Below, one piece after another: positions 1-64,000 of a stretch of DNA of 64,000 nt (positions are counted from its first letter, which is position 1; every line of letters begins with the position of its first letter). Where the stretch lies: the IMG/VR virus record IMGVR_UViG_3300028384_001500, positions 62,001 to 126,000 of that record. One strand, given 5' to 3'. The notes beneath the pieces are model-generated. The model ran no database searches and had not been told where the DNA came from. It saw nothing but the letters and a program-made list of their open reading frames with translations. Both the position numbers and the translations under genes were made by a program.

Positions 1-527
1 TCTTCTGGACCTAGGTCAGAAGGTAGTGCCTCAATTGTTTTTTCTGTGCCTCTTTTCTTTTTTCTAACGCGAATTCCTGATTGATTAGAAATAGATTCTG
101 CTATAAGATCAAAATCAGATATTTTTGTTTTCTTAGAGATGCTAAATCCTTCAAAGAGTGTATTAGTGTCTTCCTCTCTATCGATTGCTTCATCTAAGAT
201 TACGTGAAGTTTTCTGTAAAAAAATTCTACTTGTGATATAGGCACTTCTTTACATATGACAGATGCTGCAGCGCATAATTCATTGATTGTACCGGGCACA
301 TATTCTTCATCCTCGACAGGAGGTGTTTCAATAGACAACTGGGTTGCCATATGTGATGATGGTTTAATTGGATTATCTTCCTCGTAAAAACCAAAGGGGT
401 CAGAGTTTGGAGACTGGACGTTAAAAGGGTGAATCATTCTACCACCTGTCCCATCATTACCTCTATTTTCATTTAGGCGCTTTTTTAATATATTAAAAAG
501 AACACTTTTTTTAACAGCAACTTTCAT
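1..527 (-). CDS. Hypothetical late protein, partial (runs off the left edge); N-terminus MKVAVKKSVLFNILKKRLNEN resembles the shared leader
   Basis: Not in the ORF track. Hand translation gives ATG at 527 with GAGG RBS at about 533-538, no stop seen in the part translated, and an ATAATTA motif at 555-561. Confidence 0.75.
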   Translation of the reverse strand, partial: MKVAVKKSVLFNILKKRLNENRGNDGTGGRMIHPFNVQSPNSDPFGFYEEDNPIKPSSHMATQLSIETPPVEDEEYVPGTINELCAAASVICKEVPISQVEFFYRKLHVILDEAIDREEDTNTLFEGFSISKKTKISDFDLIAESISNQSGIRVRKKKRGTEKTIEALPSDLGPE

Positions 528-571
528 GTAAACCTCACTTAAAACTATCTTTATTAATTATCAAAGAAAAA

Positions 572-967
572 TTAATTTTGATTTACAGAATATGTAATTC
601 CTATTGTAACGGCACTGCCAAGTGCAAAACCGCCTATAAAGGCAGCACGCTGGATCCAATCTTTTCTTGCCTGAATTTTTAACTCTTCGTCTCTATTTTC
701 TAACATTTTTTTATACATGTCTTCATTTGCTTGACATGTTATTGCATAAAGATCATATTTTAAATTTAATTCATCAGCAAGTTTTTGAACTTGATATTCT
801 CTTTCTAGATCAGCATTAAGTAACTCGCTTTCATGTGTAGCAATAATTCCTGCCAGTGCATCATGTGTAATTAGTTTTCCGGAAAAAGGTGCTGACTCAC
901 CTTTTTCTAATGTAATAAAATCAACACTTGCTGCCCAAAGTGTCCCAATCAAAGCATATAAAAACAT
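572..967 (-). CDS. Putative spanin-like or envelope protein: signal peptide, coiled coil, C-terminal TM helix
   Basis: Hydrophobic N-terminus, LEKGESAPFSGKL motif, C-terminal AAFIGGFALGSAVTIGITY; follows a holin-like and an i-spanin-like gene. Confidence 0.4.
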   Translation of the reverse strand: MFLYALIGTLWAASVDFITLEKGESAPFSGKLITHDALAGIIATHESELLNADLEREYQVQKLADELNLKYDLYAITCQANEDMYKKMLENRDEELKIQARKDWIQRAAFIGGFALGSAVTIGITYSVNQN

Positions 968-1305
968 TATTCCCCCTTTAAACTGTATTTCTCCTTTAAG
1001 ATTTTATCAAGTTCTTCAGGATTGTTTTCTAATTCTTTTTGACGTTCTTCTTTATTTTCAGCGATTTTTTCAATATCTTCACGAAATTTCTCTTCCGCTT
1101 CTGATCGCTTAGATATAAATTCTTTGTAAGACTTTTTCTGCTCTTCATTAACTTTCTGATCGCGTTCTGCTTTAGCCTTACTGTCACCTTTTTCTACCTT
1201 TTCTATACTATCTCTTTTTTTGGAAGCAGCAATTGCAATAATTGCAAGTATGCCGCCGATAATCCACTGCCATTGATCTTTTAGCCAATTCATTAGCCTT
1301 TCCAT
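967..1305 (-). CDS. Putative i-spanin (Rz-like): single N-terminal TM followed by a charged coiled coil
   Basis: WQWIIGGILAIIAIAA then a K/E-rich helix; overlaps its neighbours. Confidence 0.45.
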   Translation of the reverse strand: MERLMNWLKDQWQWIIGGILAIIAIAASKKRDSIEKVEKGDSKAKAERDQKVNEEQKKSYKEFISKRSEAEEKFREDIEKIAENKEERQKELENNPEELDKILKEKYSLKGE

Positions 1306-1562
1306 ATTTTTGCAAAATCAATTGCAGATTGGCCACCAATATACATCATAGCAATCATTCCCCAGGTATCAGCATCTAGCCCTGAGTAAACTAAAAGTGC
1401 TGTTGCTGTGGCAAATACTAATAATTTTCTAGATATTACTTTTTCTTGTAGCCCATCTAACAAGCCTTTTGACTTACTTTCAAGATAAAAGTCTTTTTTG
1501 AATTTTTCTACCTTATCTTCAGGTAACTTATTAACTGCTTCTTTAATTTCTTCTAAGCTCAT
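1293..1562 (-). CDS. Putative holin (2 TM)
   Basis: SRKLLVFATATALLVY...WGMIAMMYIGGQSAID pattern typical of small phage holins. Confidence 0.55.
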   Translation of the reverse strand: MSLEEIKEAVNKLPEDKVEKFKKDFYLESKSKGLLDGLQEKVISRKLLVFATATALLVYSGLDADTWGMIAMMYIGGQSAIDFAKIWKG

Positions 1563-1563
1563 G

Positions 1564-1833
1564 CTAATCCTCGTCTTCTATCATATTAAATATACTTTCA
1601 ACATCTGATTTACTAAAACTTTTATTTGATTTTTGCTTCTTTTCTTCGACAACATCATCTAAAAACTTTAACATTTTATTGTCTTCAATTTCAATTCTCT
1701 TTGCAAAAGCTTCAACAACTTCTTGCATTGATAGGCTTCTTGCTGCACAAGCCATTTTTAGAGCTGTGTGGCTGTCTTTTGTCAGGCTAAAATGAACTGA
1801 CTTTTTAACAAGAACATTATATTTTGAAGACAT
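1564..1833 (-). CDS. Ribbon-helix-helix DNA-binding protein
   Basis: KSVHFSL beta strand, helix HTALKMACAARS, then LSMQEVVEAF. Confidence 0.6.
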   Translation of the reverse strand: MSSKYNVLVKKSVHFSLTKDSHTALKMACAARSLSMQEVVEAFAKRIEIEDNKMLKFLDDVVEEKKQKSNKSFSKSDVESIFNMIEDED

Positions 1834-1834
1834 A

Positions 1835-2440
1835 TTAACCCCCTACAGATCCTGCGCCGGCAGGATTTGCACCCACAGCTAATGGTACATCTTCTGCATA
1901 ATCTACGTCAAACTCTTCAACAGTAATACCAAATTGTTCTTCAAGGATATCTAGATAGGCTGATACAAATCTATCACCATAGTTTTCATCAAGAAAGTTT
2001 TTTGCTCTATTGACAATTGCAGTCTCTACATCTAAAAGTTTTCGATAATTCATAATTAATCTTGCAACTTTAATTGTAAACTTATCAATGTCTAAGTCAG
2101 GAACTCTTTCTTTTTCGGCAGCGTCAGCCGTCATTTCTTCTGATCCGGAAGGTTCTGTTACACCGGCATCATCCTCAATAGGCTCTTCTGCCGGTTCTTC
2201 TTCAGCGCCTTCTTCTTGTTCTAAGAGCATTCGAAGAGATCCTTTAAATAACGCTTCCATCAAGGCATCTTCTTCGTCTCTGATTGCTCTTTTTTCATAC
2301 AATAAGATTAAGGAGTCAATTTGGTCATCGACACTGTCAGCTGACTTTCTAGCTTTTGCATCACCTGAAGATTTCACTTTGCCTTCTGGCGCGTCTTTTG
2401 ACTCTTCATCTTGTTCAAATAAAAACTTTGTTAAGTTCAT
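1835..2440 (-). CDS. Acidic hypothetical protein, possible prohead core/scaffold
   Basis: Several L-x-E sites (LFEQ, LMEA, LLEQ, ILEE) and E/D-rich linkers; late operon context. Confidence 0.35.
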   Translation of the reverse strand: MNLTKFLFEQDEESKDAPEGKVKSSGDAKARKSADSVDDQIDSLILLYEKRAIRDEEDALMEALFKGSLRMLLEQEEGAEEEPAEEPIEDDAGVTEPSGSEEMTADAAEKERVPDLDIDKFTIKVARLIMNYRKLLDVETAIVNRAKNFLDENYGDRFVSAYLDILEEQFGITVEEFDVDYAEDVPLAVGANPAGAGSVGG

Positions 2441-2441
2441 T

Positions 2442-3119
2442 TTAACTCCTTAAAACTTGAATAATTTTATCTGCCTTTGCGATTCTTTCTTCAATAACAG
2501 GCCATCTTAAAAGCTTCATCATGGCACGTGTATATGTATCTACGTCTTTTAAATAGTCTCTATAATAAGCGTGTTGCCATGCGTCCATTACAATAATAGG
2601 ATAAGAACCAAAAGGGACGTTGTTTGTGTGTAAGTCTACAACTGCATTCATGTATGTTTGGGTATAAGTGTTTAGATAAGTTATTGCCCATCCGCATTGA
2701 GAAGCAGACATACAAGCCATAAAATCTTTTTGCCATGCATCAAAACTACCAAAGTCTCTTGCTAATCTCATGTATGCAAGCGAGTCCATTTTTATTTCTG
2801 AATGAGGATCACCAATATTTGAAAAATACAGCTCATGAAGATAAACACCATTCATATTAAAGGCTTCATCAAGCTTTAAAGAGCGAAATTCTGAGTGATT
2901 GCAGTTAACGTTTGATTTGTCAACTGTGTCTAACTTTGCACTAATTTTATTAAAGTTTTTTAAGTAACCTTGATAAAGTTCAACGTGATTTTGAAAATTA
3001 TCTTTACTTAAAAAGTCAGAGTTAAAAGTAAAAGACTTTTCTTGCGCGCTTAATGCTTCATTAAGATTTAATGTTTCTTTGATAATTTCTTTTGCTTTTT
3101 TACTAAAAAGATCTTTCAT
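2442..3119 (-). CDS. sod: Fe/Mn superoxide dismutase
   Basis: Ligands NHVELY, LHELYF, D-A-W-Q-H-A-Y-Y; FGSFDAW and GWA motifs. Confidence 0.9.
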   Translation of the reverse strand: MKDLFSKKAKEIIKETLNLNEALSAQEKSFTFNSDFLSKDNFQNHVELYQGYLKNFNKISAKLDTVDKSNVNCNHSEFRSLKLDEAFNMNGVYLHELYFSNIGDPHSEIKMDSLAYMRLARDFGSFDAWQKDFMACMSASQCGWAITYLNTYTQTYMNAVVDLHTNNVPFGSYPIIVMDAWQHAYYRDYLKDVDTYTRAMMKLLRWPVIEERIAKADKIIQVLRS

Positions 3120-3359
3120 TTAAACTGCCTCGTATTCACTAAACTCTTTTTCAGGTATTTGAACATAAACTTTTTTATTGTCACCTGGCTTACTATAATA
3201 TCTATAAGCAATAATTAAAGGTTTGCCGTTTTCAAAAGTAATTTTTTTAATTGTATATTCTATTTTTGTAGGCTTATGTCTTATTAAAAGATGATTAGAC
3301 AACATTGAAATTGTCTTTCCCTTCTTTTTTGTAATACCTTTTTTTAAATTTTCTTTCAT
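3120..3359 (-). CDS. Hypothetical protein
   Basis: ORF abutting sod; ATAATTA motif upstream. Confidence 0.6.
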   Translation of the reverse strand: MKENLKKGITKKKGKTISMLSNHLLIRHKPTKIEYTIKKITFENGKPLIIAYRYYSKPGDNKKVYVQIPEKEFSEYEAV

Positions 3360-3399
3360 AGTAGAGTCTCAATAGATAATATAATTATCGATGATTTAA

Positions 3400-3816
3400 T
3401 CAAACATCACTTAATTTTTTTACTTCTACGCCGCACCCTTTTAATATCTCAATACCTGTCATATCTGGTTCATAGTCTTTTATGTACAAAACTTTGTCAA
3501 TCCCAGCGTTAACAATACATTTTGCGCAAACAGGGCATGGAGAATGTGTTAGATACATTTTCTTTTTCTTTGGGTTATTAAAATCACACTTAATAAGCGC
3601 GTTAACTTCGGCGTGTATAAATCCGCTTCTTCCTGTTTCTAAACTATCACGCTGATTAGGGCCGCCTTTATGATCACCGTTATATCCAAGTGCTAAAACT
3701 TGCGTATTGTCCTCAGTTACAATAACAGCGCCCACTTGAAACTTTTGATCAGGTGAGCGCTTGGAAATGTTTGTAACAAATTCGGACCAAATTGAATTCC
3801 AATCAGGTCTATTCAT
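3400..3816 (-). CDS. dCMP deaminase
   Basis: HAE and PCPVC zinc motifs, VGAVIV, GYNG. Confidence 0.92.
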   Translation of the reverse strand: MNRPDWNSIWSEFVTNISKRSPDQKFQVGAVIVTEDNTQVLALGYNGDHKGGPNQRDSLETGRSGFIHAEVNALIKCDFNNPKKKKMYLTHSPCPVCAKCIVNAGIDKVLYIKDYEPDMTGIEILKGCGVEVKKLSDV

Positions 3817-3819
3817 TCT

Positions 3820-4659
3820 TTACTCCTTGTCAAAAAGGTCCTCAATTTTAAAGTCTCCAGGCAAAGTAAATCCAGCAGCTTTTTTATGACCACCTCCACC
3901 AAAGCGCTTAGATACTTCAGAAACATCAATGTGCTCATGAAATGCTCTTAAACTAACCTTGATCATTTTATCATTATGATCATAATACCAAATAAGTGCA
4001 TAATCACAATCAGGAGACAACTTAGCGCCAATTTCACTCATCCAATGAGATGAGTTAACTACCATTACGTGCTTACCGCCAATTTTTCTGCTAGCTGCCT
4101 TGTCACATACTTTTTTAATAACAGTCTTTGAGTAGGCAAGAATATAACTACCTCTTTTAACAGCATCATCAAAGACACTGTCATCTTCAAACTTCTCAAA
4201 CTCTTCAAACTCAAAAGGTACCATATCAAATGCTGCACTAAACTCTTTTGAGTAGGGCAGTTCCCATCTCCAAAGGTCTCTGTCTGTAATATACTGAATA
4301 AACTTTGGTGCTTCTTTGCCGGGGTGAAAAAATTCCCATGCCATTGTTGCTCCGCTTTTATTCATGTCAAAAATTGTATTTGATATATCATGAAGTTCTA
4401 CAACAGCAGACTTGTGATGATCGATCACAAGCAACTCTTTTGCTTCTTCGATCATCTTTTTTGTTGTTGCGTTGTTAAATGAAAAATCTAGTATCACCAC
4501 AGTCTTACCTTTGACGTCTGGTGGCTCTTGACCGTGTTTGCAAGGATAATACTCAGCTCTGTTACCAAGAAGCTTCCAAGCTGAATACGCAGATCCGAAT
4601 CCATCAGTACAATTTGCATGATAAATAACACAGTTAACACTTGAAGGGTCTAACATCAT
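3820..4659 (-). CDS. DHH/DHHA1 phosphoesterase (NrnB/oligoribonuclease-like)
   Basis: YHANCTDG, ILDFS, IDHH, DRDLW, GGGGHKKAAG. Confidence 0.88.
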   Translation of the reverse strand: MMLDPSSVNCVIYHANCTDGFGSAYSAWKLLGNRAEYYPCKHGQEPPDVKGKTVVILDFSFNNATTKKMIEEAKELLVIDHHKSAVVELHDISNTIFDMNKSGATMAWEFFHPGKEAPKFIQYITDRDLWRWELPYSKEFSAAFDMVPFEFEEFEKFEDDSVFDDAVKRGSYILAYSKTVIKKVCDKAASRKIGGKHVMVVNSSHWMSEIGAKLSPDCDYALIWYYDHNDKMIKVSLRAFHEHIDVSEVSKRFGGGGHKKAAGFTLPGDFKIEDLFDKE

Positions 4660-4670
4660 TCTCTCCTGAT

Positions 4671-5249
4671 TTAGTCTCTCATATAATTATGGTGTAATTG
4701 ACATCTTGCTTCATAAAGTTCTGACCCACCTACTTGAATTTGATTATTACCTTTTGTGTTTGAAAGACTGTTTTGTGTTTTTCTTGCTGTGTACCTCGCA
4801 TCAGACTGACACACAGTACACACTGCAGTACATTTTTCTATTTTTGTACAATAAGGCATAATGTTTTTTACCTCCTCAAAAGGTTCTCCCGTGAAGGAAA
4901 GGTCGATAGAAGCTACAATTACATTATAACCTTTTTTAAAAAGTTTTACACAAGCCTCAGCACCATTTTGAATTAAAAACAACTCGTCAATAATAACACT
5001 GTCTATTTCAGATAACTCTTCTAATTCAACAATCTTGTTTATGATTTCATCGCCTGACGACACTAGATGCGCCGGCAATTTATTAAAGTTATGTGTAACT
5101 ATTTCTCCAAACTCAGAATATCGATCATCCATTCTAGACTTAAAAGAAACAATTTTTTGTTTTTGATATTGACGCTTATCAGCCTCCATCAAAAGCCTAG
5201 TTGTTTTTGAACTAAACATAGGACCGGTATACAAAATCAATTCAGTCAT
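4671..5249 (-). CDS. tdk: Thymidine kinase
   Basis: GPMFSSKTT Walker A, IDE, AVCTVC and QVGGSELYEARC zinc lasso. Confidence 0.93.
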   Translation of the reverse strand: MTELILYTGPMFSSKTTRLLMEADKRQYQKQKIVSFKSRMDDRYSEFGEIVTHNFNKLPAHLVSSGDEIINKIVELEELSEIDSVIIDELFLIQNGAEACVKLFKKGYNVIVASIDLSFTGEPFEEVKNIMPYCTKIEKCTAVCTVCQSDARYTARKTQNSLSNTKGNNQIQVGGSELYEARCQLHHNYMRD

Positions 5250-6258
5250 CTAACCCCCACCATTTATAAGTTCTTTCCATTCCTTCCCAAAAGTGCACCA
5301 AAGGCTCATAACCAAAGTCTTTATTGGCTTTTTTCCAGCTAGCTAATGTGTGTTTTACATCACCAGGCCGCTCAGGAGCATGTTTTACTTTGACTTTATC
5401 GCCAAAGCGCTCTTTCATTGCATCAAGTATTTCGTTATTTGATACAAATTGTCTACAAGCAATATTATAGCAGTCGCCTTTAAAAGACTTTTTTGACATG
5501 GCTGCCAGAATGTTAGCACTTACAATATTGTCAATATAGCACATATCACGTGTTTGCTCACCATCTCCATCAGATCTACATTCCAATCCGTTAGCAATTG
5601 CGTGACACCATGCTGATACTGCCGTTGAATATGGGCTGTCTCCATATTGCCCAGGCCCAAAAACATTAAAGTATCTAAGGCAAACAATATCTAAGTTATA
5701 AAGCTTACATGCCATTTTTGAAAAATCTTCAATTGCTGATTTTTGCCAGGCATAAGGCGACTTTGGATCTTTTGGGTGTGTTTCAGGCGTTGGTAATACA
5801 TCAGCTCCTCCGTATACAGACGAAGAAGAAGCCCAAACAATTCTATCTACACATCCCCTTGCTGCTTCAAAAAGCTTTATAGTTTTTCCGATATTAACAT
5901 CTGTTGTATGATAAGGTTGCTCTACAGAGTAGCTCACACGCGGTACAGCTGCTTGATGAAACACAACGTCGTACATTCCTTGCATAATCGCATTGCAAGT
6001 ATTGTCATTTGCAAAGTCATCCTCAATTACCAATACTTCATCTTGTGGACGGTCTTTTCCTTCTTTTGATAATGCATATTGGTATGCATCATAAAAACTT
6101 CCGTTAGGTATCATTCTTGTGTTTAGTCCGTCAAGTAACTCATAATGACCATTTGACATGTCATCAACAATATCTACTTGCCAACCTTTTTTAACCAGTG
6201 CTTTTGTGAGATTACTACCAATAAAACCACACCCACCTGTTACTAAAGCTTTTTTCAT
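5242..6258 (-). CDS. NAD-dependent NDP-sugar epimerase/dehydratase (extended SDR)
   Basis: TGGCGFIG, HQAA, SSSSVYG, YAWQK (YxxxK), LRYFNVFGP, RPGDVKH. Confidence 0.92.
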   Translation of the reverse strand: MKKALVTGGCGFIGSNLTKALVKKGWQVDIVDDMSNGHYELLDGLNTRMIPNGSFYDAYQYALSKEGKDRPQDEVLVIEDDFANDNTCNAIMQGMYDVVFHQAAVPRVSYSVEQPYHTTDVNIGKTIKLFEAARGCVDRIVWASSSSVYGGADVLPTPETHPKDPKSPYAWQKSAIEDFSKMACKLYNLDIVCLRYFNVFGPGQYGDSPYSTAVSAWCHAIANGLECRSDGDGEQTRDMCYIDNIVSANILAAMSKKSFKGDCYNIACRQFVSNNEILDAMKERFGDKVKVKHAPERPGDVKHTLASWKKANKDFGYEPLVHFWEGMERTYKWWGLDD

Positions 6259-6323
6259 ATATTCTCCTTAACATAGTTATTATAACCAGTCAGTTAAGTT
6301 TTTATAAATAATATACTTATTGT

Positions 6324-8051
6324 CTATCTTAATTTAGGGCGAAGTTTGTCAATTAATCCTTCGACACTTTCTGAAGGGATAAATCTTTTATTTAAAAAAT
6401 ACCCTAGTGAATTATATGCTGCCATGGCATGTTCTTTATCAACTTTTTTAAAAGCTTCAATGAGAACAAGAAACATGGCATATTCGCCGGGTTTAGTTAC
6501 ACCGTCCATCCCATATGTTAAATTAGCCATAGATACAATTAACTCACTTAAAGCCTTACTGGCATTGCGCATGTACCTCATTACGACAGAAAGAAGCCTG
6601 TTATTATTCACAGCGTTAATAATTGCATTAGCTGGTTTGACTCCGCTATTAATTTTGTTTGCTGCTTCTTTTCCAGCTTTTTCAGACTCCCGACCAAATA
6701 TGTAGTATAATTCATTGCTTAAAACTCTTATGGTTTCTTTTTCGCCTAGTTTTTTAAGTACTGGCAGTACTCTATTTGCAAAAGAAAGAATGTCAACGCT
6801 GTCTTTCCTAAGTTTAACTATAGACAACAATTCAGCAATTATTGTTGCGGTAATATTAAAACTGCCTGTGGATTGGTAAAGGCCTTTTGTTTTTTTAACA
6901 AACTGTGGAGAAATTCTTAATTCTAACAATGCGCCTCCAAGGGTTTCAACATCGGCACTTTTGTACTTTGCACGAATTATTTCCCGTGCCTTTTCTTTTG
7001 CCCTATTGCCTATTATTGTCTCTTGTCCAAACCTATCACCTAGTATTGCATCATCAAATACGTCATCAAACTCAATTACATTTATAATGCCTTGCAAAGT
7101 AGAAGCAGTTGACAGTGCTTTTTCAAAAAACAAAATTTCTAGTGCATATTTTTTATACTGGTCTTCTGTTGTGCCGTCAACGACGCTAAAAGATGACAAC
7201 ACTTTTTGCTTAAGATAGTGATATCCTTCCTCTTGAATGACGTCAGCGTTTATTTTTATATATTTTTTGAGTCCTTGATATCTTTTTAAGAAAACTTCAA
7301 CGTTTGACAGTTCTAGCTCTGTTAGCCCGATACCCTTTGAACGGTCTCTTAGATTGTTGCTTATAAACTTACCTGGCCGGGCAGTTGTTGTCGCGGATCT
7401 TTTTAATACATTTTTAATGCTAGACTTATCTATTCTTTTCCAGTTTACATTTTTTATTGTACCTGCGGCTTGAATTTCATCAACTGTTGTATGTGCAACA
7501 GGAAAGGTGTTTGCATCATCAAATATTAGACAAACGTACCCGTCATTACTACCTCTAAATAACATACCAACGATATCATTCATTAAAAAAACTGATAATA
7601 CTTTTGCCCACCCACCGCTTAACACGTCTTTTTCTGGTAACGACGCGTCAAGAAGATGCGCGTTTTTAGAATTTTCAATATCACTAATTTGAGTTCGCAC
7701 GTTTTGCATTTTTTCTAACTGTTGTCTTACTGTCAAAACTTTTCCATGAACTAGTTTGCATGTGTCTTCGTTCAATGCAAGAAAATTGTTTAAATTTGTT
7801 TTAAACTTGTAAACGTAAGGACCATAACTACCTGTACCTGTATTGGAAACAAACAGATCTTTGTCATCATACACAGTGTAAAGACCCATACCGTAAAGTC
7901 CACCGGCACCTCCACCAGGTTGAAAACCGCCAGAATTGTAGCTTTTAATCAGCTCAACTGGAGGTGTTCTAGACCCATGGTAAACTATTGCTGTTTTGCC
8001 GTAAATCGCTTCATTTATTAATTTTCTTAATTGTTTTCTTTCAAGTATCAT
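6324..8051 (-). CDS. Leader-bearing protein with an N-terminal ADP-ribosyltransferase-like domain
   Basis: Start revised to the ATG at 8051 (AAGGA RBS). MILERKQLRKLINEA leader, then VYHGS...GGLYGMGLYT...YGPYVY, the H-Y type ART signature. Confidence 0.6.
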   Translation of the reverse strand: MILERKQLRKLINEAIYGKTAIVYHGSRTPPVELIKSYNSGGFQPGGGAGGLYGMGLYTVYDDKDLFVSNTGTGSYGPYVYKFKTNLNNFLALNEDTCKLVHGKVLTVRQQLEKMQNVRTQISDIENSKNAHLLDASLPEKDVLSGGWAKVLSVFLMNDIVGMLFRGSNDGYVCLIFDDANTFPVAHTTVDEIQAAGTIKNVNWKRIDKSSIKNVLKRSATTTARPGKFISNNLRDRSKGIGLTELELSNVEVFLKRYQGLKKYIKINADVIQEEGYHYLKQKVLSSFSVVDGTTEDQYKKYALEILFFEKALSTASTLQGIINVIEFDDVFDDAILGDRFGQETIIGNRAKEKAREIIRAKYKSADVETLGGALLELRISPQFVKKTKGLYQSTGSFNITATIIAELLSIVKLRKDSVDILSFANRVLPVLKKLGEKETIRVLSNELYYIFGRESEKAGKEAANKINSGVKPANAIINAVNNNRLLSVVMRYMRNASKALSELIVSMANLTYGMDGVTKPGEYAMFLVLIEAFKKVDKEHAMAAYNSLGYFLNKRFIPSESVEGLIDKLRPKLR

Positions 8052-8107
8052 AAGATAATCAATCCTTTTTTTATACATATCTTACACAACTTAAACTTTA
8101 ACCTAAT

Positions 8108-8662
8108 TTACAACACTACTTCGATATCACTAGCGTCAATGCCTGTACTATATATTACTTTATCTCTACCTTCTAGTCCTTTAATCTCCATAAGAAACCA
8201 GAAACCTGCAACATTACCTTCCAGTGCTTTAACAATATCAGCAACTGCAACTGCCGTTCCACCTGTCGCTAGAACATCATCAACAATAAGAATGTTTTCA
8301 TCAGTCCTGATATCATCTTTGTGGATCTCAACTCTATCTTTGCCGTATTCTAGGCCATAATCTTGATGCACAACATCGCGAGGCAACTTTCCTGCTTTCC
8401 TAGCAAGTACTAGGGGTAAACCGGTTTCGTACGCAAGAAGTGATCCAAAGAGAAAACCTCGTGACTCTATTGCAACAATTTTGTCAAAGGCGCGGCCGCT
8501 GTTTTTAATAAAACGTGCTTGTGCCTTAATTAGATTTTTAAGCTCACTTTGATCTTGCAATAAGGGTGTAATATCTTTAAATGTAATTCCTGGCTTTGGA
8601 AAATCAGGTACATCAATAATTAGTTTTTGAATTCTTTTTAACATAAAATCGTATTCGCTCAT
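8108..8662 (-). CDS. apt: Adenine phosphoribosyltransferase
   Basis: DFPKPGITFKDITPLL, IESRGF, RKAGKLP, LEYG, ILIVDDVLATGGT. Confidence 0.95.
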   Translation of the reverse strand: MSEYDFMLKRIQKLIIDVPDFPKPGITFKDITPLLQDQSELKNLIKAQARFIKNSGRAFDKIVAIESRGFLFGSLLAYETGLPLVLARKAGKLPRDVVHQDYGLEYGKDRVEIHKDDIRTDENILIVDDVLATGGTAVAVADIVKALEGNVAGFWFLMEIKGLEGRDKVIYSTGIDASDIEVVL

Positions 8663-8892
8663 TTTTTCTTTTTCCTTCCTCGCTTTTTAGGTTGAGGTTT
8701 TACCTTTTTCTTTTCTGGTATTTTTATATGATTTTTATGGATTTCAAGGTGAAGACAAAAGTCTTTTCCCTCTGTTGTTGATTTAAAAACAATCCATCCT
8801 TCTGCATCACAAGAGATAACTTCGTGTTTTTTAAATCGCTTGCCAATTTTAACAGAAACTTTGTCACCTTTTTCTGGATAAACTAGTTTCAT
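8659..8892 (-). CDS. Hypothetical small basic protein
   Basis: Overlaps dut and apt; SH3-like beta pattern with a basic tail. Confidence 0.6.
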   Translation of the reverse strand: MKLVYPEKGDKVSVKIGKRFKKHEVISCDAEGWIVFKSTTEGKDFCLHLEIHKNHIKIPEKKKVKPQPKKRGRKKKK

Positions 8893-9308
8893 TGCCCGGT
8901 GCTTCCGTATCCACCTGTACCACGTTCAGTTGGTGTTAACTCGTCTACCTCAACAAAGTCAATCCTAGGATAAGGCATAATAATTAACTGACCTATTCGA
9001 TCTCCAATTTGATATTCATTACGATTTGCAGACAAAGAAAACTTCATCATAATTTCGCCTCTGTATCCACTGTCAATTACTCCTACACAATTTGTTAGTG
9101 ACTGGCCAGTTTTGTACACAGATGATCGTGGAAAGAGTAAACCAACGTGCCATGGAGGTATTTCAACTGCTAATCCGGTGTGATATGTAAAACAACCATA
9201 TTGGTCTGTTGTTACATCTATTGCTGTTAGGTCCATTCCAGCGTCACCTCGTTTTGCGTATTTTGGAATAACTGCATCTTTGTGTAGTTTTTTAATGCTT
9301 ACTTTCAA
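8889..9308 (-). CDS. dut: Trimeric dUTPase
   Basis: DAGMDL, PRSS, GVIDSGYRGEI, RGTGGYGSTG; TTG start. Confidence 0.96.
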   Translation of the reverse strand: MKVSIKKLHKDAVIPKYAKRGDAGMDLTAIDVTTDQYGCFTYHTGLAVEIPPWHVGLLFPRSSVYKTGQSLTNCVGVIDSGYRGEIMMKFSLSANRNEYQIGDRIGQLIIMPYPRIDFVEVDELTPTERGTGGYGSTGQ

Positions 9309-9309
9309 T

Positions 9310-9426
9310 TTAATCCTCTAACTTGTATTTTTTAAAAACGTATTTGAACATGTATACCCAGATTAAAATACTAGGTACAGTTGTAAAAGGTACAATAATC
9401 TGGTACCACTCTTGCGATGCTGACAT
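9310..9426 (-). CDS. 38-aa single-TM membrane protein MSASQEWYQIIVPFTTVPSILIWVYMFKYVFKKYKLED
   Basis: Below the ORF-track cutoff; AGGAG RBS at 9432-9436; fills the gap between neighbours. Confidence 0.65.
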   Translation of the reverse strand: MSASQEWYQIIVPFTTVPSILIWVYMFKYVFKKYKLED

Positions 9427-9437
9427 TATAACTCCTG

Positions 9438-9680
9438 TTATCTTTTGAGATCTGATTGAATAAATCTATCTACTAATACCCATTTGTTTTCTGACAAAAA
9501 ATCTCTTCTGTATAAATCTCCTTTTTCATCATATGCGTAGCCAAGAAAATTTGAGAAATTTCTTTTTTTATAATCTATCCATCTTTGCAAATAAGGTTTA
9601 TTTACCATGTTCTCTTCTTTTTTAGACAAATAGTCTTTTAAAGAATTGTCTGTAATAGGTTTAAGTTGATCTGAATTCAT
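9438..9680 (-). CDS. Hypothetical protein
   Basis: ORF with GGAG RBS inside the operon. Confidence 0.6.
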   Translation of the reverse strand: MNSDQLKPITDNSLKDYLSKKEENMVNKPYLQRWIDYKKRNFSNFLGYAYDEKGDLYRRDFLSENKWVLVDRFIQSDLKR

Positions 9681-9688
9681 TGTTACTC

Positions 9689-10600
9689 CTAAATAATATG
9701 TCCTGAATTAATTTTAATTTCTATTTTGCAATAATCACCTTGACGGTCACATTTAAAATATCGAAAAACTTCTGCTGTAAGATGTTTAATAAAGTTAAGA
9801 TCATATGACAGTGTTTCTTTCACATTTGATGATCGTAAAAAGAACTTTGCGTCCATGTGGCCATCACGAACTAAAAAATGAGCAAGGCTAATACAAGAAT
9901 TATCAGTGTAAATATATCTTCTCGAGTCCAACCCTTCTGCTCTTTCGTACTCATTTTCACCTCGCATTTCTGCTTTAATTTTATTAAATACTGCATTTTC
10001 AATTTTTCGGTAGTATTCTTTTTCTTTGTGGTAGTTTAACATTGTTTTGTTGACGTCGGAAAAATCGCCTGTATCATAATGAACAAAATTAAGGCCTAGT
10101 ACTTCGTTGCCGCTTTTAAGGGCTGCCATTTGTGTTGCTGCGTTACTGAGGTTGGCCATAGAATCATTTTCCAGTTTATAATACTGGTTTACTAAGTCTT
10201 TGACTAACTGTTTATCCACAACCTTACCAATAACTGTCACATTAGGATAATTGCCAAATTCATCAGCAGCCTCTTGAAAAAGATCGTATATTTTTCTAAG
10301 ACTAGTGATGTTTTGAATTGGATCACCTCGTTTTTGAAAACGATCAACAATTACCTTCCATTCAGGCAAGCAGATAATTGTTTGGTTGTTTAAGTTGTGT
10401 AATTCTCGTTTTAATTGTTCAACGTGATTAAAAGTGTCGCGACCGTAATAACGAGCGTGAATAAGCATAGAAAGTGCAGATCGATCTTGAATATTCCACT
10501 TATATCCTGTTTCTTTATGAATCATTTCATAAAGAGTTGTTTTTCCACTACAATCAGGGCCTTCAATAAAAATATAATCAATTGGTGTGCTGTGTGACAT
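9689..10600 (-). CDS. dNMP (thymidylate-type) kinase fused to a truncated ThyA/dCMP-hydroxymethylase-fold domain
   Basis: N-terminal IFIEGPDCSGKTT and QDRS; C-terminal DSRRYIY, SCISLAHFLVRDG, RSSNVKETLSYD, NSGHII. Confidence 0.72.
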   Translation of the reverse strand: MSHSTPIDYIFIEGPDCSGKTTLYEMIHKETGYKWNIQDRSALSMLIHARYYGRDTFNHVEQLKRELHNLNNQTIICLPEWKVIVDRFQKRGDPIQNITSLRKIYDLFQEAADEFGNYPNVTVIGKVVDKQLVKDLVNQYYKLENDSMANLSNAATQMAALKSGNEVLGLNFVHYDTGDFSDVNKTMLNYHKEKEYYRKIENAVFNKIKAEMRGENEYERAEGLDSRRYIYTDNSCISLAHFLVRDGHMDAKFFLRSSNVKETLSYDLNFIKHLTAEVFRYFKCDRQGDYCKIEIKINSGHII

Positions 10601-10621
10601 TTATTACCTCATTTATATAGT

Positions 10622-10650
10622 ATTATATTTTAAAGGCAATAAATTTACAT
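10622..10650 (-). promoter_or_regulatory. Early sigma70-like promoter ATGTAA-17-TATAAT
   Basis: Exact 17-nt spacer, upstream of the kinase fusion. Confidence 0.65.
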
Positions 10651-10654
10651 TTAA

Positions 10655-11590
10655 TTAAGCAGGAGGAGTACCTCTTAACCAGAAATATAGATCTTTTATA
10701 AAATCTTTAATGTTAGAACTTCCGCCCGGGCCTTTTTTAAGTACTTCTTTTTTAACGAGACGATAGCTACCGTCGCTTTTTTTAACAAGTTGTTCAATAG
10801 TATGCCTTGAACCGTCTTTTCTAATTACATACCTTATCGATCCTTTTCTACCTGCTACATCTTTTAATACATCCCATTCCATCACCGGATCTAAGCCGTC
10901 GTAAGTTAGATCAAATTTACTAGCTATGTCAGGGCTTAGATCAGCCAGATGATCATCAGCAACTCTTAAAAGTTCATCAACAGCTGATTCAGTAGGAGAG
11001 ATAAATGGGTCAAAGACACCTGCAGCTCCGGCAGCAGCAGTTCCGGCTAACATGTTCTTAAGAAGGTCGCGACGGCTTAAATTCATTGACAGATTGGTCA
11101 CGTCAATTGTATTTCCATCGTCTTCGTCAGGCGTCATTTCTATGCTAGGATAGTTGGTTGGTCCTGGCAAAGCATGCATATTTTTTCCTTTACTCGGGCT
11201 TTGAGATTTAGATGAAGCTGGTACTATTTCTTTTTTTGCTGTGGGCTGAAACTGATCTTCCCAGGATCTTTTTTTGTTTGGATCTGCAGATGCGTATTCA
11301 GAACTTCTTCTGTTTATCTTGACCTTTAGCGGTTCGATTGGAGGTACAGACATACCGGCTTCCTTTGCAGCAATTCTTTTTTGTGTTTCTTCTTTGACTT
11401 GCTGAAGGAATATTTGATACATTCTATCGTAATCGTCTAGATCTTTTGCTTGTGCTGCTAACAGTTCAAACTCTTCACCTAGCTCTAACTCTACTTGCAT
11501 TCTAATTAACTCTTTTTCTGATTTGGATAAGCGGGCTTCGTTCAGTATGTTTTTGATTATTTTTTTTAATTTATGCTTCGTTAGTTTCAT
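10655..11590 (-). CDS. Leader-bearing hypothetical protein with an internal Tat-like motif
   Basis: MKLTKHKLKKIIKNILNEA leader; internal SRRDLLKNMLAGTAAAGAAG. Confidence 0.7.
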   Translation of the reverse strand: MKLTKHKLKKIIKNILNEARLSKSEKELIRMQVELELGEEFELLAAQAKDLDDYDRMYQIFLQQVKEETQKRIAAKEAGMSVPPIEPLKVKINRRSSEYASADPNKKRSWEDQFQPTAKKEIVPASSKSQSPSKGKNMHALPGPTNYPSIEMTPDEDDGNTIDVTNLSMNLSRRDLLKNMLAGTAAAGAAGVFDPFISPTESAVDELLRVADDHLADLSPDIASKFDLTYDGLDPVMEWDVLKDVAGRKGSIRYVIRKDGSRHTIEQLVKKSDGSYRLVKKEVLKKGPGGSSNIKDFIKDLYFWLRGTPPA

Positions 11591-11625
11591 TTTTCTATAT
11601 TTTGTTTATTCTTTAATCTTAGCGA

Positions 11626-14073
11626 TCAAATAAGAAAGTCATTATAAGCTTCTGGCCATGGGACGTTGTTTGCTAGCGAATAGCTTTGCCATCTGAGCTT
11701 CCCGTCAATCACATACTTTACAATTTCATAAAGAGACAAGGCCCAACCGTATGTTTCAGGGTTATTCATTTCAGGTTGATCTTCATATTCTTGTAAGTAA
11801 GCAATTATTTCTGCCATATAGTCGTGAATATTATTAATTGTCCTATATCCTCTTTCGTATAATTTTACTATTTTTGCATGCTCTATTCCCATTTCAGATG
11901 CCGGCATCATAGCTTCCATCCATTGATCTTGAAAAATTTCTTGTAAATCAACGACACTATTTCGATCAACAAATATAGAGATATTTTCAGCTAGCCTTTT
12001 TGTCTTTCCTGCTTGGGCTTTATATGATTGAAAGTTTGGTCCTTTAATTAACGGATCTTCTCGCAACTTAAATATGACTGATGCAGCATTAACTCTAGGT
12101 GTTGTTCTAAAGTCTAGCATACCGTTTCTATAATTTTGTGGGTTTAATAAGATTTCTCTGTGTATTGCTCTTTCGTACACTTTGATTGGATAAATTGGAT
12201 CAAGATGTATTTTGCTGCCAAAATAATAAAACGAATTAAGTTCAGCAGCAGAATCAAGATATTTTAAAAATGTACTAGGTAATTTTTCTTCTATCATTGC
12301 AAACGTTTTGTTATCAGCATACGTCGCAAATGTACTTATTAGCTTATCATGTTTTCCTTGTATTTCGCCAAATTCGTTAGACACGACATTTCCTTGACCT
12401 GGTAGAGTACGCATTTGATAGTTAAAACTGCCGTGGAATTCTCTTAATTTTAAATCTTCAGGGCAATTTGGATGTGTTGTTAAGACAAGTGTATGCCGTC
12501 TAGCATTATCGGCGTCTCTTTGACTGTTAAAAAGTTCATATAACGCTGTTATATGTTCAGGTGTTAAGCCGGGGTGTCGAATAATTCTTGTAAAATAGTA
12601 GTCTCGAGGTGGATTAGGATCGTTCCATTCATTACCAGAAATTACGTTATTTGTGACAATATCTTCAACCATTTCATTGAATAGCTCAGGCGTAGGTTCT
12701 CGTTTATAAATTTGAATCCCATAGTACTGGTTCATATCCAAAGTGTTTGTTGTGTCAATAAAGTTATGTAATATTCCCGAAGGTATTTTTCCGCCATTTT
12801 TTGCCTTTTCTGATCTATACACTTTTGTCATAAAATCAGGAGGTAAAGGTAGAATTGACTTAATTAACGCGTCAAAAGGAACATGTTCTATTGCGACTGC
12901 TGCTACTTCTGGCCGTGCTGAATTTCTAAAACTTATCGGGTGTCTGTAAACTGCCCGCTCAGGATCTTTGACCATTTCAATAAAAATGTCAACGTTCGAA
13001 GAATATTGACATATACCTCTAACTTGCTCTGCAAATAAATTTAAATCTTCCGGAGAAGTAGCAGCTGCTCTTAAGTCTCTATATTGATCAAGCGTTAATG
13101 ACTTATAATAAGCAATTATATCTACTGTCTTTCTACTAGGTTTTTTAACATCAGCCTCAATCAAATCATAAAGTCTTTGTCCTATGTGTCTAATAATTGT
13201 TTCTTTTGATGCTGGTTTGTTGTCACCGTTAACTGTCGCATGCCCATCACTGCGCAATTCAACGTGATCACCCTGTTTGACAAAACTTAGACAAAATTTT
13301 CGCTCTGGAGCGCGTGGGTTATAGTCGCCAACACGAGTTAGATAATACATATGCAAGTTCATTTTTTTGTGATAGTTAAGGAACATATTTCCACTTCCAT
13401 CGACTGTTGTGCACCATGTCATATTACCTAGCTGTGCTTTATCAATAGGTGAGTTAGGGTTAAGATAATTATAGTTTGGCCCCATACGCCCTAATGATAT
13501 TGATCCTTTATAGGTTTTAGGATAAGCAACAAAGTAAGGATTAGAGCTAGATGGCATAGCAATAACTTCAAACTCTGATGTTTGACCATTAACACCGTCA
13601 GCGATTACTTGGTTAAGTACATCAGTTCTTTTACCTACTCCTGATCCACTTTCTATATATTCCATTGCTTCATTGTATGTTAAAGTTGTGTTGTCAGGTT
13701 GTACTACATCGATCTTTGGTAGAAGATCAATAAACTGATTTGCAGTCCCTCTAACAGGACGTGGCGGTAATTCACCTCGTCGAGCATTATTAATAATCTT
13801 ATTTAAGATATCTTTACCACCTTGGGCTATATCTCTAAGACTATGTCCTTGACCACCGTCATTAAGTGTATTGAAAAGTATTTTTGCCATGATCGGATCG
13901 TTAAACGGAGGTTTCCAGTCATTTCCAAAAACATACATTTTAAAGTCTTGATCACTAATAATTCCCCTTTGGATAAATTGATTAAATGACCTTTTCTTTA
14001 TTTCAGTAAGAAGACTAGCCTCTTTTAGATAATTTTCAATTATCAAAGACAGTTGTTTGCGTGTTACTTTCAC
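11626..14073 (-). CDS. Leader-bearing large protein with a WCT-motif domain and helical repeats
   Basis: MKVTRKQLSLIIENYLKEA leader (GTG start, GGAG RBS); TWCTT...NMFLNY; HPGLTPE and HPNCPED repeats. Confidence 0.7.
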   Translation of the reverse strand: MKVTRKQLSLIIENYLKEASLLTEIKKRSFNQFIQRGIISDQDFKMYVFGNDWKPPFNDPIMAKILFNTLNDGGQGHSLRDIAQGGKDILNKIINNARRGELPPRPVRGTANQFIDLLPKIDVVQPDNTTLTYNEAMEYIESGSGVGKRTDVLNQVIADGVNGQTSEFEVIAMPSSSNPYFVAYPKTYKGSISLGRMGPNYNYLNPNSPIDKAQLGNMTWCTTVDGSGNMFLNYHKKMNLHMYYLTRVGDYNPRAPERKFCLSFVKQGDHVELRSDGHATVNGDNKPASKETIIRHIGQRLYDLIEADVKKPSRKTVDIIAYYKSLTLDQYRDLRAAATSPEDLNLFAEQVRGICQYSSNVDIFIEMVKDPERAVYRHPISFRNSARPEVAAVAIEHVPFDALIKSILPLPPDFMTKVYRSEKAKNGGKIPSGILHNFIDTTNTLDMNQYYGIQIYKREPTPELFNEMVEDIVTNNVISGNEWNDPNPPRDYYFTRIIRHPGLTPEHITALYELFNSQRDADNARRHTLVLTTHPNCPEDLKLREFHGSFNYQMRTLPGQGNVVSNEFGEIQGKHDKLISTFATYADNKTFAMIEEKLPSTFLKYLDSAAELNSFYYFGSKIHLDPIYPIKVYERAIHREILLNPQNYRNGMLDFRTTPRVNAASVIFKLREDPLIKGPNFQSYKAQAGKTKRLAENISIFVDRNSVVDLQEIFQDQWMEAMMPASEMGIEHAKIVKLYERGYRTINNIHDYMAEIIAYLQEYEDQPEMNNPETYGWALSLYEIVKYVIDGKLRWQSYSLANNVPWPEAYNDFLI

Positions 14074-14100
14074 TTACTTCTCCAAATATATTATATATAT

Positions 14101-17100
14101 TTAATCAGTTACTAAAGGTCTTACTTTTCTTGAACTAGTGCTAGCACCCCAATTAGGATCGTTAGATGCGTCAGTTAACCATATTGAATACGGCACCATT
14201 GTTTCAGGTTTCTCGCCCCACATTCTTAACCAGCCTGTGTTGTTTTCATAGTCTGTAATTTTAAGTCGATAAAAAGTCTTTTTATTCTTAGTTGTCTTTT
14301 TAATCATGTCAACAATACAACACCAAGCAATGCATTTTTCACCAGGTAACATTTTAAGAACTGACTTAACGCCTGCTGATTGTATTTTTTCCATCATATC
14401 ATCTGGGAAAGCAAGATCATCACGTGTTGCTGAACAAAGATCTTGATACATTGTTAACTTGTCAATTCTACCCCAGTCTTCAATGTCTTTTGTTTGATCA
14501 ATAAGAATAGGCAGGATAGGGTCAGCATCTTTTTTCTTTGCTTGCCGGAGTGTCATACCATACTTTGACTTTTTAAGTGTGTTATAATTTTCAATAATAA
14601 TTTCGTAAAGCTGTTTATGATTATTGATTGTTCCATCCCACATTTCTTGCAGGCCATTAAATGCCTCAACTTGACATAGAGATGCAAAACCGGTTTTGTT
14701 AAGTTTAGAGTGACGCCATTTACCTTCATCATTGAACAACATGTCAGCAACTGATTTATATGGCCTGTTTTGCATAATTTCAACAACTGCTGTTTTACCT
14801 ACACCTTTGATTGATGTTAAGGGTGGTATAAAGGCTTTTTTCTTATCAGACCATTGCCAATATGTACCTGATTCGTTAACATCTGGCAATTCAACACGGT
14901 AACCCATTTCTTTAATTTCAGCAATTGCCTTGGTTAATGCGTTAGGGTTATTGTTTTCTGACTCAAGAATAGTACCTAACCAGTCTGTTTCGTAGTAAGT
15001 ATGCAACCATGCTGCGTAATACGAACCGATTGCATATGCGACAGCATGCGACTTATTAAAACCATAAACTGAGAAGAATTCAATACGCTCCCATAGTTCT
15101 TGCGAGACATGCTCTGGCACACCATTAATTTCTTTCGCACCGGTTACAAACTTAATGCGTGCAGCTTCACGTTCATCACCTTTCTTACCCATTGTATCGA
15201 GAGATTTTTTAACCAAGGTTTTACGAAGTTTATCTGACTCAGCTGGTGTGAAACCGCCTAACTTTTGTGCAAGAAGCATAAACTGTTCTTGAAAGGTAAC
15301 ATGACCAAACGTCGGTCCAAGAATATCCTTAATGATAGGATGATCATAGTGGATTTCATCAGCACGCATTTTATCTTTTACATATTTCTTGTGCACGTTT
15401 GCTCGAAGTGGACCTGGTCGATAAATAGCTGTAAGTGCGGCTAATTCAATAATTGTTGTTGGTTTAGCATCTTCACAAAAGCGACGAGCACCTTCAGCAG
15501 TAAATTGAAAAACACCTACCTTGCGACGCTGATGGTATACATGTTTCCAAACCTCAGGATCGTCTTGTTCTACATAACGACAATTTAGATGCTTATCAAA
15601 CCAATCACGAATTTCTAGAAATGTAGGTTCTTTACCTGTTTCACGCGTCAAAATACGCTTAATGCAGTTTTCAACGTCTTTAAGTAGTGTTAAGCCAAGA
15701 AAGTCAAACTTAATAAACCCGTTATCTTCAAGATTACGAAAGTTCATACCTTCTGTCCACGGTGTTTGTAGTTCACCTCGCACACCAATAATAGGCATGC
15801 CGCGAGCTAAATCATCAGCTGGGCCAATAATAACACCACCTGCGTGTCGACCAATCGATCGATTTTGCATGAATAGTGCTTCGATATGATCCTTTACTTT
15901 TGGGTATTTTTCCATAAAAGAGCGGTAACCTTTTGAATATGTCATGCAGTCTTCGTGTTTAAGAACAAATACAGACTTTTCAGTATTTTCATCACGAGCT
16001 TGAGACATCACCTCATCTTGTAAAGGGCCGGTCATTTTATTTACTTCAGCAAAGTCGACACCGTAAAACTTAGCGATATCTTTAACAAGTGATTTAAGCT
16101 TAAGTGTGTTAAAGTTGGAGACAGGAATTACAGCTTCATCGCCATATAGTTCACGGGCAGCGTTAATTAGCGCATCACGATCACCAGCATCAGAGTCGAT
16201 ATCGGGCCACGAAGTACGATGTCGACCTAGAAAACGCTCCCATAGCAAATCATATTTAAGTGGATCAACTTGGGTAATCCCTAATAAGTAATTTACTAAT
16301 GAGCCTCCACCAGAGCCACGGGCTGCGCCAAATAGAGTATGATCTGCTGCCTTATGAAAGACTTCATTCATTACTAAGAAGTAGTTTTCGAATCCGAGGA
16401 ACTTGATGTCTTCGAGCTCGTGTTTTGCTCGTTCAACGTATTCAGTTTTTGTATGAAGGCCTTCTTTAACAAGTGCTTGTTTGACTTTTTGCGCCAGCTG
16501 TTGAAAAGCAGTTTGATTAGGGTTGTTGAAATCGGGAAGCTTAACAGAAGTATCAATCCAACAGTCTTCACACTTTTGCCATGCAATATCATGTGTAATT
16601 TCAATCGATCTTTTAATTGTTTCTTCATATCCTTCGTATGTTTCTTTATATTCGTCATAATGTCGTGTAAATTCATCCCACATCTGTGTTGCGTTCTTTG
16701 GATAAAGCTCACATTTTAGATCTTCAAACTCTGGTAACGGACTTGGGTCGTTACCCATCCACCCTAATTTTTTATAAAGTTCTCTTGCCTCCCATTTATC
16801 AGGTGAATAATAGTGTGAGTCTGGCGTGGATATCAGCTGTAAACCTGTTTGATCAGCATGCCGCAAGAGATGATGATTAACAAGGTGCTGCTGTTTAAGT
16901 CGATTAAATTGCAACTCTAAGTAGAAGTTATCTTCACCTACAGCGTCAACAAATCGCTCAGATAAGTATGACAGTTCTTGCTGAATTTGCTCGTCTGATA
17001 TTTTTAAAGCATTACCACGCATAATACGATTAGAATATATTCCACCTAGACAGGCTGTAGAAACATTGAGCCCTTTACCGTATTGTCTAAGCAGGTCAAA

Positions 17101-17619
17101 GTCAATACGAGGATATCTATAAAAGCCATCAGTATAAGCACGTTTAATTAGAGTAAATAAGTTACCTAAACCTTCACGGTTTTGCGCAGTAACTACCAGA
17201 TGATAACGTCGTTTCCATTCGTCTTTACCTAAATCAAAAGACTTAGTTTCTTCTTCGTTTTCAATGATATGACCACCTTCTTCCTCTTCTTTGATTGCCT
17301 TTTTCTTTGCAGCAGCTCGATCGATTTTAGCTTGTTCATAATCAGCTTTCCAGTCTTTAAGTGAAGGAACAAAATAAAACTCACAACCGTAAATCTGACG
17401 AAACTTACGACCAGACTTTTTAACTTTTTCAGCATGCTTATGAGCATGTGCCAATCCACTACCGTTTCCATGATCAGTTAATGCCCAAGCATCCATGCCG
17501 TTTTCTAGTACAAAGTCAATATGGTCAGAGGGGTACCCTAATCCATCAAAAACAGAAAAACCTGTGTGACCGTGAAAACCAACAAATCGATCGGGCGGGG
17601 TAAGTAATTTGATATCCAT
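14101..17619 (-). CDS. dnaE: DNA polymerase III alpha subunit (family C)
   Basis: PHP HGHTGFSVFDG/TDHG/DSH, GAARGSGGGSLV, PDIDSD, GRHAGG, KFDFLGL, FQF, YRPGP, YGFNKSHAVAY. Confidence 0.96.
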   Translation of the reverse strand: MDIKLLTPPDRFVGFHGHTGFSVFDGLGYPSDHIDFVLENGMDAWALTDHGNGSGLAHAHKHAEKVKKSGRKFRQIYGCEFYFVPSLKDWKADYEQAKIDRAAAKKKAIKEEEEGGHIIENEEETKSFDLGKDEWKRRYHLVVTAQNREGLGNLFTLIKRAYTDGFYRYPRIDFDLLRQYGKGLNVSTACLGGIYSNRIMRGNALKISDEQIQQELSYLSERFVDAVGEDNFYLELQFNRLKQQHLVNHHLLRHADQTGLQLISTPDSHYYSPDKWEARELYKKLGWMGNDPSPLPEFEDLKCELYPKNATQMWDEFTRHYDEYKETYEGYEETIKRSIEITHDIAWQKCEDCWIDTSVKLPDFNNPNQTAFQQLAQKVKQALVKEGLHTKTEYVERAKHELEDIKFLGFENYFLVMNEVFHKAADHTLFGAARGSGGGSLVNYLLGITQVDPLKYDLLWERFLGRHRTSWPDIDSDAGDRDALINAARELYGDEAVIPVSNFNTLKLKSLVKDIAKFYGVDFAEVNKMTGPLQDEVMSQARDENTEKSVFVLKHEDCMTYSKGYRSFMEKYPKVKDHIEALFMQNRSIGRHAGGVIIGPADDLARGMPIIGVRGELQTPWTEGMNFRNLEDNGFIKFDFLGLTLLKDVENCIKRILTRETGKEPTFLEIRDWFDKHLNCRYVEQDDPEVWKHVYHQRRKVGVFQFTAEGARRFCEDAKPTTIIELAALTAIYRPGPLRANVHKKYVKDKMRADEIHYDHPIIKDILGPTFGHVTFQEQFMLLAQKLGGFTPAESDKLRKTLVKKSLDTMGKKGDEREAARIKFVTGAKEINGVPEHVSQELWERIEFFSVYGFNKSHAVAYAIGSYYAAWLHTYYETDWLGTILESENNNPNALTKAIAEIKEMGYRVELPDVNESGTYWQWSDKKKAFIPPLTSIKGVGKTAVVEIMQNRPYKSVADMLFNDEGKWRHSKLNKTGFASLCQVEAFNGLQEMWDGTINNHKQLYEIIIENYNTLKKSKYGMTLRQAKKKDADPILPILIDQTKDIEDWGRIDKLTMYQDLCSATRDDLAFPDDMMEKIQSAGVKSVLKMLPGEKCIAWCCIVDMIKKTTKNKKTFYRLKITDYENNTGWLRMWGEKPETMVPYSIWLTDASNDPNWGASTSSRKVRPLVTD

Positions 17620-17625
17620 ATAAGA

Positions 17626-17679
17626 AAACTCCTTGTAGTATTTTTGTTATAGTATACCACAAGGAGTTTAAGATTACAT
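17626..17679 (-). promoter_or_regulatory. Promoter ATGTAA-17-TATACT overlapping an 11-bp inverted repeat that pairs with the dnaE Shine-Dalgarno
   Basis: Arms at 17626-17636 and 17659-17669; -10 at 17651-17656, -35 at 17674-17679. Confidence 0.7.
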
Positions 17680-17690
17680 TTTCACAAATA

Positions 17691-18098
17691 TTATTTATTT
17701 TCTTTGCAACTATCACACAAAGTATAAATCCAACCTCGATTACTATCTTGTTTTGCTGAAGGTTTGCTACATTCTGTGCAAATATGATATGACATAGCCT
17801 CAGCCATACTCACTAATCCATCGATGTAGTCATCACCACCGTATGTGTAGAAACAAAGTCCACCAAACTTTTCTTTAACTTGGACTGCTTCGCAAATAAG
17901 GTGTTCTTCTTCAGATTTGTTTCTGTTTACGTTTATGACCCTGTTTTGAATATTTTCACAAAGAGTATCTATTAGGTCATACCATCCATCGCCGCAAGAT
18001 ATCCCCCAGCACATTGCTGTCACTGTTTTGTCTAGATCTTTTTGGCGAAAAATGTTTGGATATTTTTCATAAAGTTGTTGTTGGAGTTCTGCTTTCAT
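17691..18098 (-). CDS. Conserved phage hypothetical protein (QVKEKFGGL family) with a C-terminal Zn finger
   Basis: CGDGWYDLI, QVKEKFGGLCFY, CTEC...CDSC. Confidence 0.75.
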   Translation of the reverse strand: MKAELQQQLYEKYPNIFRQKDLDKTVTAMCWGISCGDGWYDLIDTLCENIQNRVINVNRNKSEEEHLICEAVQVKEKFGGLCFYTYGGDDYIDGLVSMAEAMSYHICTECSKPSAKQDSNRGWIYTLCDSCKENK

Positions 18099-18109
18099 GA
18101 TTTACCTCT

Positions 18110-19102
18110 TTAAAAGAATTCTGTCAAGTCAATGTTTTTTTCTTCTGCTTCTTCAAGAAAACGAAGCGGATTGTAACCTTCTGATTTTAATATGCTTTCA
18201 AACGACATTCGAATTCCTTCTTCTAGTGATATTCTAGGAGACCAGCCAGTATACTCTCTGACCTTTTTACCACTTAAGATATGATTTCCCATATACTCTG
18301 TCTGCGGGAGCCATTCAATTGTATCTGCAAAACTCTGGCCGCAAACACGATCCATAAGTGATACTATCTCACCGGTGACAAGCGGTGTTTCAGCAGCGAT
18401 ATTAAAGTCGTTATTCCAGCACTTTTCTTCTTTAATGCAAGAAAAGACACCGTCACAATAGTCATTGACATGTAGGTAGTCTTTGATTTTTGTTGGATCC
18501 AAAAACATTTGGACCTTTTTTACGCCGTTTAGCTTCGCGTAAATTGTTTTGGCAATGAGTGAATTCATATCACCGTCACCACCGTAAGCAAAGAGAGGTC
18601 GTACAATCATCCATTTATCACTATGTGACTTGACTACTTCTTCAGCTGCCAATTTTTGGCATCCATAAAATGTATGCGGGCCTCTATCTGAATTTTCTTT
18701 TATTTGGCTTTGCTGGTATTTTTCCGTTGCATAGATGACAGTTGTACCCATATAACAAACAGGAATACCACATTTCTTTGCCGCACGGCAGATGTTAAAT
18801 GTGCCTTGCACGTTTGTTAACGTCGACTCTTTTGAGTTAAGAGCAACAACATCAGTACCAACAACTGCTGCGTTGTGGATGACAACATCAATATCGTTAA
18901 CTTCAAAAAACTTTTGCCATGCTGTTTCGCTATTACGGTGAATACAAGGTTCACCTTTTTCTGTGGTATATTGTGACACATACGCTGCATCTTCATTTAA
19001 TTCATGTACACCTGATATAAATTGAAAACCGTGCATCTTTGCCCGTTTGGCAAGATTAGTGCCGATAAAGCCGCGTTCACCTGTTATAAAAACTTTTGAC
19101 AT
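18110..19102 (-). CDS. Second NAD-dependent NDP-sugar epimerase/dehydratase
   Basis: ITGERGFIG, HNAAVVG, YGCQK (YxxxK), RPLFAYG, KDYLHVND. Confidence 0.88.
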   Translation of the reverse strand: MSKVFITGERGFIGTNLAKRAKMHGFQFISGVHELNEDAAYVSQYTTEKGEPCIHRNSETAWQKFFEVNDIDVVIHNAAVVGTDVVALNSKESTLTNVQGTFNICRAAKKCGIPVCYMGTTVIYATEKYQQSQIKENSDRGPHTFYGCQKLAAEEVVKSHSDKWMIVRPLFAYGGDGDMNSLIAKTIYAKLNGVKKVQMFLDPTKIKDYLHVNDYCDGVFSCIKEEKCWNNDFNIAAETPLVTGEIVSLMDRVCGQSFADTIEWLPQTEYMGNHILSGKKVREYTGWSPRISLEEGIRMSFESILKSEGYNPLRFLEEAEEKNIDLTEFF

Positions 19103-19105
19103 AAA

Positions 19106-19152
19106 AACCTCCGTAGTAAATATACTATACTAGGAGGTTATAAATTTTTCAA
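19106..19152 (-). promoter_or_regulatory. Promoter TTGAAA-17-TATAGT overlapping a hairpin that pairs with the epimerase RBS
   Basis: mRNA AACCUCCUAGUA...UACUACGGAGGUU directly before UUUAUG. Confidence 0.6.
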
Positions 19153-19189
19153 AAACTAAAAACAATTAAATAGTTTATTGGTGAAAGTA

Positions 19190-19486
19190 TTATCTTTTTC
19201 TAGCAATGTCATACTGATGAATTATATAATCAGCTAAAGCGTCAATGCCATGCTTGTCATAAATTTTTATTAATTTATCGCTATTATCATACAATCTCAT
19301 CATAGTTTTATAAGGCATCGTATATTCTTTTGCAAGTTGAAAAATAAAACCGGTTATTCCATCCTTTTCGTAAGCTTGATCTAGATCTGATACCACATCA
19401 TTGGCAACTTCTGTAGGTGATGATGCTAATTTTTGACTCTCAGCAATAATTAATCTTCTTAATTGTCTTCGTGTAATTCTTTTCAT
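19190..19486 (-). CDS. Small leader-bearing hypothetical protein
   Basis: MKRITRRQLRRLIIAES; two ATAATTA motifs upstream. Confidence 0.7.
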   Translation of the reverse strand: MKRITRRQLRRLIIAESQKLASSPTEVANDVVSDLDQAYEKDGITGFIFQLAKEYTMPYKTMMRLYDNSDKLIKIYDKHGIDALADYIIHQYDIARKR

Positions 19487-19559
19487 TATTATTTCCTTGT
19501 TTACATTTAATTATCTAGTTAATTATTAAATTGTTTCTCATACTATTAATTTTTATGAT

Positions 19560-20642
19560 TTAAACACCAGTTACAACTTCTGTATAATCCATCAACTCAG
19601 CTGTATTGGGTATTAATTCAGACGGTTGTGTTGTTGGGTTTGCAGCTATTACTCTTAAATTCCAAAAAGATGATATCAAGCCTTGCCCTTTCCCAGCAAT
19701 ATAAGCAAGGTGTGTTGCAAACGTACCACAATTATATTCATCCATGACTGGAAGCAACGTATATAGGTGACATTTGTCTTTTATGCTTAATCCGTAATCA
19801 ATTGCCGACTGGACATAATTTACGTCTGGGCAAATGTAAAGTTCTCCTGCATGCAATGACCCTAATTTTTTCTTTGCTAGCTGTCCTAACCTTCTAGCCT
19901 CTTTTTGCGTCACAGTTATCATTCCTGTGCCTGTAAATTTTTTAAATGACTTAACGGGGTCAAACATTAGATCTGGGTCATAGTCAACAATGTTTGCCTT
20001 TCCTAACGATGCATACCTAACTTTTCCACCGGTTGCTAAAGATTTCTTAATAAGCTTAGGCGTGTATTTCCCTTGGAGGACGTATTTGTCAATAACTCCT
20101 CTTAGTTTATCTAGACTTGATTTAGAACATTGTCCGCTATATCTACCAAAGTCAAAATAGTGCGCACTACCATCACCTGCTATCAATATAATACCACCGT
20201 GGCCTTGAGGGAATAAATACTCTAAAGCTTGTTTTTCCATGCCTGTCAATCCTAGTGATTTAGATAAGGGTTTAGACCCAGTCCAGTGGCACATTATGAC
20301 ACATCCGTTTGCTGAGCTTGATCCAGTAGTTGATTTAGGCTTTGGTTTTTCGCTCTTTTTACTCTCTTCTTCGTCATCTCCAAAACTAGGTAAGTACTTT
20401 CCTAATCCAAAATATTCAGTATCAGCTTCGTATTCTTTTCCAAATTGTCTATATGCTTTTGCTACATAAGCGTTGTTTTTGGTTTTTTCGCTCGGCGGAT
20501 CTAATTCTAATCGATGTGCATCTTCTGGATATGTATCGTTCAACCACTGTCTAAACGCATCTGCTTCTTTTTTGTTTGTCGGCGCTGCTTCGTTTAGATA
20601 ATTTTCAATTATAATTTTTAAATCGCTTTTTTTAATTTTCAT
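19560..20642 (-). CDS. Leader-bearing protein with a permuted papain-like (His...Cys) domain
   Basis: MKIKKSDLKIIIENYLNEA; PQGHGGIILI...FDFGRY; YTLLP...YNCGTF. Confidence 0.55.
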   Translation of the reverse strand: MKIKKSDLKIIIENYLNEAAPTNKKEADAFRQWLNDTYPEDAHRLELDPPSEKTKNNAYVAKAYRQFGKEYEADTEYFGLGKYLPSFGDDEEESKKSEKPKPKSTTGSSSANGCVIMCHWTGSKPLSKSLGLTGMEKQALEYLFPQGHGGIILIAGDGSAHYFDFGRYSGQCSKSSLDKLRGVIDKYVLQGKYTPKLIKKSLATGGKVRYASLGKANIVDYDPDLMFDPVKSFKKFTGTGMITVTQKEARRLGQLAKKKLGSLHAGELYICPDVNYVQSAIDYGLSIKDKCHLYTLLPVMDEYNCGTFATHLAYIAGKGQGLISSFWNLRVIAANPTTQPSELIPNTAELMDYTEVVTGV

Positions 20643-20663
20643 CTTCTTGTCTTTTTAGTTGCT

Positions 20664-21290
20664 TTACCAGTTTTGGTATACTTTGTATATATTAATATCG
20701 TTACTTAAATATCCAGGCGAAACAACATTTTCTTCTAATTTTAAACTATTTAATTTATAACCATTTGGAATGATTTTACCAATTTTAACAGCTAAAGTTA
20801 AATCTTTAATTTTTTGGGGTTCTTCTAAATCTAAATTGGCATATTCCAGAGATTTATAAGCTAATTCTGAGCAATACTGTGCTGAACTAGACCAGCTAAG
20901 TCGGCTGTCGTAAGGTTTTCCTACTTGTGACTTTAAGTACCTTTTTACTTTTGCGTGATTTTTTTCTGTGATATCATCATGACGATAAACTACAAATCTT
21001 TTTCCTGTCCCTCTTCTATTAATATATTTTGTCAAGCTTATTTTTTTAACTGGGCCGTGCGCTTCATAAACGTAAAATTTGTTATTTTCTTTTACGACAA
21101 CCCCTACATGGTTGTAAGGACTAAAAGTCGCAGCTTGAATTGCGAGTGCCTGACTGCGACCTACTTCTGTTTGGAAAATTAAATCTCCAGTCTCGGCAAT
21201 ATTTTCATAGTCCTGTTGGTCATATGTAAGTCTTAAAGCTTCACAAGATACAAATAGTCCTGCGATCGCGGCGTATATATATTTTTTCAT
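20664..21290 (-). CDS. YiiX/YaeF-like permuted papain-like amidase (C92), lipoprotein
   Basis: Lipobox FVSC; GDLIFQ, SPYNHVG, VYEA, KPYD...YCSEL. Confidence 0.85.
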   Translation of the reverse strand: MKKYIYAAIAGLFVSCEALRLTYDQQDYENIAETGDLIFQTEVGRSQALAIQAATFSPYNHVGVVVKENNKFYVYEAHGPVKKISLTKYINRRGTGKRFVVYRHDDITEKNHAKVKRYLKSQVGKPYDSRLSWSSSAQYCSELAYKSLEYANLDLEEPQKIKDLTLAVKIGKIIPNGYKLNSLKLEENVVSPGYLSNDINIYKVYQNW

Positions 21291-21325
21291 AACATCCTTT
21301 GTTTTGTTAGGGTTTGTATATTAAT

Positions 21326-21354
21326 ATTATACCTAAGAAATAAAATAGTTGCAC
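21326..21354 (-). promoter_or_regulatory. Early promoter GTGCAA-17-TATAAT
   Basis: Exact spacer, upstream of the YiiX-like gene. Confidence 0.55.
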
Positions 21355-21422
21355 TTTTGTAAGTTTTTAATATATTCTTAGGTAAAATAATATTTTTCTT
21401 TACATTTAAGCTATTTTATTGA

Positions 21423-22253
21423 CTATAAAAGATAAAACAGTCCATACAACTCAGAAACTGATTTTCCTTTTCCTTCCCTGTTTAATCTTTTTACTTCTTT
21501 TAACCATACAGCCTTTCTTTGACTAGGCTTCATTTTAATTGCTTCATAGCTAAACTTTGACGTTTCTTTTGTATCAGTAATGATTACCCAATACGGTTTT
21601 GCCATCCCTACCCTTTCTAAGTCATTAGTCCAACTAATAAAATCCGATCCTTTCAACCCTAAAGGTTTGGCAAATATATCAAATTGCGGTCCTAGGTTAG
21701 ACTCATTTCTGTGATCACAAATAACCCCGAGACCCCATACAATAAAAGAGCTTTTAGGTTCACCATTAACAATTTCAGTTCTAATTGTTACGGCAAAGTG
21801 ATCCATGAAAGGTAAACCGTATCTATAAAAAGAAACAGCTTGCGTTATATTTTTAGTATAGGATTTTCTTTTACTCTTATTGTAAAGACTAAGCGCAGTT
21901 TGCTCATGCTCTAAAAACCTCATTTTAAATGATTTGTTTTTTCCGTGCGCTGGTGCGTACATTACAGCGTCTCTTAAAAAGTCCATTTGTGAATCACTTG
22001 GCAAATCTTTATCAAGGTAAGCATCCCCTAAAACAGAGACATGATGATATCCTTTTAGAGGGCCGACTGCAGGGACAAAATAAGAAGCAAATCCAATTGT
22101 TTCTAAATAAGACTTAACTCTTATTTTGTCAAATGTTGTCCAGACATCTTTTTTTCCTAGCCCAGCTAAGTCATGAATTACAAAAGGTGAAGATAATATT
22201 GATGTTATTGTGATCGTAATTAAGGATTTTTTAAGTAATTGAAATATTTTCAT
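21423..22253 (-). CDS. Hypothetical membrane-anchored or exported protein
   Basis: N-terminal hydrophobic segment; GAGG RBS; own promoter. Confidence 0.65.
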   Translation of the reverse strand: MKIFQLLKKSLITITITSILSSPFVIHDLAGLGKKDVWTTFDKIRVKSYLETIGFASYFVPAVGPLKGYHHVSVLGDAYLDKDLPSDSQMDFLRDAVMYAPAHGKNKSFKMRFLEHEQTALSLYNKSKRKSYTKNITQAVSFYRYGLPFMDHFAVTIRTEIVNGEPKSSFIVWGLGVICDHRNESNLGPQFDIFAKPLGLKGSDFISWTNDLERVGMAKPYWVIITDTKETSKFSYEAIKMKPSQRKAVWLKEVKRLNREGKGKSVSELYGLFYLL

Positions 22254-22294
22254 TGTTTTCCTCTTTAAAAGGTTGCGTTGTTGATTATATTTCT

Positions 22295-22323
22295 ATTATA
22301 TACTTAAAAAAATTAGGTTACAT
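22295..22323 (-). promoter_or_regulatory. Early promoter ATGTAA-17-TATAAT
   Basis: Exact spacer in the intergenic region. Confidence 0.65.
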
Positions 22324-22354
22324 TTTTACAAATTAAAAAAATTTAATTTTACTA

Positions 22355-23500
22355 TTACTCTTCATCATCACCAAAAAACGAGTCACTTGCTGCACTTGCG
22401 ATATTTTGAAGTTTATTTGCTCCGCCGAAAGTCAATGACTGTAGTGCATCAGTCGCGTACGCACCAATATCCCACAATGTACCTAGTACTTCATTAGGTG
22501 ATTCTTTATCCAGCTCAATGTCAATTGGAATCCCGGTGTAACCAAAGAGCCCCTCATAAAATCTACAAATATTTTCTATTGATGCTCTTGATAAAAAGTC
22601 TTCAGGTACCCACCCTTTTTTCTTACCACGATAGACTAATAAATTACCTTTTGCTGCAGCTGACAAAAACTTTTTAAAATTTTCTTCTTTTTGAAAAAAT
22701 TCAGGATCTTCAGCAGCTCTTTGCCCTTTTTTAATGTCGTCTTGTCCAAGTAAATTAACTGCGGGATTAAAATCATACTGATCTTTTATGAAGATCTTGT
22801 CATTTTTTACTACAACTGTCATATGTGTAAAACTATTGAAGATATTATTTAAAGGATCTTTTGATGTAAGACTGTCTTTAATAGAAGAATTACCTTTCAT
22901 ATTTTCAGCCATGTTATACGTTCCTGTACTAGGACCGCCAAATCTTTCAACATATGCTTTTGATGTAGCAACACGCTTATAGTCGGCATCAGAACCCCAC
23001 CCGCCTATTTTGTTTGTCTTTTTATGTTTAACAGCGTCAGCTGCTATAATTCTTAAACAATCTGCTAAAGAAGTTGTTAATGAATTTTCAGTTATTGGTG
23101 CAGTTCTCATTTCCACAAAGTCAAAAAACAATTGTGATATCCAATTTTCTTGCCCTAAAACAGCTAAAAAAGGCCGAAGAAGAACAACAGCAGACTTTGC
23201 AGTAATTGCTGTTGCAACTGAAAATAAACCCGCGCCTTTATTTTCTTTTTCTCTTGATTTTTCAAACTCTTTACCAAATTTTTCGTAAGCTACATAAAGA
23301 CCGTCCCAAGTAGAACTACCTGATGCTTTTGTGATGTCAATTTCAGGATCAGCAGCTTCTTCCTTTTTATTAGCTAGCATCCAAGCTCTAAACTCATCTG
23401 AAGTTTTTTTATCTTTGGCATATTTCCACGTTTTACCTTCACCGGCTTCAGTTAAATAATTTTCAATTAAAATTCTTAAATTTCTTTTTGATATTCTCAT
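22355..23500 (-). CDS. Leader-bearing protein with a DxYDFN motif
   Basis: MRISKRNLRILIENYLTEA; shares a roughly 55-aa domain with 19560..20642; KDQYDFN at 22766-22783. Confidence 0.65.
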   Translation of the reverse strand: MRISKRNLRILIENYLTEAGEGKTWKYAKDKKTSDEFRAWMLANKKEEAADPEIDITKASGSSTWDGLYVAYEKFGKEFEKSREKENKGAGLFSVATAITAKSAVVLLRPFLAVLGQENWISQLFFDFVEMRTAPITENSLTTSLADCLRIIAADAVKHKKTNKIGGWGSDADYKRVATSKAYVERFGGPSTGTYNMAENMKGNSSIKDSLTSKDPLNNIFNSFTHMTVVVKNDKIFIKDQYDFNPAVNLLGQDDIKKGQRAAEDPEFFQKEENFKKFLSAAAKGNLLVYRGKKKGWVPEDFLSRASIENICRFYEGLFGYTGIPIDIELDKESPNEVLGTLWDIGAYATDALQSLTFGGANKLQNIASAASDSFFGDDEE

Positions 23501-23511
23501 AACATTCCTTT

Positions 23512-24552
23512 TTATTTTAAAGTTTCTTTTGCTAAGTTTACAGCGTGAGGTGGAAATTGAAAAAGTTTTTTGTCAATTGATCCTGGCATTTTTCCTTTTT
23601 TTGCAAGATGTAGTAGTTTGTATCCTAAACTAGAACAATTATCTGATCCATCACTTTTAGTAACTGTATCGTCCCCAGTGAAAGTATCAATCATACCCCT
23701 TAAAGAACTTGCCAAGTCTCCAGCAGATGATGCCGGAACTAATGAGTACTTATTGCATTTATAACTAGCTGTATGACCAATTACTTTATTGATAAATTTG
23801 CAGTCATTAATAATTGCATAATCTTCATAGTCTGATGTTCTACTAAGAATGTTTTCAACTTCGCCTTCTTTGAATAAATAGTGTGTACCATCTTTTGATT
23901 TTACCAAAGATGCTTCCGGCCCGGGTAAATCTTTTTTAACTAAAGATCCAACAGCATATACACCTACTGATCCACCAATTGCATTTAAAATATTTTCAAA
24001 AGCACTTTTATTTTTTTGTTGACATTCCGCATGCCCTCCATCCTCTTTAGAATAGACACCAAAATCTACGCTAAAAGGAATTCTTGTCCTAGGATGAATA
24101 TAAATCACCTTAATATGTCCTTCAGGTATTGCGTCTAATACTTTTTTCTTTGCTGACTCAGGAACCATACCAATAAACAAGTCTGATACAGGCTTGGAGG
24201 TTGTATTAATTATGATTGCAGGATACCCTACATCTTTTTCATATGCATACTTTCTACCTGTCTGCTTTTTTGATATCATTTTTTCAACTTCTGCATTGAT
24301 TTTTTGATGTACGTCTTTATAAGCAGACTTAATTTTTTCTAAACTTAAAGGCTTTTCTTTACTCACGTTTGAAACATCAGTACCTGAAATTTTTGCTTGC
24401 GCAGGCCAAGAAGTAAGAAATATACCCTTGCTATCTTTATACCCTTTAATATTAAAGTTTGAAAATTTTATAGAAAATTCTTTTTTTTCATTTTCGTTTT
24501 CAAACAAATATTGCTTAATTAAATTTTTTAAGTTATTTTCAGATATTAACAT
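23512..24552 (-). CDS. Leader-bearing protein with a permuted papain-like domain (paralogue of 19560..20642)
   Basis: MLISENNLKNLIKQYLFEN; PEGHIKVIYI...VDFGVY; YSLVP...DNCSSL. Confidence 0.55.
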   Translation of the reverse strand: MLISENNLKNLIKQYLFENENEKKEFSIKFSNFNIKGYKDSKGIFLTSWPAQAKISGTDVSNVSKEKPLSLEKIKSAYKDVHQKINAEVEKMISKKQTGRKYAYEKDVGYPAIIINTTSKPVSDLFIGMVPESAKKKVLDAIPEGHIKVIYIHPRTRIPFSVDFGVYSKEDGGHAECQQKNKSAFENILNAIGGSVGVYAVGSLVKKDLPGPEASLVKSKDGTHYLFKEGEVENILSRTSDYEDYAIINDCKFINKVIGHTASYKCNKYSLVPASSAGDLASSLRGMIDTFTGDDTVTKSDGSDNCSSLGYKLLHLAKKGKMPGSIDKKLFQFPPHAVNLAKETLK

Positions 24553-24562
24553 TATCGCTTCC

Positions 24563-25162
24563 TTAAAAAGAAGACTTCATAGATGCATCACCAGATGACT
24601 TTGCTGATTTTGCAATTGAATCTGTTGACTTTCTTAAAGAGTCAGCAGATGAATCCATTGCAGCACTTAATATGTCACCAAAAGAAAACTTTTTCTGTTT
24701 TTCTTTATCCATTGTAAAAGTTTTACCCATTGTAGAAGCTTTTGGTCCCGCAACAACTCTAAATTTGTCACCACCAGCTTTCTGATAAAGATACGGATCT
24801 TGCTTTCTAGATCCTACTTCACCCATTTCTGTCATACCGCTTGACCAAAATTTATCTAACCCCTTCCAAATAAAGTAGTCTTTTGATTTTAAATCTTTTC
24901 CTGTTCTTTTTCCAATTGAATTCATTACATTCTTAACTTGATTATTAGTTCCAGGTGCAGCATCACCAACACCATATTGGTTCCCGCCAAAGTGAATTTT
25001 AAGTGCTTCTTTGTTTGATTTATCAGCAACAAAGTGTCCTGAATTTGGTAACATGTCGTCACCAAACATTTTCTTTGCCATTTGTTCAAAAGCGTTTTCG
25101 TTGATTGCGTAACTAATAGCTTCGTTAATAAGTCGTCTAAGCTGCATTCTAGAAAGTTTCAT
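24563..25162 (-). CDS. Leader-bearing hypothetical protein
   Basis: Start revised to 25162 (GGAG RBS); MKLSRMQLRRLINEAISYAINEN. Confidence 0.7.
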   Translation of the reverse strand: MKLSRMQLRRLINEAISYAINENAFEQMAKKMFGDDMLPNSGHFVADKSNKEALKIHFGGNQYGVGDAAPGTNNQVKNVMNSIGKRTGKDLKSKDYFIWKGLDKFWSSGMTEMGEVGSRKQDPYLYQKAGGDKFRVVAGPKASTMGKTFTMDKEKQKKFSFGDILSAAMDSSADSLRKSTDSIAKSAKSSGDASMKSSF

Positions 25163-25184
25163 ATTATACTCCAAATAAAATAAA

Positions 25185-25209
25185 AGGTCAGAATTAATTA
25201 TTCTGACCT
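25185..25209 (-). terminator. Intrinsic terminator with an ATAATTA motif across its arm and loop
   Basis: 10-bp stem AGGTCAGAAT/ATTCTGACCT followed by a T-run on the minus strand. Confidence 0.7.
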
Positions 25210-25238
25210 ATACATATTATCTAGTAAATTTTTAAAGT

Positions 25239-25688
25239 TTATTCGATATCACCTTGATATCGCTCAACAATAAGTCTTTCTGTAACCTTACATTGTGCGA
25301 GATAAACATCTAGATCCTCTAAAGATCTACACACCTTAATACCACTTGCTGCTAGCATAAGATTAAATTGTGCACCTGGAGGAAGCCCATCGCAAAAATA
25401 CACAATTGGCTTTTCTAGACAATTCATGTAACCTGCTTCAAAAATACTACCCATGTCTTTATTTCGAGTATTACATAACATCCAATCACACTCATGTAAA
25501 TGTTTAATATTACCACTAAAGATTTGATCTTGCATTGATTCATTAGCATCATTATCACATAGATTTTCATCTTTTGGTGAAAAATAGCTAACACCATGCT
25601 TTTCAAATACCGATTTAATATTTTCTACTTCTTCAAGCCATTCAGGTGAAAACCACCCACTAGCTAAATAAACTTTTCCAAATCCCAT
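25239..25688 (-). CDS. Nucleoside 2'-deoxyribosyltransferase / nucleotide N-hydrolase (NDT, Rcl, MilB-like)
   Basis: KVYLASGWFS, YFSP, IFSGNIKHLHECD, DMGSIFEAGY, KPIV. Confidence 0.85.
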   Translation of the reverse strand: MGFGKVYLASGWFSPEWLEEVENIKSVFEKHGVSYFSPKDENLCDNDANESMQDQIFSGNIKHLHECDWMLCNTRNKDMGSIFEAGYMNCLEKPIVYFCDGLPPGAQFNLMLAASGIKVCRSLEDLDVYLAQCKVTERLIVERYQGDIE

Positions 25689-25689
25689 G

Positions 25690-26676
25690 TTATTGTCTCC
25701 CCATAAATTGATTATGTTCTTGTGTTAGTTCGTTAATTTCGCTTAAAGCATTTTCCCATAGCTTTGTAAATACTGTGTCGCCACCTGGGTTTTCTGTACC
25801 ATTAATGTCTTCCCGGCGTGATTGATATATACTGTCATTTGGGTGATAATCAAAGATATCATTCTTGGGTTCTGGCCAGTAAAGATTCGTACCTCTAGAT
25901 GTGTGACCACCTTTACCATCAGGTACTCGGAAAGTTTTAACGTAATGCATATCTGGTTTGCCGAAATTAATACGTGTACTTGCTTCAGGTAAAACTTTAA
26001 GTACTTCTCGTGCCATGTATGCAGCAAGCAGATTATCAGCTGCAGGTTGAATTTGCATATCTTGACGTTGAGCAATAAAACCTAACAGATCTTTTAAATT
26101 AAGACGCATTAGATAGAATGACGTCATTGCTTTTGGAAGTATCATTCGAGCGTCCATCATAGATACAGCTTTTGAGTCTGTCATATCTGCGTAGAGCTGT
26201 TTTGACTCACGTACGAGACGGCGCCACCTATCAGCAAACTCAGGACTATTTTGTACTGATTCAGGAATAACTGCATCGTCATGGCGCAAGTCGCGGTCAC
26301 CTGTACATTGTGCTGCAAAAGAACCAGCACGATGGCGAATAATATGAGTAACTTCTTGAAATGAAAGCCCTGACAATTTAAAGGTAAAACCTAGACATTC
26401 CATAGGGGTTGGTAATGCACGAAAATTAAGTACATCTTCAAGATTTTCTGACAACTCTTTTAAAGAAGCTGTTGCCGGGTTTGTGTCATCGTGATGATCA
26501 GCCCAAGTAGCTTTTACATATTGCCATGCAACATTAAGCGCTTGAGATCGAGTTGGTGCATCTACAAGTTCTACTTTAAGTGCTTTAAGGTTATTATGAA
26601 ATGTTGTTTTTGGTTCTTCACCAAACTTTAAATCCATTGGTAAAGTAATAGGAATTAAATTTAAGTTTTGAGGCAT
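25690..26676 (-). CDS. thyX: Flavin-dependent thymidylate synthase-like protein (divergent)
   Basis: THIIRHRAGSFAAQC (RHRx7S with Cys), DARMILP, NLKDLLGFIAQR. Confidence 0.75.
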   Translation of the reverse strand: MPQNLNLIPITLPMDLKFGEEPKTTFHNNLKALKVELVDAPTRSQALNVAWQYVKATWADHHDDTNPATASLKELSENLEDVLNFRALPTPMECLGFTFKLSGLSFQEVTHIIRHRAGSFAAQCTGDRDLRHDDAVIPESVQNSPEFADRWRRLVRESKQLYADMTDSKAVSMMDARMILPKAMTSFYLMRLNLKDLLGFIAQRQDMQIQPAADNLLAAYMAREVLKVLPEASTRINFGKPDMHYVKTFRVPDGKGGHTSRGTNLYWPEPKNDIFDYHPNDSIYQSRREDINGTENPGGDTVFTKLWENALSEINELTQEHNQFMGRQ

Positions 26677-26707
26677 TTTATCTCCTTGTTAAATAATGTG
26701 TGTTTAT

Positions 26708-26746
26708 ATAATATAGCAAAAAAAGCACTATTACAAAATAGTGCTT
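26708..26746 (-). terminator. Terminator (stem 26723-26732/26737-26746) overlapping promoter TTGTAA-17-TATTAT for thyX
   Basis: 10-bp stem with a T7 run; -35 at 26731-26736, -10 at 26708-26713. Confidence 0.6.
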
Positions 26747-26768
26747 AATTATTTTAAAGTATTTTTAA

Positions 26769-26999
26769 TTATTTTATTAAGTTAACTGATGATGCCATTT
26801 CCGGGTCAAAATCCATCCTTAACTCAATAAGCGGATTAAATTTTACACCGCTTCTTTCTACAATAAGCGCACCTTGCGGTTTTACTAACTCTCCAGAAAT
26901 TTCTATTCCGTCAAAATCAATCTCTGTTTCTTTTTGATACTTTACACTTCTGTCATTTTCTTGACTATACGCTAATGCTATCCCTAATATTAAAAACAT
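26769..26999 (-). CDS. cglF: CglF/GltF-like adventurous gliding motility protein
   Basis: Signal peptide; ETEIDFDGIEISGELVKPQG...FNPLIELRMDFDPEMASSV matches the recalled myxobacterial CglF pattern; AGGAGG RBS. Confidence 0.75.
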   Translation of the reverse strand: MFLILGIALAYSQENDRSVKYQKETEIDFDGIEISGELVKPQGALIVERSGVKFNPLIELRMDFDPEMASSVNLIK

Positions 27000-27000
27000 T

Positions 27001-27954
27001 TTACCCTCCTAATAATAAATTTAATTCTTTTAAAGTTGACATTGCCTGATAATAGTTTTCATAATGAAAAATATTTTCATTGTTTAAATGTTCATTGTAT
27101 GCTTTTTTAGGAACCAAACACTTAATACCGTGTTTTGCATAGTCTTCAGCATGTTTTGGCGCGTCGTCAATGGCAAACTTAATTGCACCTTGATCATAGT
27201 ATTTTGACTTAGCACACCAACGAAATTTTTCAGCTGAAAAACTAATTGCATCACACGGAATGTTTTGTTGGCAAATCCAAAAATACGTATCATACAAGCA
27301 TTGCAACTCTTCTTCAGGGCGTGCAGTCAAAAGATGAATCCAGTATCCTCGGTGCTTTAATTGCCATAGAAGTTCTAAATTATCTGTGTCAATTGAAAGT
27401 TTTGCAAATCCTTCGTCATCTAAGAACATTTTAAAGACTGCTTCAGAGTTAAGATTGATTTTTGACAATGCTGAAATAAAGTAGTATTCTTTTGAGTTGA
27501 CATCAGCATCTACTTTAAATTTTTCTTTAAGCCAGTCAGAAAAACCTTGACGGAAGTTTGCCAGCACGTCATCAATATCTACAATTGCAACCGGTTGAAG
27601 ATCTTTCCGTTTTCTATTTTGCAATTCACGGTGTTTGTTAAGGTAGATATCTTTTTTATTAAAAGCTTTTTCAAACTCTTCTGGAGTTATTTCCCATGTG
27701 TTTAATGTAGCCATCATATATCTAATGACGTCAACTGTTTCATACAAAACAGTTTTTCTATTTGCTAAAGGTTCTGTATGTGAATGATGATTTTTATAGT
27801 GGGTTGCGTTAACTAATGCACTTAATTCAGCATGCGCACATAAGACATTTTCTTGCGTAATTTTCTCTTTAAGTTCACGTGATAATTGATCTGATCTTCC
27901 TACAATTTTATTGTTGTATACCTTTTGAAGGTTCATCATGCGTTTGAATGACAA
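27001..27954 (-). CDS. Degenerate MazG-like domain fused to a HAD 5'(3')-deoxyribonucleotidase
   Basis: HAELSAL...YETVDVIRY; IVDIDDVL, LLTAR, AIDDAP. Confidence 0.75.
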   Translation of the reverse strand: MSFKRMMNLQKVYNNKIVGRSDQLSRELKEKITQENVLCAHAELSALVNATHYKNHHSHTEPLANRKTVLYETVDVIRYMMATLNTWEITPEEFEKAFNKKDIYLNKHRELQNRKRKDLQPVAIVDIDDVLANFRQGFSDWLKEKFKVDADVNSKEYYFISALSKINLNSEAVFKMFLDDEGFAKLSIDTDNLELLWQLKHRGYWIHLLTARPEEELQCLYDTYFWICQQNIPCDAISFSAEKFRWCAKSKYYDQGAIKFAIDDAPKHAEDYAKHGIKCLVPKKAYNEHLNNENIFHYENYYQAMSTLKELNLLLGG

Positions 27955-28168
27955 ATTTCACCTCTTTATTATTTATTTTAAAGTTATTAAATTCATTTAA
28001 ATAATAATCAAACATGTCATTTTTTACATTATTAAAAATAAACATTGTGTCTTTTGTTTCAACGCTACCAGAAATTAAAACGTTTCCAACCATATTTTTT
28101 TTAATGGTTGAAAACGTCTTTTTGTTATCTGGTAATTCCTTTCCGTTAAAAATTACCTTAGTACCCAT
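27908..28168 (-). CDS. Hypothetical protein
   Basis: Overlaps both neighbours within the operon. Confidence 0.55.
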   Translation of the reverse strand: MGTKVIFNGKELPDNKKTFSTIKKNMVGNVLISGSVETKDTMFIFNNVKNDMFDYYLNEFNNFKINNKEVKFVIQTHDEPSKGIQQ

Positions 28169-28535
28169 TCCTTAACCTCTCCTTAATTATCTTGTGTTTT
28201 GATAAAAAAGCTTGATAAAGGTCATTCTCATCAAATCCTGTCACAATAAGCATTGCAAAAAAGTAGTTAAATGCGTCAACAATCTCTTCTAAAAATTCAT
28301 CTTTGTCAACTTCTGGTATATCAGTTTGGCGATGAGGTTTCCAATTTTTAAGATGCTGTAGTGCTTCAAACATTTCTTCAACGCCTTTAAGCGCTAAATC
28401 TCTGCAAACTTGCTGTGATTCTTTTTGTGACATGTCAAGAGGAAAGTCAGGATAAGAGCCGGGGATGTTTTCTTTCATTTCATTAATAAAATCTAATCGC
28501 TTATCAAACATTTCTTTAAGTTTGCAATTAGTCAT
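28158..28535 (-). CDS. MazG-superfamily all-alpha dUTPase/dCTPase
   Basis: GVEEMFEALQHLKNWKPH; FLEEIVDAFNYF. Confidence 0.8.
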   Translation of the reverse strand: MTNCKLKEMFDKRLDFINEMKENIPGSYPDFPLDMSQKESQQVCRDLALKGVEEMFEALQHLKNWKPHRQTDIPEVDKDEFLEEIVDAFNYFFAMLIVTGFDENDLYQAFLSKHKIIKERLRNGY

Positions 28536-28774
28536 TAGGACTCCTGATCAGGTTTAATCTTAGCAGCTTCTGATAACATTTTTTCAATATTAGATTTTTG
28601 GGTTTTTTCATACTCTGGTTCTAGGTGTAAAGAGCCATTTTCATCTGATACTAATTGAATCATTCTAAAGTGATCAACAACATCTGTCCCTGTAATAAAG
28701 CCTAGTTGGATCAATTGAACAATATGTGCTATAGTGCTATCGTTAAGTTTAAAATTGCTTAGTTTGTTTTCCAT
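28535..28774 (-). CDS. Conserved phage hypothetical protein
   Basis: LIQLGFITGTDVVDHFRMI; RBS present. Confidence 0.65.
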   Translation of the reverse strand: MENKLSNFKLNDSTIAHIVQLIQLGFITGTDVVDHFRMIQLVSDENGSLHLEPEYEKTQKSNIEKMLSEAAKIKPDQES

Positions 28775-28784
28775 TTTTTATCTC

Positions 28785-29594
28785 CTACTTTTGAAATGAT
28801 GGTACCCAATGTGTTGTTCTTTTATCAGCAGTTTTTTCTTTAATTACTGCCCTTCCATTTGGGTCAGTTTTCTGATTATACACTGCAAATCTTCGACTGT
28901 ACAATCCTTCCTTACCATTTGGTTGCCTATAACTTTCAATTGTTGCACCACCTATTTTGTACGATCTTTTTGATTGAGTAAACGTATTATAGTAAAGATC
29001 ATGCCATTCATCGTTAGATATGTCTTTAACCAATCGATTAGGTGATACTTTGGAATTCCAAAGAATTTCAGCCTTGAGGTAATTACCAACCCCTGAAATA
29101 ACTGATTGATTCATAAGACATTCCGCAATTGTTTTGTTTTGTTTTTTAATAAATCTATTTTTAAAACCTTTCCAATCGATATTTGCTGTTAAAACATCTG
29201 GACCTAATGAATTAAGCTTTTTATTTAAAACTTTTTTATCGTTAACAAATTTAAGTGTTCCAAAGTTTCTAATATCATTATAATAAAGTTCTGTTCCATC
29301 GTCAAAAAACATTACAAATCTTGCGTGTTTGTGTCGTTTATTACTCCACATACCAGTCATTCCTAGTGTACTAAAAAGATAATATTCGCTATAACCTTCA
29401 GTAAAGGTTATATAAATAAATTTACCTTTGCAATTTGCTGCATGAAATATTGCTGGTAAAGTAATAATATCTTCTCCGGGTATACTACCTTTTTTACTAT
29501 AACGACCGGATAATATTGAATATCCTGTCAAACCTTTTCCGTTAAATTGCGTTAAAAAGTCTGTTGTTGTTCTTACTTCTGGTCCTTCTGGCAT
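28785..29594 (-). CDS. mutM: Fpg/Nei DNA glycosylase-AP lyase (zincless finger)
   Basis: MPEGPEV, KGKF, LGMTG, NDIRNFG, LGPD, LMNQSVISGVGNYLKAE, RTTHWVP. Confidence 0.92.
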   Translation of the reverse strand: MPEGPEVRTTTDFLTQFNGKGLTGYSILSGRYSKKGSIPGEDIITLPAIFHAANCKGKFIYITFTEGYSEYYLFSTLGMTGMWSNKRHKHARFVMFFDDGTELYYNDIRNFGTLKFVNDKKVLNKKLNSLGPDVLTANIDWKGFKNRFIKKQNKTIAECLMNQSVISGVGNYLKAEILWNSKVSPNRLVKDISNDEWHDLYYNTFTQSKRSYKIGGATIESYRQPNGKEGLYSRRFAVYNQKTDPNGRAVIKEKTADKRTTHWVPSFQK

Positions 29595-29629
29595 ATTATA
29601 AATCCTAGATTAAAGTTGTTTTTATAATA

Positions 29630-30355
29630 TTACTTAAGCCTTTTTCTTTTTACACTAATTTTTTGTGGTCTTTGCCCAACTTTTCTTTTAGGTTTTCTGG
29701 CTTTAATGACTTCTTGAATTTTTTCTTCTGCAAACTCAAATCCCATTGCTATTAAAATTTTTTTTAATTCAGCATCTTTATTTTCTTCTGGAACGTGATA
29801 CCACTGCCAGCCTAGCTTTCTTGATATATCTTTGATTTTATTTGTTTTTTTAAGCAAATCGGTAGCTATGTTTTTTTCGATTTCTTTTTCAGGGACTTCA
29901 ATATCTAAATCGTGTGCAACCATTATAAGATCTGAGTAATTAGTTTTTTCATATGCACTTTGAGCTATTTCAAAAAGTGTATTAAATTTGTTTCTTAACA
30001 CTTCTGAATTAATATGCATTGTTACGTCTGGGTGCGTTGACTTTGCAATTCTGATGTATGTTTTCCGTGCCCATTTATCTATATTAGTATTTTTTTTAGA
30101 TGACTTCTGTATATTATCTCGTTTGTCTGTCACAACAATATCTTTATCTTTTGGACCGGTCTGAAATATATTGTCATATACCTCTTTTTGGTCAACGCCT
30201 TTATGATTAGTATTTTTAATTTTTTCTCTAAAAAAAGAAAGTCTAAAGTTTAAGTCAGAATTACCTTCCTCAAATTCTTTAGACACTACTTTTTCTTTTT
30301 CAAATGCTAGTTTATATTCTAATATTTTTACTTTATTTTCTAGACTTATATTCAT
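29630..30355 (-). CDS. J-domain-containing protein
   Basis: RKTYIRIAKSTHPD...FEIAQSAYE (HPD loop and flanking helices). Confidence 0.7.
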   Translation of the reverse strand: MNISLENKVKILEYKLAFEKEKVVSKEFEEGNSDLNFRLSFFREKIKNTNHKGVDQKEVYDNIFQTGPKDKDIVVTDKRDNIQKSSKKNTNIDKWARKTYIRIAKSTHPDVTMHINSEVLRNKFNTLFEIAQSAYEKTNYSDLIMVAHDLDIEVPEKEIEKNIATDLLKKTNKIKDISRKLGWQWYHVPEENKDAELKKILIAMGFEFAEEKIQEVIKARKPKRKVGQRPQKISVKRKRLK

Positions 30356-30548
30356 TTTTAATTTTTTTAGCCAAGAGCCAAGGCCACACTAAAAACAAGT
30401 TTAAGTCTTTCTCTAACTCTTTAATCTTAGCTTGCGTTTTGTTTCTTGTTTTTAAGTCTGTCTTGATAGGCGTATGACGCAGATTTTCTAAGTCTGTCAT
30501 AATAGTGTAAGCAAAAACTATTGATAGCGCAAAATATAATTCAATCAT
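30333..30548 (-). CDS. Small membrane protein
   Basis: Hydrophobic N-terminus and LFLVWPWLL. Confidence 0.55.
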   Translation of the reverse strand: MIELYFALSIVFAYTIMTDLENLRHTPIKTDLKTRNKTQAKIKELEKDLNLFLVWPWLLAKKIKNEYKSRK

Positions 30549-31051
30549 TATTTACCCTTCGTTAATTTTTTAATTAAATTCATTATGTCTTGATCTGTAA
30601 ACTCTTTTTTTCTTCTTGACTCAGAAACTACTTTTCTTTTTCTTTTTGTATTGTTTGACACGCTTACGCTTGCTGGTCTATTATTTTTCTTTTTAACTTC
30701 AACAAGCGAAGCAGATGTTTTTACTTTTGGTTTACTTCTTACTGTCACTGCCTCTGCAGTGACTTTAAGCCTTTTCTCAAATTCACCTTGCAATTTAAGA
30801 GGTTCAAAAAATCGATCGTCTACGACAACTTCTAAAGTCATATCGTAGACACCCTCCTTTAAAACGTGATCTAGTGGTGGAAGTGTCACAGAAACTTCGT
30901 CACCAGCGCTTTGCCCCTCAAATGCCAGTGACATATTTTTAGATTCAAGCATAAGTCGACACTTAGCAGAACCCGGGCGTGTGCCCTCAATTTGCACTTG
31001 AAACGTTAATTCGTTTTCTTCGTCAATCATCAAATCAATCTTTGAGGACAT
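30548..31051 (-). CDS. Hypothetical beta-sandwich protein with a basic tail
   Basis: Alternating beta pattern; translationally coupled to neighbours. Confidence 0.6.
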   Translation of the reverse strand: MSSKIDLMIDEENELTFQVQIEGTRPGSAKCRLMLESKNMSLAFEGQSAGDEVSVTLPPLDHVLKEGVYDMTLEVVVDDRFFEPLKLQGEFEKRLKVTAEAVTVRSKPKVKTSASLVEVKKKNNRPASVSVSNNTKRKRKVVSESRRKKEFTDQDIMNLIKKLTKGK

Positions 31052-31406
31052 TTTTTCTCCTTATTTCAGCTTCAACAATTATCTCAGGATTTTTAACTGC
31101 AAGTTTTGTAGGTGTAACTTCAATCCTAGGTGTAGGTTTATCCTGATATGTTGTACTTACTTTATTAATTATCGGATTGATTAAGTCTTTTCCATTAATT
31201 GCTACCAATGCCACACTTATCTTTAATTCTTCTAACAAGTCTTGGTATTTATCTTTTGCACGTCTCCCTGCAATTCTTGCGCCTCTTGCTGCATCAACAA
31301 CTTGGTCAACAAGGAAAGGTAAAAAACCTCTTGCTATAACTTGAGTCGTAGGGCCACCTAATCCTCTTGTTACTAGTAATCCTCCCGGGCGATTAGTCAA
31401 AGCCAC
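31035..31406 (-). CDS. Hypothetical virion-associated protein
   Basis: LVTRGLG motif; coupled ORF. Confidence 0.55.
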   Translation of the reverse strand: MALTNRPGGLLVTRGLGGPTTQVIARGFLPFLVDQVVDAARGARIAGRRAKDKYQDLLEELKISVALVAINGKDLINPIINKVSTTYQDKPTPRIEVTPTKLAVKNPEIIVEAEIRRKNVLKD

Positions 31407-31825
31407 TAGGTTACTCTTGTTCTTTCAAATATTTCATTTATTGATGCATTGCCGTTTCTATCTTTTAAGTCATATCTTGCAATTTCCGTGACGTTGTCAT
31501 CTTCGTAAAAAACCATTTGATTTGTATTTTCATCAATAATCCATCGTCCAGTATGAATAAAACGAGCCATTTTCTGATCCATTTTAATTTCTTCAGTTGC
31601 ATACACAGACGTGTTTCCGTCTACTGACCAAACAATAGACCCACTAAATCTGTTATTAAGGTCAAGCTCTACACCATACAATCCCGTTGAACTACCTAAC
31701 TGGTATACACCGGTATTAGTTGCTGATGTAGTTTCTGATCCTAATGTATCATATATAGAGTACCTAATATCAGACGTTCTATCAGCATAGCCTTTTCCTA
31801 GGTTTGCAGTTTGTAAAACTTTCAC
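31406..31825 (-). CDS. Hypothetical virion-associated protein
   Basis: GRWII...NQMVFYEDD...RYDL motif; GGAG RBS, GTG start. Confidence 0.6.
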   Translation of the reverse strand: MKVLQTANLGKGYADRTSDIRYSIYDTLGSETTSATNTGVYQLGSSTGLYGVELDLNNRFSGSIVWSVDGNTSVYATEEIKMDQKMARFIHTGRWIIDENTNQMVFYEDDNVTEIARYDLKDRNGNASINEIFERTRVT

Positions 31826-31844
31826 TTATTTCTCCTTTTGTCAC

Positions 31845-32186
31845 TTAGTTTGACGGGTCTGACGCCAAGATTTCGCTTAGATTCTGAGATTGACTTTCTT
31901 CTTGCCCTTGCAAATCGTTTCCCAGTTCAGCTTGTTTTTCTAGTTTTTGGAACTGTACCATTAAATTTTGGCGCAAACTATTTTCAGTTGTTAAAGCTAG
32001 AGCAAAGTCTCTAATACTATGAAGCGTTTCTATTAAATATTTAATTTTTTCTTGATCATCTTGATAATCTTTTGATGCTACTTCTTTAAGAGAATTATCA
32101 ACAAAAGACTTCATTTGTGAAAGTTGGTAAAGAGTTTGCTTTTCAAGTGTTGGTTTAATTAATTGTACAAAAGTTTCTTTATTCAT
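31845..32186 (-). CDS. Hypothetical helical protein
   Basis: GGAGG RBS; ATAATTA upstream. Confidence 0.6.
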   Translation of the reverse strand: MNKETFVQLIKPTLEKQTLYQLSQMKSFVDNSLKEVASKDYQDDQEKIKYLIETLHSIRDFALALTTENSLRQNLMVQFQKLEKQAELGNDLQGQEESQSQNLSEILASDPSN

Positions 32187-32217
32187 GTTGCCTCCAAGAC
32201 TAATTATTATAAAAAAA

Positions 32218-32244
32218 AAGAGAAGGCAGTAAATACCTTCTCTT
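32218..32244 (-). terminator. Intrinsic terminator
   Basis: AAGAGAAGG/CCTTCTCTT stem with a long T-run. Confidence 0.75.
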
Positions 32245-32269
32245 AATTATTCATCAAAAATTAATTTGA

Positions 32270-34096
32270 TTATCCGCGCTTAATGATCTGTACAAGATCT
32301 TCAGCTTCCAAGTCAAAAGCAAATGCCAATTCAGTTGAACTTGAGATTTCATAATCTCTAGAACCGGCGATTCTTTGTGCGTTTGAACCAGAAACTAAAA
32401 GTTGACCGTTAACAAATACATCAAGAACCTTACCTTGATCTGCGCCCTGTGAAAGATCATCAATAGTGTCACCAATATAAGATACACCAGTTTCACCACT
32501 GTCAATAGAAATATCAGTTCCAGCTGCAATTGGAGAGTCAATTACAAGTACCTGCTTTTTAGTAGTAGCTGTCGCGCTAGCATCACCAAAAGTTAAGTTT
32601 CCTGAACCATCAGTTTGTAATACTTGATTAGCAGCACCATCAGCAGCCGGCAATACAAAAGTAAGATTTGTGTCACCATCAATGTTATTAGGTGCCTTAA
32701 GCGATACAAATTCTGAACTAGATCCGGTAGTTACTAATCTTAATTCAGCGGCTGATGAACCGGCGTCGATTTGTAAACCGCTAGAAGCAGAAAGTACTGA
32801 AACTGCGTTATCTTTTAAGTTTAAGAAACCTACGTTAAAAGCAGTGTTTGGAGCATCATAGTGACCAAACTTGACTTCATTAGTTGTAGCTACATTAACT
32901 GCTGCAGTTGCTGGTGATGATCCGCCGGCGCCGGCTTGAGCAAACATAACGTTACCCGTGTTAGCGTCTAGTCCTAAATCATTACCTGCAGATGAACTTA
33001 AAGCAAGCGTGTTTTGAGATGAAATAAATTCTAACAAACCTGTTCTAGTTCCGCCATCTTCAAATTTAATTTTTCCGCTATCAGCATCTAATGTAATATC
33101 AGTAGCTGCATTAACTACAAATGACGCATTAGCTATAGCCGTTAAATTAGTTGAGTCAATCTCAAACTTATCTGTTGAACTACCAACTTCAATATCCTTT
33201 GCTCTAAATGTTACTAAGTTAGAAAATGAAGGTGTTGCTTCACCATTCTGTGCGTCCATTCTTGCAACAGCAATAATATCGTTTCCTAAGGTACCAATGA
33301 TAGTAGATTCGTCTGACGTATTAGAACCAGATGCAAATGCAATTGCTGATGTACCACTAGCATTACCTGCATTAACTGCGTTGTTTTTGTGAAGCAAGAT
33401 CATTCTATCTTCAACAAGCAGGTTAGTTGTATCAAGTGTTGTTGTTGCACCATTTACAGTGAGATCACCTGTAACCGTAAGATTGTCTGCAACTGTTACT
33501 TCAGAAGTTGTATGACCAATTGTAATGGCAACTCCTGAACTATCTGTACCTAAGTTAATCTGTGTATCAGCTTCAATATCCAGTGTACCGTCTGCTGATG
33601 ATCCAATATTAATAGCTGAGTCTCTAAATTGAAAAACGCTCGCACCGTTCAACAGTAACCCAGTGTCAGCAACGTGTGTTAAATTAACATCATCATCTGC
33701 ACCAAAGTTAAGTACTGCTGCGTCTGACTGAAGACTTGCATCATCAGCGAATACAACAGTTTTGTCTGTTCCTGTACTACTCCCAATTGTTAAAGCAGCA
33801 GATGCACCGTCTTCCTGATTAAAAATGATACCACCATCTGCGGCATAGGTAATACGAGTATTGCCATCAATATCTTTTAAAGTTGAAAGATCGTTGCCAG
33901 CAAAGGTTGTTGCACCGTGCACCCTGGTAATAGATGATACAATTTCTGAAAGTACACCCACCATCGATCCGGAACTTAAAGCAATTGCGTCTAATGATCC
34001 AGCTGCAGAAGCTGGTCTTGTGTCAATAATACCACCTTCGACGTCCCCGAAAGAACCGGTAATTTGACCTAATCTTAATTGTGTTCTTGAAGCCAT
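32270..34096 (-). CDS. Fibre or decoration-like structural protein
   Basis: G/S/T/D-rich beta repeats, VEDRMILL, LKAP...TFVLPAADGAANQVLQTDGSGNLTF, C-terminal VFVNGQ domain. Confidence 0.65.
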   Translation of the reverse strand: MASRTQLRLGQITGSFGDVEGGIIDTRPASAAGSLDAIALSSGSMVGVLSEIVSSITRVHGATTFAGNDLSTLKDIDGNTRITYAADGGIIFNQEDGASAALTIGSSTGTDKTVVFADDASLQSDAAVLNFGADDDVNLTHVADTGLLLNGASVFQFRDSAINIGSSADGTLDIEADTQINLGTDSSGVAITIGHTTSEVTVADNLTVTGDLTVNGATTTLDTTNLLVEDRMILLHKNNAVNAGNASGTSAIAFASGSNTSDESTIIGTLGNDIIAVARMDAQNGEATPSFSNLVTFRAKDIEVGSSTDKFEIDSTNLTAIANASFVVNAATDITLDADSGKIKFEDGGTRTGLLEFISSQNTLALSSSAGNDLGLDANTGNVMFAQAGAGGSSPATAAVNVATTNEVKFGHYDAPNTAFNVGFLNLKDNAVSVLSASSGLQIDAGSSAAELRLVTTGSSSEFVSLKAPNNIDGDTNLTFVLPAADGAANQVLQTDGSGNLTFGDASATATTKKQVLVIDSPIAAGTDISIDSGETGVSYIGDTIDDLSQGADQGKVLDVFVNGQLLVSGSNAQRIAGSRDYEISSSTELAFAFDLEAEDLVQIIKRG

Positions 34097-34202
34097 AATT
34101 TTCTCCTTGTGTTAGTTATATAGCATATTCGACCTAACTCAACGTAACCTACGATATTTCTTCGTTATTATTATATATTATGATACAATCTAAAGTGACG
34201 TT

Positions 34203-34421
34203 CTAATTTTTGAAAATTATATTCTTTAAATTTTTAATGTGACTATCAAATTTTGCAGACTCGCTATTAACATACTCAATAGCAAACTTATTTCCTTTAT
34301 TATCAGCGTCGTCAAACTCAAATCTAAATCGTCCACTTCGCTCTCTGCGGGCATCAATAAGTGTCATGCCTTTCATCATAAGGTAAGCAGCAATAGCGAT
34401 GTCAGAAGTTATATATGTCAT
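34203..34421 (-). CDS. DUF5659-like small protein
   Basis: TSDIAIAAYLMMKG...FRFEF pattern. Confidence 0.6.
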   Translation of the reverse strand: MTYITSDIAIAAYLMMKGMTLIDARRERSGRFRFEFDDADNKGNKFAIEYVNSESAKFDSHIKNLKNIIFKN

Positions 34422-35791
34422 GATACCACCTTATTATACATTGCCATAACCAAACTGTTTTCCTCAGGTGTTGATCCTGTTGTAAAATATAAATGAGAGC
34501 CAGTGACAGAATAGTCCTGGTAATCTGCTTTGTCGTTAGGGACCTGTAATTGACCGTTAACAAAAACACTAACTTCGTCAGAAGAAAAAGGTGTATTTGC
34601 AAACGTAAAATAAGTATTCTCTCCGTTTGCATTACCTCCTAAGACTTCATTAAAAACCATTTCTTTTTCAACTTTTATTGTAAAACTTCCACCTGCTCCA
34701 GCGTCAGAAGAAGTTAAACCGGTACCAACATCAATTACCCTTTCATTATCTAAAGATCCGGTTGCAGATAAAACTAAGTATGATGCCCCGGCGTCACCGT
34801 CACCGCTTGAAGAAGATCCTGAGTTGTAAGTTACTACGCTTACTACGTCGGAAGGGTTAAGATCAAAACCAAACTTAATTTCATTTGAAGTTGGTGTAAA
34901 GTAGTCAACATCAGCTGTGCCTACTTCTGAATCTGAACCTGAAAGAAGTAATTGACCGTTAACAAAAACATCAATCAGCGTTTCATCAAAAGCGCTGTCT
35001 TGAAAGTTTGAATTAGGTACAGAAAATGCAGATCCGGAAGTTGTTAATGAAGTAACAATATAGTCTCTTTTTTCTCTTCCACCACCCCCACCGCCTGATC
35101 CACCTGAGGCAGCTGCATCAGAAACAACCTCGTCAAGCATTTTACCAACATAGATAAATGCTCGTGCAAATGCAGGTATTTTTGACGCATTATAATCTTG
35201 TACAAAAAGTACTCCGTTGTACGTGTCTACTTGCCAATCAATATCATCAAGCAGCGGTATTTCTGTTCCTGCATTTCCCGACCCGTCGTCTTCGTATATT
35301 TTAATAACATAAGGGTTAACTAGCTCTCTTGAATAAAAGGGTGGAATTAACTGGACTTTGCCTAACGTTTCATGAACAATTTTGTCATTATCAAAGTTAC
35401 TGTCTCCTGCTTTAGAGTTGTCTGTGTCAGTTTCATATGTGGATTTAAATTTAAAAGCATAAGCATGAGGCCCAGAGACTTGAGAAGATTCTCCACTGTC
35501 ACTACCGGCGCCACCGCCTGAATCATTTGCGTCATATGTTGAACCAGGAATTGTTTCTAAAACAAACTCAACGTATTCGACAGTGCTGCTTTGTACTGTA
35601 TTTAAAGTCAACGTAGGCGTTTGTGGTATTGCTTCACCAAACAAAAGATCTGCAGATGTTTGTACAGTTGAACCAATTGACTCATTAACATCAAGGTTAA
35701 GATTTGAAGTATGTGCTTTACCTAATAGTTTTTTCTGAGAAAAGAGCGTTGCTGTTTCGTTAGTTTTTAATGCCATTACGCAACGCTCCAT
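34418..35791 (-). CDS. Fibre-associated structural protein with two VFVNGQ domains
   Basis: WQVDTYNGVLF, YVG, two C-terminal VFVNGQL...DY modules. Confidence 0.65.
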   Translation of the reverse strand: MERCVMALKTNETATLFSQKKLLGKAHTSNLNLDVNESIGSTVQTSADLLFGEAIPQTPTLTLNTVQSSTVEYVEFVLETIPGSTYDANDSGGGAGSDSGESSQVSGPHAYAFKFKSTYETDTDNSKAGDSNFDNDKIVHETLGKVQLIPPFYSRELVNPYVIKIYEDDGSGNAGTEIPLLDDIDWQVDTYNGVLFVQDYNASKIPAFARAFIYVGKMLDEVVSDAAASGGSGGGGGGREKRDYIVTSLTTSGSAFSVPNSNFQDSAFDETLIDVFVNGQLLLSGSDSEVGTADVDYFTPTSNEIKFGFDLNPSDVVSVVTYNSGSSSSGDGDAGASYLVLSATGSLDNERVIDVGTGLTSSDAGAGGSFTIKVEKEMVFNEVLGGNANGENTYFTFANTPFSSDEVSVFVNGQLQVPNDKADYQDYSVTGSHLYFTTGSTPEENSLVMAMYNKVVS

Positions 35792-38700
35792 CTGATGTCT
35801 ATTTGACTAACATATCCAGTCCAGTCTTCGCTAGCTGTAATTCTTACAACAATTGATTCTGCACCTGAGGTTTGACCATTTATGCTAAACGTTCCAAAGT
35901 TAACTTCGTTTGCAGCTCCTCCACTATCAATTGTCGCGTCTAGCGTTCCTGAAAGACAACCGTCGCCTTCTTGACCTGATACAGACCCTGCCCCTGAGGT
36001 GAATGCAACTGCTAAATCAACAAATTCGTTTTTGCCCGGGCATTTTAATTCAATTGTGCAATTTTTGTTTGCACCTTTTCCTGTTGATCGATCAACAATT
36101 GTTGCATCACCATAAATTGTTATACCAAAACGTGCCAAATCGTTATTAGAGCTATTTTCAAAATATCTAAAATACTCACGCGTTGATTCTGTTAGTGAGC
36201 TGTAATTAACATTATTATCAGGACCTTCAAAAACACCTCCATCAGTATGATTTCTAAAGTCACCAGAGTTACCACCTTTAAGCGGAGATATTAGAATTCC
36301 GTCATAAACCATTAAACCTTTGGCAAATCCTGCATAACTACCAGCGTCATTTATGGATATCTGAGAGTCCCATGCGTTTCCTGCCAATGTTATACTATTT
36401 TGTGTTGCAAAAGTTCCACTTTGAATTCGATATTGTTCACCATTAAAATATTCGTTGTCATGAGTAGAATTATCGCTAGCTGAATATACTAACAGATTTG
36501 TTGCAGTTTGTGTTGCAATTGTATGATTGTTTTTAAGTGGATGTTTAAACGTTAAAGCCCCACCACAATTTAGCAATGAAGTTCCTGTATCTGAAGTAAA
36601 TGCGCCTGATAGAGAAGTTGATTGACTAAATTGTATAGATGCAGTTATGTGCGTGACTTCGTTTTGAGCGTCAGCGTTTGTGTTTAAAGACTGTAAAGGA
36701 GCAGCACCATCATTTTCAGTCCTGTCAGCAGTTAAACCGTCCCCTCTCTGGACAATCGATACTGCATTTGCATTTGTAAGACTAGTCAATCTAATTGCAT
36801 CGCTATCGTTTGAGTATACATTTTTATAAATGTTACTTATTCGTGTTTCAATACTTCCTGTTGGGTTGACAAAGTATTTGACACCGCTCAAGTAAAATAC
36901 ATCATCATCACCAAATTGTGTTATTCCTGTTCCTGCATCTGTGATATTATTATTTTGACTTTCGCTGTCATTTACCCACTCAATATAGTTTGTGGTTCTA
37001 GTTCCCCAACTTCCTACATGTTTGACACGTGCATAATTCCATCCGTCTCTTTGATCATCAGTATGTACACGATATTTCCCTGTTCTTTGTATCTCTAAAT
37101 AATAAGGAACATCATTATCGTATTCAGCTGGTCTCCAAACACTTAAATCAAAAAACCCGCTACTACCTGTAAATGTTGTACCTGTTCCGCTTCCTGGTTC
37201 ACCAGCCCCAACATTGTTGTATGTTCCTGTTAAGTCAACTGTATGTAAGTCTGTTCCATTTACTTCTAGTACTAGTGAACCGCTATTGGCGTCTGAAAAA
37301 GAATTTGTAACATAATCTGGTAAAACTGCTGAGACATCTTCATTTAAGTCTCCCTCTATAGTAGTCGTCTTATCAAAAACAGCTGTTCTAATATTATTAC
37401 TTGACGTTAAAACCTGATATGTAGCATTTAGGCCTACTGAACTAAATCCTGCTGTTGTTCCTACATTTGTATAGCCTGTGATTGATTTTGTCGTACCAAA
37501 TGACAAAGCAGCCGTTACACCGGTATCGTTACAATCTATGTCGTCTAGGTCAGGTATTGCTGTGATTGTTCCTGTTCCTGCACCAAAAGTGACGTCAATT
37601 TGACTTATATAACCTGTCCAAGAAGTATCAGCCTCTATTCTTATTCCAATATACTCGTCATCAAGTATACCTACTGTGCCTAATGTAATGTAGTTAAGTG
37701 CATCTAAACTATTGTCAAAAGACAAGGATCCGTTTGCTGTGTGAGCTCCGTCATTATCATCATATGCGTCTAATACAAACTCTGTTGCTAAGTCCAACCA
37801 ACCGGTTTCTCTGGTTCCGTTATCTGGAAATTTAACAAATACTCTAATTCTTCCGGTGTTTAACGAGGTTGATGCTGGCACAATTGTTGTACCCGACCCT
37901 TGTATATTTAAGGTTAGATCATATTGAGTTGATCCTGTTTCATTTCTGAACCACCTATAAAACGTTCTTTGACCGGTTTCACCGCTATAATCCGGATTAC
38001 CAGATGGACCATTGCTAAAAGTACTAAAGTCACCGCTGTTTAATGTATTTAAAGGCGATTTAAGTCTTTGATTAAAAAACTGCAATCCGTTAGAATGACC
38101 ACCATTTGATGCCGTCATAAAGACTTCACTATCCCAAATATTACCGGCATCAACTAAAGAAGCTTGTGTATTATAAGATCCGGAAATTATTCTAAAATTT
38201 TCTCTTCTAAATGTTTCTCTTTGATTTGTCGAATTATTAGATCGATTATAAATTAGTATCCCTTCATCTGTTGCTTGCCCTGCATTAGAAAGATTAGATT
38301 TAAAAGGATGAGTAACATTTACACCAGCAGTGATTGACCCACTCAACATTTGTGTTGCAGTTATTGTAGAAGAACCTGTGATATGTAAATTTTTTGTATG
38401 ATCTTCACCTGCAATAGTATCAATTGTTGGCTTTGTTTGGCTGGATATAGAAAAAGAAACACCTGAGTTTAGAGAACCGGCATTAGAAGTTGTAAATGTT
38501 ATGTTGTTTGTGTCGTACACATTTCTATAAACATTATCTGCCCTTACACGATATTCTGCGCTTCCTCCAGTAAAATACTCTACACCTGACAAATGCACTG
38601 TTCCTGTGCCGGTAAATTCTAATTCATTACCAGAAGTTGACAACGCATCTGAATTTGTATCATTTAACCATTCTACATAGTTTGTTTCGATTGTTGTTGT

Positions 38701-39645
38701 ACCGTAAACATGAAGTACACGAGCATAATTCCAACCTTGTCTTTGATCAGATGAAACAACTCGATACCCGCCTGTTCTATGTTTAAAGTTAGGAAATGAT
38801 GATCCGTTATCAAGAGTACCATCAGTTGCTACTGATAAAGATGTAAAGCAAGATCCCGTTGTGTTTGTATTGCCGCTTCCGAAAGAAGTAAGATCTGTTG
38901 TGTGTACAACAGCTCCGTTGATTTCAAGCCTTAATTCGCCTTGATCAGCGTTGCCAAAAGCATTAGCAGCGTAATTGTTACCTGTTCCAGAAGGATCTTG
39001 GGTCACGTCTTCGTTAAGCGTCCCTTCTATCGTTCTTAAAGATCCAAAAGCGCCCACCCTAATATTATTACCTGATGAACCGGGCGAATAAGTATCATTT
39101 ACGTCTAATGCTCCAAAACCTGCTGCAGTTCCGACTGAATAATAAGGTGTTAATTCACTTTCTAAATCGTTATCAGCTCCAAATGAAAGCTCAACTGTAC
39201 TTGCGCCTGTGTTGTCATTATCAATATCGTCTAAATCAGGTGCGGGAGCAGGTGCCAACAAAGAAAGTATTTCATTAAATCTATCAATTGCAATTCCTAG
39301 ACGTGTTGCGGGTGTAAAATCTTTAAACAAACCGTCTGTATAGTCACCATCTTCAGCAATACCAATTGATGCTGTTAGAGCTGCCCTTCCTCCAGTTTCA
39401 TCGTTTAATATAAAACCGTCTGAGGCCGCAATAGTAGAAACGGTGGAAACATCAACAGATCCTGAACTAACTGTTATACTTCCACCGGCACCTGCTGTAC
39501 CAATAGTAAAGTTTCCATTTCCATCATCTTGTACAGTTACATTGCTTCCAGCGACAATACTTCCAGATAAAAATCCTCCGTATCCATCAGCAATTTGCAG
39601 CGACCCTAAGGACCCTGACGACTCATTAACTCTTAATGCTGTCAT
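35776..39645 (-). CDS. Large fibre or structural protein made of two tandem homologous units of about 560 aa
   Basis: PDLDDID, LEI/VNG, DQRxGWNYARV, LSGVxYF and YRxFxN each occur twice. Confidence 0.7.
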   Translation of the reverse strand: MTALRVNESSGSLGSLQIADGYGGFLSGSIVAGSNVTVQDDGNGNFTIGTAGAGGSITVSSGSVDVSTVSTIAASDGFILNDETGGRAALTASIGIAEDGDYTDGLFKDFTPATRLGIAIDRFNEILSLLAPAPAPDLDDIDNDNTGASTVELSFGADNDLESELTPYYSVGTAAGFGALDVNDTYSPGSSGNNIRVGAFGSLRTIEGTLNEDVTQDPSGTGNNYAANAFGNADQGELRLEINGAVVHTTDLTSFGSGNTNTTGSCFTSLSVATDGTLDNGSSFPNFKHRTGGYRVVSSDQRQGWNYARVLHVYGTTTIETNYVEWLNDTNSDALSTSGNELEFTGTGTVHLSGVEYFTGGSAEYRVRADNVYRNVYDTNNITFTTSNAGSLNSGVSFSISSQTKPTIDTIAGEDHTKNLHITGSSTITATQMLSGSITAGVNVTHPFKSNLSNAGQATDEGILIYNRSNNSTNQRETFRRENFRIISGSYNTQASLVDAGNIWDSEVFMTASNGGHSNGLQFFNQRLKSPLNTLNSGDFSTFSNGPSGNPDYSGETGQRTFYRWFRNETGSTQYDLTLNIQGSGTTIVPASTSLNTGRIRVFVKFPDNGTRETGWLDLATEFVLDAYDDNDGAHTANGSLSFDNSLDALNYITLGTVGILDDEYIGIRIEADTSWTGYISQIDVTFGAGTGTITAIPDLDDIDCNDTGVTAALSFGTTKSITGYTNVGTTAGFSSVGLNATYQVLTSSNNIRTAVFDKTTTIEGDLNEDVSAVLPDYVTNSFSDANSGSLVLEVNGTDLHTVDLTGTYNNVGAGEPGSGTGTTFTGSSGFFDLSVWRPAEYDNDVPYYLEIQRTGKYRVHTDDQRDGWNYARVKHVGSWGTRTTNYIEWVNDSESQNNNITDAGTGITQFGDDDVFYLSGVKYFVNPTGSIETRISNIYKNVYSNDSDAIRLTSLTNANAVSIVQRGDGLTADRTENDGAAPLQSLNTNADAQNEVTHITASIQFSQSTSLSGAFTSDTGTSLLNCGGALTFKHPLKNNHTIATQTATNLLVYSASDNSTHDNEYFNGEQYRIQSGTFATQNSITLAGNAWDSQISINDAGSYAGFAKGLMVYDGILISPLKGGNSGDFRNHTDGGVFEGPDNNVNYSSLTESTREYFRYFENSSNNDLARFGITIYGDATIVDRSTGKGANKNCTIELKCPGKNEFVDLAVAFTSGAGSVSGQEGDGCLSGTLDATIDSGGAANEVNFGTFSINGQTSGAESIVVRITASEDWTGYVSQIDIRWSVA

Positions 39646-39746
39646 TAACTATACTCAAACAAAAACTTAACTTAACTTAAAAACATCATGCAGCGTAACC
39701 ACATGATGTTATAAATATACACTATCAAGTAAAAGTGTTAAAAAAA

Positions 39747-40640
39747 TTATTTAAGGTCTTGTAACAAGTTTTTAATGTCTAGTCCTGCACAATCTATTTT
39801 TCTTCTTGTGGCGTGGTAGTGACTTACAAATCCTTTAAATTTATTTGTCTCAACTTCTTTAGAAACACCTTTTAAAGTATTACCATTTTTGTCGACTGGG
39901 CATTCTAAAGGTATACCTAAGCCTTTGTGAATAGCTTTCCATAATGCTTGTAGTGCCTGGATCTGAACATTGTAAAAACCTGTAAATGGTTTCATAGGTT
40001 TTCCGTGAATTGTTTCACCTTCAATTACTGGCCGTTCTCCAAATCCATTTTTCTTGTACCAACTTTGCCACTTTAAATCATATGCATTACTAATTTCAAT
40101 TCCTACTGTGCTATGATTTAAAGTTCTAGAGCCTGCATGCCATGCAGCATGATTCATGTCCATAGTTTGATAAATTGTGCCATCATTGTCTAGTAAAAAG
40201 TGAACCGATATTCCTCGCTTTTTAAGTACACGATTACACGTTTTTGAATTGAGACAAACATCCCAGTGATTCATGAACATTTTAATGTCTCTTTTTTCTG
40301 TATATGGCGTATATCCTTTTTCTAATTTAAGGCCTTTTTCCTCAGACCACAGCACCACTTTAGGCCAGTTAATTGGAATAAAATTTCCTTGGTGTACTAT
40401 AAACGACTCGTCTTTGTCAGGTATAAGATCCGGTTCATAATCGTCAATATTCTGCTCCCTTTCTGTTAGCAGTCTTCTATATGTCCCAGACCCACAAAGA
40501 CCGTCTGCAGTTAGACCGTTATTTTTTTGCCAATTAGTAATTTTTTTAATTAAATCTTTGTCGAATTTATCATGCCCGAACCACTCAGGTGTCCACCCGT
40601 GTTTTTCTGCCTTTGATTTATTGTAAGCTATTTTATCCAT
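39747..40640 (-). CDS. N-acetylmuramoyl-L-alanine amidase (Amidase_2) with a PG-binding domain; endolysin candidate
   Basis: Start revised to 40640 (GAGGAG RBS); WQKNNGLTADGLCG, NHWD, SVHFLLDNDGTIYQ, AWHAG, GIEISN, SHYH. Confidence 0.88.
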   Translation of the reverse strand: MDKIAYNKSKAEKHGWTPEWFGHDKFDKDLIKKITNWQKNNGLTADGLCGSGTYRRLLTEREQNIDDYEPDLIPDKDESFIVHQGNFIPINWPKVVLWSEEKGLKLEKGYTPYTEKRDIKMFMNHWDVCLNSKTCNRVLKKRGISVHFLLDNDGTIYQTMDMNHAAWHAGSRTLNHSTVGIEISNAYDLKWQSWYKKNGFGERPVIEGETIHGKPMKPFTGFYNVQIQALQALWKAIHKGLGIPLECPVDKNGNTLKGVSKEVETNKFKGFVSHYHATRRKIDCAGLDIKNLLQDLK

Positions 40641-40641
40641 A

Positions 40642-41106
40642 TTATACTCCTCTTTTGACTCGCTGCCCGAGTAAATATATATATGTCTCATATTGGTTAG
40701 CTGCAGCCGCTAAATAGTCGTCCAATCCAAGTGTTAACATTCTTTTACTTTCTAGGCTTCTATAAAGACTAGTTAGATGTTTAACATGATGTCGCATAAA
40801 AGCTAGACCTTCAGCAGATATCGCGTCTGCGTTCATGTCGACAGGTGAGGAAAACTGGGTTAAAAATTTAATGGACTCAGAAGTAGCTGCTATTGGACAT
40901 GCAATTTTTTCTGTGTCTAAAATAACAATAAATTTTTCAATTAATGCGTCAAAATCTTCGTTAATTCCATTGTATATTTCACCGTAAAGATTGACATGAT
41001 CACCCGCAAATCCTGCACCTTTTGTAACATGATGTGCGGCGTGAAACCATGTTAATAGCGCTTTTGTACACCCAACGTAAGCAGATACTTCTTCTAACAT
41101 TTTCAA
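40642..41106 (-). CDS. Dps/ferritin-like protein
   Basis: WFHAAHHVTKGAGFAGDH...YGEIY...DALIEK four-helix ferroxidase pattern. Confidence 0.7.
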   Translation of the reverse strand: MKMLEEVSAYVGCTKALLTWFHAAHHVTKGAGFAGDHVNLYGEIYNGINEDFDALIEKFIVILDTEKIACPIAATSESIKFLTQFSSPVDMNADAISAEGLAFMRHHVKHLTSLYRSLESKRMLTLGLDDYLAAAANQYETYIYLLGQRVKRGV

Positions 41107-41123
41107 CTCCTATAATAACTTAA

Positions 41124-41726
41124 CTATTCTAAATTAATTGTAACATCCAAGTCAACACTCATTTTAGGCACTCTTAAGTGATTTGCTAAATTATGCTTTT
41201 TAGCTTCAGTCGAATCTAAAAACCAATCAGCGTGCTTTTTCTTATCTACTAGCTTAAGAAAGTAGTCATCTGCCTTGCCGCAGTTTTGTGCCATCATTTT
41301 ATACACAATTTGATTAAGGCGATCTGACTCTTTTGCAGAAGCTTTTACTTCTTCTACTTTACCTAGTTGTCCTGAACTTACGTCGTGGATCATAAGTGTT
41401 GCGTTAGGATCCATGAATCTACGTCCTTCTTCTCCAAAAGAAAATAGTATAGCTCCACAACTCATTGCTTTTCCTTGCACGATTGTTGCAACAGGTAATT
41501 CTGCGTTTTTAATTGTAGAAATCATCGACATCAAAGAGTATACTTGGCCACCGTAACTATCAATAACAATTGGAATTACTTTTTGCCCTGTGTTGTGTGC
41601 CATTGCCATTTTTGTTGCAAACTCTTTTGCGCTTTCTTCATCAAACTTATTAACTCTAACAATTACAGGTTGTAAGTGTAATTCATATTCTTTAACAAGT
41701 GGCGATGTATTATATTTCCAAAGCAT
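41124..41726 (-). CDS. clpP: ClpP-like protease
   Basis: IDSYGG, KAMSCGA (catalytic Ser), LMIHD (His), DWFLDSTEA. Confidence 0.88.
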   Translation of the reverse strand: MLWKYNTSPLVKEYELHLQPVIVRVNKFDEESAKEFATKMAMAHNTGQKVIPIVIDSYGGQVYSLMSMISTIKNAELPVATIVQGKAMSCGAILFSFGEEGRRFMDPNATLMIHDVSSGQLGKVEEVKASAKESDRLNQIVYKMMAQNCGKADDYFLKLVDKKKHADWFLDSTEAKKHNLANHLRVPKMSVDLDVTINLE

Positions 41727-41755
41727 ATATTTCTCCTTTTTAAATTTATGTTTCT

Positions 41756-41791
41756 ATTATAACAAAAAAGAGGAGTTATTACACTCCTCTT
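41756..41791 (-). terminator. Terminator (41768-41775/41784-41791) overlapping promoter GTGTAA-17-TATAAT for clpP
   Basis: AAGAGGAG/CTCCTCTT stem with a T-run; exact 17-nt spacer. Confidence 0.7.
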
Positions 41792-41812
41792 GATAAACAG
41801 GTAACGGTTATT

Positions 41813-44287
41813 TTATCCGCATTTACTGCTACCGCAAGACTTACATGTGACACAGCCTTCTTGATATACTAGGCTACCTTCTGCTCCACAGTGTGGGCAT
41901 TTTTTAGCAACCTTAGTTCCGTCGACAATGTAGTTTTTAAGACAGCGGGAAATAACCTTTGAAAAACTAAACATGTCCATTTCTTTGTCTTTTTGCATTT
42001 GTTCAACTAAGTACTGAACTGGTACTCCATGTCGCAAAGAAGTAGAAATAACTCTTGTATAACCGGCATGATTAGGATTGTCAAAGACAGATACTACGTC
42101 TTTTATAATAAGGGTATTATCGTCTTTTCCTACTGTTAGGTCGTATTTACTATTCTTGGTCTTGAAAACTCTTTTTTGGAGTTTACCATGTTTATATCTT
42201 GTCGGGATTTCTATCTGATCTGCTTCGCCGCCAATGACTTCATAAGGCATTCCGTCTAGGAGGCCAACTAACACTACCCATTTTTGTCCTTTAACAGACG
42301 TGTGGTATATGTCGCAATCTAACTCTTCCGGTCTTTTTGGCGCATCTCTTTCTACAATTTTATTATTATCTTCTTTCTTATCATCTGTTGAAACTAGCAC
42401 ACCTGATCGTGAACCATCGCGGTATACAGTCACACCTTTGCATCCGAGCTCCCAACCAAGCATGTAAATGTCTTTTACTGTCTCTACGTCAATGTCATTT
42501 GGAAGATTAGTAGTATTCGAGATAGCATGGCAGATCCACTTTTGTGCAACTGACTGGAGTTTCACCTTTGCACGCCAATCAATTTCATTAGCAGTGCCAC
42601 CATGATATGGAGAGCGTTCGATTGCTGTATCTACTTCCTCGTCAGAAACGTAATTCACGGCCATCCATTCTTTAAATTTGTGATGGTACACATTAAACTC
42701 TGTCCATTCGTCGCCAAGATCGTCTACAAACATCACCTTCTCACCGTTTTGCACTTTCTTACGTCTCTTGTAGTACAGCATGAAAGCAGGTTCAATACCT
42801 GATGTAGTTTGGGTGAGACATGACACTGAGCCGGCAGGTGCTGTTGTTGTGTTCGCAATGTTGCGACGTCCGTAAGTACGATAATCTTCAACAACTTCAG
42901 GCGTCAATTCGCTAATAACTCTTTTTAGGAAAGGGTGAACTTTTTCTTTTCTGTGATTAAATATTTCAAAAGCGCCTCTTTCTTTTGCAAGCTGAATAGA
43001 TTCTTCGTAAGAAGCAAGTGACAACCATTTATAGATCTCTTCAACTGTTTCGATTGATTTATCATCACCATATATCTGGCCTAACATAGCGATAGTGTCG
43101 CCTAATCCAGTTACACCTAGGCCAGTTCTACGACCGTTTTGAGCGACCTCTTTAATCTTAAGCCAGAGCTGTTTTTCTGGTAATTTTGTTTCATCTCCTT
43201 CGGGGTCGCTATCAATTTTTGCAAGAATTTTATCAATCTGTTCAATTTCAAGATCGATCATGTCGTCCATTAAGCGCTGAGCTTTTCGAGAATAGTTTCT
43301 AAACTTACCCCAATCGAAACTTGCTTTGTCTGTCCATGCGTTTTCTACGAAGGAGGTGAGGTTCATTAGCATAAGACGACATGAGTCATACGGGGAAAGG
43401 ATAATTTCTCCGCAAGGGTTCGTCGACACAGAGCCAAAACCTACATCCGAGTAAGCATCAGATGGAGTCATGCGTGTGGCTGTATCCCAGAAAAGAACGC
43501 CTGGTTCTGCTGATGCGTGTGCTCCTTCGATAAGTTCGTTCCAAACTTCTGTTGCTTTTAAGTGGTCATGAACTTCAGGATTATCTGAGTCGACTGGCCA
43601 TCGAACTGTATAGTGATCATCATTTTTTACAGCATTCATAAACTCGTCTGTGACGCGAACAGAGATATTGGCACCTGTCACTTTTGTCAAGTCTCGCTTA
43701 ATTCTAATAAAGTCTAGTACTTGTGGGTGGTGAACAGAGATTGAAAGCATTAATGCACCTCGGCGACCACCTTGTGCAACCTCTCGACATGAGTTTGAAA
43801 ACCTTTCTAAAAAGACCTCAATACCGTCTGTAGTTTTTGCTGCATTTGATGTGATCATTCCCTTAGGGCGAATAGTGGAAACATCAAAGCCTACGCCACC
43901 TCTTCGCTTCATAATCTGTACTTGCTCTTGGTCTGTCTTTAGAATCCCACCGTAAGAGTCTTCTGGCGCTTCAATTACAAAGCAGTTAGATATAGACTGT
44001 ATTTTTGCTTTATTTCCAATACCACTCATAGGTGATCCTTGAGGTACCACAAAGCGAAACCCTTGAAATAAGCCATATATCTCTTCAAAGCTCATTGGGT
44101 TGTCATATTTTTGTTCAATACGGGCAAATTCCTTTGCCAATCTTTTGTGCATATCATCCGGTGTTAATTCCAGATAACTGCCTTCTTCATCTTGCAATGC
44201 ATATTTTCCTGCAAAAACTGATGCTGCTAATTCGTCACCACCAAAATATTCTAGCGACGATTCATAAACCTTTTGATAATCGTACAT
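41813..44287 (-). CDS. nrdJ: Class II (B12-dependent) ribonucleotide reductase
   Basis: PQGSPM, SNCFV, QGGRRGALM, TNPCGEI, TTAPAGS, GCKGVTVYRDGSR, C-terminal Zn ribbon; no ATP cone and no beta subunit nearby. Confidence 0.9.
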   Translation of the reverse strand: MYDYQKVYESSLEYFGGDELAASVFAGKYALQDEEGSYLELTPDDMHKRLAKEFARIEQKYDNPMSFEEIYGLFQGFRFVVPQGSPMSGIGNKAKIQSISNCFVIEAPEDSYGGILKTDQEQVQIMKRRGGVGFDVSTIRPKGMITSNAAKTTDGIEVFLERFSNSCREVAQGGRRGALMLSISVHHPQVLDFIRIKRDLTKVTGANISVRVTDEFMNAVKNDDHYTVRWPVDSDNPEVHDHLKATEVWNELIEGAHASAEPGVLFWDTATRMTPSDAYSDVGFGSVSTNPCGEIILSPYDSCRLMLMNLTSFVENAWTDKASFDWGKFRNYSRKAQRLMDDMIDLEIEQIDKILAKIDSDPEGDETKLPEKQLWLKIKEVAQNGRRTGLGVTGLGDTIAMLGQIYGDDKSIETVEEIYKWLSLASYEESIQLAKERGAFEIFNHRKEKVHPFLKRVISELTPEVVEDYRTYGRRNIANTTTAPAGSVSCLTQTTSGIEPAFMLYYKRRKKVQNGEKVMFVDDLGDEWTEFNVYHHKFKEWMAVNYVSDEEVDTAIERSPYHGGTANEIDWRAKVKLQSVAQKWICHAISNTTNLPNDIDVETVKDIYMLGWELGCKGVTVYRDGSRSGVLVSTDDKKEDNNKIVERDAPKRPEELDCDIYHTSVKGQKWVVLVGLLDGMPYEVIGGEADQIEIPTRYKHGKLQKRVFKTKNSKYDLTVGKDDNTLIIKDVVSVFDNPNHAGYTRVISTSLRHGVPVQYLVEQMQKDKEMDMFSFSKVISRCLKNYIVDGTKVAKKCPHCGAEGSLVYQEGCVTCKSCGSSKCG

Positions 44288-44300
44288 TAAGTCTCCCTGA

Positions 44301-45683
44301 TTATTTTCCTGTTATCTCTTTCCATTTTGATTTAAGCATGTTTTTTGTTCCAACATTAGAGGCTTCAACTACATCTGCAATTGACATTTCTCCAACGTCT
44401 TCTAATACGTTAATTTTTGACATTGACGTATCGATACGGATTGGGAACATTAATCCGTCGCGACCTGCACGATTTTTTGCCACAAAGAGTCGACCTGCTC
44501 CTGTAGATTTTTCCATAGGCTTACGTGAAAGTGAAACAACAACATCTGCCACCATGGCTTTACCATATGCCTCAGACATATTTTCCAATCCTACAACATC
44601 AGCTTTAGCAGAGTCTCTGTTTGCTTGTGATGCTGTCCAGATAGGTATATTCATTTCCATTGCCAAGTTCCTAAGTTCTTCATATACTAATTTTAGTTCG
44701 TGTCTAAGTGAATCGTAAGTTCGTGTTGATCGCATAATATCCGCATAATCGATCACGAGTAAGCTCGGTTTGAAATCTTTCATAGCTAGTTTTTCTAGGT
44801 GATTTCTAATAGTTACGATGCTTGCCGCGCCGGTCGGGTATTGCTTAATTATTAAGCGACCATAGTCATTTTCTGAATAAGTTTCGAGTATTTTTTCTTT
44901 ATGTTGAATAACATTTGAAGATGGTATACTACATAAATTACTGTCGTATCTTATACCAACTGCAGTTTCAGTTAATTCAAAAGTATAATGAACTACATTT
45001 TTTCCACGACGCAATGCCTCAGCACCCATAGCAACTAGGTAATGAGATTTTCCAACCCCAGTATTAGCAACTACAACGCCAATTTCACCTCGTCCTAAGC
45101 CACCGTTTAAGACATCTTTTTTGTCCAAATGGCTAATACCTGTTGGGCATGTTGCACGATCAATAAGTTGAAAGCGCGCTTCATGGTCTTCAAAAAAGTC
45201 ATGACCTGTCGTTGATGAACTACCTTTAAAGACAGCATCTTTCATAATACTAAGAACAGACTCGTAATTTTCTGACTTAATTGCTTTTACACTATCTTCA
45301 AGTGCTTGTTGGAGTGCTTGTTTCTTGCAAAAGTCAAGCGATTTATCTTTTACGTACTTGAGATCTGTTAGGTTGGGATTTGCTTTCATGCGAGAAAGAT
45401 ATTCAATTACTTGTTCTCGAAGAATAACATCATCGCCAGTAGACAAATCATCCTTGATAATAGAAACTAATAATGGGAGTGTCGGGAAGTTCCTATATTT
45501 TTCATGAAAACTGAAAAATCTGTCACAAAGAAATTGGAGATATTTAAGTTCAAAGTAGTCATATTTCATTACCTCCATCATTTGTGAAGCCCAAGAATGA
45601 TCATCTAAAAGTGCTTGAAAAATCTTTTCTTGAAAATCTTTTCCGTATTTTGAAAAGTAATTGATATTTGCTGATGCGTTCAT
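44301..45683 (-). CDS. dnaB: DnaB/gp41-like replicative helicase
   Basis: ANTGVGKS, IDYAD, WTASQANR, KNRAG. Confidence 0.9.
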   Translation of the reverse strand: MNASANINYFSKYGKDFQEKIFQALLDDHSWASQMMEVMKYDYFELKYLQFLCDRFFSFHEKYRNFPTLPLLVSIIKDDLSTGDDVILREQVIEYLSRMKANPNLTDLKYVKDKSLDFCKKQALQQALEDSVKAIKSENYESVLSIMKDAVFKGSSSTTGHDFFEDHEARFQLIDRATCPTGISHLDKKDVLNGGLGRGEIGVVVANTGVGKSHYLVAMGAEALRRGKNVVHYTFELTETAVGIRYDSNLCSIPSSNVIQHKEKILETYSENDYGRLIIKQYPTGAASIVTIRNHLEKLAMKDFKPSLLVIDYADIMRSTRTYDSLRHELKLVYEELRNLAMEMNIPIWTASQANRDSAKADVVGLENMSEAYGKAMVADVVVSLSRKPMEKSTGAGRLFVAKNRAGRDGLMFPIRIDTSMSKINVLEDVGEMSIADVVEASNVGTKNMLKSKWKEITGK

Positions 45684-46660
45684 TATAAAATTTTTCCTTG
45701 TTTGAGGTTTCTAAAAAGATACCCATGTTGAAGAATATCAATGTTGTTTATATTATTTTCTTTTAGGTATTTTATTGCATTCATATTATTCCATGCCGGC
45801 TTAAAATTTTCAATGCTTTCATCAAGTTTTTTGGTTTGCATATGTACTAAGTTGTCTACATCCAATCTAACCAATCTAATATTACGCTCTATCAACTTTT
45901 CGTTATCTTTAATGGATTTATATATCTTTTTCTTTGGATTGTCTTGGTGTTTAACGTCGTTCTCTACAAATAATTGAAATGCATTACTTTCGAAGTCTTC
46001 TTTTTTAAGCAGATCTCCGTATTCCTTTACCAGTGTTTTATAACCAGCACCCGGGACTCCTGGAATATTATCTGACTTATCACCTACTATTGATTTAGCC
46101 AGGCAGAAGTTATGAGGATGAACACCATACTTTTCTAAGACTTTGTCCGTGTTAATAAATGACTTTGAGTTTGGAGAATACAGAATGCAATTCTCGTCAA
46201 CAAGTTGATAAAAATCATGATCGCCTGTAACAATAATCTTATTTTTATCTTTGAGTTTGTATTTTGCCATATAGCCAATTGCGTCGTCAGCCTCTGCGTC
46301 TTCTATGTAGACTTGACAGACAGGTAGGTTACTCAGTATTCCTACAAGATTTCTAATTTGAAAGTTTCTGTTTTCAACTGTGTCTGGTATTTCTTCTTTA
46401 TCATAATACCGATTCATCTTTGCCGGTCGACTTCCGCGTTTATAATCTGGATATAGATCTCTTTTTCGCTTGCTTCCTCCACCTTCCCAAACAACAATTA
46501 CACCTTCAGGCTTGCACTTTTCAATAAGGTTAATGAGATTGTAGTAAAAACCCACAATCCCGCCTATTTGTTCACCGTTTTCTGACATTGCCGGATGCGC
46601 TATATAATGCCTCATAAAAACATTGAGTGCATCAAATATAAGAATTCTGTCTTTTACCAT
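45683..46660 (-). CDS. 5'-3' exonuclease / flap endonuclease (T4 RNase H, Pol I N-terminal-like)
   Basis: LIFDALN, EADDAIG, TGDHDFYQL, GDKSDNIPGVPGAG. Confidence 0.92.
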   Translation of the reverse strand: MVKDRILIFDALNVFMRHYIAHPAMSENGEQIGGIVGFYYNLINLIEKCKPEGVIVVWEGGGSKRKRDLYPDYKRGSRPAKMNRYYDKEEIPDTVENRNFQIRNLVGILSNLPVCQVYIEDAEADDAIGYMAKYKLKDKNKIIVTGDHDFYQLVDENCILYSPNSKSFINTDKVLEKYGVHPHNFCLAKSIVGDKSDNIPGVPGAGYKTLVKEYGDLLKKEDFESNAFQLFVENDVKHQDNPKKKIYKSIKDNEKLIERNIRLVRLDVDNLVHMQTKKLDESIENFKPAWNNMNAIKYLKENNINNIDILQHGYLFRNLKQGKIL

Positions 46661-47826
46661 TATAAGTCACTCTCATCAAAGTCTAAGAGTAAATTACCAA
46701 CTTCTTTTACTTCCTCATATGACTCTGTGTCAATATCAACGCCGTCAGATGTGCCCATCTTTTTAATCATTGCGTCTTTAAGAATAATATTGACAATCGG
46801 ACCCCAGTAGTTATCTTCCATAATTTCGTTAAACTCAGTTTTTCTAAACTTTTTAGAGTCTATTTCACTACCGTTTTCATCCATAATTTGAATTGTTTTC
46901 CAGCCACCAGTACCAGAAACAAGATAACATCGATCTTTATGAGTTACCATGCCGTGTTTTCTTAATAAGTCAAAAGTCTCTTCATGTTCAACAATACCTT
47001 TTCCAAAGTGAATCTGGAATGCTACTTTTCTAAAAGGCGGTGCAACTTTGTTTTTAACCGTTTTAGCCCAAACATTAATACCGATAACGTCGTCACCATC
47101 TTTGATCTGTTGTCCCGCTCCCAATTTGATTCGTATAGATGAGTGAAAAGGGATTGCCTTACCTCCGGGTGTAGTATCAGGATCTCCATACATAACTCCT
47201 ACTTTTGTTCGTATTTGATTTAAGCAAACTAAAAGACTGTTTGTTTGCCCAATCACACCTGTAATTTTTCTCATACCTTTAGAAATAGCCCTTGCTTGGA
47301 GCCCAATACTTTCTTTGTCATAATCACCTAACAACTCTGCTTTTGGAGAAGATGCAGCAACACTATCCCATATAATAGTAACAGGTACATCTTTATCTAA
47401 AGCTCGTGCTTTAAGAATAGTTTTTTCAGCCAAATCAAGAACTTCTTCAGTACAATGTGTATCTACATATACAAACCTTTGAGAGACATCTACACCTAAG
47501 TTGCCTAAATTTTCAATACTTGTTGCGTTCTCAGTGTCGATGTAAACAACAATACCACCCATTTTTTGGGTACTTCTTGCAATTTGCGTGGCGATGTGAG
47601 ATTTTCCAATCGATGGCGGCCCGAACATTTCAACAATTCTTCCTTCTGGAAAACCTCCATTTTCTTGATTAGCACAGATATAGTCTAGCATTTTAGACCC
47701 TGTGCTAATCCATCTTTTTACTTGCGTAGGGCTTTCGTCTTCTGCAAGGTTATAAGCAACTTTTGTTTTATAATCTTTGTTTAAAGACTTAATAAGCTGC
47801 GAGGTAAAATCATCTTTCTTTCCCAT
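46660..47826 (-). CDS. recA: RecA/UvsX recombinase
   Basis: GPPSIGKS, YIDTE, WDSVAA, NQIR, PGGKA, KNKVAPPF. Confidence 0.94.
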   Translation of the reverse strand: MGKKDDFTSQLIKSLNKDYKTKVAYNLAEDESPTQVKRWISTGSKMLDYICANQENGGFPEGRIVEMFGPPSIGKSHIATQIARSTQKMGGIVVYIDTENATSIENLGNLGVDVSQRFVYVDTHCTEEVLDLAEKTILKARALDKDVPVTIIWDSVAASSPKAELLGDYDKESIGLQARAISKGMRKITGVIGQTNSLLVCLNQIRTKVGVMYGDPDTTPGGKAIPFHSSIRIKLGAGQQIKDGDDVIGINVWAKTVKNKVAPPFRKVAFQIHFGKGIVEHEETFDLLRKHGMVTHKDRCYLVSGTGGWKTIQIMDENGSEIDSKKFRKTEFNEIMEDNYWGPIVNIILKDAMIKKMGTSDGVDIDTESYEEVKEVGNLLLDFDESDL

Positions 47827-47876
47827 TATTTACTCCTAGATTATAGGAATATTATACAATGAGATGATTATAATTT

Positions 47877-50381
47877 TCAATCAATAAGATTAATAATTTT
47901 TTGGCTTTTAATAATTTTTCTACGAATATTAGACTCCCACAATAAATCATCTAAAAACAAATTTTCTTTTAAATTTTCAGATTTACCCATAATAAAGTCA
48001 TATATTTTAATAATTTGATTAGGGGATAAATGACTTCCTGTTTTTGCACCAATAGCCTTCATTGTTTGTGGATCTTTTCTCATTTGATTATAAAAGTCTA
48101 ACCATGTCTTGTAATTTCCGTCGTTAACTTTACCTGCTGATGCTAACTCTTCAAACCCAGACTTGACTTTATTTCCGGCGTCTCCTGTTTTTGAAATATA
48201 GTATTCCCAAGACATTTTATTTTTTGGCTCACTTTCTTTTGTTGCTGATATAGTTTCTTTACCTTTATTTTTGATTTTTTTATTTTCTTCCCCTCCGGAA
48301 GGTGGTTTTACTGATATCTCTTTCTCTGCTGCTTTTCTTAACTTTTTAAATTCTGGATACCACGTTTCAGCATTTAAAAATCCTTTATCAAACAAACTTC
48401 TTAGTTTTTTGGCAATTTTTGCATTTTCTCCAGTAGCACTCGATAGTTTTTCACCATTTAGCATCATTATTCTTTCAATTGCTAGTAGGTTAAATAAAGC
48501 ACTGCGCCTTTTCTCATCAATATCTTTTGGATTAAGACCCTTAAAGTCTTTTTTTGCTGCAGCGTCAATAAAATCTTGTGCCCATTCATTTTCTTCATGC
48601 CACTTGGTAAACATTCCCGTATCAAGAACGCCAACTTTATCGGCTGCTTGCCGTCCAACACTGACGAATAAATCATTAGTATCTACTGTCATAAAGTCAT
48701 TAAATGGTTTTCCGATAAGAAAATAACCAGCTCCACCAGCTGCCGTCGCAGCAATTGTCGCGCCAAAAGCGACTCCTAAAGTCAATGCAAGGCCAGCACC
48801 AGCTGGTGCAGCTATAGCAAGTGTACCAAATCCAATTGTCATGTTTCCAGCTGCTATGGCTAACGCGTTATAAAACTCCTCATCATTGTATTCCTCGTTT
48901 GTAAAAGCGTTATACAGTTCGTAAAAACCAAATGCTAAGACGATTGCTGGGCCTAGCGCTTTTGCGAGACCGGTTACAAACTTTCCACTTGCGCTGACTG
49001 CCACTTCTGTAGATTCTTGTCCTGCATTTTTAGCTACTATTTCTGCAACTTCTTCACCCGGCAACGATCCCAGAAGTCCGTGAGCTCCTTGCTTTGCGAC
49101 TTCTTCAGAAATCTCACCACTACCGGCATTTACAATTTGTTGTGTCAATGCTGTCTCTAACTGAGGAGCTCCTTTAGCTATTTGTGCACCTTTTTCTATA
49201 GCGCCTTCAGCAAAATCTTTCACCACAAGCTCTGTGGTTCCAGAAGCTGTTTGTATTGCTGTTTTACTTGTGGTTTGCGCGCCTGTCTTTGTTAATCCTG
49301 TTTCAGCAGCTTGTGCTCCTGTTTTTGCTAATCCTGTTTCAGCAGCAGCTGATGCTTTCACGCCTAATTGTTTTCCTAGCTCTGCAAGAGCATCATCAGA
49401 CATACCAGCAGCTTGAGCTTGTGCCATTTTTTTAAGTGTCTCTTGGGAAACATCTTTAAAACCTTGCTCTGAAAGCGACTGGGAAATATTTTTAATAATT
49501 GCTTTTTCTAATTCTGGTGAATTTGCAAGTTTAGATGCACCTTTTTTAAAATATTCTTCTCCCAATTCGCTTGTCATTGCTGCAACTAAGTCATCAGGGG
49601 TCGACGATGCAGATGACGAAGCTACACTGGCTAGCCTTTGAGTACCTTGTGATTCAGCGGCTGGTGTTGTTGTTAAAGCAGTTGTCATTTTTTCTGTTGC
49701 AGCAACTTGGGAGGCGGGAGGAGGAGCTATAGCTTTAGTTGCATTAGTATGAACAGCTAGCGATGATTCTGGTGCTGCCGTATCAATTATTTTTTCCATA
49801 GGCAGTAATTTTTCAGCATTTTGAATAGCTTTTTTTGCTGCTTGTGATGTTGAATTAGATGACACTACAGCTGGAGTTCCTTTAGAAGTTTGAGCTACAA
49901 TTTTACCAGTATCAGTTGTTATTTTGTACTCTGTCCCACGCAAACCATTCATATATAGAACACTAGATCTAGAAATTGCGTCTTTAGATACTTTAATAGT
50001 TTCTGCAAAACCGGTTTTTGTTAAGACCTTACCTGTTTTGACACTAACTCTTGCTAAAACTGCTTCTCCTCCATCTACACCAATAACACGGTAAAGACCT
50101 TTACACCCTTTAGGTATTGTGTTGTTTGTAAAAATAGCTTTAGAAGTTGCTTTTGCGACACCCTTTACCGTATTAGGGCTTCTAATGACCTTACCATTCG
50201 TTGATACCATGATAAAATCACCCATTGCATCAGCTGATCCGGTAAGCAAAGACTCGTTTAAAATTGAATTATACCATCTTTGCTGACGCTTAATATTTTC
50301 ATGAATAATATTTTTTCCTTTTTCTCTTCGTATAGACTCTTCTAATAGTTTTCTAATCTGTAATCTTTTTAACTTTTTCAT
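47877..50381 (-). CDS. Leader-bearing large protein with an A/T/S/K-rich linker and a hydrophobic helical hairpin; possible ejected membrane protein
   Basis: MKKLKRLQIRKLLEES; hydrophobic ALGPAIVLAFGFY and GFGTLAIAAPAGAGLALTLGVAFGATIAATAAGGAGYFL. Confidence 0.6.
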   Translation of the reverse strand: MKKLKRLQIRKLLEESIRREKGKNIIHENIKRQQRWYNSILNESLLTGSADAMGDFIMVSTNGKVIRSPNTVKGVAKATSKAIFTNNTIPKGCKGLYRVIGVDGGEAVLARVSVKTGKVLTKTGFAETIKVSKDAISRSSVLYMNGLRGTEYKITTDTGKIVAQTSKGTPAVVSSNSTSQAAKKAIQNAEKLLPMEKIIDTAAPESSLAVHTNATKAIAPPPASQVAATEKMTTALTTTPAAESQGTQRLASVASSSASSTPDDLVAAMTSELGEEYFKKGASKLANSPELEKAIIKNISQSLSEQGFKDVSQETLKKMAQAQAAGMSDDALAELGKQLGVKASAAAETGLAKTGAQAAETGLTKTGAQTTSKTAIQTASGTTELVVKDFAEGAIEKGAQIAKGAPQLETALTQQIVNAGSGEISEEVAKQGAHGLLGSLPGEEVAEIVAKNAGQESTEVAVSASGKFVTGLAKALGPAIVLAFGFYELYNAFTNEEYNDEEFYNALAIAAGNMTIGFGTLAIAAPAGAGLALTLGVAFGATIAATAAGGAGYFLIGKPFNDFMTVDTNDLFVSVGRQAADKVGVLDTGMFTKWHEENEWAQDFIDAAAKKDFKGLNPKDIDEKRRSALFNLLAIERIMMLNGEKLSSATGENAKIAKKLRSLFDKGFLNAETWYPEFKKLRKAAEKEISVKPPSGGEENKKIKNKGKETISATKESEPKNKMSWEYYISKTGDAGNKVKSGFEELASAGKVNDGNYKTWLDFYNQMRKDPQTMKAIGAKTGSHLSPNQIIKIYDFIMGKSENLKENLFLDDLLWESNIRRKIIKSQKIINLID

Positions 50382-50438
50382 GAATATTATCTCCCTAATG
50401 CAAAGCTTTACTTCTATATATATTTAATTAAACACAAA

Positions 50439-50463
50439 AAAACCTAGGCAGCGCCTAGGTTTT
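50439..50463. terminator. Intrinsic terminator after ssb (symmetric)
   Basis: AAAACCTAGGC/GCCTAGGTTTT. Confidence 0.75.
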
Positions 50464-50487
50464 AATATATCTTTTAAGTTAATTAAG

Positions 50488-51279
50488 TTAACTCATAAGA
50501 TCAGAAAAAGCATCGTCTAGACTAGAGTAACTTTTTCCACCTTCGTCACTAGAGCTTTTAGAAGAAGTTTCATTGCTACTAGTCCATTCAGATCCAGTGC
50601 TTTCTGCTTCTTCTTCACCGTTAAGCCAGTTATTGATAATATTACTTAGTTCGTCGTATGACTTAAGTCTAAAAATATTATTAATATCTGGAATACCGTC
50701 TACCCATTCTTTTGCTTGACTCTTATCTTTAGAAAGAGCAGATGCTTTACGAACAGGGAGTACTTCAGTTTTTGCCCATTGTTGGCCAGGTGATTTAGTA
50801 CATTTAATCTTAAGATCAGTGCCTGTTTTAAGATCTGTAATATCACCGTAGTCTTCATCCATCATAAGTGATAGTAGCGACTGATACACTAATTTACCAA
50901 ATGACCAAATACGTACACCTTCACCTTCTTCACCTCGTACAACGACTGGTGCGTATACACGCATTTTAGGATACAATTTTTTTGCCATTTCATAGCTTTC
51001 TTTTGTTCCTTCGTCGCGAAGCTTATTAATCAACTCTTGGATTGGGTCACGCTTACCAAATTGGCTTGGTGCCAGTAATCCTCGTTGACCGGGAATATTG
51101 TAGTAGAATTGTAATTCTTTGAATGGTTGCCCGTCGTTATCAGGAAAAGAAAGAAGTCTTACTTTATATTCTTGCCCCTCTTCAGGTTTCCACATTACAT
51201 TTCTGCTAGTGTTATTACCGCTAAGTTTGTCTAGTTTACGTTTAATCGCATCAAAATCAAGTGCCATTATTTCCTCCAT
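50488..51279 (-). CDS. T4 gp32-like single-stranded DNA-binding protein
   Basis: VMWKP, VRLL, VVRGEEGEGVRIWSFGK, DITDLKTGTDL, acidic tail LDDAFSDLMS. Confidence 0.8.
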   Translation of the reverse strand: MEEIMALDFDAIKRKLDKLSGNNTSRNVMWKPEEGQEYKVRLLSFPDNDGQPFKELQFYYNIPGQRGLLAPSQFGKRDPIQELINKLRDEGTKESYEMAKKLYPKMRVYAPVVVRGEEGEGVRIWSFGKLVYQSLLSLMMDEDYGDITDLKTGTDLKIKCTKSPGQQWAKTEVLPVRKASALSKDKSQAKEWVDGIPDINNIFRLKSYDELSNIINNWLNGEEEAESTGSEWTSSNETSSKSSSDEGGKSYSSLDDAFSDLMS

Positions 51280-51365
51280 TAATGTTTAACTTGTAATGTT
51301 CAAATTGCAATGTTTAAATTGAACTATAACATTATAGACAGTAATTAGAAGATTTATTAAAAAAT

Positions 51366-51854
51366 TTACTTGTAAGGAAAACTTTTTTCTCTATTGAACT
51401 TTTGACGCTTTTTTCTTTGTCTTACAGTCTCTGGTCGACCTTTACTAGTAAAGCCCATAGGAACAGCTGGGCCGGCTACGCCTCCTGCGGACATCTCATC
51501 AATCATATCGTCTAGGCCTTCTAAGTCTTCAACCTTTTCTTTACTTTTTCTAGACTGTCTAACTAGCTTTTGGTTCATTGCGTTAAGATCGTCTACACTG
51601 GTCTCAAAAATATTTTCTAGCGTTTCTACTAACATATATTTTCCTGCGCGATAAACTCTACATTCTAATATAATGTCTTCGTCGTCTTCTTCCATTTCAT
51701 CAAATTCGTAACCTTTATTTACCCTTTGAGAGTATCTAGAAAAAGCTGTATCAGCATCTGCCAAAGGTGCTGTTGTATTTTTATGCCTGTAACCACCTGC
51801 ACCAAAACCATCCGGTCTAAATGCACCCATTCCTATTTCTTTTAATTTTTTCAT
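51366..51854 (-). CDS. Hypothetical late protein
   Basis: EMSAGGVAGPAVPMG motif; ATAGTTA upstream. Confidence 0.6.
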   Translation of the reverse strand: MKKLKEIGMGAFRPDGFGAGGYRHKNTTAPLADADTAFSRYSQRVNKGYEFDEMEEDDEDIILECRVYRAGKYMLVETLENIFETSVDDLNAMNQKLVRQSRKSKEKVEDLEGLDDMIDEMSAGGVAGPAVPMGFTSKGRPETVRQRKKRQKFNREKSFPYK

Positions 51855-51865
51855 AATAATAACTA

Positions 51866-52933
51866 TTATGAATATACTTTAAATTCTATCGGAATTGTAA
51901 TGTTGCTTATTTTTTCTGTTATACTTTTAATGTTTTTTAATTCTTTTAGTCTAGACTTTTCTATTTGAAATGTCATGCTATCATGTATAAAAAAACATCT
52001 GTCTACTTTTAAAGTCTGGGCAAAGTCATAGAAAGCCAAAGAGCAATAATCAACAGCAGAAGACTGAATCCAGTAGTTGATTAAATTGCTGTCGCTTGTA
52101 ATTGGACGTCCGTAATAGTTAAGCATAAAACCATTATCTTCAAACTCTTTTGTTAAATCGCTATTAAGTTTGTTAAGTCCTATTTCTTCCTTAATTTTTC
52201 TTACATTCGTGACACTAGTTTGCATAATTCTAGAAATAGTGTTTTCATTTGCGCCATATATCATCGATAGTATACCTCGTTTAAAACTATCACGGTCAGT
52301 AATTTTTACATTATAGTTATTAGATATCCATTGATATACATCTTTTACGCCTTTCAAATCATAGCCTTTTGATAGTAAATAAAAGAAAGGTTCGCAAGAT
52401 TTAAAATCAACCTCAACCAATACCTTACTATCATCAATTGACTTAAGTCTGTAACGATTTTCTTTTTTCATTGTTAAGAAATTATAGCCCTTATGTATAC
52501 CGGTTCTTCCTGTCACACCGGCGTGATTATAGTGTGGTACTTCTAATATTTCACCGTTCAAACTAACATTTTTAAGATCTAGATAACACTTTTTCCTAAT
52601 TGGGAATATTGATGTGTGATAATTAGTAACTAAATTAATAGTATCTTTAATAGAGTTAAATAAATACTCAGTGTATTCTCTGGACTTAGGTTTACCTAGT
52701 AATTTATTCACCTCAAGACTACCTGAAATATTTAAGCAGTTTAACCCTGGATAGTATTCTTTTACAGTTTTAATCTTATCTAAGTTAGACAATTGTCTAA
52801 TATTTGATAGTGATTGAATTGTTAAAGTTGTCTTAGCTTTCTCAGATATGCTAATAGATATATCTTTTTTGTTCAAAGAATAATCTTTATTAATAACAAC
52901 TGAATTTATAATTTCTTTATTTCTAATACTCAT
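51866..52933 (-). CDS. Minimal family-A DNA polymerase domain
   Basis: Motif A EVDFKSCEP, motif B RDSFKRGILSMIYG, YYGR, NYWIQSSAVD, motif C IHDS. Confidence 0.75.
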   Translation of the reverse strand: MSIRNKEIINSVVINKDYSLNKKDISISISEKAKTTLTIQSLSNIRQLSNLDKIKTVKEYYPGLNCLNISGSLEVNKLLGKPKSREYTEYLFNSIKDTINLVTNYHTSIFPIRKKCYLDLKNVSLNGEILEVPHYNHAGVTGRTGIHKGYNFLTMKKENRYRLKSIDDSKVLVEVDFKSCEPFFYLLSKGYDLKGVKDVYQWISNNYNVKITDRDSFKRGILSMIYGANENTISRIMQTSVTNVRKIKEEIGLNKLNSDLTKEFEDNGFMLNYYGRPITSDSNLINYWIQSSAVDYCSLAFYDFAQTLKVDRCFFIHDSMTFQIEKSRLKELKNIKSITEKISNITIPIEFKVYS

Positions 52934-52971
52934 GTATTATTAATATAGCTAAAGTATACCAATTTACATTT

Positions 52972-55900
52972 TTATTTTGTTGTTTCAAACGTCTTTGCTA
53001 AGTTATCAGCAAATGATGATACAGCACCCATATTAGAAGGCACTAAAGTAAGCGTTGTTGAAAAGTCACCAGCTCTAATTGTATGCGTTACGTCTTTTAC
53101 TGTATAAATGTTGTCCAAACTTGTATTTGTTCCAAAGTCAATAAAAATAGTATTACCTCTACTTATCATTGGCATACCCATTAAAGTGCAACTAACTGTA
53201 TTGGGGAACATTGTTATAGACTCAAAATTAGTCTCTTCAGATAATCCGTTAACCTGACCGTTTCTAAGGTTACCATAACTCTCAACCATTAAAATATTAG
53301 CCATCTCTCCGGATGTATTTGAATTTACAGATAAGTTTCTAACTGTAGAACCGGCTGAACCGTATATTATAGTTGGATACGTTCTTTTAATGTATTGTTT
53401 TGCCTCGTTAAAATTCATATTTTTGATATTGGTAATGACGTCTTCTTCGTTACCTGACCCTAAAGAAATAAGTTCACCATTAATCCCATCAGTCATGGCA
53501 GTCATTAATGTGTGCTCTTTTGGCGACATAACTGTTTCTTCGTCGTATACATGCACTCTAAGAATTGTTTTGTTTTTGTGTAGACCGTTGTCTACGTCTT
53601 TTGGTGGAAAAATACTATTCTTAACACGCTGGTAATAATCAGGTTCTTGATCGTTGTTAGTAGCATAAATAGCATCAACAACTTCAAAGTCTAACGATAT
53701 ATTAGGTCTTACAAACTTATCATAATTAGGAAATATTTTTGCTAGGCCGTCTGTTTTGTACATTTCTGAAAGCTTTTGTGAAAGCGCAGATTTTGTTTGT
53801 TTTGACAAAACTGATGAATATTTTTTTGTTAATTCACTTACTCTTTTTTTATATTCTTCATTACTAAGTAAACCTTTATTAAAAGAATTCTTATTTCCGT
53901 ATCCTAGTTTTATGTTTGTTTGGGATATATTAAATATAATCTCGTCAGTAGAATCGCTTAAATCTAATCCTAACGCTGTTTTAGTTTCTTCATCGCTTAA
54001 GTTTGCTAGCATTAAGTCAACTTTATCAGCTTCTTCTTTTTGCCCCATAAATTCGGTCTGTTTTTTAAAAACGTCGCTAATATTATATACTGGTAAGTTT
54101 TTATCCTTAACAATATTTTCAAGAATACTAAAAGCTCTTTTTACAGATATGTTTGAGCTTATCTTTACAGCTTCTTGAAATTTTTCTCTAATTTCTTTTA
54201 TAGGGATTGGCAAACTAGCAGTTGTGTGAACTCTTCCTCCTCCTGAATGGTGATTAAGAGGATAAAATACTAGTTGAACTTCATCATAAAGACATGTCGC
54301 AGCTAGTGGATATCCTACTAGACTTGATATTGCTTTTCCTAAGGTAACGTATTCAGAAAATTCTGAATCACCTATTCCTTTGTTTTTAGAAAATGCTGTT
54401 TTTTGGAGGCTTGGGCTGTTTTCATGTATAAAGCCTGTAAGAAAGTCTTTTTCATTTAAATCTTTTTGTAAACTGCTGTTATAGACGACAGCTGTTATAA
54501 AAGGGTCGACAATATCAATTCCTAATTCAAATGCTTTAATCTTACCGTACATCCTCTGCAACATTGTTTCTTTATTTTCAGAAAAAATACCTGCGCTTTC
54601 TAATTTTTGCATAATAGGTCGAACAGAGATGTCAACATCTTCATCGATTAGCGCTTCAAGTCTAATTTCTTCTTTTTCTTCTTCTGTTAAAGCACTTTCA
54701 ATTCTAAGTGCATACTTTAAAGCTACAATCGCATTTTGATTATTATGTCTAAAAGCTTTCATTAATTCTCGATAGGTTGGCCATGAAATTGAATTACTAA
54801 TATCTTTAGCTGATCTTTCGTTAAGTTTGATTTCGTGTCGTACTTCTGCAGCTTTTTCCTTCCCTAACGTGCTATTTAATGACTTACTATAATCTTGAGC
54901 TGCTTTTTTAATAAACTCTTTAAATACGTTCATAGGGACTTCTGGACCAGCCCCACAGTGTACTCTTTCAGTTTGTCTAAATCCATAGGCTACTAGACCT
55001 ACATTGATACCGACAGCACTTCCTTCTGAAAAGTCATAATCACAACTAACAACTTGAAAAACTGACCGGTCTTTAAGGGAATTTAAATACCTACCAATGA
55101 CATTGTCAGAGTTAACTCCACCTTCAGGGTGATTCCAACCATATTCAATAACAATTCTAGTTGTTGCAAATTGAGAACTTGAAACTAAAGGGGCCAAGTC
55201 TCTTAAGCGTGACCGGTCGTGAAGAGTAAGTTTTAGACTGGCCTTTTTTGATGACATAATACCATACCCAGCACCTGTTATGCTAACATTAATACTGTCA
55301 AGCGATAAAAAAGGCATAATTGGTTCAAGTATCGGATCATTATTATTTGGTTTACCTGTAAACGGATCAATTTTATCTATGCTATATTCGTTTCTATTAA
55401 TATCTGCGTTTGAAAAAGTCTGAGGTGCGTTAAATATGTCCATATAAGCAATGTCTATGTTTTGCAATGCTTCTTTTTCATCGTCTTTAATCGCTGACGA
55501 AACAGGTTTAAGATCACCAAATCCAAAAGAGTCCTCGAGTACATATCCCCCACCTTCTTTTTCTCTAGTAAACCTCATGAAAGCAGCACTGTTTAACTTA
55601 TTAGGCGCTAATTTTTTATTATTTGCATCTCTTTGATAATTCTCTGTTAAGACGTTAATTGAAACATAGGGCACACACCTAGACATCTCAATGGGTGGTA
55701 TTGCATTAAAAAATATAGGCAGGTGATCTCGACCTTTACCCGCAATACTAGCCTTAGGGTGTTTCATTACTAATGCACTTAAGCTAGGACTATTATACCT
55801 GTCAGGAATACCTTTTGATTTATTAATTTCCGGAACAAAAAGCTGATCACTGTATATATTGACATCTGACGGATACTGTTTTGGTTTTTTCTTATCATCA

Positions 55901-56580
55901 TCTTCATAAAGAACTTTTCCGTTTTTATCTTTTATTTTGTCCTTTTTAAGATTTTTTACTCCATAAAAAAGTAAACAATCGTTCATCGATGCTATATTGT
56001 CTTGTGTTGGAGATTGCTCATAAGCAATAAGTTGATCATTTGACCTAAATGCAATATCAGCGTCTAGACTATCGCCAATAACTACTATTTCTTCTTGAGT
56101 AAACTCTTGTTGTTGTCCACTTTGTATGTCCAAAGATTGTCCTGCCTCTTGACGTTCAAAAATTTTTAAATCTTTATTAGGCGTATAGTTAAAAACTGAG
56201 TCAATAAAGCCTTCCCCTTGACCAGGTGGAAAAGTTCCAGGTACTGTCGTCATGACCTGTCTTATAAATTCATCTCCTTTAAATTCAGCCAGTTTGTCTA
56301 ACTTTGAAATATTACCTTGAGTCAATAAGTCATGAATAAAATACGTACCAGTCGTTCGATCTAAAATTCTAGGGGCAATCTGACTTATAAATTTAACTAA
56401 GTCTTCGTCTTGCTTATCTTCATTAACCGGTGGTAAAACATTGTCTATATTTTCATTAAAAATGTAAACATTGTTTTTAGACAGACCTAAAACAAAACCA
56501 GTAAAATCAGATGCTGCTTCTTTTAAGTTTTCATAGCTTAGGTTGTAATTACCTATTGAATCGTATTTTGAACTACTCAT
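52972..56580 (-). CDS. Large baseplate hub-like protein
   Basis: IVIEYGW; C-terminal MGMPMISRGNTIFID...YTVKDVTHTI...FSTTLTL; tail context. Confidence 0.6.
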   Translation of the reverse strand: MSSSKYDSIGNYNLSYENLKEAASDFTGFVLGLSKNNVYIFNENIDNVLPPVNEDKQDEDLVKFISQIAPRILDRTTGTYFIHDLLTQGNISKLDKLAEFKGDEFIRQVMTTVPGTFPPGQGEGFIDSVFNYTPNKDLKIFERQEAGQSLDIQSGQQQEFTQEEIVVIGDSLDADIAFRSNDQLIAYEQSPTQDNIASMNDCLLFYGVKNLKKDKIKDKNGKVLYEDDDKKKPKQYPSDVNIYSDQLFVPEINKSKGIPDRYNSPSLSALVMKHPKASIAGKGRDHLPIFFNAIPPIEMSRCVPYVSINVLTENYQRDANNKKLAPNKLNSAAFMRFTREKEGGGYVLEDSFGFGDLKPVSSAIKDDEKEALQNIDIAYMDIFNAPQTFSNADINRNEYSIDKIDPFTGKPNNNDPILEPIMPFLSLDSINVSITGAGYGIMSSKKASLKLTLHDRSRLRDLAPLVSSSQFATTRIVIEYGWNHPEGGVNSDNVIGRYLNSLKDRSVFQVVSCDYDFSEGSAVGINVGLVAYGFRQTERVHCGAGPEVPMNVFKEFIKKAAQDYSKSLNSTLGKEKAAEVRHEIKLNERSAKDISNSISWPTYRELMKAFRHNNQNAIVALKYALRIESALTEEEKEEIRLEALIDEDVDISVRPIMQKLESAGIFSENKETMLQRMYGKIKAFELGIDIVDPFITAVVYNSSLQKDLNEKDFLTGFIHENSPSLQKTAFSKNKGIGDSEFSEYVTLGKAISSLVGYPLAATCLYDEVQLVFYPLNHHSGGGRVHTTASLPIPIKEIREKFQEAVKISSNISVKRAFSILENIVKDKNLPVYNISDVFKKQTEFMGQKEEADKVDLMLANLSDEETKTALGLDLSDSTDEIIFNISQTNIKLGYGNKNSFNKGLLSNEEYKKRVSELTKKYSSVLSKQTKSALSQKLSEMYKTDGLAKIFPNYDKFVRPNISLDFEVVDAIYATNNDQEPDYYQRVKNSIFPPKDVDNGLHKNKTILRVHVYDEETVMSPKEHTLMTAMTDGINGELISLGSGNEEDVITNIKNMNFNEAKQYIKRTYPTIIYGSAGSTVRNLSVNSNTSGEMANILMVESYGNLRNGQVNGLSEETNFESITMFPNTVSCTLMGMPMISRGNTIFIDFGTNTSLDNIYTVKDVTHTIRAGDFSTTLTLVPSNMGAVSSFADNLAKTFETTK

Positions 56581-56882
56581 ACTAACAACCCAAAGACTTC
56601 AGAAAGACTACTAGGAACTCTGACAACTGTTCCTGGCGGAACTTGAAGAGCGTAACCTATTCCACTAGCTGCTGCAAGAACCCACCAAAAACTAGAGTCT
56701 CCATAATAGAGACCTGCTAAGTAATCTAGTCTCTCGCCTTCTTCTAAGATATGAACTGTATAATTAATAGCTTGTCTTTCGACAGCTTTGAATATTCTTG
56801 GACTAGCATTTGATATACCTACAAATCCTTCACCCAGGCTAGTTTTTCCGTTTTTTGTAAAAGAGTATCTTGAAAATGCCAT
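56577..56882 (-). CDS. LysM / gp53-like baseplate wedge protein
   Basis: ERLDYLAGLYYGDSSFWWVLAAASGI. Confidence 0.75.
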   Translation of the reverse strand: MAFSRYSFTKNGKTSLGEGFVGISNASPRIFKAVERQAINYTVHILEEGERLDYLAGLYYGDSSFWWVLAAASGIGYALQVPPGTVVRVPSSLSEVFGLLV

Positions 56883-56889
56883 AATCTAC

Positions 56890-59800
56890 CTATTTGTTGT
56901 TTTTACCTGTTGACTTTAAAGAATATGCACCTTTTTCCCTAAAGTTAAACTCAGCCTGATTTCCTCCGTCACTATAAACGTCACCTGAAACATTACGCAT
57001 AATTTCACCAACGTTGTAAAGAGGTGCTTTATTATAACCACTATGATCAAGACCAGGAGGAATGTCATGAATAACATCAAAACTAAAAGATATTTTACAT
57101 CCCATAGGTGCACGAGCGCCATAATCAACTTCCCATGGAAAATTATCTAACCAGTTAAAGTTAATGCCACCCATAACACCTGCCAATCCTCGCCCTCTTG
57201 TAGTTTCTATAGCCCTTACAAAAGGATTGTTTTCCGGTCTCATAAATAAAGAAGTATCTGAAGCGTAAAGTGTTCTGACAAAATCAACTACTTCGTTAGG
57301 AACACCTACACCCTGGGACCATTCTGTACTTAAATTAAGTGCTGAATCTATTACACCTGTCGGGTCTGTTAAGAAAAGTGAAGCGCCAACAATACTAGTG
57401 TTAAAAAGCTCTTTAGGGTCTGGTAATATATCGTGATGAGACACAATCAAATACGTTTCTTTTAACTCTTTTGGTGCATTACCATCTGTCACTTTAACTT
57501 TATAGCCAATTGTATTTGCTGGTAATCCTTCAAAGTCTGTTCCTTTTTCTACAACCCTTATTTTTAGTCTTCTACTCACAAGAAACTTTTTACCTGTCTC
57601 GGCATAATAACCATTAACGACATTAGGTTTAAGTATCATCCTTCTGAAAGCACTAACGATTCCTGTCGTATTGTACCCACCTGATATGTTGTTGCCTGTT
57701 GTAGGATTATAAAGAGAGCTATTGTCAATATTTCTCCTTAGTTTACCTAATGTAGTTCCAGAAACGCCTACGTCAGTTAAATTTGGGTCTCTCAGTTGTC
57801 TAACTATTCCGCCTACAGCAAGCGGATTTGCATAACCGTTTACTAAAAAATTAGACAACAACTGTATAACAGCGCCTTTTCCAGCTTTCATTGCTGATTT
57901 AGCTATTTGACTTCCAGGAGTTTCAGCGCTATTAAAAGCTGTTGTAACTATTGAATGCGGGCTTCCAAATAAAGCTAGCCAAGTTTTTAAAACAACCTCT
58001 TGAGCCTGGTTCATATCATCAATAGCAGCACTGTCATTTATACCTTGTTTTAAAAGAGAAGACTCTTCAGGTCTTACACTAACGTTACCATCACCAATAC
58101 CAAACGTTCTTGCCAGCGCAAATCTAGAATAATTTGACTTAATAACATCACCAATGCGCAAACGAACAATAGGGGAAGCACCAATTACCTGACTAAAAGG
58201 CATGTAAAATTTACTGTCTCCTGACTCAGAGTTAGAAACCATAGATCCGGCAGTCCATTGCGGGTATAATAGTGTCACTAATTTATTTATCTTATACCAC
58301 ATCGCATCAAAGTCTTCTCTATTAGTGGCAAAAAGAGTAAATCCTACACTCAAACTCCTGCTAGTGCTTTTATATATTTGAACTGCATCCATACGACCGT
58401 AACCATCGACCTTGTTAAAGTTAGGAGATATCTGATCTGTTAGTGTGTCTAAAAATGCATTAAAAGAAATAATTTCGTTAGTTCTAAGGTCTTGAATATA
58501 GAACGGTACATACTCAGCATCAAGTTTATCTTCAAGTACTTTTACCACTTCGTTAGGAATTCTATTATAAGATCCGTCAACGTCGATACCAGTGAAGGTA
58601 TTTTTGACTAATTTTGATCCAAACATGCCTCTAACAGGACTAGCTCCATATACAGTATTGTTAAGTTTTGATGCAGCTCTAATTATATTTGCTGGAAGTA
58701 TGTACATAGAAGGTGTACTATCTTGAGACCAACTTAACTCATTTTTATTCATACCAAATTTCTTTCTAGACTTGTGAACAGCTGCTTCGTCCGGGTATGA
58801 GTCTACATCTCTAAGTGTTTTAAAGTCTTGTTCAGCATTTTTAACACCTGAGGTTGTCTGTAAGCTAATATCACCTATAACTGCCATGGCATTAAAAAAT
58901 CTAATAAACTTGTTATTCTCTAAAAGATCTTTATAGACAATAAAAAGATCGTTTTCGTCCATAGGTTCGTTAAGGCTGCTAGTTCTACCCACAACTGTCT
59001 CATATGTTTTAAGAACAGATTTTGCCACTGCTAACCAAAAACCAGGTGCTTGACCCAACACTCTGCTTTTAATTATTTTTTCTTCATCATCTGATTTAAA
59101 GTCTTTGCCTAATATAACCTCAAGCCCTCTGTCTATCGCATCACCAAGCGGATAAGTTGTATTTGTCAGGACATTTGAAAAAATATGATTATCTATTTTT
59201 AAAGAAGCTAGCTTTCTTGAACGACCTAGCATATAAGCACCAATGTCAACTTTGCTATTTTCTGATAAGTAAGCCTCAGCCGAAGACTGAAGATCAAATT
59301 TATCTTCTTCTCTAAGAATATTTATAAAACTATCAAAAAACGACTTACCAATATTTTTTAAAGCAATTAGTGCTATAGCAGCTTGTATTTTATGTAACTT
59401 GAGTGATTGACCTGAAAACCTAAATACACTATTGTAAGTTGCCCCAAAAGTCTGATTACTTTCAGCGCCTGCTTCATTTTCAATTATTTCACCTCGACCG
59501 GCTCTAATTGACTCGCCACTTACTTCTTCTGGAAAACCCTTCGCATTTTTGGCTCTAACATTGCTAAAATTAACTTTGGTTAACCCAGAAGATTTACCTA
59601 GGTTACTACCTATTTCATTGTTAAAGATTTGATCAGAGACATCTGTGATATCGCCAGAACTACTAGGGGAGTCTCCGAGATCAAAACCCGTACTTTTAAA
59701 AAGAAGACTAGCTGCCAAAGACTTTAGCTCGTTAATGCTAACAATATTACCATCTACTTCATATTCACCAAACTTATTTTGAGGATTTAGTGTACCACGA

Positions 59801-60426
59801 TTGTCAACCTTGTCTGACGTCTCAAAGTCTTCTGGTCTTTGTGGTTTAACTGTAAAAGATGTTCTTTTTTCATCCCCTACATTAGCAAATCTATTGTTTT
59901 TTAAAAACATTTTTTGAGTTGCTTGCACAATATCATTATTAACACCATTTGGGTTAGTTAGTGTCATTCCTGAATTGCTTAGGCTAGTACCTAGTACGTC
60001 TTTAAGTTTATCGTTATTTTGGTCATTCTGATTAACTTTATCAATTAGTGTAGATAAGGGTGTTCCGGAATCATCAAATTTACCGCTATTACTATACTCA
60101 TTAAGTTTTGACTTTAAAACAGTACCTTGCTTAATAAAAACTTCTTCTGCAGATGACGTATCTGCAATAGGAATTTGATCGCCTTTGTTGTTTCTATTAC
60201 CTAGCGAGTTTCCGCCTTTTAACTTGTAATTGTTTGACGATCCGTCTACAATATGTTTAAGGTAATCACCTAACAGACCGCTAATTTCATTAGATAAATC
60301 TAATAACTCTTCACCAGTTCCAGGTTCAATTCCAACTCCGTCCGGAGCATCTTTAAGTGTAATTGTTATACTATCTTTTGTAGAGCCTCTTTGTGTAAGA
60401 AAGTCTTTAAGTGTTTCTCTTGACAA
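56890..60426 (-). CDS. Large baseplate / tube-initiator-like protein
   Basis: FNAFLDTLTD...YGRMDAVQIYKSTSRSLSVGFTL...KINKL...YP; between tape measure and LysM genes. Confidence 0.6.
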   Translation of the reverse strand: MSRETLKDFLTQRGSTKDSITITLKDAPDGVGIEPGTGEELLDLSNEISGLLGDYLKHIVDGSSNNYKLKGGNSLGNRNNKGDQIPIADTSSAEEVFIKQGTVLKSKLNEYSNSGKFDDSGTPLSTLIDKVNQNDQNNDKLKDVLGTSLSNSGMTLTNPNGVNNDIVQATQKMFLKNNRFANVGDEKRTSFTVKPQRPEDFETSDKVDNRGTLNPQNKFGEYEVDGNIVSINELKSLAASLLFKSTGFDLGDSPSSSGDITDVSDQIFNNEIGSNLGKSSGLTKVNFSNVRAKNAKGFPEEVSGESIRAGRGEIIENEAGAESNQTFGATYNSVFRFSGQSLKLHKIQAAIALIALKNIGKSFFDSFINILREEDKFDLQSSAEAYLSENSKVDIGAYMLGRSRKLASLKIDNHIFSNVLTNTTYPLGDAIDRGLEVILGKDFKSDDEEKIIKSRVLGQAPGFWLAVAKSVLKTYETVVGRTSSLNEPMDENDLFIVYKDLLENNKFIRFFNAMAVIGDISLQTTSGVKNAEQDFKTLRDVDSYPDEAAVHKSRKKFGMNKNELSWSQDSTPSMYILPANIIRAASKLNNTVYGASPVRGMFGSKLVKNTFTGIDVDGSYNRIPNEVVKVLEDKLDAEYVPFYIQDLRTNEIISFNAFLDTLTDQISPNFNKVDGYGRMDAVQIYKSTSRSLSVGFTLFATNREDFDAMWYKINKLVTLLYPQWTAGSMVSNSESGDSKFYMPFSQVIGASPIVRLRIGDVIKSNYSRFALARTFGIGDGNVSVRPEESSLLKQGINDSAAIDDMNQAQEVVLKTWLALFGSPHSIVTTAFNSAETPGSQIAKSAMKAGKGAVIQLLSNFLVNGYANPLAVGGIVRQLRDPNLTDVGVSGTTLGKLRRNIDNSSLYNPTTGNNISGGYNTTGIVSAFRRMILKPNVVNGYYAETGKKFLVSRRLKIRVVEKGTDFEGLPANTIGYKVKVTDGNAPKELKETYLIVSHHDILPDPKELFNTSIVGASLFLTDPTGVIDSALNLSTEWSQGVGVPNEVVDFVRTLYASDTSLFMRPENNPFVRAIETTRGRGLAGVMGGINFNWLDNFPWEVDYGARAPMGCKISFSFDVIHDIPPGLDHSGYNKAPLYNVGEIMRNVSGDVYSDGGNQAEFNFREKGAYSLKSTGKNNK

Positions 60427-60657
60427 TTATAACTCCTTAATACTATCTAAAATTAACTTTTTAAAGTTATCTCTTTTCTTCTTATTTTCTAAAATATTTT
60501 TTTGTGCGTCCAATACAGGAGAAAACGATGTAATCATCTCTGTTATATAAGTATCTATAACTTTAAGTTCATCTTGTGACAAATTTAAACCAAGCACATA
60601 ATCATATACTTCTTTTTTGATATGTTCTGATAAATTAAGTTTTTGACGTTGTTGCAT
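60427..60657 (-). CDS. Hypothetical protein
   Basis: Coupled ORF in the tail operon. Confidence 0.5.
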   Translation of the reverse strand: MQQRQKLNLSEHIKKEVYDYVLGLNLSQDELKVIDTYITEMITSFSPVLDAQKNILENKKKRDNFKKLILDSIKEL

Positions 60658-62545
60658 AAACTATTCCTTCGTCTGTTTCTATTTGATAAATTCCTGTTTT
60701 AACTAACCCCTTCGCGTCAATAGTCACATTTGTTGTAGGTTGGAGGTTTATAGAAAAAGCGCCACCCATTAAATTTTTATTTAATGTTTTTAATTCTTCT
60801 TCTGTATTAGCGCTAGACTCAGCTACTTTTTCTTGTGATTCATTAGCTTTTGTTTCAACTTGTTCAGTAATGACTGTATTAGTAGGTTTAACAGGCTCTG
60901 GATTTTTCGGTGCGGGAGGACCTACAAACTCATCTTTTTCAATGCCAGCATAACTTAAACCTACGTTAACACCCTCAGCTCCTAGTTCACCTGCAAGGTT
61001 AGCTAATTGTCCCAATTGAGTAATTGTTTGGGAACCAATACTATTAACCACTTTTTCAGTCTTTTGCAAAGATATGATCGCATTATCTAACGCAGCTTGG
61101 CTTAGTCTAAATTGTCCTATTGCTTTACCTGGTAATTCACCTGCTGCTTCTCTAGTACGAATAATATTTCTTGCAACTTCGTCAGAAAATGTTGCCTGCA
61201 TTCTTAATGACTTTTCAAACTCATGGGCACCTCTATACGCACCTTCATAAGCACCACCAAAATTCTCAATTGCAGTCGCCATACCGTCCATTGTTTCTGC
61301 TTCAGTTGTTGCTGCTTCTAATCCCATTTGATCAACTTGAAGTTCACCATCTCTCATAAACTGTCGCATCTGTTCAACATTCATATTTAGCTGTCCAGCC
61401 AAAGCTCTCTGTCTAGTTTTGGACATGTTTTCTACGTCTAGTCCGGCATCAAGAATTTCCTCTCTCATTCTGAATAAAAATTCTTCTTGATCTTCATTAG
61501 CCAGATATGTCATTTCCATAGCATCCATTTGAATTCCAAATAGCGCTGAAAGGTCGCCCATTTTTTGTGCAGCACTATCAAAATTCATAAACTGATTTGT
61601 CATGTTTTGAAATGTTTGAAAATCCAACCCTAGTTGATTTAATGCGCCTGCGATTCTAGCAGCAGAATCTACACCAATATCTCCAAATTTTTCTGTATCT
61701 TGCATAATATCAAGAATATTAGCTTGCAAAGTTTCTGCTGCAGCACCAGTTGCTTTTCCAACAGATACAGCTGCAGCTGCAACGTCCTCTATAATTTGAG
61801 CAGAAGCTTCACCGGAAAAGGCATATTGTCTTCTTAGAATATTACCCATCGTATTAGATTCAATATTCATACGTTTAGAAAGAATAGCAATTCTCTCAGC
61901 TTCTTCCTCACCGAGTTCTTTTAAAGACATTGACAAGCTTACATTTTCAGCTGAGACGTCTACTAAAACATCTTTAAATAAATTAGCAGCCTCAACAGGA
62001 TCTTTAAATAGTTCTATTAGTGCATTTTTTCCTTTAAGAGCTCCTGATTCTATTTCTAAAGCTGAGTCTTTTCCATTAGCACTGACTAATCCTAAATGTT
62101 GTGCCGCCTCTAATGCTTGGCCCGAAACCCCGCTTAAGGCTTCACCTGAAGCGTATGCAGCCTCTGTTATGCCGCCAAAAGTTTTTTGAACTTGTCGAAA
62201 ATACAATACTTCGTCATCTAACTCTTTATTGTAGCTGCCTAATGCATTAAGGGCAATTTTTCCCATTTCCCCCACAGCTTTAAAAGATGCACCAAACACA
62301 GCTGTCGCATTTGCCGATACTGACTTAATAAACTTTTTATTTTTTTCGCTTTCAGATTCTCTTTCATCGTCTCTTTCATCACTAGAACTAGAAAAATCAA
62401 CGTCCGGAACGGTGTCATCACTACCTGAAGTAGATGTCGTGTCACCCGGTGAACTTGATCTTCTACCGGTGAACAGTCTTGAAACACTAGGGTCGGACAT
62501 AGCTTCTATAAAAGCTTCTTTAATTTCGTCTTTTGTAATTGACAT
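60635..62545 (-). CDS. Tape measure protein
   Basis: Ala/Gly-rich helical; FMNFDSAAQKMGDLSALFG, LAGQL; follows the tail chaperones. Confidence 0.7.
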   Translation of the reverse strand: MSITKDEIKEAFIEAMSDPSVSRLFTGRRSSSPGDTTSTSGSDDTVPDVDFSSSSDERDDERESESEKNKKFIKSVSANATAVFGASFKAVGEMGKIALNALGSYNKELDDEVLYFRQVQKTFGGITEAAYASGEALSGVSGQALEAAQHLGLVSANGKDSALEIESGALKGKNALIELFKDPVEAANLFKDVLVDVSAENVSLSMSLKELGEEEAERIAILSKRMNIESNTMGNILRRQYAFSGEASAQIIEDVAAAAVSVGKATGAAAETLQANILDIMQDTEKFGDIGVDSAARIAGALNQLGLDFQTFQNMTNQFMNFDSAAQKMGDLSALFGIQMDAMEMTYLANEDQEEFLFRMREEILDAGLDVENMSKTRQRALAGQLNMNVEQMRQFMRDGELQVDQMGLEAATTEAETMDGMATAIENFGGAYEGAYRGAHEFEKSLRMQATFSDEVARNIIRTREAAGELPGKAIGQFRLSQAALDNAIISLQKTEKVVNSIGSQTITQLGQLANLAGELGAEGVNVGLSYAGIEKDEFVGPPAPKNPEPVKPTNTVITEQVETKANESQEKVAESSANTEEELKTLNKNLMGGAFSINLQPTTNVTIDAKGLVKTGIYQIETDEGIVYATTSKT

Positions 62546-62571
62546 AAATATTCCTGTTTAGATATAAATAT

Positions 62572-62842
62572 CTATGTTCCTAACTTATTTTTAATACCAG
62601 CTTCAAACTTATTTAGCATATCCATTTGGTTGTTACTATTACGATTTTTATTTCCACCGCTTCTAGCATCTTCAAATGCTTTGTTTTTATCGTCAAAATG
62701 TTTAACAAGTCGGCGTAGAAACCAAGTACGATACCGTATTGGTAACTTATGCACCTCTGAATATGACATGTTAAGGTGAAGCTGGAGGGCGAAGAATTCT
62801 TCTAGTATGTCTTCTCTCCAACTATGTACTGGGCCAAAAAAA
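62572..62842 (-). CDS. Tail chaperone extension (gpT-like), probably reached by frameshift
   Basis: EEFFALQLHLNMSYSEVHKLPIRYRTWFL; overlaps the end of the upstream chaperone at a T7 run. Confidence 0.6.
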
Positions 62843-63625
62843 CTCCGAATTAATCGGAAGCCCCATGTCATTATAATGATCGCAATTACTGCAATTATAC
62901 TTCCAGCGCATATCAATGCCTGGTTCAGTATCTTTGATATGTTTTCTTAGTTTTCTACTATCCATTGCCGGCATATTTAAAACAAAATGCTTGATTTTAT
63001 TTTTATCTGTAATACCATCAATAGAAACAATTGTATTTTCTAAATAACTGGTAACAGAGTTATTATAAACTACACCCGCTGCTTTAAGTCTTTTTTCTGT
63101 AATTTCAATTTCTTTTTGATCATGCCCAGTTAAAAGTTTAAATTTTACTTCTTTTTTTGTAACAGGTAACACATAGGAAAATAAGTTTTTACCAGGCTCT
63201 ACTGGGTTTTCACTAAGGCGCCTAATAGATAACTGACTTAAGTCTACATCGACTTTGTTGTTTTTTCCGCACTTTTGACAATTGTGTTTTACTTTGTAGT
63301 CTGTACCATAACCTGTGATTCTAATAGAAACCATCAAAGAGTTTCTGTCGCCATCAATCATGTCGTTAACATTAATTGTTTTGTTAATCAAACAAGATTC
63401 AATAAGCTTTTCAATTACTGTACCATCTTTAATGTATGCCTGACTAGAAAGAATGTCTTCTTCACGCGCTGTCATTGCCTTTATTTGTAGGGTTTCTGTA
63501 TTATGTAAAATAGAGTCTGGGTGGTAAATTACTCCTTTTGACGGAAGAGGTACACTCTCAACTGGAACCTCCCATCCAAATTCGTCTTTTATAACGTTAC
63601 TACGTGGAATCATGTCATTGTTCAT
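62822..63625 (-). CDS. T4 gp26-like tail/baseplate assembly chaperone
   Basis: VPLPSKG, KAMTAREEDIL, GDRNSLMVSIRITGYG, CQKC and CSNC, ends EFFWP. Confidence 0.8.
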   Translation of the reverse strand: MNNDMIPRSNVIKDEFGWEVPVESVPLPSKGVIYHPDSILHNTETLQIKAMTAREEDILSSQAYIKDGTVIEKLIESCLINKTINVNDMIDGDRNSLMVSIRITGYGTDYKVKHNCQKCGKNNKVDVDLSQLSIRRLSENPVEPGKNLFSYVLPVTKKEVKFKLLTGHDQKEIEITEKRLKAAGVVYNNSVTSYLENTIVSIDGITDKNKIKHFVLNMPAMDSRKLRKHIKDTEPGIDMRWKYNCSNCDHYNDMGLPINSEFFWPST

Positions 63626-63648
63626 ATTTCTACTCCTAAATACAGAAA

Positions 63649-63675
63649 AAGCTTCTATAAATTATATAGAAGCTT
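63649..63675 (-). terminator. Hairpin or terminator after the tail tube gene
   Basis: AAGCTTCTATA/TATAGAAGCTT followed by a T-run. Confidence 0.6.
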
Positions 63676-63704
63676 CTCTAAAAGTAAATAAAAATTAATT
63701 CTTC

Positions 63705-64000
63705 TTAGAACTGTAGTACACAATTGTCAACTTCTAGCGTTAAAGAAACTTTCATTAAGTCAGTTCCATCATAAGATAGACTTCCAAAGTTTGCTGATTG
63801 AATAATTGCACCTTTAATATCCCAAAGCTCAACAACTGTACCAATTGGATCTAACATTTTAAGTTGAAGATCACGCTTATAAAAATCAGCGTACCCTGCA
63901 CGACCTGAAACTGATTCGTAATGTGTTCTAACCCACTCCATAACTTGTTGCGCGCCTGATGGTGCAATTGGGTCATGAAGATCAACTGATATCGAGCCCC
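63705..64000 (-). CDS. Tail tube protein (gp19-like), partial, runs off the right edge
   Basis: The frame stays open upstream of the track start: DLHDPIAPSGAQQVMEWVR...GRAGYADFYKRD...W.IKGA. Confidence 0.85.
   Translation of the reverse strand, partial: GSISVDLHDPIAPSGAQQVMEWVRTHYESVSGRAGYADFYKRDLQLKMLDPIGTVVELWDIKGAIIQSANFGSLSYDGTDLMKVSLTLEVDNCVLQF

What the first reader, a model, noticed from the sequence alone, without database searches (positions are those of the whole stretch)
9689..10600. dNMP kinase fused to a ThyA-fold domain with the dCMP-specific Asp: candidate novel cytosine-modifying enzyme
Seen: the C-terminal half has DSRR, a Cys at the catalytic position (9893-9895, CISLAHF aligning to ThyA CHxxxQF), RS-x9-D (9800-9835) and S-G-H. 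Known: that 12th position is Asn in dUMP-specific ThyA and Asp in T4 gp42 dCMP hydroxymethylase. Here the RSxD Asp is Asn and the N-terminal folate-binding part seems missing. Inference: a possibly folate-independent dCMP-modifying enzyme that channels its product to a fused kinase, combining the T4 gp42 and gp1 roles with perhaps different chemistry. A separate ThyX can supply dTMP.
Basis: partly seen in the sequence, partly recalled or inferred. Interest (0 to 1): 0.86.

Follow-up and report, generated by a model that had tools for sequence, protein, structure and literature searches.

The report
Kinase fused to minimal thymidylate-synthase-like domain
An uncultured 237-kb marine phage encodes a nucleotide kinase fused to a stripped-down thymidylate-synthase-like domain with the cytosine-specific Asp and all core catalytic residues, so it probably makes a 5-modified deoxycytidine nucleotide for phage DNA; this fusion does not appear in the literature I could search.

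Summary
ORF 9689-10600 (minus strand, 303 aa) has two domains.

- **Kinase domain:** residues 1-139 form a YorR/thymidylate-kinase-like P-loop kinase.
- **ThyA-fold domain:** residues 140-303 form a 164-residue thymidylate-synthase (TS) fold (AF2 pLDDT 92). Its best structural matches are the flavin-dependent phage dCMP hydroxylases 9iqu and 9iqc (TM 0.62), followed by T4 dCMP hydroxymethylase.
- **Retained residues:** the SRR pair, Cys236, Arg256-Ser257 and His301 are kept in 65-67 of 68 diverse homologues. Asp267, at the ThyA Asn177 position, is the only invariant column.
- **Missing parts:** the domain is about 75-100 residues shorter than known family members. It lacks the usual folate-pocket elements, and Pfam's TS model does not detect it.
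- **Distribution:** the fusion is conserved in about 590 metagenomic clusters. It always sits in a phage nucleotide-metabolism module, and ThyX lies within 10 kb in 13 of 32 related loci.
- **Link to known systems:** in 5-hydroxycytosine phages, a homologous small kinase gene lies beside the 5-hydroxy-dCMP synthase gene.

Best reading: a bifunctional dCMP C5-modifying enzyme plus kinase. The chemistry is unproven. Hydroxylation is favoured, but the diagnostic D169N position varies (N/D/E) within the family. I rate it a new variant of a known kind.

The parts
9689..10600 (-). Whole ORF, 303 aa: kinase + minimal TS-like fusion protein (stop codon included)
   Evidence: ORF list and sequence. AF2 full-length mean pLDDT 92.7, pTM 0.88.
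10606..10610 (-). GAGGT Shine-Dalgarno-like site 5 nt upstream of the ATG
   Evidence: Read directly from the sequence.
10184..10600 (-). Residues 1-139: YorR/thymidylate-kinase-like P-loop nucleotide kinase domain
   Evidence: PHROG 761 thymidylate kinase, 1.4e-10. Family profile vs PDB: YorR 2axp 2.1e-13, thymidylate kinases 1e-4 to 5e-3. BFVD fold hits to phage thymidylate kinases, target-normalised TM-score (TMt) 0.55-0.61. Pfam Thymidylate_kin matched by 39 of 68 members at E<=1.
10535..10561 (-). Walker A / P-loop, G14-P-D-C-S-G-K-T-T22
   Evidence: Sequence. G14, D16, G19 and K20 are at least 90% conserved in 68 homologues. A GPDxxGK[ST] P-loop is present in most full-length representatives (59 of 64, counted from the printout).
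10481..10486 (-). D39-R40, the 'DR' nucleotide-binding motif of thymidylate-kinase/dNK-type kinases
   Evidence: At least 90% conserved. Aligned to the DR of YorR and of thymidylate kinases.
10322..10342 (-). R87-x3-R91-G92-D93, LID-like arginine motif
   Evidence: At least 90% conserved. Aligned to RLRVRGD of YorR.
9692..10183 (-). Residues 140-303: minimal thymidylate-synthase-fold domain (164 aa)
   Evidence: Domain-only AF2 pLDDT 92.2. Foldseek vs PDB: 9iqu and 9iqc query-normalised TM-score (TMq) 0.62, T4 dCH 0.57-0.59, MilA 0.56-0.59, ThyAs 0.37-0.55. hhalign vs T4 gp42 93.5%, RB69 gp48 84.6%, E. coli ThyA 55%.
10022..10024 (-). E193, candidate equivalent of ThyA E58 / T4 gp42 E60 (motif E-x-x-Y-Y vs E-x-x-W-Y/F)
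   Evidence: Present in 65 of 68. MAFFT L-INS-i and E-INS-i place it on T4 E60, and L-INS-i also on ThyA E58; the global mode does not. This mapping is inference.
9917..9925 (-). S226-R227-R228, equivalent of ThyA S125-R126-R127 (phosphate-binding pair supplied by the partner subunit in ThyA)
   Evidence: R227 in 67 of 68, R228 in 66 of 68. Aligned.
9893..9895 (-). Cys236, equivalent of the catalytic nucleophile ThyA C146 / T4 C148
   Evidence: Present in 66 of 68. Aligned.
9824..9835 (-). R256-S257-S258-N259, equivalent of ThyA R166-S167-C168-D169
   Evidence: R256 and S257 each in 67 of 68. Position 259 is N in 37, D in 23, H in 4 and E in 2, with at least 11 N/D switches on the tree. In the viral loci it is N19/E6/D5.
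9800..9802 (-). Asp267, equivalent of ThyA N177 / T4 gp42 D179 (pyrimidine specificity residue)
   Evidence: The only invariant column in 68 sequences that go down to 23% identity. Aligned to T4 D179 and to the RB69 Asp.
9698..9700 (-). His301, equivalent of ThyA H207. The protein ends two residues later, so ThyA Y209 and the C-terminal ~55 residues are absent.
   Evidence: Present in 65 of 68. Aligned.
25690..26676 (-). ThyX (flavin-dependent thymidylate synthase): an independent dTMP source in the same genome
   Evidence: Pfam Thy1 1.6e-18. TIGR02170 9.7e-12, below cutoff. A ThyX gene lies within 10 kb of the fusion in 13 other loci.
3400..3816 (-). dCMP deaminase (context: pyrimidine pool enzyme, conserved neighbour)
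   Evidence: Pfam dCMP_cyt_deam_1 1.6e-20. Present in 27 of 32 loci.
28158..28535 (-). MazG-like nucleotide pyrophosphohydrolase, a candidate dCTP/dUTP-to-dNMP enzyme (role inferred)
   Evidence: phrog_12184 5.1e-17. Pfam dUTPase_2 2.8e-4.

Best explanation
The gene encodes a bifunctional pyrimidine-nucleotide enzyme of a large uncultured marine phage.

**Proposed mechanism**
- The C-terminal 164 residues are a pared-down thymidylate-synthase-fold domain. I propose it binds dCMP as follows: phosphate by Arg227/Arg228 (probably from a dimer partner, as in ThyA) and Arg256/Ser257; the cytosine N3/N4 edge by the invariant Asp267; the 3'-OH by His301.
- Cys236 then attacks C6, and a substituent is installed at C5.
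- The N-terminal YorR/thymidylate-kinase-like domain phosphorylates the product to the diphosphate, so that it can reach phage DNA.
- ThyX supplies dTMP separately.

**Which substituent?** My ranking is:
1. Hydroxyl, by flavin/O2 chemistry as in AfhB and RB69 gp48.
2. Hydroxymethyl, from CH2-THF as in T4 gp42.
3. Methyl or something new.

**Shown here:** the two folds, the residue equivalences, their conservation, the conserved fusion and its genomic context.

**Inferred:** the substrate, catalysis, the cofactor, dimerisation, hand-over between the domains, and incorporation into DNA.

**Approximate confidences:** architecture 0.95; cytosine nucleotide as ligand 0.8; C5 modification 0.6; hydroxylation specifically 0.35.
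For: **Fold**
- AF2 pLDDT is 92.7 for the full protein and 92.2 for the domain alone.
- In the domain-only Foldseek search all listed hits are thymidylate-synthase-family entries. The dCMP hydroxylases 9iqu and 9iqc rank first (E 1.1e-6 and 2.3e-6, TM 0.62). T4 dCMP hydroxymethylase (0.57-0.59) and MilA (0.56-0.59) score similarly. ThyAs score 0.37-0.55.

**Sequence**
- hhalign of the family profile gives T4 gp42 93.5% (E 2.3e-7), RB69 gp48 (a proven 5-hydroxy-dCMP synthase) 84.6%, and E. coli ThyA 55%.
- The PDB profile search gives T4 dCH E 0.012 and 9iqu/9iqc E 0.054.

**Conservation across 68 homologues, down to 23% identity**
- D267 is the only invariant column.
- C236 66/68, R227 67/68, R228 66/68, R256 67/68, S257 67/68, H301 65/68, E193 65/68.
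- The ThyA L143 position is polar or acidic (D233), as in the hydroxymethylases and hydroxylases (rule taken from PMC13326640).

**Kinase domain**
- It matches YorR at 2.1e-13 and thymidylate kinases.

**Fusion**
- The architecture is conserved in nearly all of 64 full-length representatives clustered at 50% identity, and in 31 of the 32 viral loci recovered (the 32nd copy is cut by the contig end).

**Gene-fusion ('Rosetta stone') link to known systems**
- In 5-hydroxycytosine phages a small TMPK/YorR-like kinase gene lies beside the 5-hydroxy-dCMP synthase gene.
- In phage IME341, gp235 is upstream of gp236 in the same order as in the fusion, and the two genes overlap by 4 nt.
- Other examples are DLP2_046, RB69 ORF045c, and DLP3_078, RB69p045 and RL38J1_214 in Table 1 of PMC13326640.
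- These kinases are homologous to the fused domain (hhalign 96.3%, E 2e-9). T4 gp1 is not (2%).

**Context**
- The gene sits in a conserved module with DnaE polymerase (32/32 loci), dCMP deaminase (27), thymidine kinase (26) and, within 10 kb in 13 of the 32 loci, ThyX. dTMP synthesis is therefore already covered.
Against: - No member of the family reaches Pfam's Thymidylat_synt model even at E<=1.
- The domain is 164 aa, against 217-264 aa for characterised relatives. No counterpart of the R21 loop was found. W80/W83/Y94 cannot be traced with confidence. The loop before the Cys is 11-16 residues shorter. Everything after H207, including Y209 and the C-terminal tail, is absent. It is unclear where a folate or a flavin would bind.
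- The D169 position, which is diagnostic for hydroxylases in the literature, is N/D/E here and flips repeatedly, even between close relatives.
- No glycosyltransferase was detected by Pfam or PHROGs among the window's ORFs of at least 100 aa.
- The similarity to the cluster kinases covers only about 70 columns.
- No cultured relative exists, so there are no data on the virion DNA.
Confidence: 0.55

Rival explanations
1. The protein is the phage's thymidylate (or general dNMP) kinase. The TS-like domain is a degenerate, non-catalytic module that binds a cytosine nucleotide, either for allosteric control of the kinase or to dock it into a dNTP-synthesising complex.
For: The phage encodes thymidine kinase and ThyX, and no other P-loop NMP kinase was found in the window, so it needs a dTMP kinase. 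About a third of the TS fold, including the cofactor-pocket elements, the R21 loop, Y209 and the C-terminal tail, is missing. Pfam's TS model does not recognise the domain. Position 259 is unconstrained between N, D and E.
Against: A pure binding module would not be expected to keep the nucleophilic Cys in 66 of 68 sequences, together with the E58-like Glu (65/68), across lineages only 23-35% identical. The independent association of this kinase type with active 5-hydroxy-dCMP synthases in cultured phages argues for a catalytic partnership.
Confidence: 0.2
2. The TS-like domain is active but folate-dependent. It would be a dCMP hydroxymethylase (like T4 gp42) or a dCMP methylase, with the kinase domain or a dimer partner supplying the missing walls of the folate pocket.
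For: By sequence the best match is T4 gp42 (hhalign 93.5%; PDB profile E 0.012). About a third of the family has Asp at the D169 position, as folate-dependent enzymes do. The full-length pTM of 0.88 implies a fixed packing between the domains.
Against: W80/W83 and the C-terminal tail that close over the folate in ThyA and dCH are absent or untraceable. The structural top hits are the flavin enzymes. The window protein itself has Asn259. For a methylase, the L143 position is not hydrophobic (rule from PMC13326640).
Confidence: 0.15
3. The protein is an ordinary dUMP-methylating thymidylate synthase fused to thymidylate kinase, taking dUMP through dTMP to dTDP in one protein.
For: The fold and the catalytic Cys are shared with ThyA. 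The kinase domain resembles thymidylate kinase.
Against: The specificity residue is Asp in 68 of 68 sequences and never the Asn of dUMP enzymes. A ThyX gene accompanies the fusion in the window and lies within 10 kb in 13 of 32 related loci. Folate-pocket elements are missing. ThyA is the weakest of the three hhalign matches (55%).
Confidence: 0.03

Closest known systems
Flavin-dependent 5-hydroxy-dCMP synthases / dCMP hydroxylases (phage HY126 AfhB, PDB 9iqu and 9iqc; RB69 gp48; DLP3 gp80; RL38JI gp216)
   Same: TS fold, and the best structural matches (TM 0.62). Cys nucleophile, SRR and RS motifs. Asp at the N177 position. Asn at the D169 position in the window protein. A polar residue at L143. 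A C-terminal S-A-H motif like RB69's VSAHVF. A TMPK/YorR-like kinase as genomic partner.
   Different: The domain here is 164 aa, against 217-238 aa. It is about 47 residues shorter before the SRR motif and about 16 shorter before the Cys, and it has no tail after His301. It is covalently fused to the kinase. The D169-equivalent is not fixed in the family (N/D/E). No arabinose or other glycosyltransferase cluster was found nearby. Sequence identity is only 11-14% in the structural alignments.
T4 gp42 dCMP hydroxymethylase (PDB 1b5d, 1b49, 6a9a)
   Same: The best sequence-profile match (93.5%, E 2.3e-7). C148, D179, RS and SRR are all aligned. The family's conserved Arg245 matches the Arg in T4's LIRD. 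E193-x-x-Y-Y may match E60-x-x-W-Y.
   Different: gp42 is 246 aa, depends on folate, and has Asp at the D169 position. It stands alone, and its kinase partner gp1 belongs to an unrelated kinase family and is encoded elsewhere (hhalign with the fused domain 2%).
ThyA thymidylate synthase (E. coli, 264 aa); DHFR-TS fusions of protozoa
   Same: The same fold and covalent-catalysis residues. DHFR-TS shows that TS-family domains can work in bifunctional fusions.
   Different: Asn177 is replaced by Asp. The R21 loop, the W80/W83 region, Y209 and the C-terminal 55 residues are missing or untraceable. The fusion partner is a kinase at the N-terminus, not DHFR. Pfam PF00303 does not detect the domain.
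YorR (B. subtilis SPbeta prophage, PDB 2axp/3kb2) and the small 'thymidylate kinase'-annotated kinases of 5-hydroxycytosine gene clusters (IME341 gp235, DLP2_046, RB69 ORF045c)
   Same: The (E/D)GPDxxGK(T/S)T Walker A, the DR(S/G)xxS motif and the RxxxRGD LID. YorR matches at E 2.1e-13. The cluster kinases match at hhalign 96.3%, E 2e-9.
   Different: Those proteins are free-standing, 173-182 aa. Their substrates are not established. Only about 70 columns align with the cluster kinases.

Membership tests
Thymidylate synthase / dCMP hydroxymethylase superfamily (ThyA fold) | TS alpha/beta fold with the central sheet and helix J | tested here: met
   In the domain-only Foldseek search all listed hits are TS-family entries with probability 0.99-1.00 and TM 0.37-0.62 normalised to the query. 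The full-length model gives the same families.
Thymidylate synthase / dCMP hydroxymethylase superfamily (ThyA fold) | Recognised by the curated sequence model (Pfam PF00303 Thymidylat_synt) | tested here: not met
   None of 68 members matches PF00303, even at E<=1. Membership is visible only by profile-profile comparison and by fold.
Thymidylate synthase / dCMP hydroxymethylase superfamily (ThyA fold) | Catalytic Cys (C146), plus R166/S167 and the R126'/R127' phosphate clamp | tested here: met
   C236, R256/S257 and R227/R228 align, and are kept in 66-67 of 68 sequences.
Thymidylate synthase / dCMP hydroxymethylase superfamily (ThyA fold) | Catalytic Glu (E58) and Tyr (Y94) | tested here: inconclusive
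   E193 (65/68) is placed on T4 E60 in two of three MAFFT modes, and on ThyA E58 in one. Y218 (51/68) lies within one column of T4 Y96 in one mode only.
Thymidylate synthase / dCMP hydroxymethylase superfamily (ThyA fold) | Folate pocket: W80/W83 helix, C-terminal tail, D169 | tested here: not met
   The protein ends 2 residues after H207's equivalent. The region before SRR is about 47 residues shorter than in RB69 gp48. The D169 position is N/D/E.
Thymidylate synthase / dCMP hydroxymethylase superfamily (ThyA fold) | Obligate homodimer with a shared active site | not testable with these tools
   Only monomer models could be made. Retention of the SRR pair is consistent with a dimer.
dCMP-specific TS homologues (T4 gp42 type) | Asp in place of ThyA Asn177 | tested here: met
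   D267 aligns to T4 D179 and to the RB69 Asp. It is invariant in 68 of 68.
dCMP-specific TS homologues (T4 gp42 type) | CH2-THF-dependent hydroxymethyl transfer | not testable with these tools
   This needs an enzyme assay. The pocket elements are largely absent (see above).
5-hydroxy-dCMP synthases (AfhB / RB69 gp48 type) | D169N together with N177D (signature proposed in PMC13326640) | tested here: inconclusive
   The window protein has N259 and D267. Across the family, however, position 259 is N37/D23/H4/E2, with at least 11 N/D switches, and N19/E6/D5 in the viral loci.
5-hydroxy-dCMP synthases (AfhB / RB69 gp48 type) | Closest structural neighbours are the flavin-dependent hydroxylases | tested here: met
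   9iqu and 9iqc rank 1 and 2 (E 1.1e-6 and 2.3e-6, TM 0.62), ahead of T4 dCH. The margin is small.
5-hydroxy-dCMP synthases (AfhB / RB69 gp48 type) | Flavin cofactor and O2 as the oxygen source | not testable with these tools
   No coordinates or ligand modelling were available. This needs UV-vis spectroscopy, HPLC and 18O2 labelling.
5-hydroxy-dCMP synthases (AfhB / RB69 gp48 type) | Genomic partnership with a TMPK/YorR-like nucleotide kinase | tested here: met
   The two are fused here and adjacent in IME341 (4-nt overlap), DLP2, RB69, DLP3 and RL38JI. The kinases are homologous.
5-hydroxy-dCMP synthases (AfhB / RB69 gp48 type) | Nearby DNA glycosyltransferases and sugar-nucleotide genes | tested here: inconclusive
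   Two NDP-sugar epimerase/dehydratase genes are conserved neighbours. No glycosyltransferase was detected in the 64-kb window. The other 173 kb of the contig were not examined.
Thymidylate kinase / YorR-like P-loop nucleotide kinases | Walker A, DR motif, LID arginines, and a kinase fold | tested here: met
   The motifs are at least 90% conserved. YorR matches at 2.1e-13 and thymidylate kinases at 1e-4 to 5e-3. PHROG 761 matches at 1.4e-10. BFVD thymidylate-kinase matches have target-normalised TM-score (TMt) 0.55-0.61. The window protein is below the Pfam and TIGR thymidylate-kinase cutoffs.
T4 gp1-type dNMP kinase | Sequence homology to gp1 (PDB 1dek) | tested here: not met
   hhalign probability 2.1%. 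gp1 is absent from the PDB hits at E<=10.

The most novel reading that the evidence does not exclude
The 164-residue domain is a new minimal class of the thymidylate-synthase superfamily. Its cofactor site would be built differently, for example jointly with the fused kinase or across a dimer. It would make a C5-modified cytosine nucleotide by a cofactor arrangement not seen in ThyA, dCH or AfhB, possibly giving a product not yet described. Because the family is abundant in ocean metagenomes, a whole lineage of 100-280-kb marine phages would carry modified cytosine that current sequencing-based viromics overlooks.
Probability: 0.2. Interest if true: 0.85.

Novelty: new variant of a known kind. 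Interest (0 to 1): 0.72.

Why it matters
**Biology.** If the protein is active, the catalytic core of the thymidylate-synthase fold can be cut to about 160 residues. The two first steps of pre-replicative cytosine modification would also be welded into one polypeptide. That would be a compact, portable module for making modified dCDP.

**Ecology.** It would flag a widespread, uncultured lineage of large marine phages as likely carriers of non-canonical cytosine. The family has about 590 clusters at 90% identity, on contigs up to 285 kb. Modified cytosine would affect restriction and CRISPR evasion, library preparation bias and virome quantification.

**Annotation.** These proteins are currently labelled 'hypothetical' or 'deoxyadenosine/deoxycytidine kinase', and the TS-like half is invisible to Pfam.

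**Wider question.** The fusion is independent genetic evidence that the small TMPK/YorR-like kinases found beside 5-hydroxy-dCMP synthases in T4-like and Rhizobium phages work together with those synthases. Their role is still unassigned in the literature.

Tried and rejected
- **Single-sequence searches on the C-terminal half.** Pfam, PHROGs, NCBIfam and PDB phmmer found nothing for it. Only profiles and fold comparison revealed it.
- **Cultured relatives.** tblastn of the whole protein against 50,697 phage genomes gave no match. The UvsX-like recombinase is below 40% identical to anything cultured. There is no isolate to consult.
- **Alignment A2 for locus retrieval.** It was too divergent for the search for related loci, so A1 was used instead.
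- **D169N as a classifier.** Rejected after the tree showed at least 11 N/D switches and no co-varying positions.
- **RB69 ORF045c as a direct pairwise match.** BLAST aligns only the P-loop, and its own PDB search is uninformative. The link became significant only with a three-sequence profile.
- **Cellular genomes.** There is one full-length relative, in a contig binned as a 'Methanobacteriota' MAG. It is probably a viral contig.
- **Stand-alone TS-like genes.** Nearly all the shorter hits are truncated gene calls. One possible free-standing copy (P0124) sits on a 1.7-kb contig at 1.9x coverage, and another is cut by the contig end.
- **Partners in the window.** I looked for a glycosyltransferase, DHFR or flavin reductase and found none by Pfam or PHROGs. 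Pterin-4a-carbinolamine dehydratase occurs near the fusion in 10 related loci but not in the window, and it does not track residue 259.
- **Model coordinates.** They are not exposed by the tools. I could therefore not measure whether the conserved N-terminal residues of the domain (E166, E193, Y196, Y197, E211, G214, N216) line the active site, or how the kinase packs on it.
- **The He et al. paper on HY126 AfhB.** It is not in the held library, so the flavin-contacting residues could not be compared.
Full report
**1. What is in the sequence.** Positions 9689-10600 on the minus strand hold one intact ORF of 303 codons. It has an ATG start preceded by GAGGT. All 61 ORFs of at least 100 aa that look like genes in the 64-kb window lie on the minus strand. 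G+C is about 35% and there are no tRNA genes.
- the P-loop GPDCSGKTT (residues 14-22);
- DSRR (225-228);
- Cys236 (9893-9895) within CISLAHF;
- R256-S257-S258-N259, then D267 (9800-9802);
- S299-G300-H301, two residues before the stop.

**2. Two domains, both confirmed by fold.** AlphaFold2 on a 42-sequence alignment gives mean pLDDT 92.7 and pTM 0.88 for the whole protein. For residues 140-303 alone, on a separate 28-sequence alignment, it gives pLDDT 92.2.

Foldseek of the C-terminal domain against the PDB returns 210 hits at E<=0.001, and all 50 listed are thymidylate-synthase-family entries. The ranking is:
- phage HY126 dCMP hydroxylase AfhB (9iqu, E 1.1e-6, TM 0.62);
- a riboflavin-dependent monooxygenase with dCMP and FAD (9iqc, TM 0.62);
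- T4 dCMP hydroxymethylase (TM 0.57-0.59);
- CMP hydroxymethylase MilA (TM 0.56-0.59);
- ThyAs (TM 0.37-0.55).

The full-length model also hits phage thymidylate kinases (TM 0.55-0.61 on the target) and phage TS/dCH proteins in BFVD. By sequence, the N-terminal 139 residues match PHROG 761 'thymidylate kinase' (1.4e-10). As a family profile they match the SPbeta prophage protein YorR (2.1e-13) and thymidylate kinases.

**3. Active-site mapping and conservation.** Profile-profile comparison of a 68-member family alignment (identities down to 23%) gives:
- T4 gp42: 93.5%, E 2.3e-7;
- RB69 gp48, a proven 5-hydroxy-dCMP synthase: 84.6%;
- E. coli ThyA: 55%.

A PDB profile search gives T4 dCH at E 0.012 and 9iqu/9iqc at E 0.054. 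All these alignments agree on the following equivalences:

| Residue here | ThyA equivalent | Kept in family (of 68) |
|---|---|---|
| R227 / R228 | R126 / R127 | 67 / 66 |
| C236 | C146 | 66 |
| R256 / S257 | R166 / S167 | 67 / 67 |
| N259 | D169 | variable (section 7) |
| D267 | N177 (T4 D179) | 68 |
| H301 | H207 | 65 |

D267 is the only invariant column in the whole protein. The residue three positions before the Cys (the ThyA L143 position) is D233, and it is polar or acidic in most members. E193 (65/68), in the motif E-x-x-Y-Y, is placed on T4 E60 / ThyA E58 by some but not all alignment modes. I treat that mapping as likely but unproven.

**4. What is missing.** The domain has 164 residues, against 217-238 for the hydroxylases, 246 for T4 dCH and 264 for ThyA.
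- It has about 47 fewer residues than RB69 gp48 before the SRR motif.
- It has an 11-16-residue deletion between the SRR strand and the Cys.
- It has nothing after the His301 strand, so ThyA Y209 and the C-terminal tail that closes over the folate are absent.
- No counterpart of the R21 loop was found. The helix bearing W80/W83 cannot be traced with confidence.
- No family member is detected by Pfam's Thymidylat_synt model, even at E<=1.

The losses, however, are internal and C-terminal rather than N-terminal.

**5. A conserved viral family in a conserved context.**
- The word-indexed search found 591 clusters at 90% identity. Many are from marine surveys, and none has an informative name.
- The exhaustive search with the TS-like domain alone found 120 representatives at 50% identity. 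Nearly all full-length ones are about 300 aa with the P-loop in front. The shorter ones are mostly truncated gene calls.
- The window is part of IMGVR_UViG_3300028384_001500, which is 236,652 bp. Thirty-one other viral contigs, up to 284 kb, carry homologues of 35-91% identity.
- Conserved neighbours within 10 kb are a DnaE-type polymerase (32/32 loci), SDR sugar-nucleotide epimerases/dehydratases (29), dCMP deaminase (27), thymidine kinase (26), a DHH phosphoesterase (26) and an Fe/Mn-SOD-like protein (26).
- ThyX, a nucleoside deoxyribosyltransferase-like protein, MazG-like pyrophosphohydrolases, GMP reductase and Fpg recur as well.
- No cultured phage carries the gene. The recombinase is below 40% identical to any isolate. 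Cellular genomes contain only one full-length copy, in a MAG contig that is probably viral.

**6. Comparison with what is known.** Lee et al. (NAR 2026, PMC13326640) showed that ThyA homologues with N177D and D169N make 5-hydroxy-dCMP using a flavin and O2. These enzymes are RB69 gp48, DLP3 gp80, RL38JI gp216 and metaviromic examples. The product is phosphorylated, incorporated into DNA and then glycosylated. The same paper cites the HY126 AfhB structure, which is the top fold match here.

Table 1 of that paper lists a TMPK/YorR-like 'nucleotide kinase' two or three genes from the synthase in all three phages. I confirmed this arrangement in public genomes:
- In Dhakavirus IME341, the kinase gene gp235 lies immediately upstream of the synthase homologue gp236 and overlaps it by 4 nt. 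This is the same order as in the fusion.
- DLP2_046 lies two genes from the synthase homologue.
- RB69 ORF045c lies three genes away.

A profile of these three kinases matches the fused kinase domain at 96.3%, E 2e-9, over the P-loop, the DR motif and the following strand. T4 gp1, the classical hmdCMP kinase, does not match (2%). The fusion is therefore a 'Rosetta stone' for a synthase-kinase partnership that exists as separate genes in known 5-hydroxycytosine phages. I found no description of such a fusion in the held literature.

**7. Why the chemistry stays open.** The window protein has the N259/D267 pair that the literature treats as the hydroxylase signature, and its nearest structures are the hydroxylases. 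In this family, however, position 259 is N (37), D (23), H (4) or E (2). It has switched between N and D at least 11 times on the tree, including in relatives 57-58% identical to the window protein. In the viral loci it is N19/E6/D5, and no other column co-varies with it.

Either the family changes chemistry often, or this residue is not decisive once the cofactor pocket has been remodelled. I think the second is more likely. By sequence T4 gp42 scores slightly better than RB69 gp48. With the usual pocket walls gone, I cannot say where a flavin or a folate would sit.

**8. Most likely mechanism and rivals.**
- **Best reading (0.55).** dCMP comes from dCTP/dCDP turnover, and MazG-like enzymes at 28158-28535 and 27001-27954 are candidate sources. 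It is bound by the TS-like domain, attacked at C6 by Cys236, substituted at C5, and passed to the fused kinase to become the diphosphate. ThyX, dCMP deaminase, dUTPase and thymidine kinase handle thymidylate separately. Within this reading I rank hydroxylation first, hydroxymethylation second, and methylation or something new third.
- **Rival 1 (0.2).** A thymidylate kinase carrying a degenerate cytosine-nucleotide-binding module.
- **Rival 2 (0.15).** A folate-dependent hydroxymethylase or methylase whose pocket is completed by the kinase domain or a dimer partner.
- **Rival 3 (0.03).** An ordinary dUMP-methylating thymidylate synthase fused to thymidylate kinase.

The near-invariance of the nucleophile and the independent synthase-kinase linkage argue against the first rival. 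The invariant Asp and the ever-present ThyX argue against the third.

**9. Verdict.** It is a new variant of a known kind: a TS-superfamily pyrimidine C5-modifying enzyme in a minimal form and in a new fusion. It is widespread in uncultured marine jumbo-type phages.

Noticed in passing
window 2442-3119 (-): An Fe/Mn superoxide-dismutase-like protein (Sod_Fe_C 8e-17) is encoded next to dCMP deaminase. It is conserved in 26 of 32 related phage loci, which is unusual for a phage nucleotide module. A link to an O2/flavin-using enzyme is pure speculation.
   Followed up: partly
window 5242-6258 (-) and 18110-19102 (-): Two SDR-family NDP-sugar epimerase/dehydratase genes (GalE, RmlB or LegB-like, all below equivalog cutoffs) are conserved near the fusion in 29 of 32 loci. 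No glycosyltransferase was detected in the window, so their sugar product and its target (DNA or host surface) are unknown.
   Followed up: partly
window 27001-27954 (-) and 28158-28535 (-): There are two MazG-like nucleotide pyrophosphohydrolases. The first is fused to a HAD/NT5C/PNK-phosphatase-like C-terminal part. They are candidates for clearing canonical dNTPs, analogous to T4 gp56. Their specificity is unknown.
   Followed up: partly
window 25239-25688 (-), beside ThyX 25690-26676: A nucleoside 2-deoxyribosyltransferase-family protein (Pfam 1.9e-16) lies directly downstream of ThyX. The same family recurs in 15 related loci. Members of this family include dNMP N-glycosidases, so it could degrade a particular nucleotide.
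   Followed up: no
window 8108-8662 (-): An adenine phosphoribosyltransferase scores above NCBIfam equivalog cutoffs (5.2e-61). This is a purine-salvage enzyme in a phage. It is present in only 5 of 32 related loci.
   Followed up: no
window 14101-17619 (-) and 51866-52933 (-): A DnaE-type Pol III alpha subunit (PHP, NTPase, finger and HhH domains) is the best-conserved neighbour (32/32 loci). A separate 355-aa ORF has a weak family-A polymerase C-terminal match, below cutoff.
   Followed up: no
window 11626-14073, 32270-34096, 35776-39645, 47877-50381, 52972-56580, 56890-60426 (all -): Six large ORFs (608-1289 aa) have no Pfam or PHROG match at all. The 815-aa one lies between the fusion gene and DnaE, and is shared by only 5 loci.
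   Followed up: no
L016:8907-9995 and 10 other related loci: In 11 related phage loci a GMP reductase/IMPDH-family gene (Pfam 6.6e-71) lies within about 1-3 kb of the kinase-TS fusion, in several loci immediately upstream. It is absent from the window.
   Followed up: partly
L031:20311-20730 and 9 other related loci: A pterin-4a-carbinolamine dehydratase gene lies about 8-10 kb downstream of the fusion in 10 loci. It is not in the window, and it shows no correlation with residue 259. It is interesting only because TS-fold enzymes bind pterins.
   Followed up: partly
L036 (PBHZ01000014.1, 26 kb): The only full-length homologue in 185,579 species genomes (36% identity) sits in a contig binned as a 'Methanobacteriota archaeon' MAG. 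It is probably a viral contig. If genuine, it would hint at the host.
   Followed up: no
L041 (ERZ840905 contig, 1702 bp): P0124 looks like a free-standing TS-like domain (177 aa) with no kinase upstream, followed by an epimerase fragment. The contig has only 1.9x coverage, so it may be an assembly artefact.
   Followed up: partly
L043:2968-4199 (phage IME341); L002:4048-6214 (RB69): In cultured 5-hydroxycytosine phages, the small kinase next to the synthase is annotated 'thymidylate kinase' or 'hypothetical', and the synthase is annotated 'thymidylate synthase'. In some records the labels are 'peptidase', 'RNA polymerase binding protein' or rIIA/rIIB. The annotation of this cluster is inconsistent across GenBank.
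   Followed up: no
window 19560-20642, 20664-21290, 39747-40691 (all -): Three cell-wall-hydrolase-like genes lie inside the replication module: a short TseH-like/NlpC-P60-type match, a Peptidase_C92 amidase and an endolysin/amidase.
   Followed up: no

Follow-up and report, generated by a model that had tools for sequence, protein, structure and literature searches.

Genes at the locus

The window analyzed here is a 64,000-nucleotide stretch of IMG/VR record IMGVR_UViG_3300028384_001500 (positions 62,001 to 126,000 of that record), from a large uncultured marine phage. A run of genes on the minus strand at 25239-29594 carries an Fpg/Nei glycosylase and several putative nucleotide-metabolism enzymes, with terminator-like hairpins found by a consensus scan only:

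28785-29594 (-), Fpg/Nei-family DNA glycosylase/AP lyase (269 aa), starting MPEGPEV and without a Cys-rich zinc finger at the C-terminus
28535-28774 (-), conserved 79-aa ORF without a Pfam or PHROG hit, whose stop overlaps the start of the MazG-like gene
28158-28535 (-), small all-alpha MazG/dUTPase_2-like NTP pyrophosphatase (125 aa), a candidate dCTPase
27908-28168 (-), 86-aa ORF overlapping both neighbors, possibly not a real gene, with no family hit and conserved only in close relatives (8 loci)
27001-27954 (-), degenerate MazG-like domain fused to an NT5C-like HAD phosphatase (317 aa), a probable dNMP 5'-nucleotidase
26769-26999 (-), 76-aa ORF with no family hit, conserved only in close relatives (13 loci)
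26723-26746 (-), terminator-like hairpin in the 92-nt gap before the ThyX-like gene
25690-26676 (-), ThyXL, a divergent ThyX-fold paralogue (328 aa)
25239-25688 (-), nucleoside 2-deoxyribosyltransferase (NDT; 149 aa), starting 1 nt after the ThyXL stop
25185-25209 (-), terminator-like hairpin after the NDT

The remainder of the window contains additional genes relevant to the interpretation, alongside APRT and RNR:

3400-3816 (-), dCMP deaminase (phrog_174, 138 bits)
4671-5249 (-), thymidine kinase (PF00265, 139.6 bits)
5242-6258 (-), GalE-like SDR NDP-sugar epimerase/dehydratase (PF01370, 149.8 bits; NCBIfam galE, 139.6 bits, under the cut-off)
8889-9308 (-), trimeric dUTPase (PF00692, 75.1 bits; phrog_135, 180 bits)
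9689-10600 (-), fusion of a YorR/Tmk-like nucleotide kinase (residues about 8-148) with a miniature ThyA-fold domain (about 150-303)
14101-17619 (-), DnaE/Pol III alpha-like replicative DNA polymerase (phrog_405, 743 bits; nearest cultured matches annotated DnaE-like Pol III alpha)
18110-19102 (-), second SDR NDP-sugar epimerase/dehydratase (phrog_540, 137 bits; generic SDR matches in NCBIfam)

The initial annotation described the run as a tight operon of a MazG-type pyrophosphatase, a degenerate MazG-HAD nucleotidase, a ThyX-like protein and an NDT/MilB-like hydrolase next to Fpg, with a separate trimeric dut. This observation is confirmed, as all four domains were found on the minus strand by Pfam and PHROGs profile searches. 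The NDT matched PF05014 with 60.7 bits and ThyXL matched PF02511 with 67.6 bits. In the 317-aa protein, the C-terminal half matched PF06941 with 21.8 bits, just under the Pfam cut-off of 24.8, and phrog_420 and phrog_415 with about 43-45 bits, while the N-terminal half matched phrog_173. The 125-aa pyrophosphatase matched phrog_12184 with 63.6 bits and PF08761 with 21.6 bits, and relatives in the Atlas are fused to dCMP deaminase, to ThyX, and to NT5C. The glycosylase matched PF01149, PF06831, and PF21025 over their cut-offs, and scored 150.9 bits to NCBIfam fpg and 78.9 bits to nei, both under the equivalog cut-offs. The one correction is that the single tight operon may be two units, given the two terminator-like hairpins.

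Residue conservation supports the description of the N-terminal domain of the 317-aa protein as degenerate. Across 52 homologues, it keeps only one Glu and one Asp of the acidic metal motif, whereas the HAD motifs (DxDD, T, K, DD) are 100% conserved. In contrast, the 125-aa pyrophosphatase has an intact metal motif, with E54, E57, E83, E84, and D87 conserved in 73 homologues. In the NDT, the N-terminal Y7, D78, and E84, including the catalytic Glu and the Asp that binds the 5'-OH, are 100% conserved in 88 homologues. The NDT is closest to true nucleoside deoxyribosyltransferases, with the Bacillus psychrosaccharolyticus NDT 6evs and the Lactobacillus PTD 1s2d as its best solved relatives (about 30% identity at most), and no MilB, BlsM, or DNPH1 chain was matched at E up to 1; the proposed similarity to MilB-type nucleotide hydrolases is therefore not supported.

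The ThyX-like paralogue and the kinase fusion

ThyXL is a second, divergent ThyX paralogue, which the initial annotation did not recognize and which we consider the least understood and most novel part of the gene set. It carries VTHxxRHRxxSFxAQCTGDRD in place of the ThyX motif and has a roughly 90-aa C-terminal extension. It scored 44.9 bits to NCBIfam thyX against a cut-off of 87.9, and its family comprises 532 clusters at 50% identity. The AF2 model (pLDDT 94.6) has the Thy1 fold (TM 0.75 by target), with the UMP/dUMP methylase PolB (PDB 4p5b) as the best PDB match, followed by ThyX structures (such as PDB 1o26). ThyXL keeps the RHR triad and the equivalents of E58, S83, R147, N163, R174, and Q180, but the equivalents of T. 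maritima R74, Q75, H53, E86, S88, and Y91 are changed. A canonical ThyX with an intact motif lies elsewhere in the genome.

The 9689-10600 protein is a kinase fused to a miniature ThyA-fold domain. Its AF2 model (pLDDT 90.9) gave 9iqu, the phage HY126 dCMP hydroxylase, as the top Foldseek hit, with T4 dCMP hydroxymethylase and ThyA also matching, and alignment with VIA-align gave Z 13.9 for YorR and Z 11.4 over 147 residues for 9iqu. A profile search against the PDB had T4 dCMP hydroxymethylase (gp42) as best hit, a weak match (E 0.021) that fixes the residue equivalences. Residue spacing matches E. coli ThyA exactly, with C236 equivalent to the catalytic C146, S257 to S167, N259 to D169, and D267 to N177, and with an acidic residue at L143; C236, N259, and D267 are among the invariant residues. 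Asp at the N177 position specifies dCMP, and the Asp169-to-Asn change is published as diagnostic of 5-hydroxy-dCMP synthases (PMC13326640), so that the residue signature points to 5-hydroxylation rather than T4-type hydroxymethylation. However, the mini-ThyA is only about 150 residues long, against 217 for the HY126 hydroxylase and 246 for T4 gp42, and was not detected by Pfam PF00303. It may be inactive or do something else, and the D169N rule was established on full-length enzymes.

Conservation and genomic context

A scan of IMG/VR with the family-specific motif AQCTGDRD as degenerate DNA gave at least 119 loci. Of 122 loci carrying the ThyX-like gene, 108 have the NDT, 88 the small MazG-like gene, 72 the 79-aa ORF (directly upstream of the MazG-like gene), and 50 the Fpg within the flanks, in conserved order, an arrangement far beyond chance. 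Homologues of the second SDR epimerase/dehydratase lie in 67 of 123 ThyXL loci. Among 16 large relatives, 13, including a complete 239.5-kb genome, keep both ThyX types, none has ThyA, and 12 keep the kinase fusion 7-18 kb from ThyXL.

In unrelated phages, ThyXL directly abuts split versions of the kinase and mini-ThyA. A homologue of the kinase domain directly follows or precedes ThyXL in five loci from distant phages (L135, L131, L004, L137, and L130), and a mini-ThyA homologue lies next to ThyXL, with overlapping stop and start codons, in GR1, in the GR1-like locus L005, and in L135. An NDT is also found there, and an HD-domain YfbR-like 5'-deoxynucleotidase occupies the position next to the NDT that the HAD enzyme holds here. 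In contrast to its solved relatives, this NDT is always linked to ThyXL and to a nucleotidase. DNA glycosylases of three superfamilies accompany ThyXL: Fpg/Nei in the lineage of the window, UDG in L135, and HhH-GPD in locus L136. Nth (HhH) and Nei-like enzymes are reported to act on 5-hydroxy-C and 5-hydroxy-U (PMC3260424), and UDG reportedly excises 5-hydroxy-U (Hatahet et al., 1994). Glycosyltransferases are found in some cases: ThyXL is fused to a GT2-like domain in P0141 (a weak hit of 22.1 bits against a cut-off of 23.3) and lies near a PHROG 'alpha-glucosyltransferase' in GR1. The genome studied here has no homologue of the GR1 glycosyltransferase, but carries a five-gene glycosyltransferase island about 100 kb away, with GT4-type (MshA/BshA-like) matches, which could serve another target.

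A candidate cytosine-replacement pathway and its alternatives

Our best explanation, held with roughly even confidence, is that the window encodes the nucleotide-pool half of a pre-replicative cytosine-replacement pathway, of the kind known from T4 (5-hydroxymethyl-C) and, more closely, from RB69, DLP3, and HY126 (5-hydroxy-C), but in a new architecture built from unusual parts. In this view, the small MazG-like pyrophosphatase would turn dCTP into dCMP, depleting the canonical triphosphate and feeding the next step. The mini-ThyA domain would bind dCMP through Asp267, attack C6 with Cys236, and modify C5, most likely, given Asn259, by flavin-dependent hydroxylation to 5-hydroxy-dCMP. The fused kinase would phosphorylate the product, which cellular kinases and the phage's own DnaE-type polymerase would put into DNA. 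ThyXL would belong to the same pathway, in our preferred role as a flavin-handling partner of the truncated mini-ThyA, which lacks the N-terminal half that full-length homologues have, or possibly as a pyrimidine C5-modifying enzyme in its own right. The HAD nucleotidase and the NDT would drain an unwanted deoxynucleotide, either a canonical one or a deaminated by-product such as 5-hydroxy-dUMP, down to the nucleoside and swap or release its base; the Fpg/Nei glycosylase would remove 5-hydroxypyrimidine lesions, such as deaminated 5-hydroxy-U, from phage DNA; and glycosyltransferases elsewhere in the genome may then decorate the base. Domain identities, folds, residue signatures, paralogy, and synteny are what our analysis establishes, while every substrate, every product, and the presence of a modified base are inferred from them.

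The interpretation in the initial annotation, that dCTP is removed, modified by the 9689-10600 fusion, and possibly glycosylated using the epimerase products by analogy to T4, is partly supported. The analogy of pyrophosphatase, dCMP modifier, and kinase holds at the level of homology, the MazG-like enzyme is redundant as a dUTPase because a trimeric dUTPase coexists with it here and in L005, and SDR sugar epimerases do lie in the window. Several observations weigh against the pathway. T4-type and RB69-type pathways need neither an NDT, a 5'-nucleotidase, nor a ThyX-like protein, leaving half of the conserved module unexplained by the analogy. ThyXL keeps the arginine that contacts uracil O4 in ThyX (R204, equivalent to T. 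maritima R174), which argues for a uracil rather than a cytosine substrate. The genome has no arabinose-5-phosphate isomerase or NDP-sugar pyrophosphorylase, a complex prediction for ThyXL with the fusion gave no answer, and a phage dCMP deaminase, thymidine kinase, and canonical ThyX fit ordinary metabolism as well as they fit a T4-like scheme.

The closest known system is the 5-hydroxycytosine pathway of phages RB69, DLP3, HY126 (Afh), and RL38J1 (PMC13326640; PDB 9iqu, 9iqc), which shares a ThyA-superfamily enzyme with the catalytic Cys, N177D, and D169N, a MazG-like dCTPase in the genome, a HAD phosphatase resembling 5'(3')-deoxyribonucleotidase, GT4-type glycosyltransferases elsewhere in the genome, and a YorR/Tmk-like nucleotide kinase, encoded next to the synthase in DLP3, RB69, and RL38J1. 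Here the ThyA-like domain is instead cut down and fused to the kinase, the isomerase and a sugar nucleotidyltransferase are absent, and the module additionally holds a ThyX-like flavoprotein, an NDT, and an Fpg/Nei glycosylase, none of which is part of the published clusters; the replicase is DnaE-type, and the phage is a marine jumbo phage, not a member of the Straboviridae. The T4 pathway (gp56 dCTPase, gp42 dCMP hydroxymethylase, gp1 dNMP kinase, glucosyltransferases) follows the same logic of an all-alpha pyrophosphatase, a ThyA-fold dCMP modifier with Asp at the N177 position, and a kinase, accompanied by dCMP deaminase, a thymidylate synthase, and thymidine kinase. However, gp42 has Asp at position 169 (its D171), the T4 kinase is unfused and belongs to another family, and T4 has no ThyX-like gene, NDT, or 5'-nucleotidase in the pathway.

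Ordinary dTTP supply and salvage is an unlikely but possible alternative, in which ThyXL is a divergent thymidylate synthase, the adjacent kinase a thymidylate kinase, and the MazG-like enzyme a second dUTPase or a house-cleaning enzyme, with the nucleotidase, NDT, and thymidine kinase reshuffling host deoxynucleosides toward the A+T-rich (about 65% A+T) phage genome and no modified base made. The retained Thy1 fold, RHR triad, and R147 and R174 equivalents are consistent with this, as are the natural pairing of thymidylate synthase with thymidylate kinase, the finding that ThyXL is the only thymidylate-synthase-like gene in GR1, the thymidine kinase, APRT, dCMP deaminase, and RNR in the window, and surveys of archaeal and marine viruses listing ThyX, NDT, MazG, and 5'-nucleotidase as common nucleotide-metabolism genes. 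On the other hand, the double redundancy of a canonical ThyX and a trimeric dUTPase with ThyXL and the MazG-like enzyme is conserved (both ThyX types in 13 of 16 relatives), ThyXL has lost several ThyX residues and scores half the NCBIfam cut-off, the kinase is fused to, or next to, a ThyA-like domain with the dCMP-type Asp, which has no role in dTTP supply, a 5'-nucleotidase works against nucleotide supply, and glycosyltransferases are fused or adjacent to ThyXL in some phages.

Somewhat less likely still is a thymine-type modification, in which ThyXL converts dUMP into a 5-substituted dUMP, for example 5-hydroxymethyl-dUMP formed when water traps the exocyclic methylene intermediate of ThyX chemistry, the MazG-like enzyme and the nucleotidase act as dTTPase and dTMPase, as in hmU and uracil-DNA Bacillus phages, and the NDT with thymidine kinase recycles the deoxyribose of excluded thymidine into dUMP. 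The uracil-O4 arginine, the structural match to a UMP/dUMP methylase, and the gene content of GR1 favor this reading; a dNTPase plus a dNMP 5'-nucleotidase is the classical thymine-exclusion pair of phages phi-e, SP8, and PBS2, and an NDT would make sense because dTMP cannot be demethylated. However, the marine lineage keeps a canonical ThyX, often 2-4 kb from ThyXL, together with thymidine kinase, which is senseless if thymine were excluded (although partial replacement remains possible), and the dCMP-type mini-ThyA is not explained. We regard as very unlikely the production of a free modified pyrimidine base or nucleoside, serving as an antimetabolite, a signal, or a substrate for base exchange into DNA. 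This would follow the logic of the MilA/MilB (mildiomycin) or Bcm (bacimethrin) clusters, in which a C5-modifying enzyme is paired with an NDT-fold N-glycosidase; those clusters act on CMP and release a free base for antibiotic synthesis; MilA is a CMP hydroxymethylase and ThyA homologue (PMC13326640). Here the NDT looks nucleoside-specific, a dedicated nucleotide kinase next to the modifier points toward triphosphate synthesis, and no DNA transglycosylase homologue was identified. Nevertheless, the pairing of a C5 modifier with an NDT fold is the most constant feature of the module, DNA glycosylase-family genes sit beside ThyXL, and a methyltransferase follows the kinase in L131.

The conserved gene module and its ThyX-like paralogue

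The single 236,652-bp IMG/VR virus record from which bases 62,001-126,000 were examined is rated 77% complete by CheckV. About 93% of its roughly 241 ORFs lie on the minus strand, and its G+C content is about 35%. We found no relative at the nucleotide level when the operon was compared by blastn with 50,697 phage genomes, although homologues of the genes discussed here are very abundant in marine metagenomes, including Tara samples. The initial annotation had described a tight run containing a MazG-type pyrophosphatase, a degenerate MazG-HAD nucleotidase, a ThyX-like protein and an NDT/MilB-like hydrolase next to Fpg, with a separate trimeric dut, and this observation is confirmed. Genes in the run and elsewhere in the window are as follows (window coordinates).

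Genes from 29594 down to 25239 (minus strand), in order
Fpg/Nei glycosylase
Conserved 79-aa ORF
125-aa MazG/dUTPase_2-like pyrophosphatase
86-aa ORF
317-aa protein with a MazG-like N-terminal half and a HAD (NT5C-like) C-terminal half
76-aa ORF
328-aa ThyX-like protein (ThyXL)
149-aa nucleoside 2-deoxyribosyltransferase (NDT)
Elsewhere in the window
8889-9308, trimeric dUTPase
9689-10600, kinase and ThyA-like fusion protein
14101-17619, DnaE/Pol III alpha-like replicase

Gene ends in the run touch or overlap, except for a 92-nt gap before ThyXL that holds a terminator-like hairpin; a second hairpin follows the NDT. Immediately downstream of the NDT (22355-25174, minus strand), three adjacent ORFs of 381, 346 and 203 aa share an N-terminal motif, M-x-[IL]S-x2-3-[NQ]L[RK]xLI, which is found in only these 3 of the 241 ORFs in the genome and could be a shared targeting or processing signal. 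The 203-aa ORF, the only one scanned, has no Pfam or PHROG hit, and its homologues follow the NDT in about 10-12 relatives.

To ask whether the arrangement is conserved, we scanned IMG/VR for the back-translated core of a motif specific to ThyXL, VTHxxRHRxxSFxAQCTGDRD, which returned at least 119 loci. Of 122 loci with ThyXL, 108 have the NDT next to it, 88 the small pyrophosphatase, about 60 the full-length MazG-HAD fusion, 72 the 79-aa ORF and 50 the Fpg, all in the same order. This is a conserved module, not a chance neighbourhood. In a subset of marine relatives (loci L007, L006 and about 35 others, for example L007:3590-4234), the MazG-HAD gene is replaced, between ThyXL and the small pyrophosphatase, by a 214-aa protein with no Pfam or PHROG hit and no detectable similarity to the HAD protein.

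Family alignments drawn from related loci show that the small pyrophosphatase keeps the acidic metal-binding motif of MazG-like all-alpha NTP pyrophosphatases (ExxE ... EExxD; E54, E57, E83, E84 and D87), whereas the N-domain of the 317-aa protein has lost most of it. The HAD motifs I-IV of the 317-aa protein are 100% conserved, but its score against PF06941 (NT5C) is 21.8 bits, below the cut-off of 24.8, and published look-alikes act on sugar phosphates. The NDT scores 60.7 bits against PF05014 (cut-off 28.8), and its catalytic Tyr, Asp and Glu (Y7, D78 and E84) are 100% conserved. Among solved structures it matches only true NDT and PTD chains (aligned to 6evs and 1s2d), and it keeps the Asp that binds the 5'-OH.

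ThyXL is a paralogue distinct from the canonical ThyX of the genome. The canonical gene, at genome positions 9,993-10,667 on the plus strand (outside the window; locus L002:1453-2127), scores 159 bits, carries the full ThyX motif and matches solved ThyX chains at E 1e-42, and the genome has no ThyA. It sits alone on the plus strand, so it looks like an inserted gene, and in several relatives it lies only 2-4 kb from ThyXL. ThyXL shows no BLASTP similarity to it. ThyXL does have the Thy1 fold (PF02511, 67.6 bits), and its AF2 model (pLDDT 94.6) matches ThyX and PolB structures with TM 0.64-0.80 by target, the best match being the UMP/dUMP methylase PolB. However, it scores 44.9 bits against the curated TIGR02170 thyX equivalog cut-off of 87.9 and lacks the ThyX motif RHRxxSxxxxSxR(Y), having RHRAGSFAAQCTGDRD instead. 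Alignment to T. maritima ThyX shows that the equivalents of R78, H79, R80, S83, E58, R147, N163, R174 and Q180 are kept, while R74, Q75, H53, E86, S88 and Y91 are changed (R74 to T, Q75 to H, E86 to A/Q, S88 to C and Y91 to D) and R90 is shifted if kept at all; of these positions, R74, Q75, E86, S88, R90 and Y91 are dUMP-binding residues in T. maritima ThyX. We considered the Cys at the S88 position (Cys124) as an essential nucleophile, but rejected this because it is replaced by G, T, A or S in several subfamilies.

Thirteen of 16 large relatives keep both a canonical ThyX and ThyXL, and none has ThyA; one of the 13 is a complete 239,550-bp genome with terminal repeats. The ThyXL family is large and diverse, with 532 clusters at 50% identity, yet among 50,697 cultured phage genomes the only full-length match is Geobacillus phage GR1, at 46% identity. 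Streptococcus phage vB_SagM-GXN1, which like GR1 is in culture, carries a still more distant Thy1-like gene in the same context. Literature searches found no paper on this ThyX-like subfamily.

A kinase fused to a predicted miniature ThyA-like domain

Pfam, NCBIfam and PHROGs detect only a P-loop in the 9689-10600 protein, and PF00303 finds nothing in the genome, which would suggest a plain kinase with an unknown tail. We rejected this reading because an ESM Atlas search pointed to Tmk::ThyA fusion proteins, and structure prediction, structure search and a family profile then exposed a ThyA-like domain. We aligned 25 homologues and predicted the structure (pLDDT 90.9). Residues 8-148 superpose on YorR, deoxynucleoside kinases and thymidylate kinases (Z 12-14). 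The C-terminal domain superposes on the phage HY126 dCMP hydroxylase, PDB 9iqu (Foldseek top hit, E 3.6e-5; VIA-align Z 11.4, rmsd 2.9), and also on T4 dCMP hydroxymethylase and ThyA. Only about 147 residues superpose on the 217-residue 9iqu; the ThyA-like part is cut down to about 150 residues, which is why PF00303 misses it.

A profile of the C-domain has T4 dCMP hydroxymethylase (gp42) as its best PDB hit, though a weak one (E 0.021), followed by ThyA chains. The alignment places C236 on the catalytic Cys (T4 C148, E. coli C146), R256 and S257 on the Arg-Ser pair (R166 and S167), N259 on E. coli D169 (T4 D171) and D267 on E. coli N177 (T4 D179). C236, R256 and S257 are invariant in 25 fused homologues and in 3 split ones, and D267 is invariant. 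N259 is present in the window protein, in GR1, in the GR1-like locus L005 and in most marine homologues, but is Asp in the homologues P0364, P0366 and P0368 and in L135, a contig of ENA ERZ21869602. According to PMC13326640, Asp at the N177 position goes with dCMP specificity, an acidic residue at L143 goes with non-methyl products, and D169N singled out 5-hydroxy-dCMP synthases, all nine tested candidates having made 5-hydroxy-dC. The same paper lists a YorR/Tmk-like 'nucleotide kinase' next to the synthase in DLP3, RB69 and RL38J1, and a MazG-like dCTPase in DLP3 and RB69. The window protein therefore unites, in one chain, the two adjacent genes of the published clusters.

Homologues of both domains recur beside ThyXL in other phages, suggesting that ThyXL belongs to the same pathway. 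In GR1 and L005, a 150-aa ORF whose start overlaps the ThyXL stop is homologous to the mini-ThyA (hhalign 87.7%, E 3.4e-6, and HMM hits), and a separate 145-aa homologue of the kinase domain lies three genes upstream. In L135 the order is ThyXL, kinase, mini-ThyA, UDG, with overlapping ends. In three other ThyXL loci, L131, L137 and L130, the kinase homologue directly follows ThyXL, and in a fourth, L004, it directly precedes a GT2-like::ThyXL fusion. In the marine lineage the fused form lies 7-18 kb from ThyXL in 12 of 16 relatives. A complex prediction of ThyXL with the fusion was uninformative and counts neither for nor against binding.

The other partners recur as well. An NDT is found in GR1, L004, L130, L131, L137 and the Streptococcus phage, and the nearest cultured relative of the window's NDT is again that of GR1. 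A small MazG/dUTPase_2-like gene is found in GR1, L004, L005 and L130. A putative 5'-nucleotidase is also present, but it is of the HD YfbR-like type in those lineages and of the HAD type here; this looks like non-homologous displacement of one function and favours a nucleotidase role for the HAD protein. DNA glycosylases of three superfamilies accompany ThyXL: Fpg/Nei here, UDG in L135 and HhH-GPD in another ThyXL locus, L136. Nth and Nei-like enzymes are reported to act on 5-hydroxycytosine and 5-hydroxyuracil (PMC3260424). UDG is reported to excise 5-hydroxyuracil (Hatahet et al., 1994).

A possible cytosine-modification pathway

The proposal in the initial annotation of a T4-analogous modified-base pathway is partly supported and can now be stated more precisely, as a 5-hydroxycytosine-type pathway in a new architecture. 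The domain assignments, residue signatures, paralogy and gene neighbourhoods are results of the analysis, whereas the pathway itself is inferred, including each enzyme's activity, any flavin or folate cofactor, the dCTPase function, the formation of a 5-hydroxy- or 5-hydroxymethyl-dCMP product and the presence of a non-canonical base in virion DNA. In this view, the small pyrophosphatase would hydrolyse dCTP to dCMP, an assignment supported only by redundancy with the trimeric dUTPase and by fusions of relatives to pyrimidine enzymes. The mini-ThyA would modify dCMP at C5, with the residue signature predicting hydroxylation, and the fused kinase would start the climb back to the triphosphate for incorporation by the phage polymerase. 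ThyXL may supply or handle the flavin for a mini-ThyA that has lost the N-terminal half, or may be a second C5-modifying enzyme. The nucleotidase and NDT would dispose of, or recycle, an unwanted nucleotide, and the glycosylase would police 5-hydroxypyrimidine lesions. Finally, the two SDR sugar enzymes in the window, together with a five-gene glycosyltransferase island elsewhere in the genome, could glycosylate the base.

We consider a cytosine-modification pathway about as likely as not, and are less sure of the exact chemistry. The mini-ThyA may be too small to act alone, and the D169N rule was derived from full-length enzymes. ThyXL keeps the uracil-O4 arginine, and the published pathways need no NDT, no nucleotidase and no ThyX-like protein. 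The RB69-type UDP-arabinose route was not found, as the genome has no SIS isomerase and no NTP_transferase. A search of public sequencing runs for read-level evidence of modified bases returned only contigs, none sharing more than 8% of the sampled words. Among the alternatives, ordinary dTTP supply and salvage is unlikely, being weakened by the conserved double redundancy and the dCMP-type mini-ThyA. Somewhat less likely still is a thymine-type modification made by ThyXL with thymine exclusion, given the canonical ThyX and thymidine kinase retained in the marine lineage. A MilA/MilB-like route to a free base seems remote in view of the apparently nucleoside-type NDT and the dedicated kinase.

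The ThyX-like paralogue, together with the NDT, putative nucleotidase and glycosylase arm, is the unexplained and most novel part. A tentative possibility, which we consider less likely than not, is that the ThyX-like family (hundreds of clusters, abundant in marine viromes, one Geobacillus phage isolate) is a new class of flavin-dependent pyrimidine-nucleotide enzyme that does not make dTMP. It may be the flavin component of a two-part dCMP hydroxylase, with the truncated ThyA-like protein as the substrate-activating component, or it may install a second, so far undescribed base modification. In either case the NDT, the 5'-nucleotidase and a dedicated DNA glycosylase would form a pool- and DNA-level quality-control arm that no described phage modification pathway has.

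If the cytosine-modification reading is correct, 5-hydroxycytosine-type (or related) DNA would extend from a few enterobacterial, Acinetobacter and Rhizobium phages to an abundant lineage of marine jumbo phages and to Firmicutes phages, which bears on restriction and CRISPR evasion in the ocean and on biases in sequencing such DNA. It would also define the smallest known ThyA-fold catalytic unit, as a natural kinase fusion, and would give a first functional context to a large ThyX-like family that is currently auto-annotated as 'thymidylate synthase'. The conserved NDT, putative nucleotidase and glycosylase suggest how a phage might police a chemically unstable base.

Glycosyltransferases, related neighbourhoods and other genes

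The glycosyltransferase island lies outside the window, at genome positions 203000-214100 (loci L125-L129), and comprises three GT1/GT4-type genes, one of them MshA/BshA-like, and two GT2-type genes, one of 641 aa. Their target could be DNA, the virion or the host envelope. GR1 (L001, OK896991.1, 23.9-36.7 kb) has a PHROG 'alpha-glucosyltransferase' (E 6e-53), of which the genome studied here has no homologue. GR1 has ThyXL as its only thymidylate-synthase-like gene, surrounded by an NDT, an HD YfbR-like protein (PHROG 'dATP triphosphohydrolase'), the alpha-glucosyltransferase, a split kinase and mini-ThyA, a nitroreductase-type flavin reductase, a dUTPase_2-like gene and a NUDIX gene, and is a ready experimental model for the family.

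A similar neighbourhood in Vibrio phage 150E35-1 (L138, OX241562.1) reads HD protein, unknown 384-aa protein, NDT, NTP pyrophosphohydrolase, unknown 385-aa protein, cytidylyltransferase-like protein and DXD glycosyltransferase. It resembles the module, but the two unknown proteins show no detectable similarity to ThyXL. In L135 (7001-14477), the distant ThyXL, kinase, mini-ThyA and UDG cluster is followed by two radical-SAM proteins and a ferredoxin-like protein, suggesting a further hypermodification step in that lineage. The window itself also encodes, at 2442-3119, 3820-4659 and 8108-8662, an Fe/Mn superoxide dismutase, a DHH/DHHA1 phosphoesterase and an adenine phosphoribosyltransferase that passes the NCBIfam equivalog cut-off (205 bits against 125).

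What the first reader, a model, noticed from the sequence alone, without database searches (positions are those of the whole stretch)
26769..26999. Phage-encoded CglF/GltF gliding-motility homologue
Seen: a secreted 76-aa protein with IDFDGIEISGELVKPQG...FNPLIELRMDF, a strong RBS and a terminator right after it. Known: CglF/GltF is a small envelope component of the Agl-Glt gliding and predation machinery of Myxococcota and related bacteria. Inference: it indicates the host group. It may jam or remodel the Glt outer-membrane complex, for superinfection exclusion if Glt is the receptor or to alter motility of infected cells. I know of no described phage cglF. The match is from recall and needs confirmation.
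Basis: partly seen in the sequence, partly recalled or inferred. Interest (0 to 1): 0.8.

Follow-up and report, generated by a model that had tools for sequence, protein, structure and literature searches.

The report
Jumbo-phage copy of gliding protein GltF
A 237-kb marine phage carries its own well-conserved copy of GltF/CglF, the smallest subunit of the envelope-spanning gliding (Agl-Glt) machine of myxobacteria; about ninety other uncultured phages do too, which hints at who their hosts are and that these phages tamper with, or keep running, that machine.

Summary
ORF 26769-26999 (minus strand, 76 aa) is real. Its Shine-Dalgarno overlaps the end of the upstream gene, and a 10-bp hairpin terminator follows it. 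The score (46.8 bits) is below the equivalog cutoff of 90. Cellular orthologues inside complete gltA/B-C-D-E-F-G-H clusters also score only 49-56 bits, so the model is narrow. The contig is an IMG/VR jumbo myovirus, with tail sheath, T4 gp13/gp15 and baseplate genes, UvsX and gp32. At least 92 IMG/VR contigs encode relatives, and none of the 80 examined has another glt gene within 10 kb. No GenBank phage record has a relative and no paper describes one. The phage gene has phage-like codon GC. Eleven of 11 differences from a sister phage are synonymous. It keeps the residues that are invariant in cellular GltF, in both published interface segments (GltG TonB-like domain, GltC). It is an accessory cassette, present at a conserved junction in 14 of 46 syntenic phages. 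Whether it sustains or jams the host machine is unresolved; I favour substitution. The host (marine Myxococcota-like) is only suggested: an AU test does not reject a single viral clade.

The parts
26769..26999 (-). gltF/cglF-family gene, 76 aa including signal-like N-terminus; stop codon at 26769-26771
   Evidence: ORF. NCBIfam NF033764 gliding_CglF, E=2.3e-12, profile positions 25-86 of 88. 149 homologous clusters. 11 of 11 differences from the L002-L004 copy are synonymous.
26961..26999 (-). Codons 1-13: short signal-peptide-like segment (Met, 9 hydrophobic residues, A-Y-S, then mature Gln)
   Evidence: Read from the sequence. It aligns with the AxA|Q sites of cellular homologues P0072 and P0120, which carry full signal peptides. 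Export was not tested.
26880..26933 (-). Residues 23-40 (KETEIDFDGIEISGELVK): most conserved block; inferred beta-strand that pairs with the GltG TonB-like C-terminal domain
   Evidence: T25, E26, I27, D28, F29 and G36 are invariant or nearly so in both 61 viral and 73 cellular sequences. The mapping to the GltF strand 94-111 of the published AlphaFold model (PMC11761067) counts from the C-terminus through the ungapped HMM match. It is an inference.
26772..26816 (-). Residues 62-76 (MDFDPEMASSVNLIK): conserved C-terminal segment; inferred helix that inserts into the GltC crevice
   Evidence: D63, F64, E67, S71, V72 and K76 are conserved in both viral and cellular sets. A helix at the equivalent place appears in the model of a natural fusion. 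The mapping to GltF helix 133-147 of PMC11761067 is an inference.
27004..27010 (-). Shine-Dalgarno AGGAGGG, formed by the last codons of the upstream gene; upstream stop TAA at 27001-27003
   Evidence: Read. The arrangement implies translational coupling and co-transcription with the 317-aa gene.
26713..26746 (-). Intrinsic terminator: 10-bp stem, 4-nt loop, T-run; ends the transcription unit after gltF
   Evidence: four terminator-like sites in 4 kb, against 2.1 expected from shuffles.
27001..27954 (-). Upstream 317-aa gene (HAD-type DxDD motif, nucleotidase-like by eye; no Pfam hit on record); conserved partner of the junction where gltF sits
   Evidence: Homologues were found in 46 viral loci. 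In 14 of them gltF lies between this gene and thyX.
25690..26676 (-). thyX (flavin-dependent thymidylate synthase), the downstream side of the junction
   Evidence: Pfam Thy1 on record. 75-89% identity in syntenic phages.

Best explanation
This is a host-derived, long-resident phage copy of gltF/cglF. GltF is the small, intrinsically disordered periplasmic adaptor of the Agl-Glt (or paralogous Nfs-type) trans-envelope machine.

Shown: it is homologous to GltF. It is on a phage. It is under purifying selection. It keeps the residues that are invariant in cells. It stands alone, with no other glt gene nearby.

Inferred mechanism:
1. The gene is co-transcribed with nucleotide-metabolism genes as the last gene of its unit.
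2. The protein is exported by its short signal peptide.
3. In the periplasm it takes the GltF slot of the host machine. The conserved TEIDF...GELVKP strand pairs with the TonB-like C-terminal domain of GltG. The C-terminal helix binds GltC, and the stretch between touches GltD.

I commit to the reading that it acts as a working substitute. It would keep the motor coupled to the outer-membrane platform once host protein synthesis fails. This is the logic of cyanophage psbA, applied to what I assume is the most labile subunit of the machine. The sign of the effect, sustaining or jamming, is the least secure step.
For: Homology:
- NF033764, E=2.3e-12.
- Cellular relatives at 55-69% identity lie in the order OMP-OMP-GltC-GltD-GltE-GltF-GltG-CglE. 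NCBIfam names the neighbours GltC (239 bits), GltE (101), GltG (274) and CglE (94, above its cutoff).

Phage identity:
- The contig is IMG/VR UViG 3300028384_001500, 236,652 bp.
- The window holds UvsX, a gp32-like SSB, DnaB, an endolysin-like gene and a T4-type baseplate gene.
- Tail sheath, T4 gp13 and gp15 lie just outside it.

Resident and selected:
- GC3 is 25%, like the neighbouring phage genes, against 55% in the cellular gene.
- 11 synonymous and 0 non-synonymous differences from a sister phage.

Same constraints as in cells:
- Per-column entropies of 61 viral and 73 cellular sequences correlate at r=0.76. Y21, T25, E26, F29, G36, P41, R49, F54 and R61 are invariant in both sets.
- Both interface segments of the published model are retained.

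Stand-alone:
- None of 80 viral loci has a GltC, GltD, GltE or GltG homologue within 10 kb. Nor do the window or the two flanking loci L170 and L171.

Disordered alone:
- AF2 pLDDT is 56, matching what is published for GltF.

The pairing of a CglF-like segment with a TonB-like domain recurs in nature:
- P0266 carries a VWA domain, a CglF-like segment and an AgmX/PglI TonB-like domain in one chain. The C-terminal domain of its model matches TonB and FusB structures.

GltF is essential for gliding and is needed for GltD to localise to focal adhesions (PMC3169522).
Against:
- The signal-like segment is short and has no basic residue, so export could be inefficient.
- Some positions invariant in cells are relaxed in the viral set: E37 (49% against 100%), L57 (61% against 99%) and M68 (65% against 99%). 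This could mean altered binding.
- Excess of a two-sided adaptor can uncouple its partners even when both interfaces are intact. Retained interfaces therefore do not exclude interference.
- The host is not identified, and the phage GC (35%) is 10 points or more below that of any cellular lineage carrying a close GltF.
- The cellular clusters have the contiguous A-H order of the nfs operon. The host machine may not be a gliding machine at all.
Confidence: 0.42

Rival explanations
1. Interference or superinfection exclusion. Phage GltF is made in excess and saturates GltG-CTD and GltC separately, or binds more tightly than host GltF. This uncouples the Agl motor from the outer-membrane platform. 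Gliding stops, the surface adhesin or receptor is no longer exposed, and later phages cannot adsorb or use the energised machine for entry.
For: - It is a small exported protein, expressed with replication-phase genes rather than with virion or lysis genes.
- It is an accessory cassette with its own terminator at a variable junction, like many phage exclusion 'morons'.
- Viral copies are relaxed at a few positions that are invariant in cells (E37, L57, M68).
- GltF is the bridging adaptor in the published model, so it is a sensitive point of the machine.
- From my own knowledge: phages are known to shut down type IV pili with small proteins (Tip, Aqs1).
Against: - A dedicated blocker would be expected to lose or change one of the two interfaces. 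Both are kept under near-cellular constraint in 61 diverse viral sequences.
- Nothing shows that the Glt machine is the receptor.
- Nothing here tests adsorption.
Confidence: 0.3
2. Retargeted adaptor. The phage protein keeps the GltF fold-upon-binding motif but acts on another TonB/TolA-like C-terminal domain of the host, such as Tol-Pal, TonB or an Nfs-like paralogue. It would act on envelope integrity, uptake or lysis timing rather than on gliding.
For: - CglF-like segments occur outside glt clusters, fused to VWA proteins and TonB-like domains. The C-terminal domain of the modelled fusion resembles TonB, FusB and TolA.
- Relatives of this phage carry several periplasm-acting peptidoglycan enzymes near gltF: Peptidase_C92, TseH-like, YkuD and Tlde1-like.
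- Glt paralogues have non-motility roles (nfs).
Against: - Near-identical constraint to cellular GltF along the whole mature length argues for the same set of partners.
- The closest relatives are all GltF proteins in glt clusters.
Confidence: 0.13
3. Not a functional phage gene: an assembly chimera, a cellular contaminant, or a decaying passenger picked up from a host.
For: - It is the only glt gene present.
- No RNA run could be listed for it.
Against: - The same gene sits at the same junction in 14 related viral contigs from independent samples.
- Its codon GC matches the phage.
- 11 synonymous and 0 non-synonymous differences.
- 92 IMG/VR contigs carry relatives.
- It has an intact start, Shine-Dalgarno and terminator.
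Confidence: 0.02

Closest known systems
GltF / CglF of Myxococcus xanthus (MXAN_4868; NCBIfam NF033764)
   Same: - It is a small protein with an N-terminal signal sequence and no Pfam domain.
- It gives a significant profile match over 62 of 88 positions.
- It shares the conserved core Y..TEIDF..G.LVKP.G...R...FNPLI.LR.DF..EM..SV..IK with cellular orthologues.
- It is disordered on its own (PMC11761067).
   Different: - It is encoded by a phage and stands alone, not between gltE and gltG.
- It is 76 aa rather than 86-91.
- Its signal segment is 13 residues with no basic residue.
- It scores 46.8 bits against an equivalog cutoff of 90, though cellular orthologues from marine MAGs also score only 49-56.
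NfsF of the Nfs spore-coat machine (paralogue of Glt)
   Same: The cellular clusters nearest to the phage gene are contiguous in A-B-C-D-E-F-G-H order, like nfsA-H. The phage protein could equally be called an NfsF-like subunit.
   Different: No Nfs-specific model was available to tell the two apart. The named NCBIfam hits are to the Glt models.
Host-machine subunits carried by phages as auxiliary genes (cyanophage psbA/D1 is the textbook case; from my own knowledge)
   Same: - A single subunit of a large host complex, copied into a lytic phage.
- It is ameliorated to phage composition, kept under purifying selection, and patchily present among related phages.
   Different: - The complex is a motility or envelope-transport machine, not a metabolic one.
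- GltF turnover has not been measured, so the 'labile subunit' argument is an assumption.
Small phage proteins that shut down host surface motility for superinfection exclusion (Tip of D3112, Aqs1 of DMS3, acting on type IV pili; from my own knowledge)
   Same: A small accessory phage protein aimed at a motility apparatus.
   Different: Those proteins are unrelated to any pilus subunit and are cytoplasmic inhibitors of PilB. This one is a homologue of a subunit and is probably periplasmic.
Disordered TonB-box / TolA-binding peptides of TonB-dependent receptors, colicins and filamentous-phage g3p
   Same: A short disordered segment thought to bind a TonB/TolA-type C-terminal domain by strand addition (PMC11761067). 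The TonB-like fold of the partner domain was seen in a natural fusion.
   Different: There is no sequence relation. The GltF contact is predicted, not solved.

Membership tests
CglF/GltF (NCBIfam NF033764, equivalog) | Significant match to the family profile over most of its length | tested here: met
   E=2.3e-12, 46.8 bits; residues 12-73 match profile positions 25-86 of 88.
CglF/GltF (NCBIfam NF033764, equivalog) | Score at or above the curated equivalog cutoff (90 bits) | tested here: not met
   46.8 bits. Cellular proteins P0072, P0120 and P0121 also reach only 49.4, 53.6 and 55.6 bits. P0072 and P0120 lie between gltE and gltG; P0121 is a library representative whose genomic context was not examined. 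The cutoff therefore separates close relatives of Myxococcus from the rest, not phage copies from cellular ones.
CglF/GltF | Residues invariant in cellular orthologues are present | tested here: met
   Y21, T25, E26, I27, D28, F29, G36, E37, K40, P41, R49, F54, N55, P56, I58, R61, E67 and S71 are all present in the window protein.
CglF/GltF | Small exported protein with a type I signal peptide | tested here: inconclusive
   There is a 13-residue hydrophobic N-terminus with small residues at -3 and -1, aligned to the cellular AxA|Q sites. It is short and uncharged. No predictor or export assay was available.
CglF/GltF | Gene located in a glt cluster (between gltE and gltG) | tested here: not met
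   It is flanked by a nucleotidase-like gene and thyX. No GltC, GltD, GltE or GltG homologue was found in the 64-kb window, in L170/L171, or within 10 kb in 80 viral loci.
CglF/GltF | Needed for gliding; localises to focal adhesions; binds GltG, GltC and GltD | not testable with these tools
   Known for M. xanthus only (PMC3169522, PMC11761067).
Phage auxiliary (host-derived accessory) gene | Host homologue embedded among phage genes on a verified viral genome | tested here: met
   IMG/VR UViG. Phage replication genes lie on both sides. Tail sheath, gp13 and gp15 are on the same contig.
Phage auxiliary (host-derived accessory) gene | Variable presence among related phages; composition ameliorated; purifying selection | tested here: met
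   14 of 46 syntenic loci have it at the junction, and two other contigs carry it elsewhere. GC3 is 25% against 55% in the cellular gene. 11 synonymous and 0 non-synonymous differences.
Phage auxiliary (host-derived accessory) gene | Expressed during infection | not testable with these tools
   No RNA run could be listed. Only DNA holders with a word share of 0.14 or less were found.
Superinfection-exclusion protein | Blocks adsorption or entry of a second phage | not testable with these tools
   The receptor and the host are unknown.

The most novel reading that the evidence does not exclude
Marine jumbo phages carry gltF as a tool to take control of the host's TonB-like Agl-Glt motor. They would either switch gliding or predation off to exclude rivals, or drive it for their own benefit. 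If so, this is the first phage gene known to copy a subunit of a bacterial gliding machine. It would also mark a large, uncultured group of ocean jumbo phages as viruses of marine Myxococcota-like predators.
Probability: 0.3. Interest if true: 0.78.

Novelty: new variant of a known kind. Interest (0 to 1): 0.62.

Why it matters
GltF is the least understood subunit of the myxobacterial focal-adhesion machine. It has no solved structure and no biochemistry, only genetics and a 2025 AlphaFold model that makes it the bridge between the motor side (GltG, GltD) and the outer-membrane side (GltC).

Out of roughly 17 subunits, phages have picked exactly this one, in at least 92 viral contigs. That is independent evolutionary evidence that it is a control point or the limiting part.

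The viral copies are a natural mutational scan. They show which residues cannot change.

The gene is also one of very few host clues for a widespread family of uncultured marine jumbo myoviruses. It points to Glt/Nfs-bearing bacteria (marine Myxococcota, possibly Bdellovibrionota), whose viruses are almost unknown.

Finally, it extends the idea of phage auxiliary genes from metabolism to a motility or envelope-transport machine.

Tried and rejected
- **Pfam and PHROGs on the protein:** nothing significant.
- **Megablast of 20 kb, and tblastn of the protein, against 50,697 GenBank phage records:** no match.
- **AF2 of the protein alone:** pLDDT 56, pTM 0.17. That is too poor for a fold search, so none was run on it.
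- **Retrieving a named M. xanthus CglF for a direct pairwise alignment:** the profile search returned only unnamed or 'hypothetical' proteins, and Pathak & Wall 2012 is not held. The mapping onto the published interface residues therefore rests on the HMM coordinates.
- **A block alignment joining natural fusions, GltF sequences and GltG C-terminal domains (A3):** misaligned, so dropped. The reduced alignment A4 gave a moderate model whose contacts I could not inspect.
- **'Several independent transfers between host and phage':** the quick tree needs 3 label changes. The AU test does not reject a single viral clade (p=0.32), so I do not claim this.
- **'gltF is core to this phage family':** rejected. 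32 of 46 syntenic loci show no gltF match. In most of these the junction is visibly empty; in two the locus or the thyX match is cut short, so the junction cannot be read.
- **RNA evidence:** no run could be listed, and read laying was not used.
- **Host from phage relatives:** the closest isolated phages share 37% identity or less (Microcystis phage Mel-JY01, huge phage LR756508, Flavobacterium phages), which is not informative.

Full report
**1. The observation**

The ORF is at 26769-26999 on the minus strand, starts with ATG and encodes 76 aa. It contains the quoted strings. No longer reading is possible, because the ORF list already starts at the first start codon after a stop.

Read on the minus strand, the start region is AGGAGGG-TAA-A-ATG. 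The Shine-Dalgarno is made of the last two glycine codons of the upstream 317-aa gene (27001-27954). That gene's stop is one base from the ATG, so the two genes are co-transcribed and translationally coupled.

Twenty-two bases after the stop lies a perfect 10-bp hairpin with a T-run (26746-26723). Then comes thyX with its own Shine-Dalgarno. gltF is therefore the last gene of its transcription unit.

**2. Identity**

NCBIfam gives one hit: NF033764 'adventurous gliding motility protein CglF', E=2.3e-12, 46.8 bits, residues 12-73 on profile positions 25-86 of 88. Pfam and PHROGs give nothing.

The score is below the curated equivalog cutoff of 90. To see what that means I looked at cellular relatives.
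- Two homologues with full signal peptides (P0120, P0072) lie on cellular contigs, after a ~1030-1076-aa TPR protein and a ~504-520-aa TPR protein and before an FHA protein.
- A scan of one genome per species found 124 cellular relatives. I examined the best 80. They are MAGs labelled mostly Myxococcota, Deltaproteobacteria or 'proteobacterium'.
- All share the order two OMPs, GltC, GltD, GltE, GltF, GltG, CglE.
- On locus L008, NCBIfam names the neighbours OMP_myx_plus (twice), GltC (239 bits), GltE (101), GltG (274, with the AgmX/PglI TonB-like tail) and CglE (94, above its cutoff of 70).
- Cellular relatives score only 49-56 bits on NF033764: P0072 and P0120, which lie in such clusters, and the library representative P0121, whose context I did not check.

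The cutoff failure therefore reflects a model built on close relatives of Myxococcus. It is not something peculiar to the phage protein.

**3. It is a phage**

- The window's contig is JGI 3300028384 Ga0307030_1000001, 236,652 bp, listed in IMG/VR.
- All genes in the window are on one strand, and GC is 35%.
- The window holds DnaE, class I/II RNR, DnaB, a UvsX-like recombinase, an exonuclease, a gp32-like SSB, an endolysin-like gene, many nucleotide-salvage genes and a T4-type baseplate gene.
- Just past the right edge, on the same contig, are two tail-sheath genes, T4 gp15 and gp13.
- The 1289-aa ORF matches only 'huge phage' records.
- The closest isolated phages share 37% identity or less.

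**4. Distribution**

- The word-based protein search found 149 clusters, nearly all 74-78 aa and unnamed, from marine samples.
- The exhaustive profile search found 1084 representatives at E<=1e-3.
- In IMG/VR, 92 contigs encode relatives. Several exceed 180 kb (up to 316 kb). GC is mostly 34-45%.
- None of the 80 loci kept has a GltC, GltD, GltE or GltG homologue within 10 kb.
- The ESM Atlas neighbours are clusters that are 100% viral 'hypothetical protein'.
- No GenBank phage record has a homologue, and I found no paper that mentions one.

**5. Status of the gene in the phage**

- GC is 32.9% and GC3 24.7%. This matches the neighbours (GC3 19-26%) and contrasts with the cellular gene in L008 (GC3 55%).
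- Against the copy in three sister contigs, all 11 nucleotide differences are synonymous.
- Twelve viral loci share the order 317-aa gene, gltF, thyX, deoxyribosyltransferase. ThyX is 75-89% identical across them, GltF only 46-72%.
- A wider scan with the 317-aa protein found 46 syntenic viral loci. gltF sits at the junction in 14. In most of the other 32 the 317-aa gene runs straight into thyX.
- At least two of those 32 contigs carry gltF at another place.
- Other lineages have gltF in different neighbourhoods. One copy lies two genes (about 1 kb) upstream of a terminase gene.

It is therefore an accessory cassette, not a core gene.

**6. What constrains it**

I aligned 61 distinct viral and 73 distinct cellular sequences over the mature 58 residues.
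- Per-column entropies correlate at r=0.76.
- The same residues are invariant in both sets: Y21, T25, E26, F29, G36, P41, R49, F54 and R61. I27, D28, N55 and others are nearly so.
- A few positions fixed in cells are looser in viruses (E37, L57, M68).

The published AlphaFold model of the machine makes GltF a bridge. A strand (94-111 in their numbering) adds to the sheet of the GltG TonB-like domain. A C-terminal helix (133-147) sits in a GltC crevice. The chain touches GltD in between. The rest is disordered (PMC11761067).

Counting from the C-terminus through the ungapped HMM match, those two elements fall on residues 23-40 and 62-76 of the phage protein. These are its two most conserved blocks. 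This mapping is an inference.

Alone, the phage protein models as disordered (pLDDT 56).

As an aside, some large proteins carry a CglF-like segment fused after a VWA domain. In P0266 an AgmX/PglI TonB-like domain follows it. A model of that part reaches pLDDT 73, and its C-terminal domain matches FusB and TonB. This shows that the two modules travel together, though I could not inspect contacts.

**7. Mechanism**

GltF is essential for gliding in M. xanthus, sits at focal adhesions, and is needed for GltD to localise there (PMC3169522).

A phage copy that keeps both interfaces most simply takes the same slot. I favour substitution, meaning it keeps the machine coupled when host synthesis stops. 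A dedicated blocker should lose one interface, and none of 61 viral lineages has.

It stays alive for three reasons: excess adaptor can uncouple partners, the cassette looks like a moron, and a few positions are relaxed.

A third option is retargeting to another TonB/TolA-like domain.

The cellular clusters are contiguous like nfsA-H. The host machine may therefore not be for gliding.

**8. Host**

In a quick tree the window's clade sits in a well-supported set (SH-aLRT 98) with four cellular sequences. These come from ~45% GC marine MAGs, two of them labelled Myxococcota. They are the most similar cellular copies, at 60-69% identity.

The alignment has only 58 columns, though, and an AU test does not reject a tree with all viral copies together (p=0.32). 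I therefore treat 'marine Myxococcota-like, Glt/Nfs-bearing host' as a lead. I do not claim repeated transfer.

**9. Verdict**

The identity and the phage origin are confirmed. The functional reading is open. This is a known family in a new setting: viral, stand-alone, with a trimmed signal peptide, widespread in uncultured marine jumbo phages, and not described in the collections and papers I could search.

Noticed in passing
P0266 (636 aa), P0238, P0252, P0253; also P0161, P0165, P0174, P0211: CglF-like segments occur inside large proteins. Four are VIT/VWA 'marine proteobacterial sortase target'-like proteins with the CglF-like segment near the C-terminus. In P0266 an AgmX/PglI TonB-like domain follows it. 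This is a Rosetta-stone hint that the GltF motif and TonB-like domains work together outside glt clusters.
   Followed up: partly
window 19560-20642 and 20664-21290 (-); L002 8905-9411 and 11795-12607: A few kb downstream of gltF the phage encodes a TseH-like protein (a faint Pfam hit) and a Peptidase_C92 protein. Sister phages have a YkuD L,D-transpeptidase and a Tlde1-like gene (also a faint hit) there instead. This looks like a variable set of peptidoglycan-acting enzymes, possibly an envelope-remodelling region.
   Followed up: no
L002 5400-6365, L003 3408-4373, L004 2614-3579: In three sister contigs whose GltF is identical in protein sequence, a 321-aa gene on the opposite strand is inserted between gltF and thyX, where the window has only the terminator. 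The junction is an insertion hot spot.
   Followed up: no
L170 2179-5325 and 5348-8314 (same contig, just beyond window position 64000): There are two adjacent, very long tail-sheath paralogues (1048 and 988 aa), followed by a T4-type baseplate gene that lies in the window at 62822-63625.
   Followed up: no
window 35776-39645, 52972-56580, 56890-60426, 47877-50381, 11626-14073 (-): Five ORFs of 815-1289 aa have no Pfam or PHROG match. The 1289-aa ORF matches only unannotated 'huge phage' records (LR756500-LR756508) at 26-31% identity.
   Followed up: partly
window 2442-3119 (-); L171 14601-14966 and 19387-20606: The phage carries an Fe/Mn superoxide dismutase (C-terminal domain hit). Further along the contig are a pterin-4a-carbinolamine dehydratase and a Cpn60/GroEL chaperonin. 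These are further host-like auxiliary genes.
   Followed up: no
L015, L021, L025, L031, L039, L041, L055, L085 and others: Many MAG contigs with complete glt clusters and 58-70% GC are labelled 'Enterobacterales', 'Enterobacteriaceae' or even 'Klebsiella pneumoniae' in their record titles. These labels look wrong, because the loci are myxobacterial in content.
   Followed up: no
L005-L089, last 105 residues of the gene after gltF: The TonB-like C-terminal domain of GltG is about 75-95% identical across all these lineages. That is far more conserved than GltF itself. One GltF variant could therefore fit many hosts.
   Followed up: partly
window 23512-24552 and 24563-25174 (-): Two adjacent unknown proteins (346 and 203 aa) begin with similar N-terminal helices (…LKNLIKQYL… and …LRRLINEAI…). 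No family match is on record for them.
   Followed up: no
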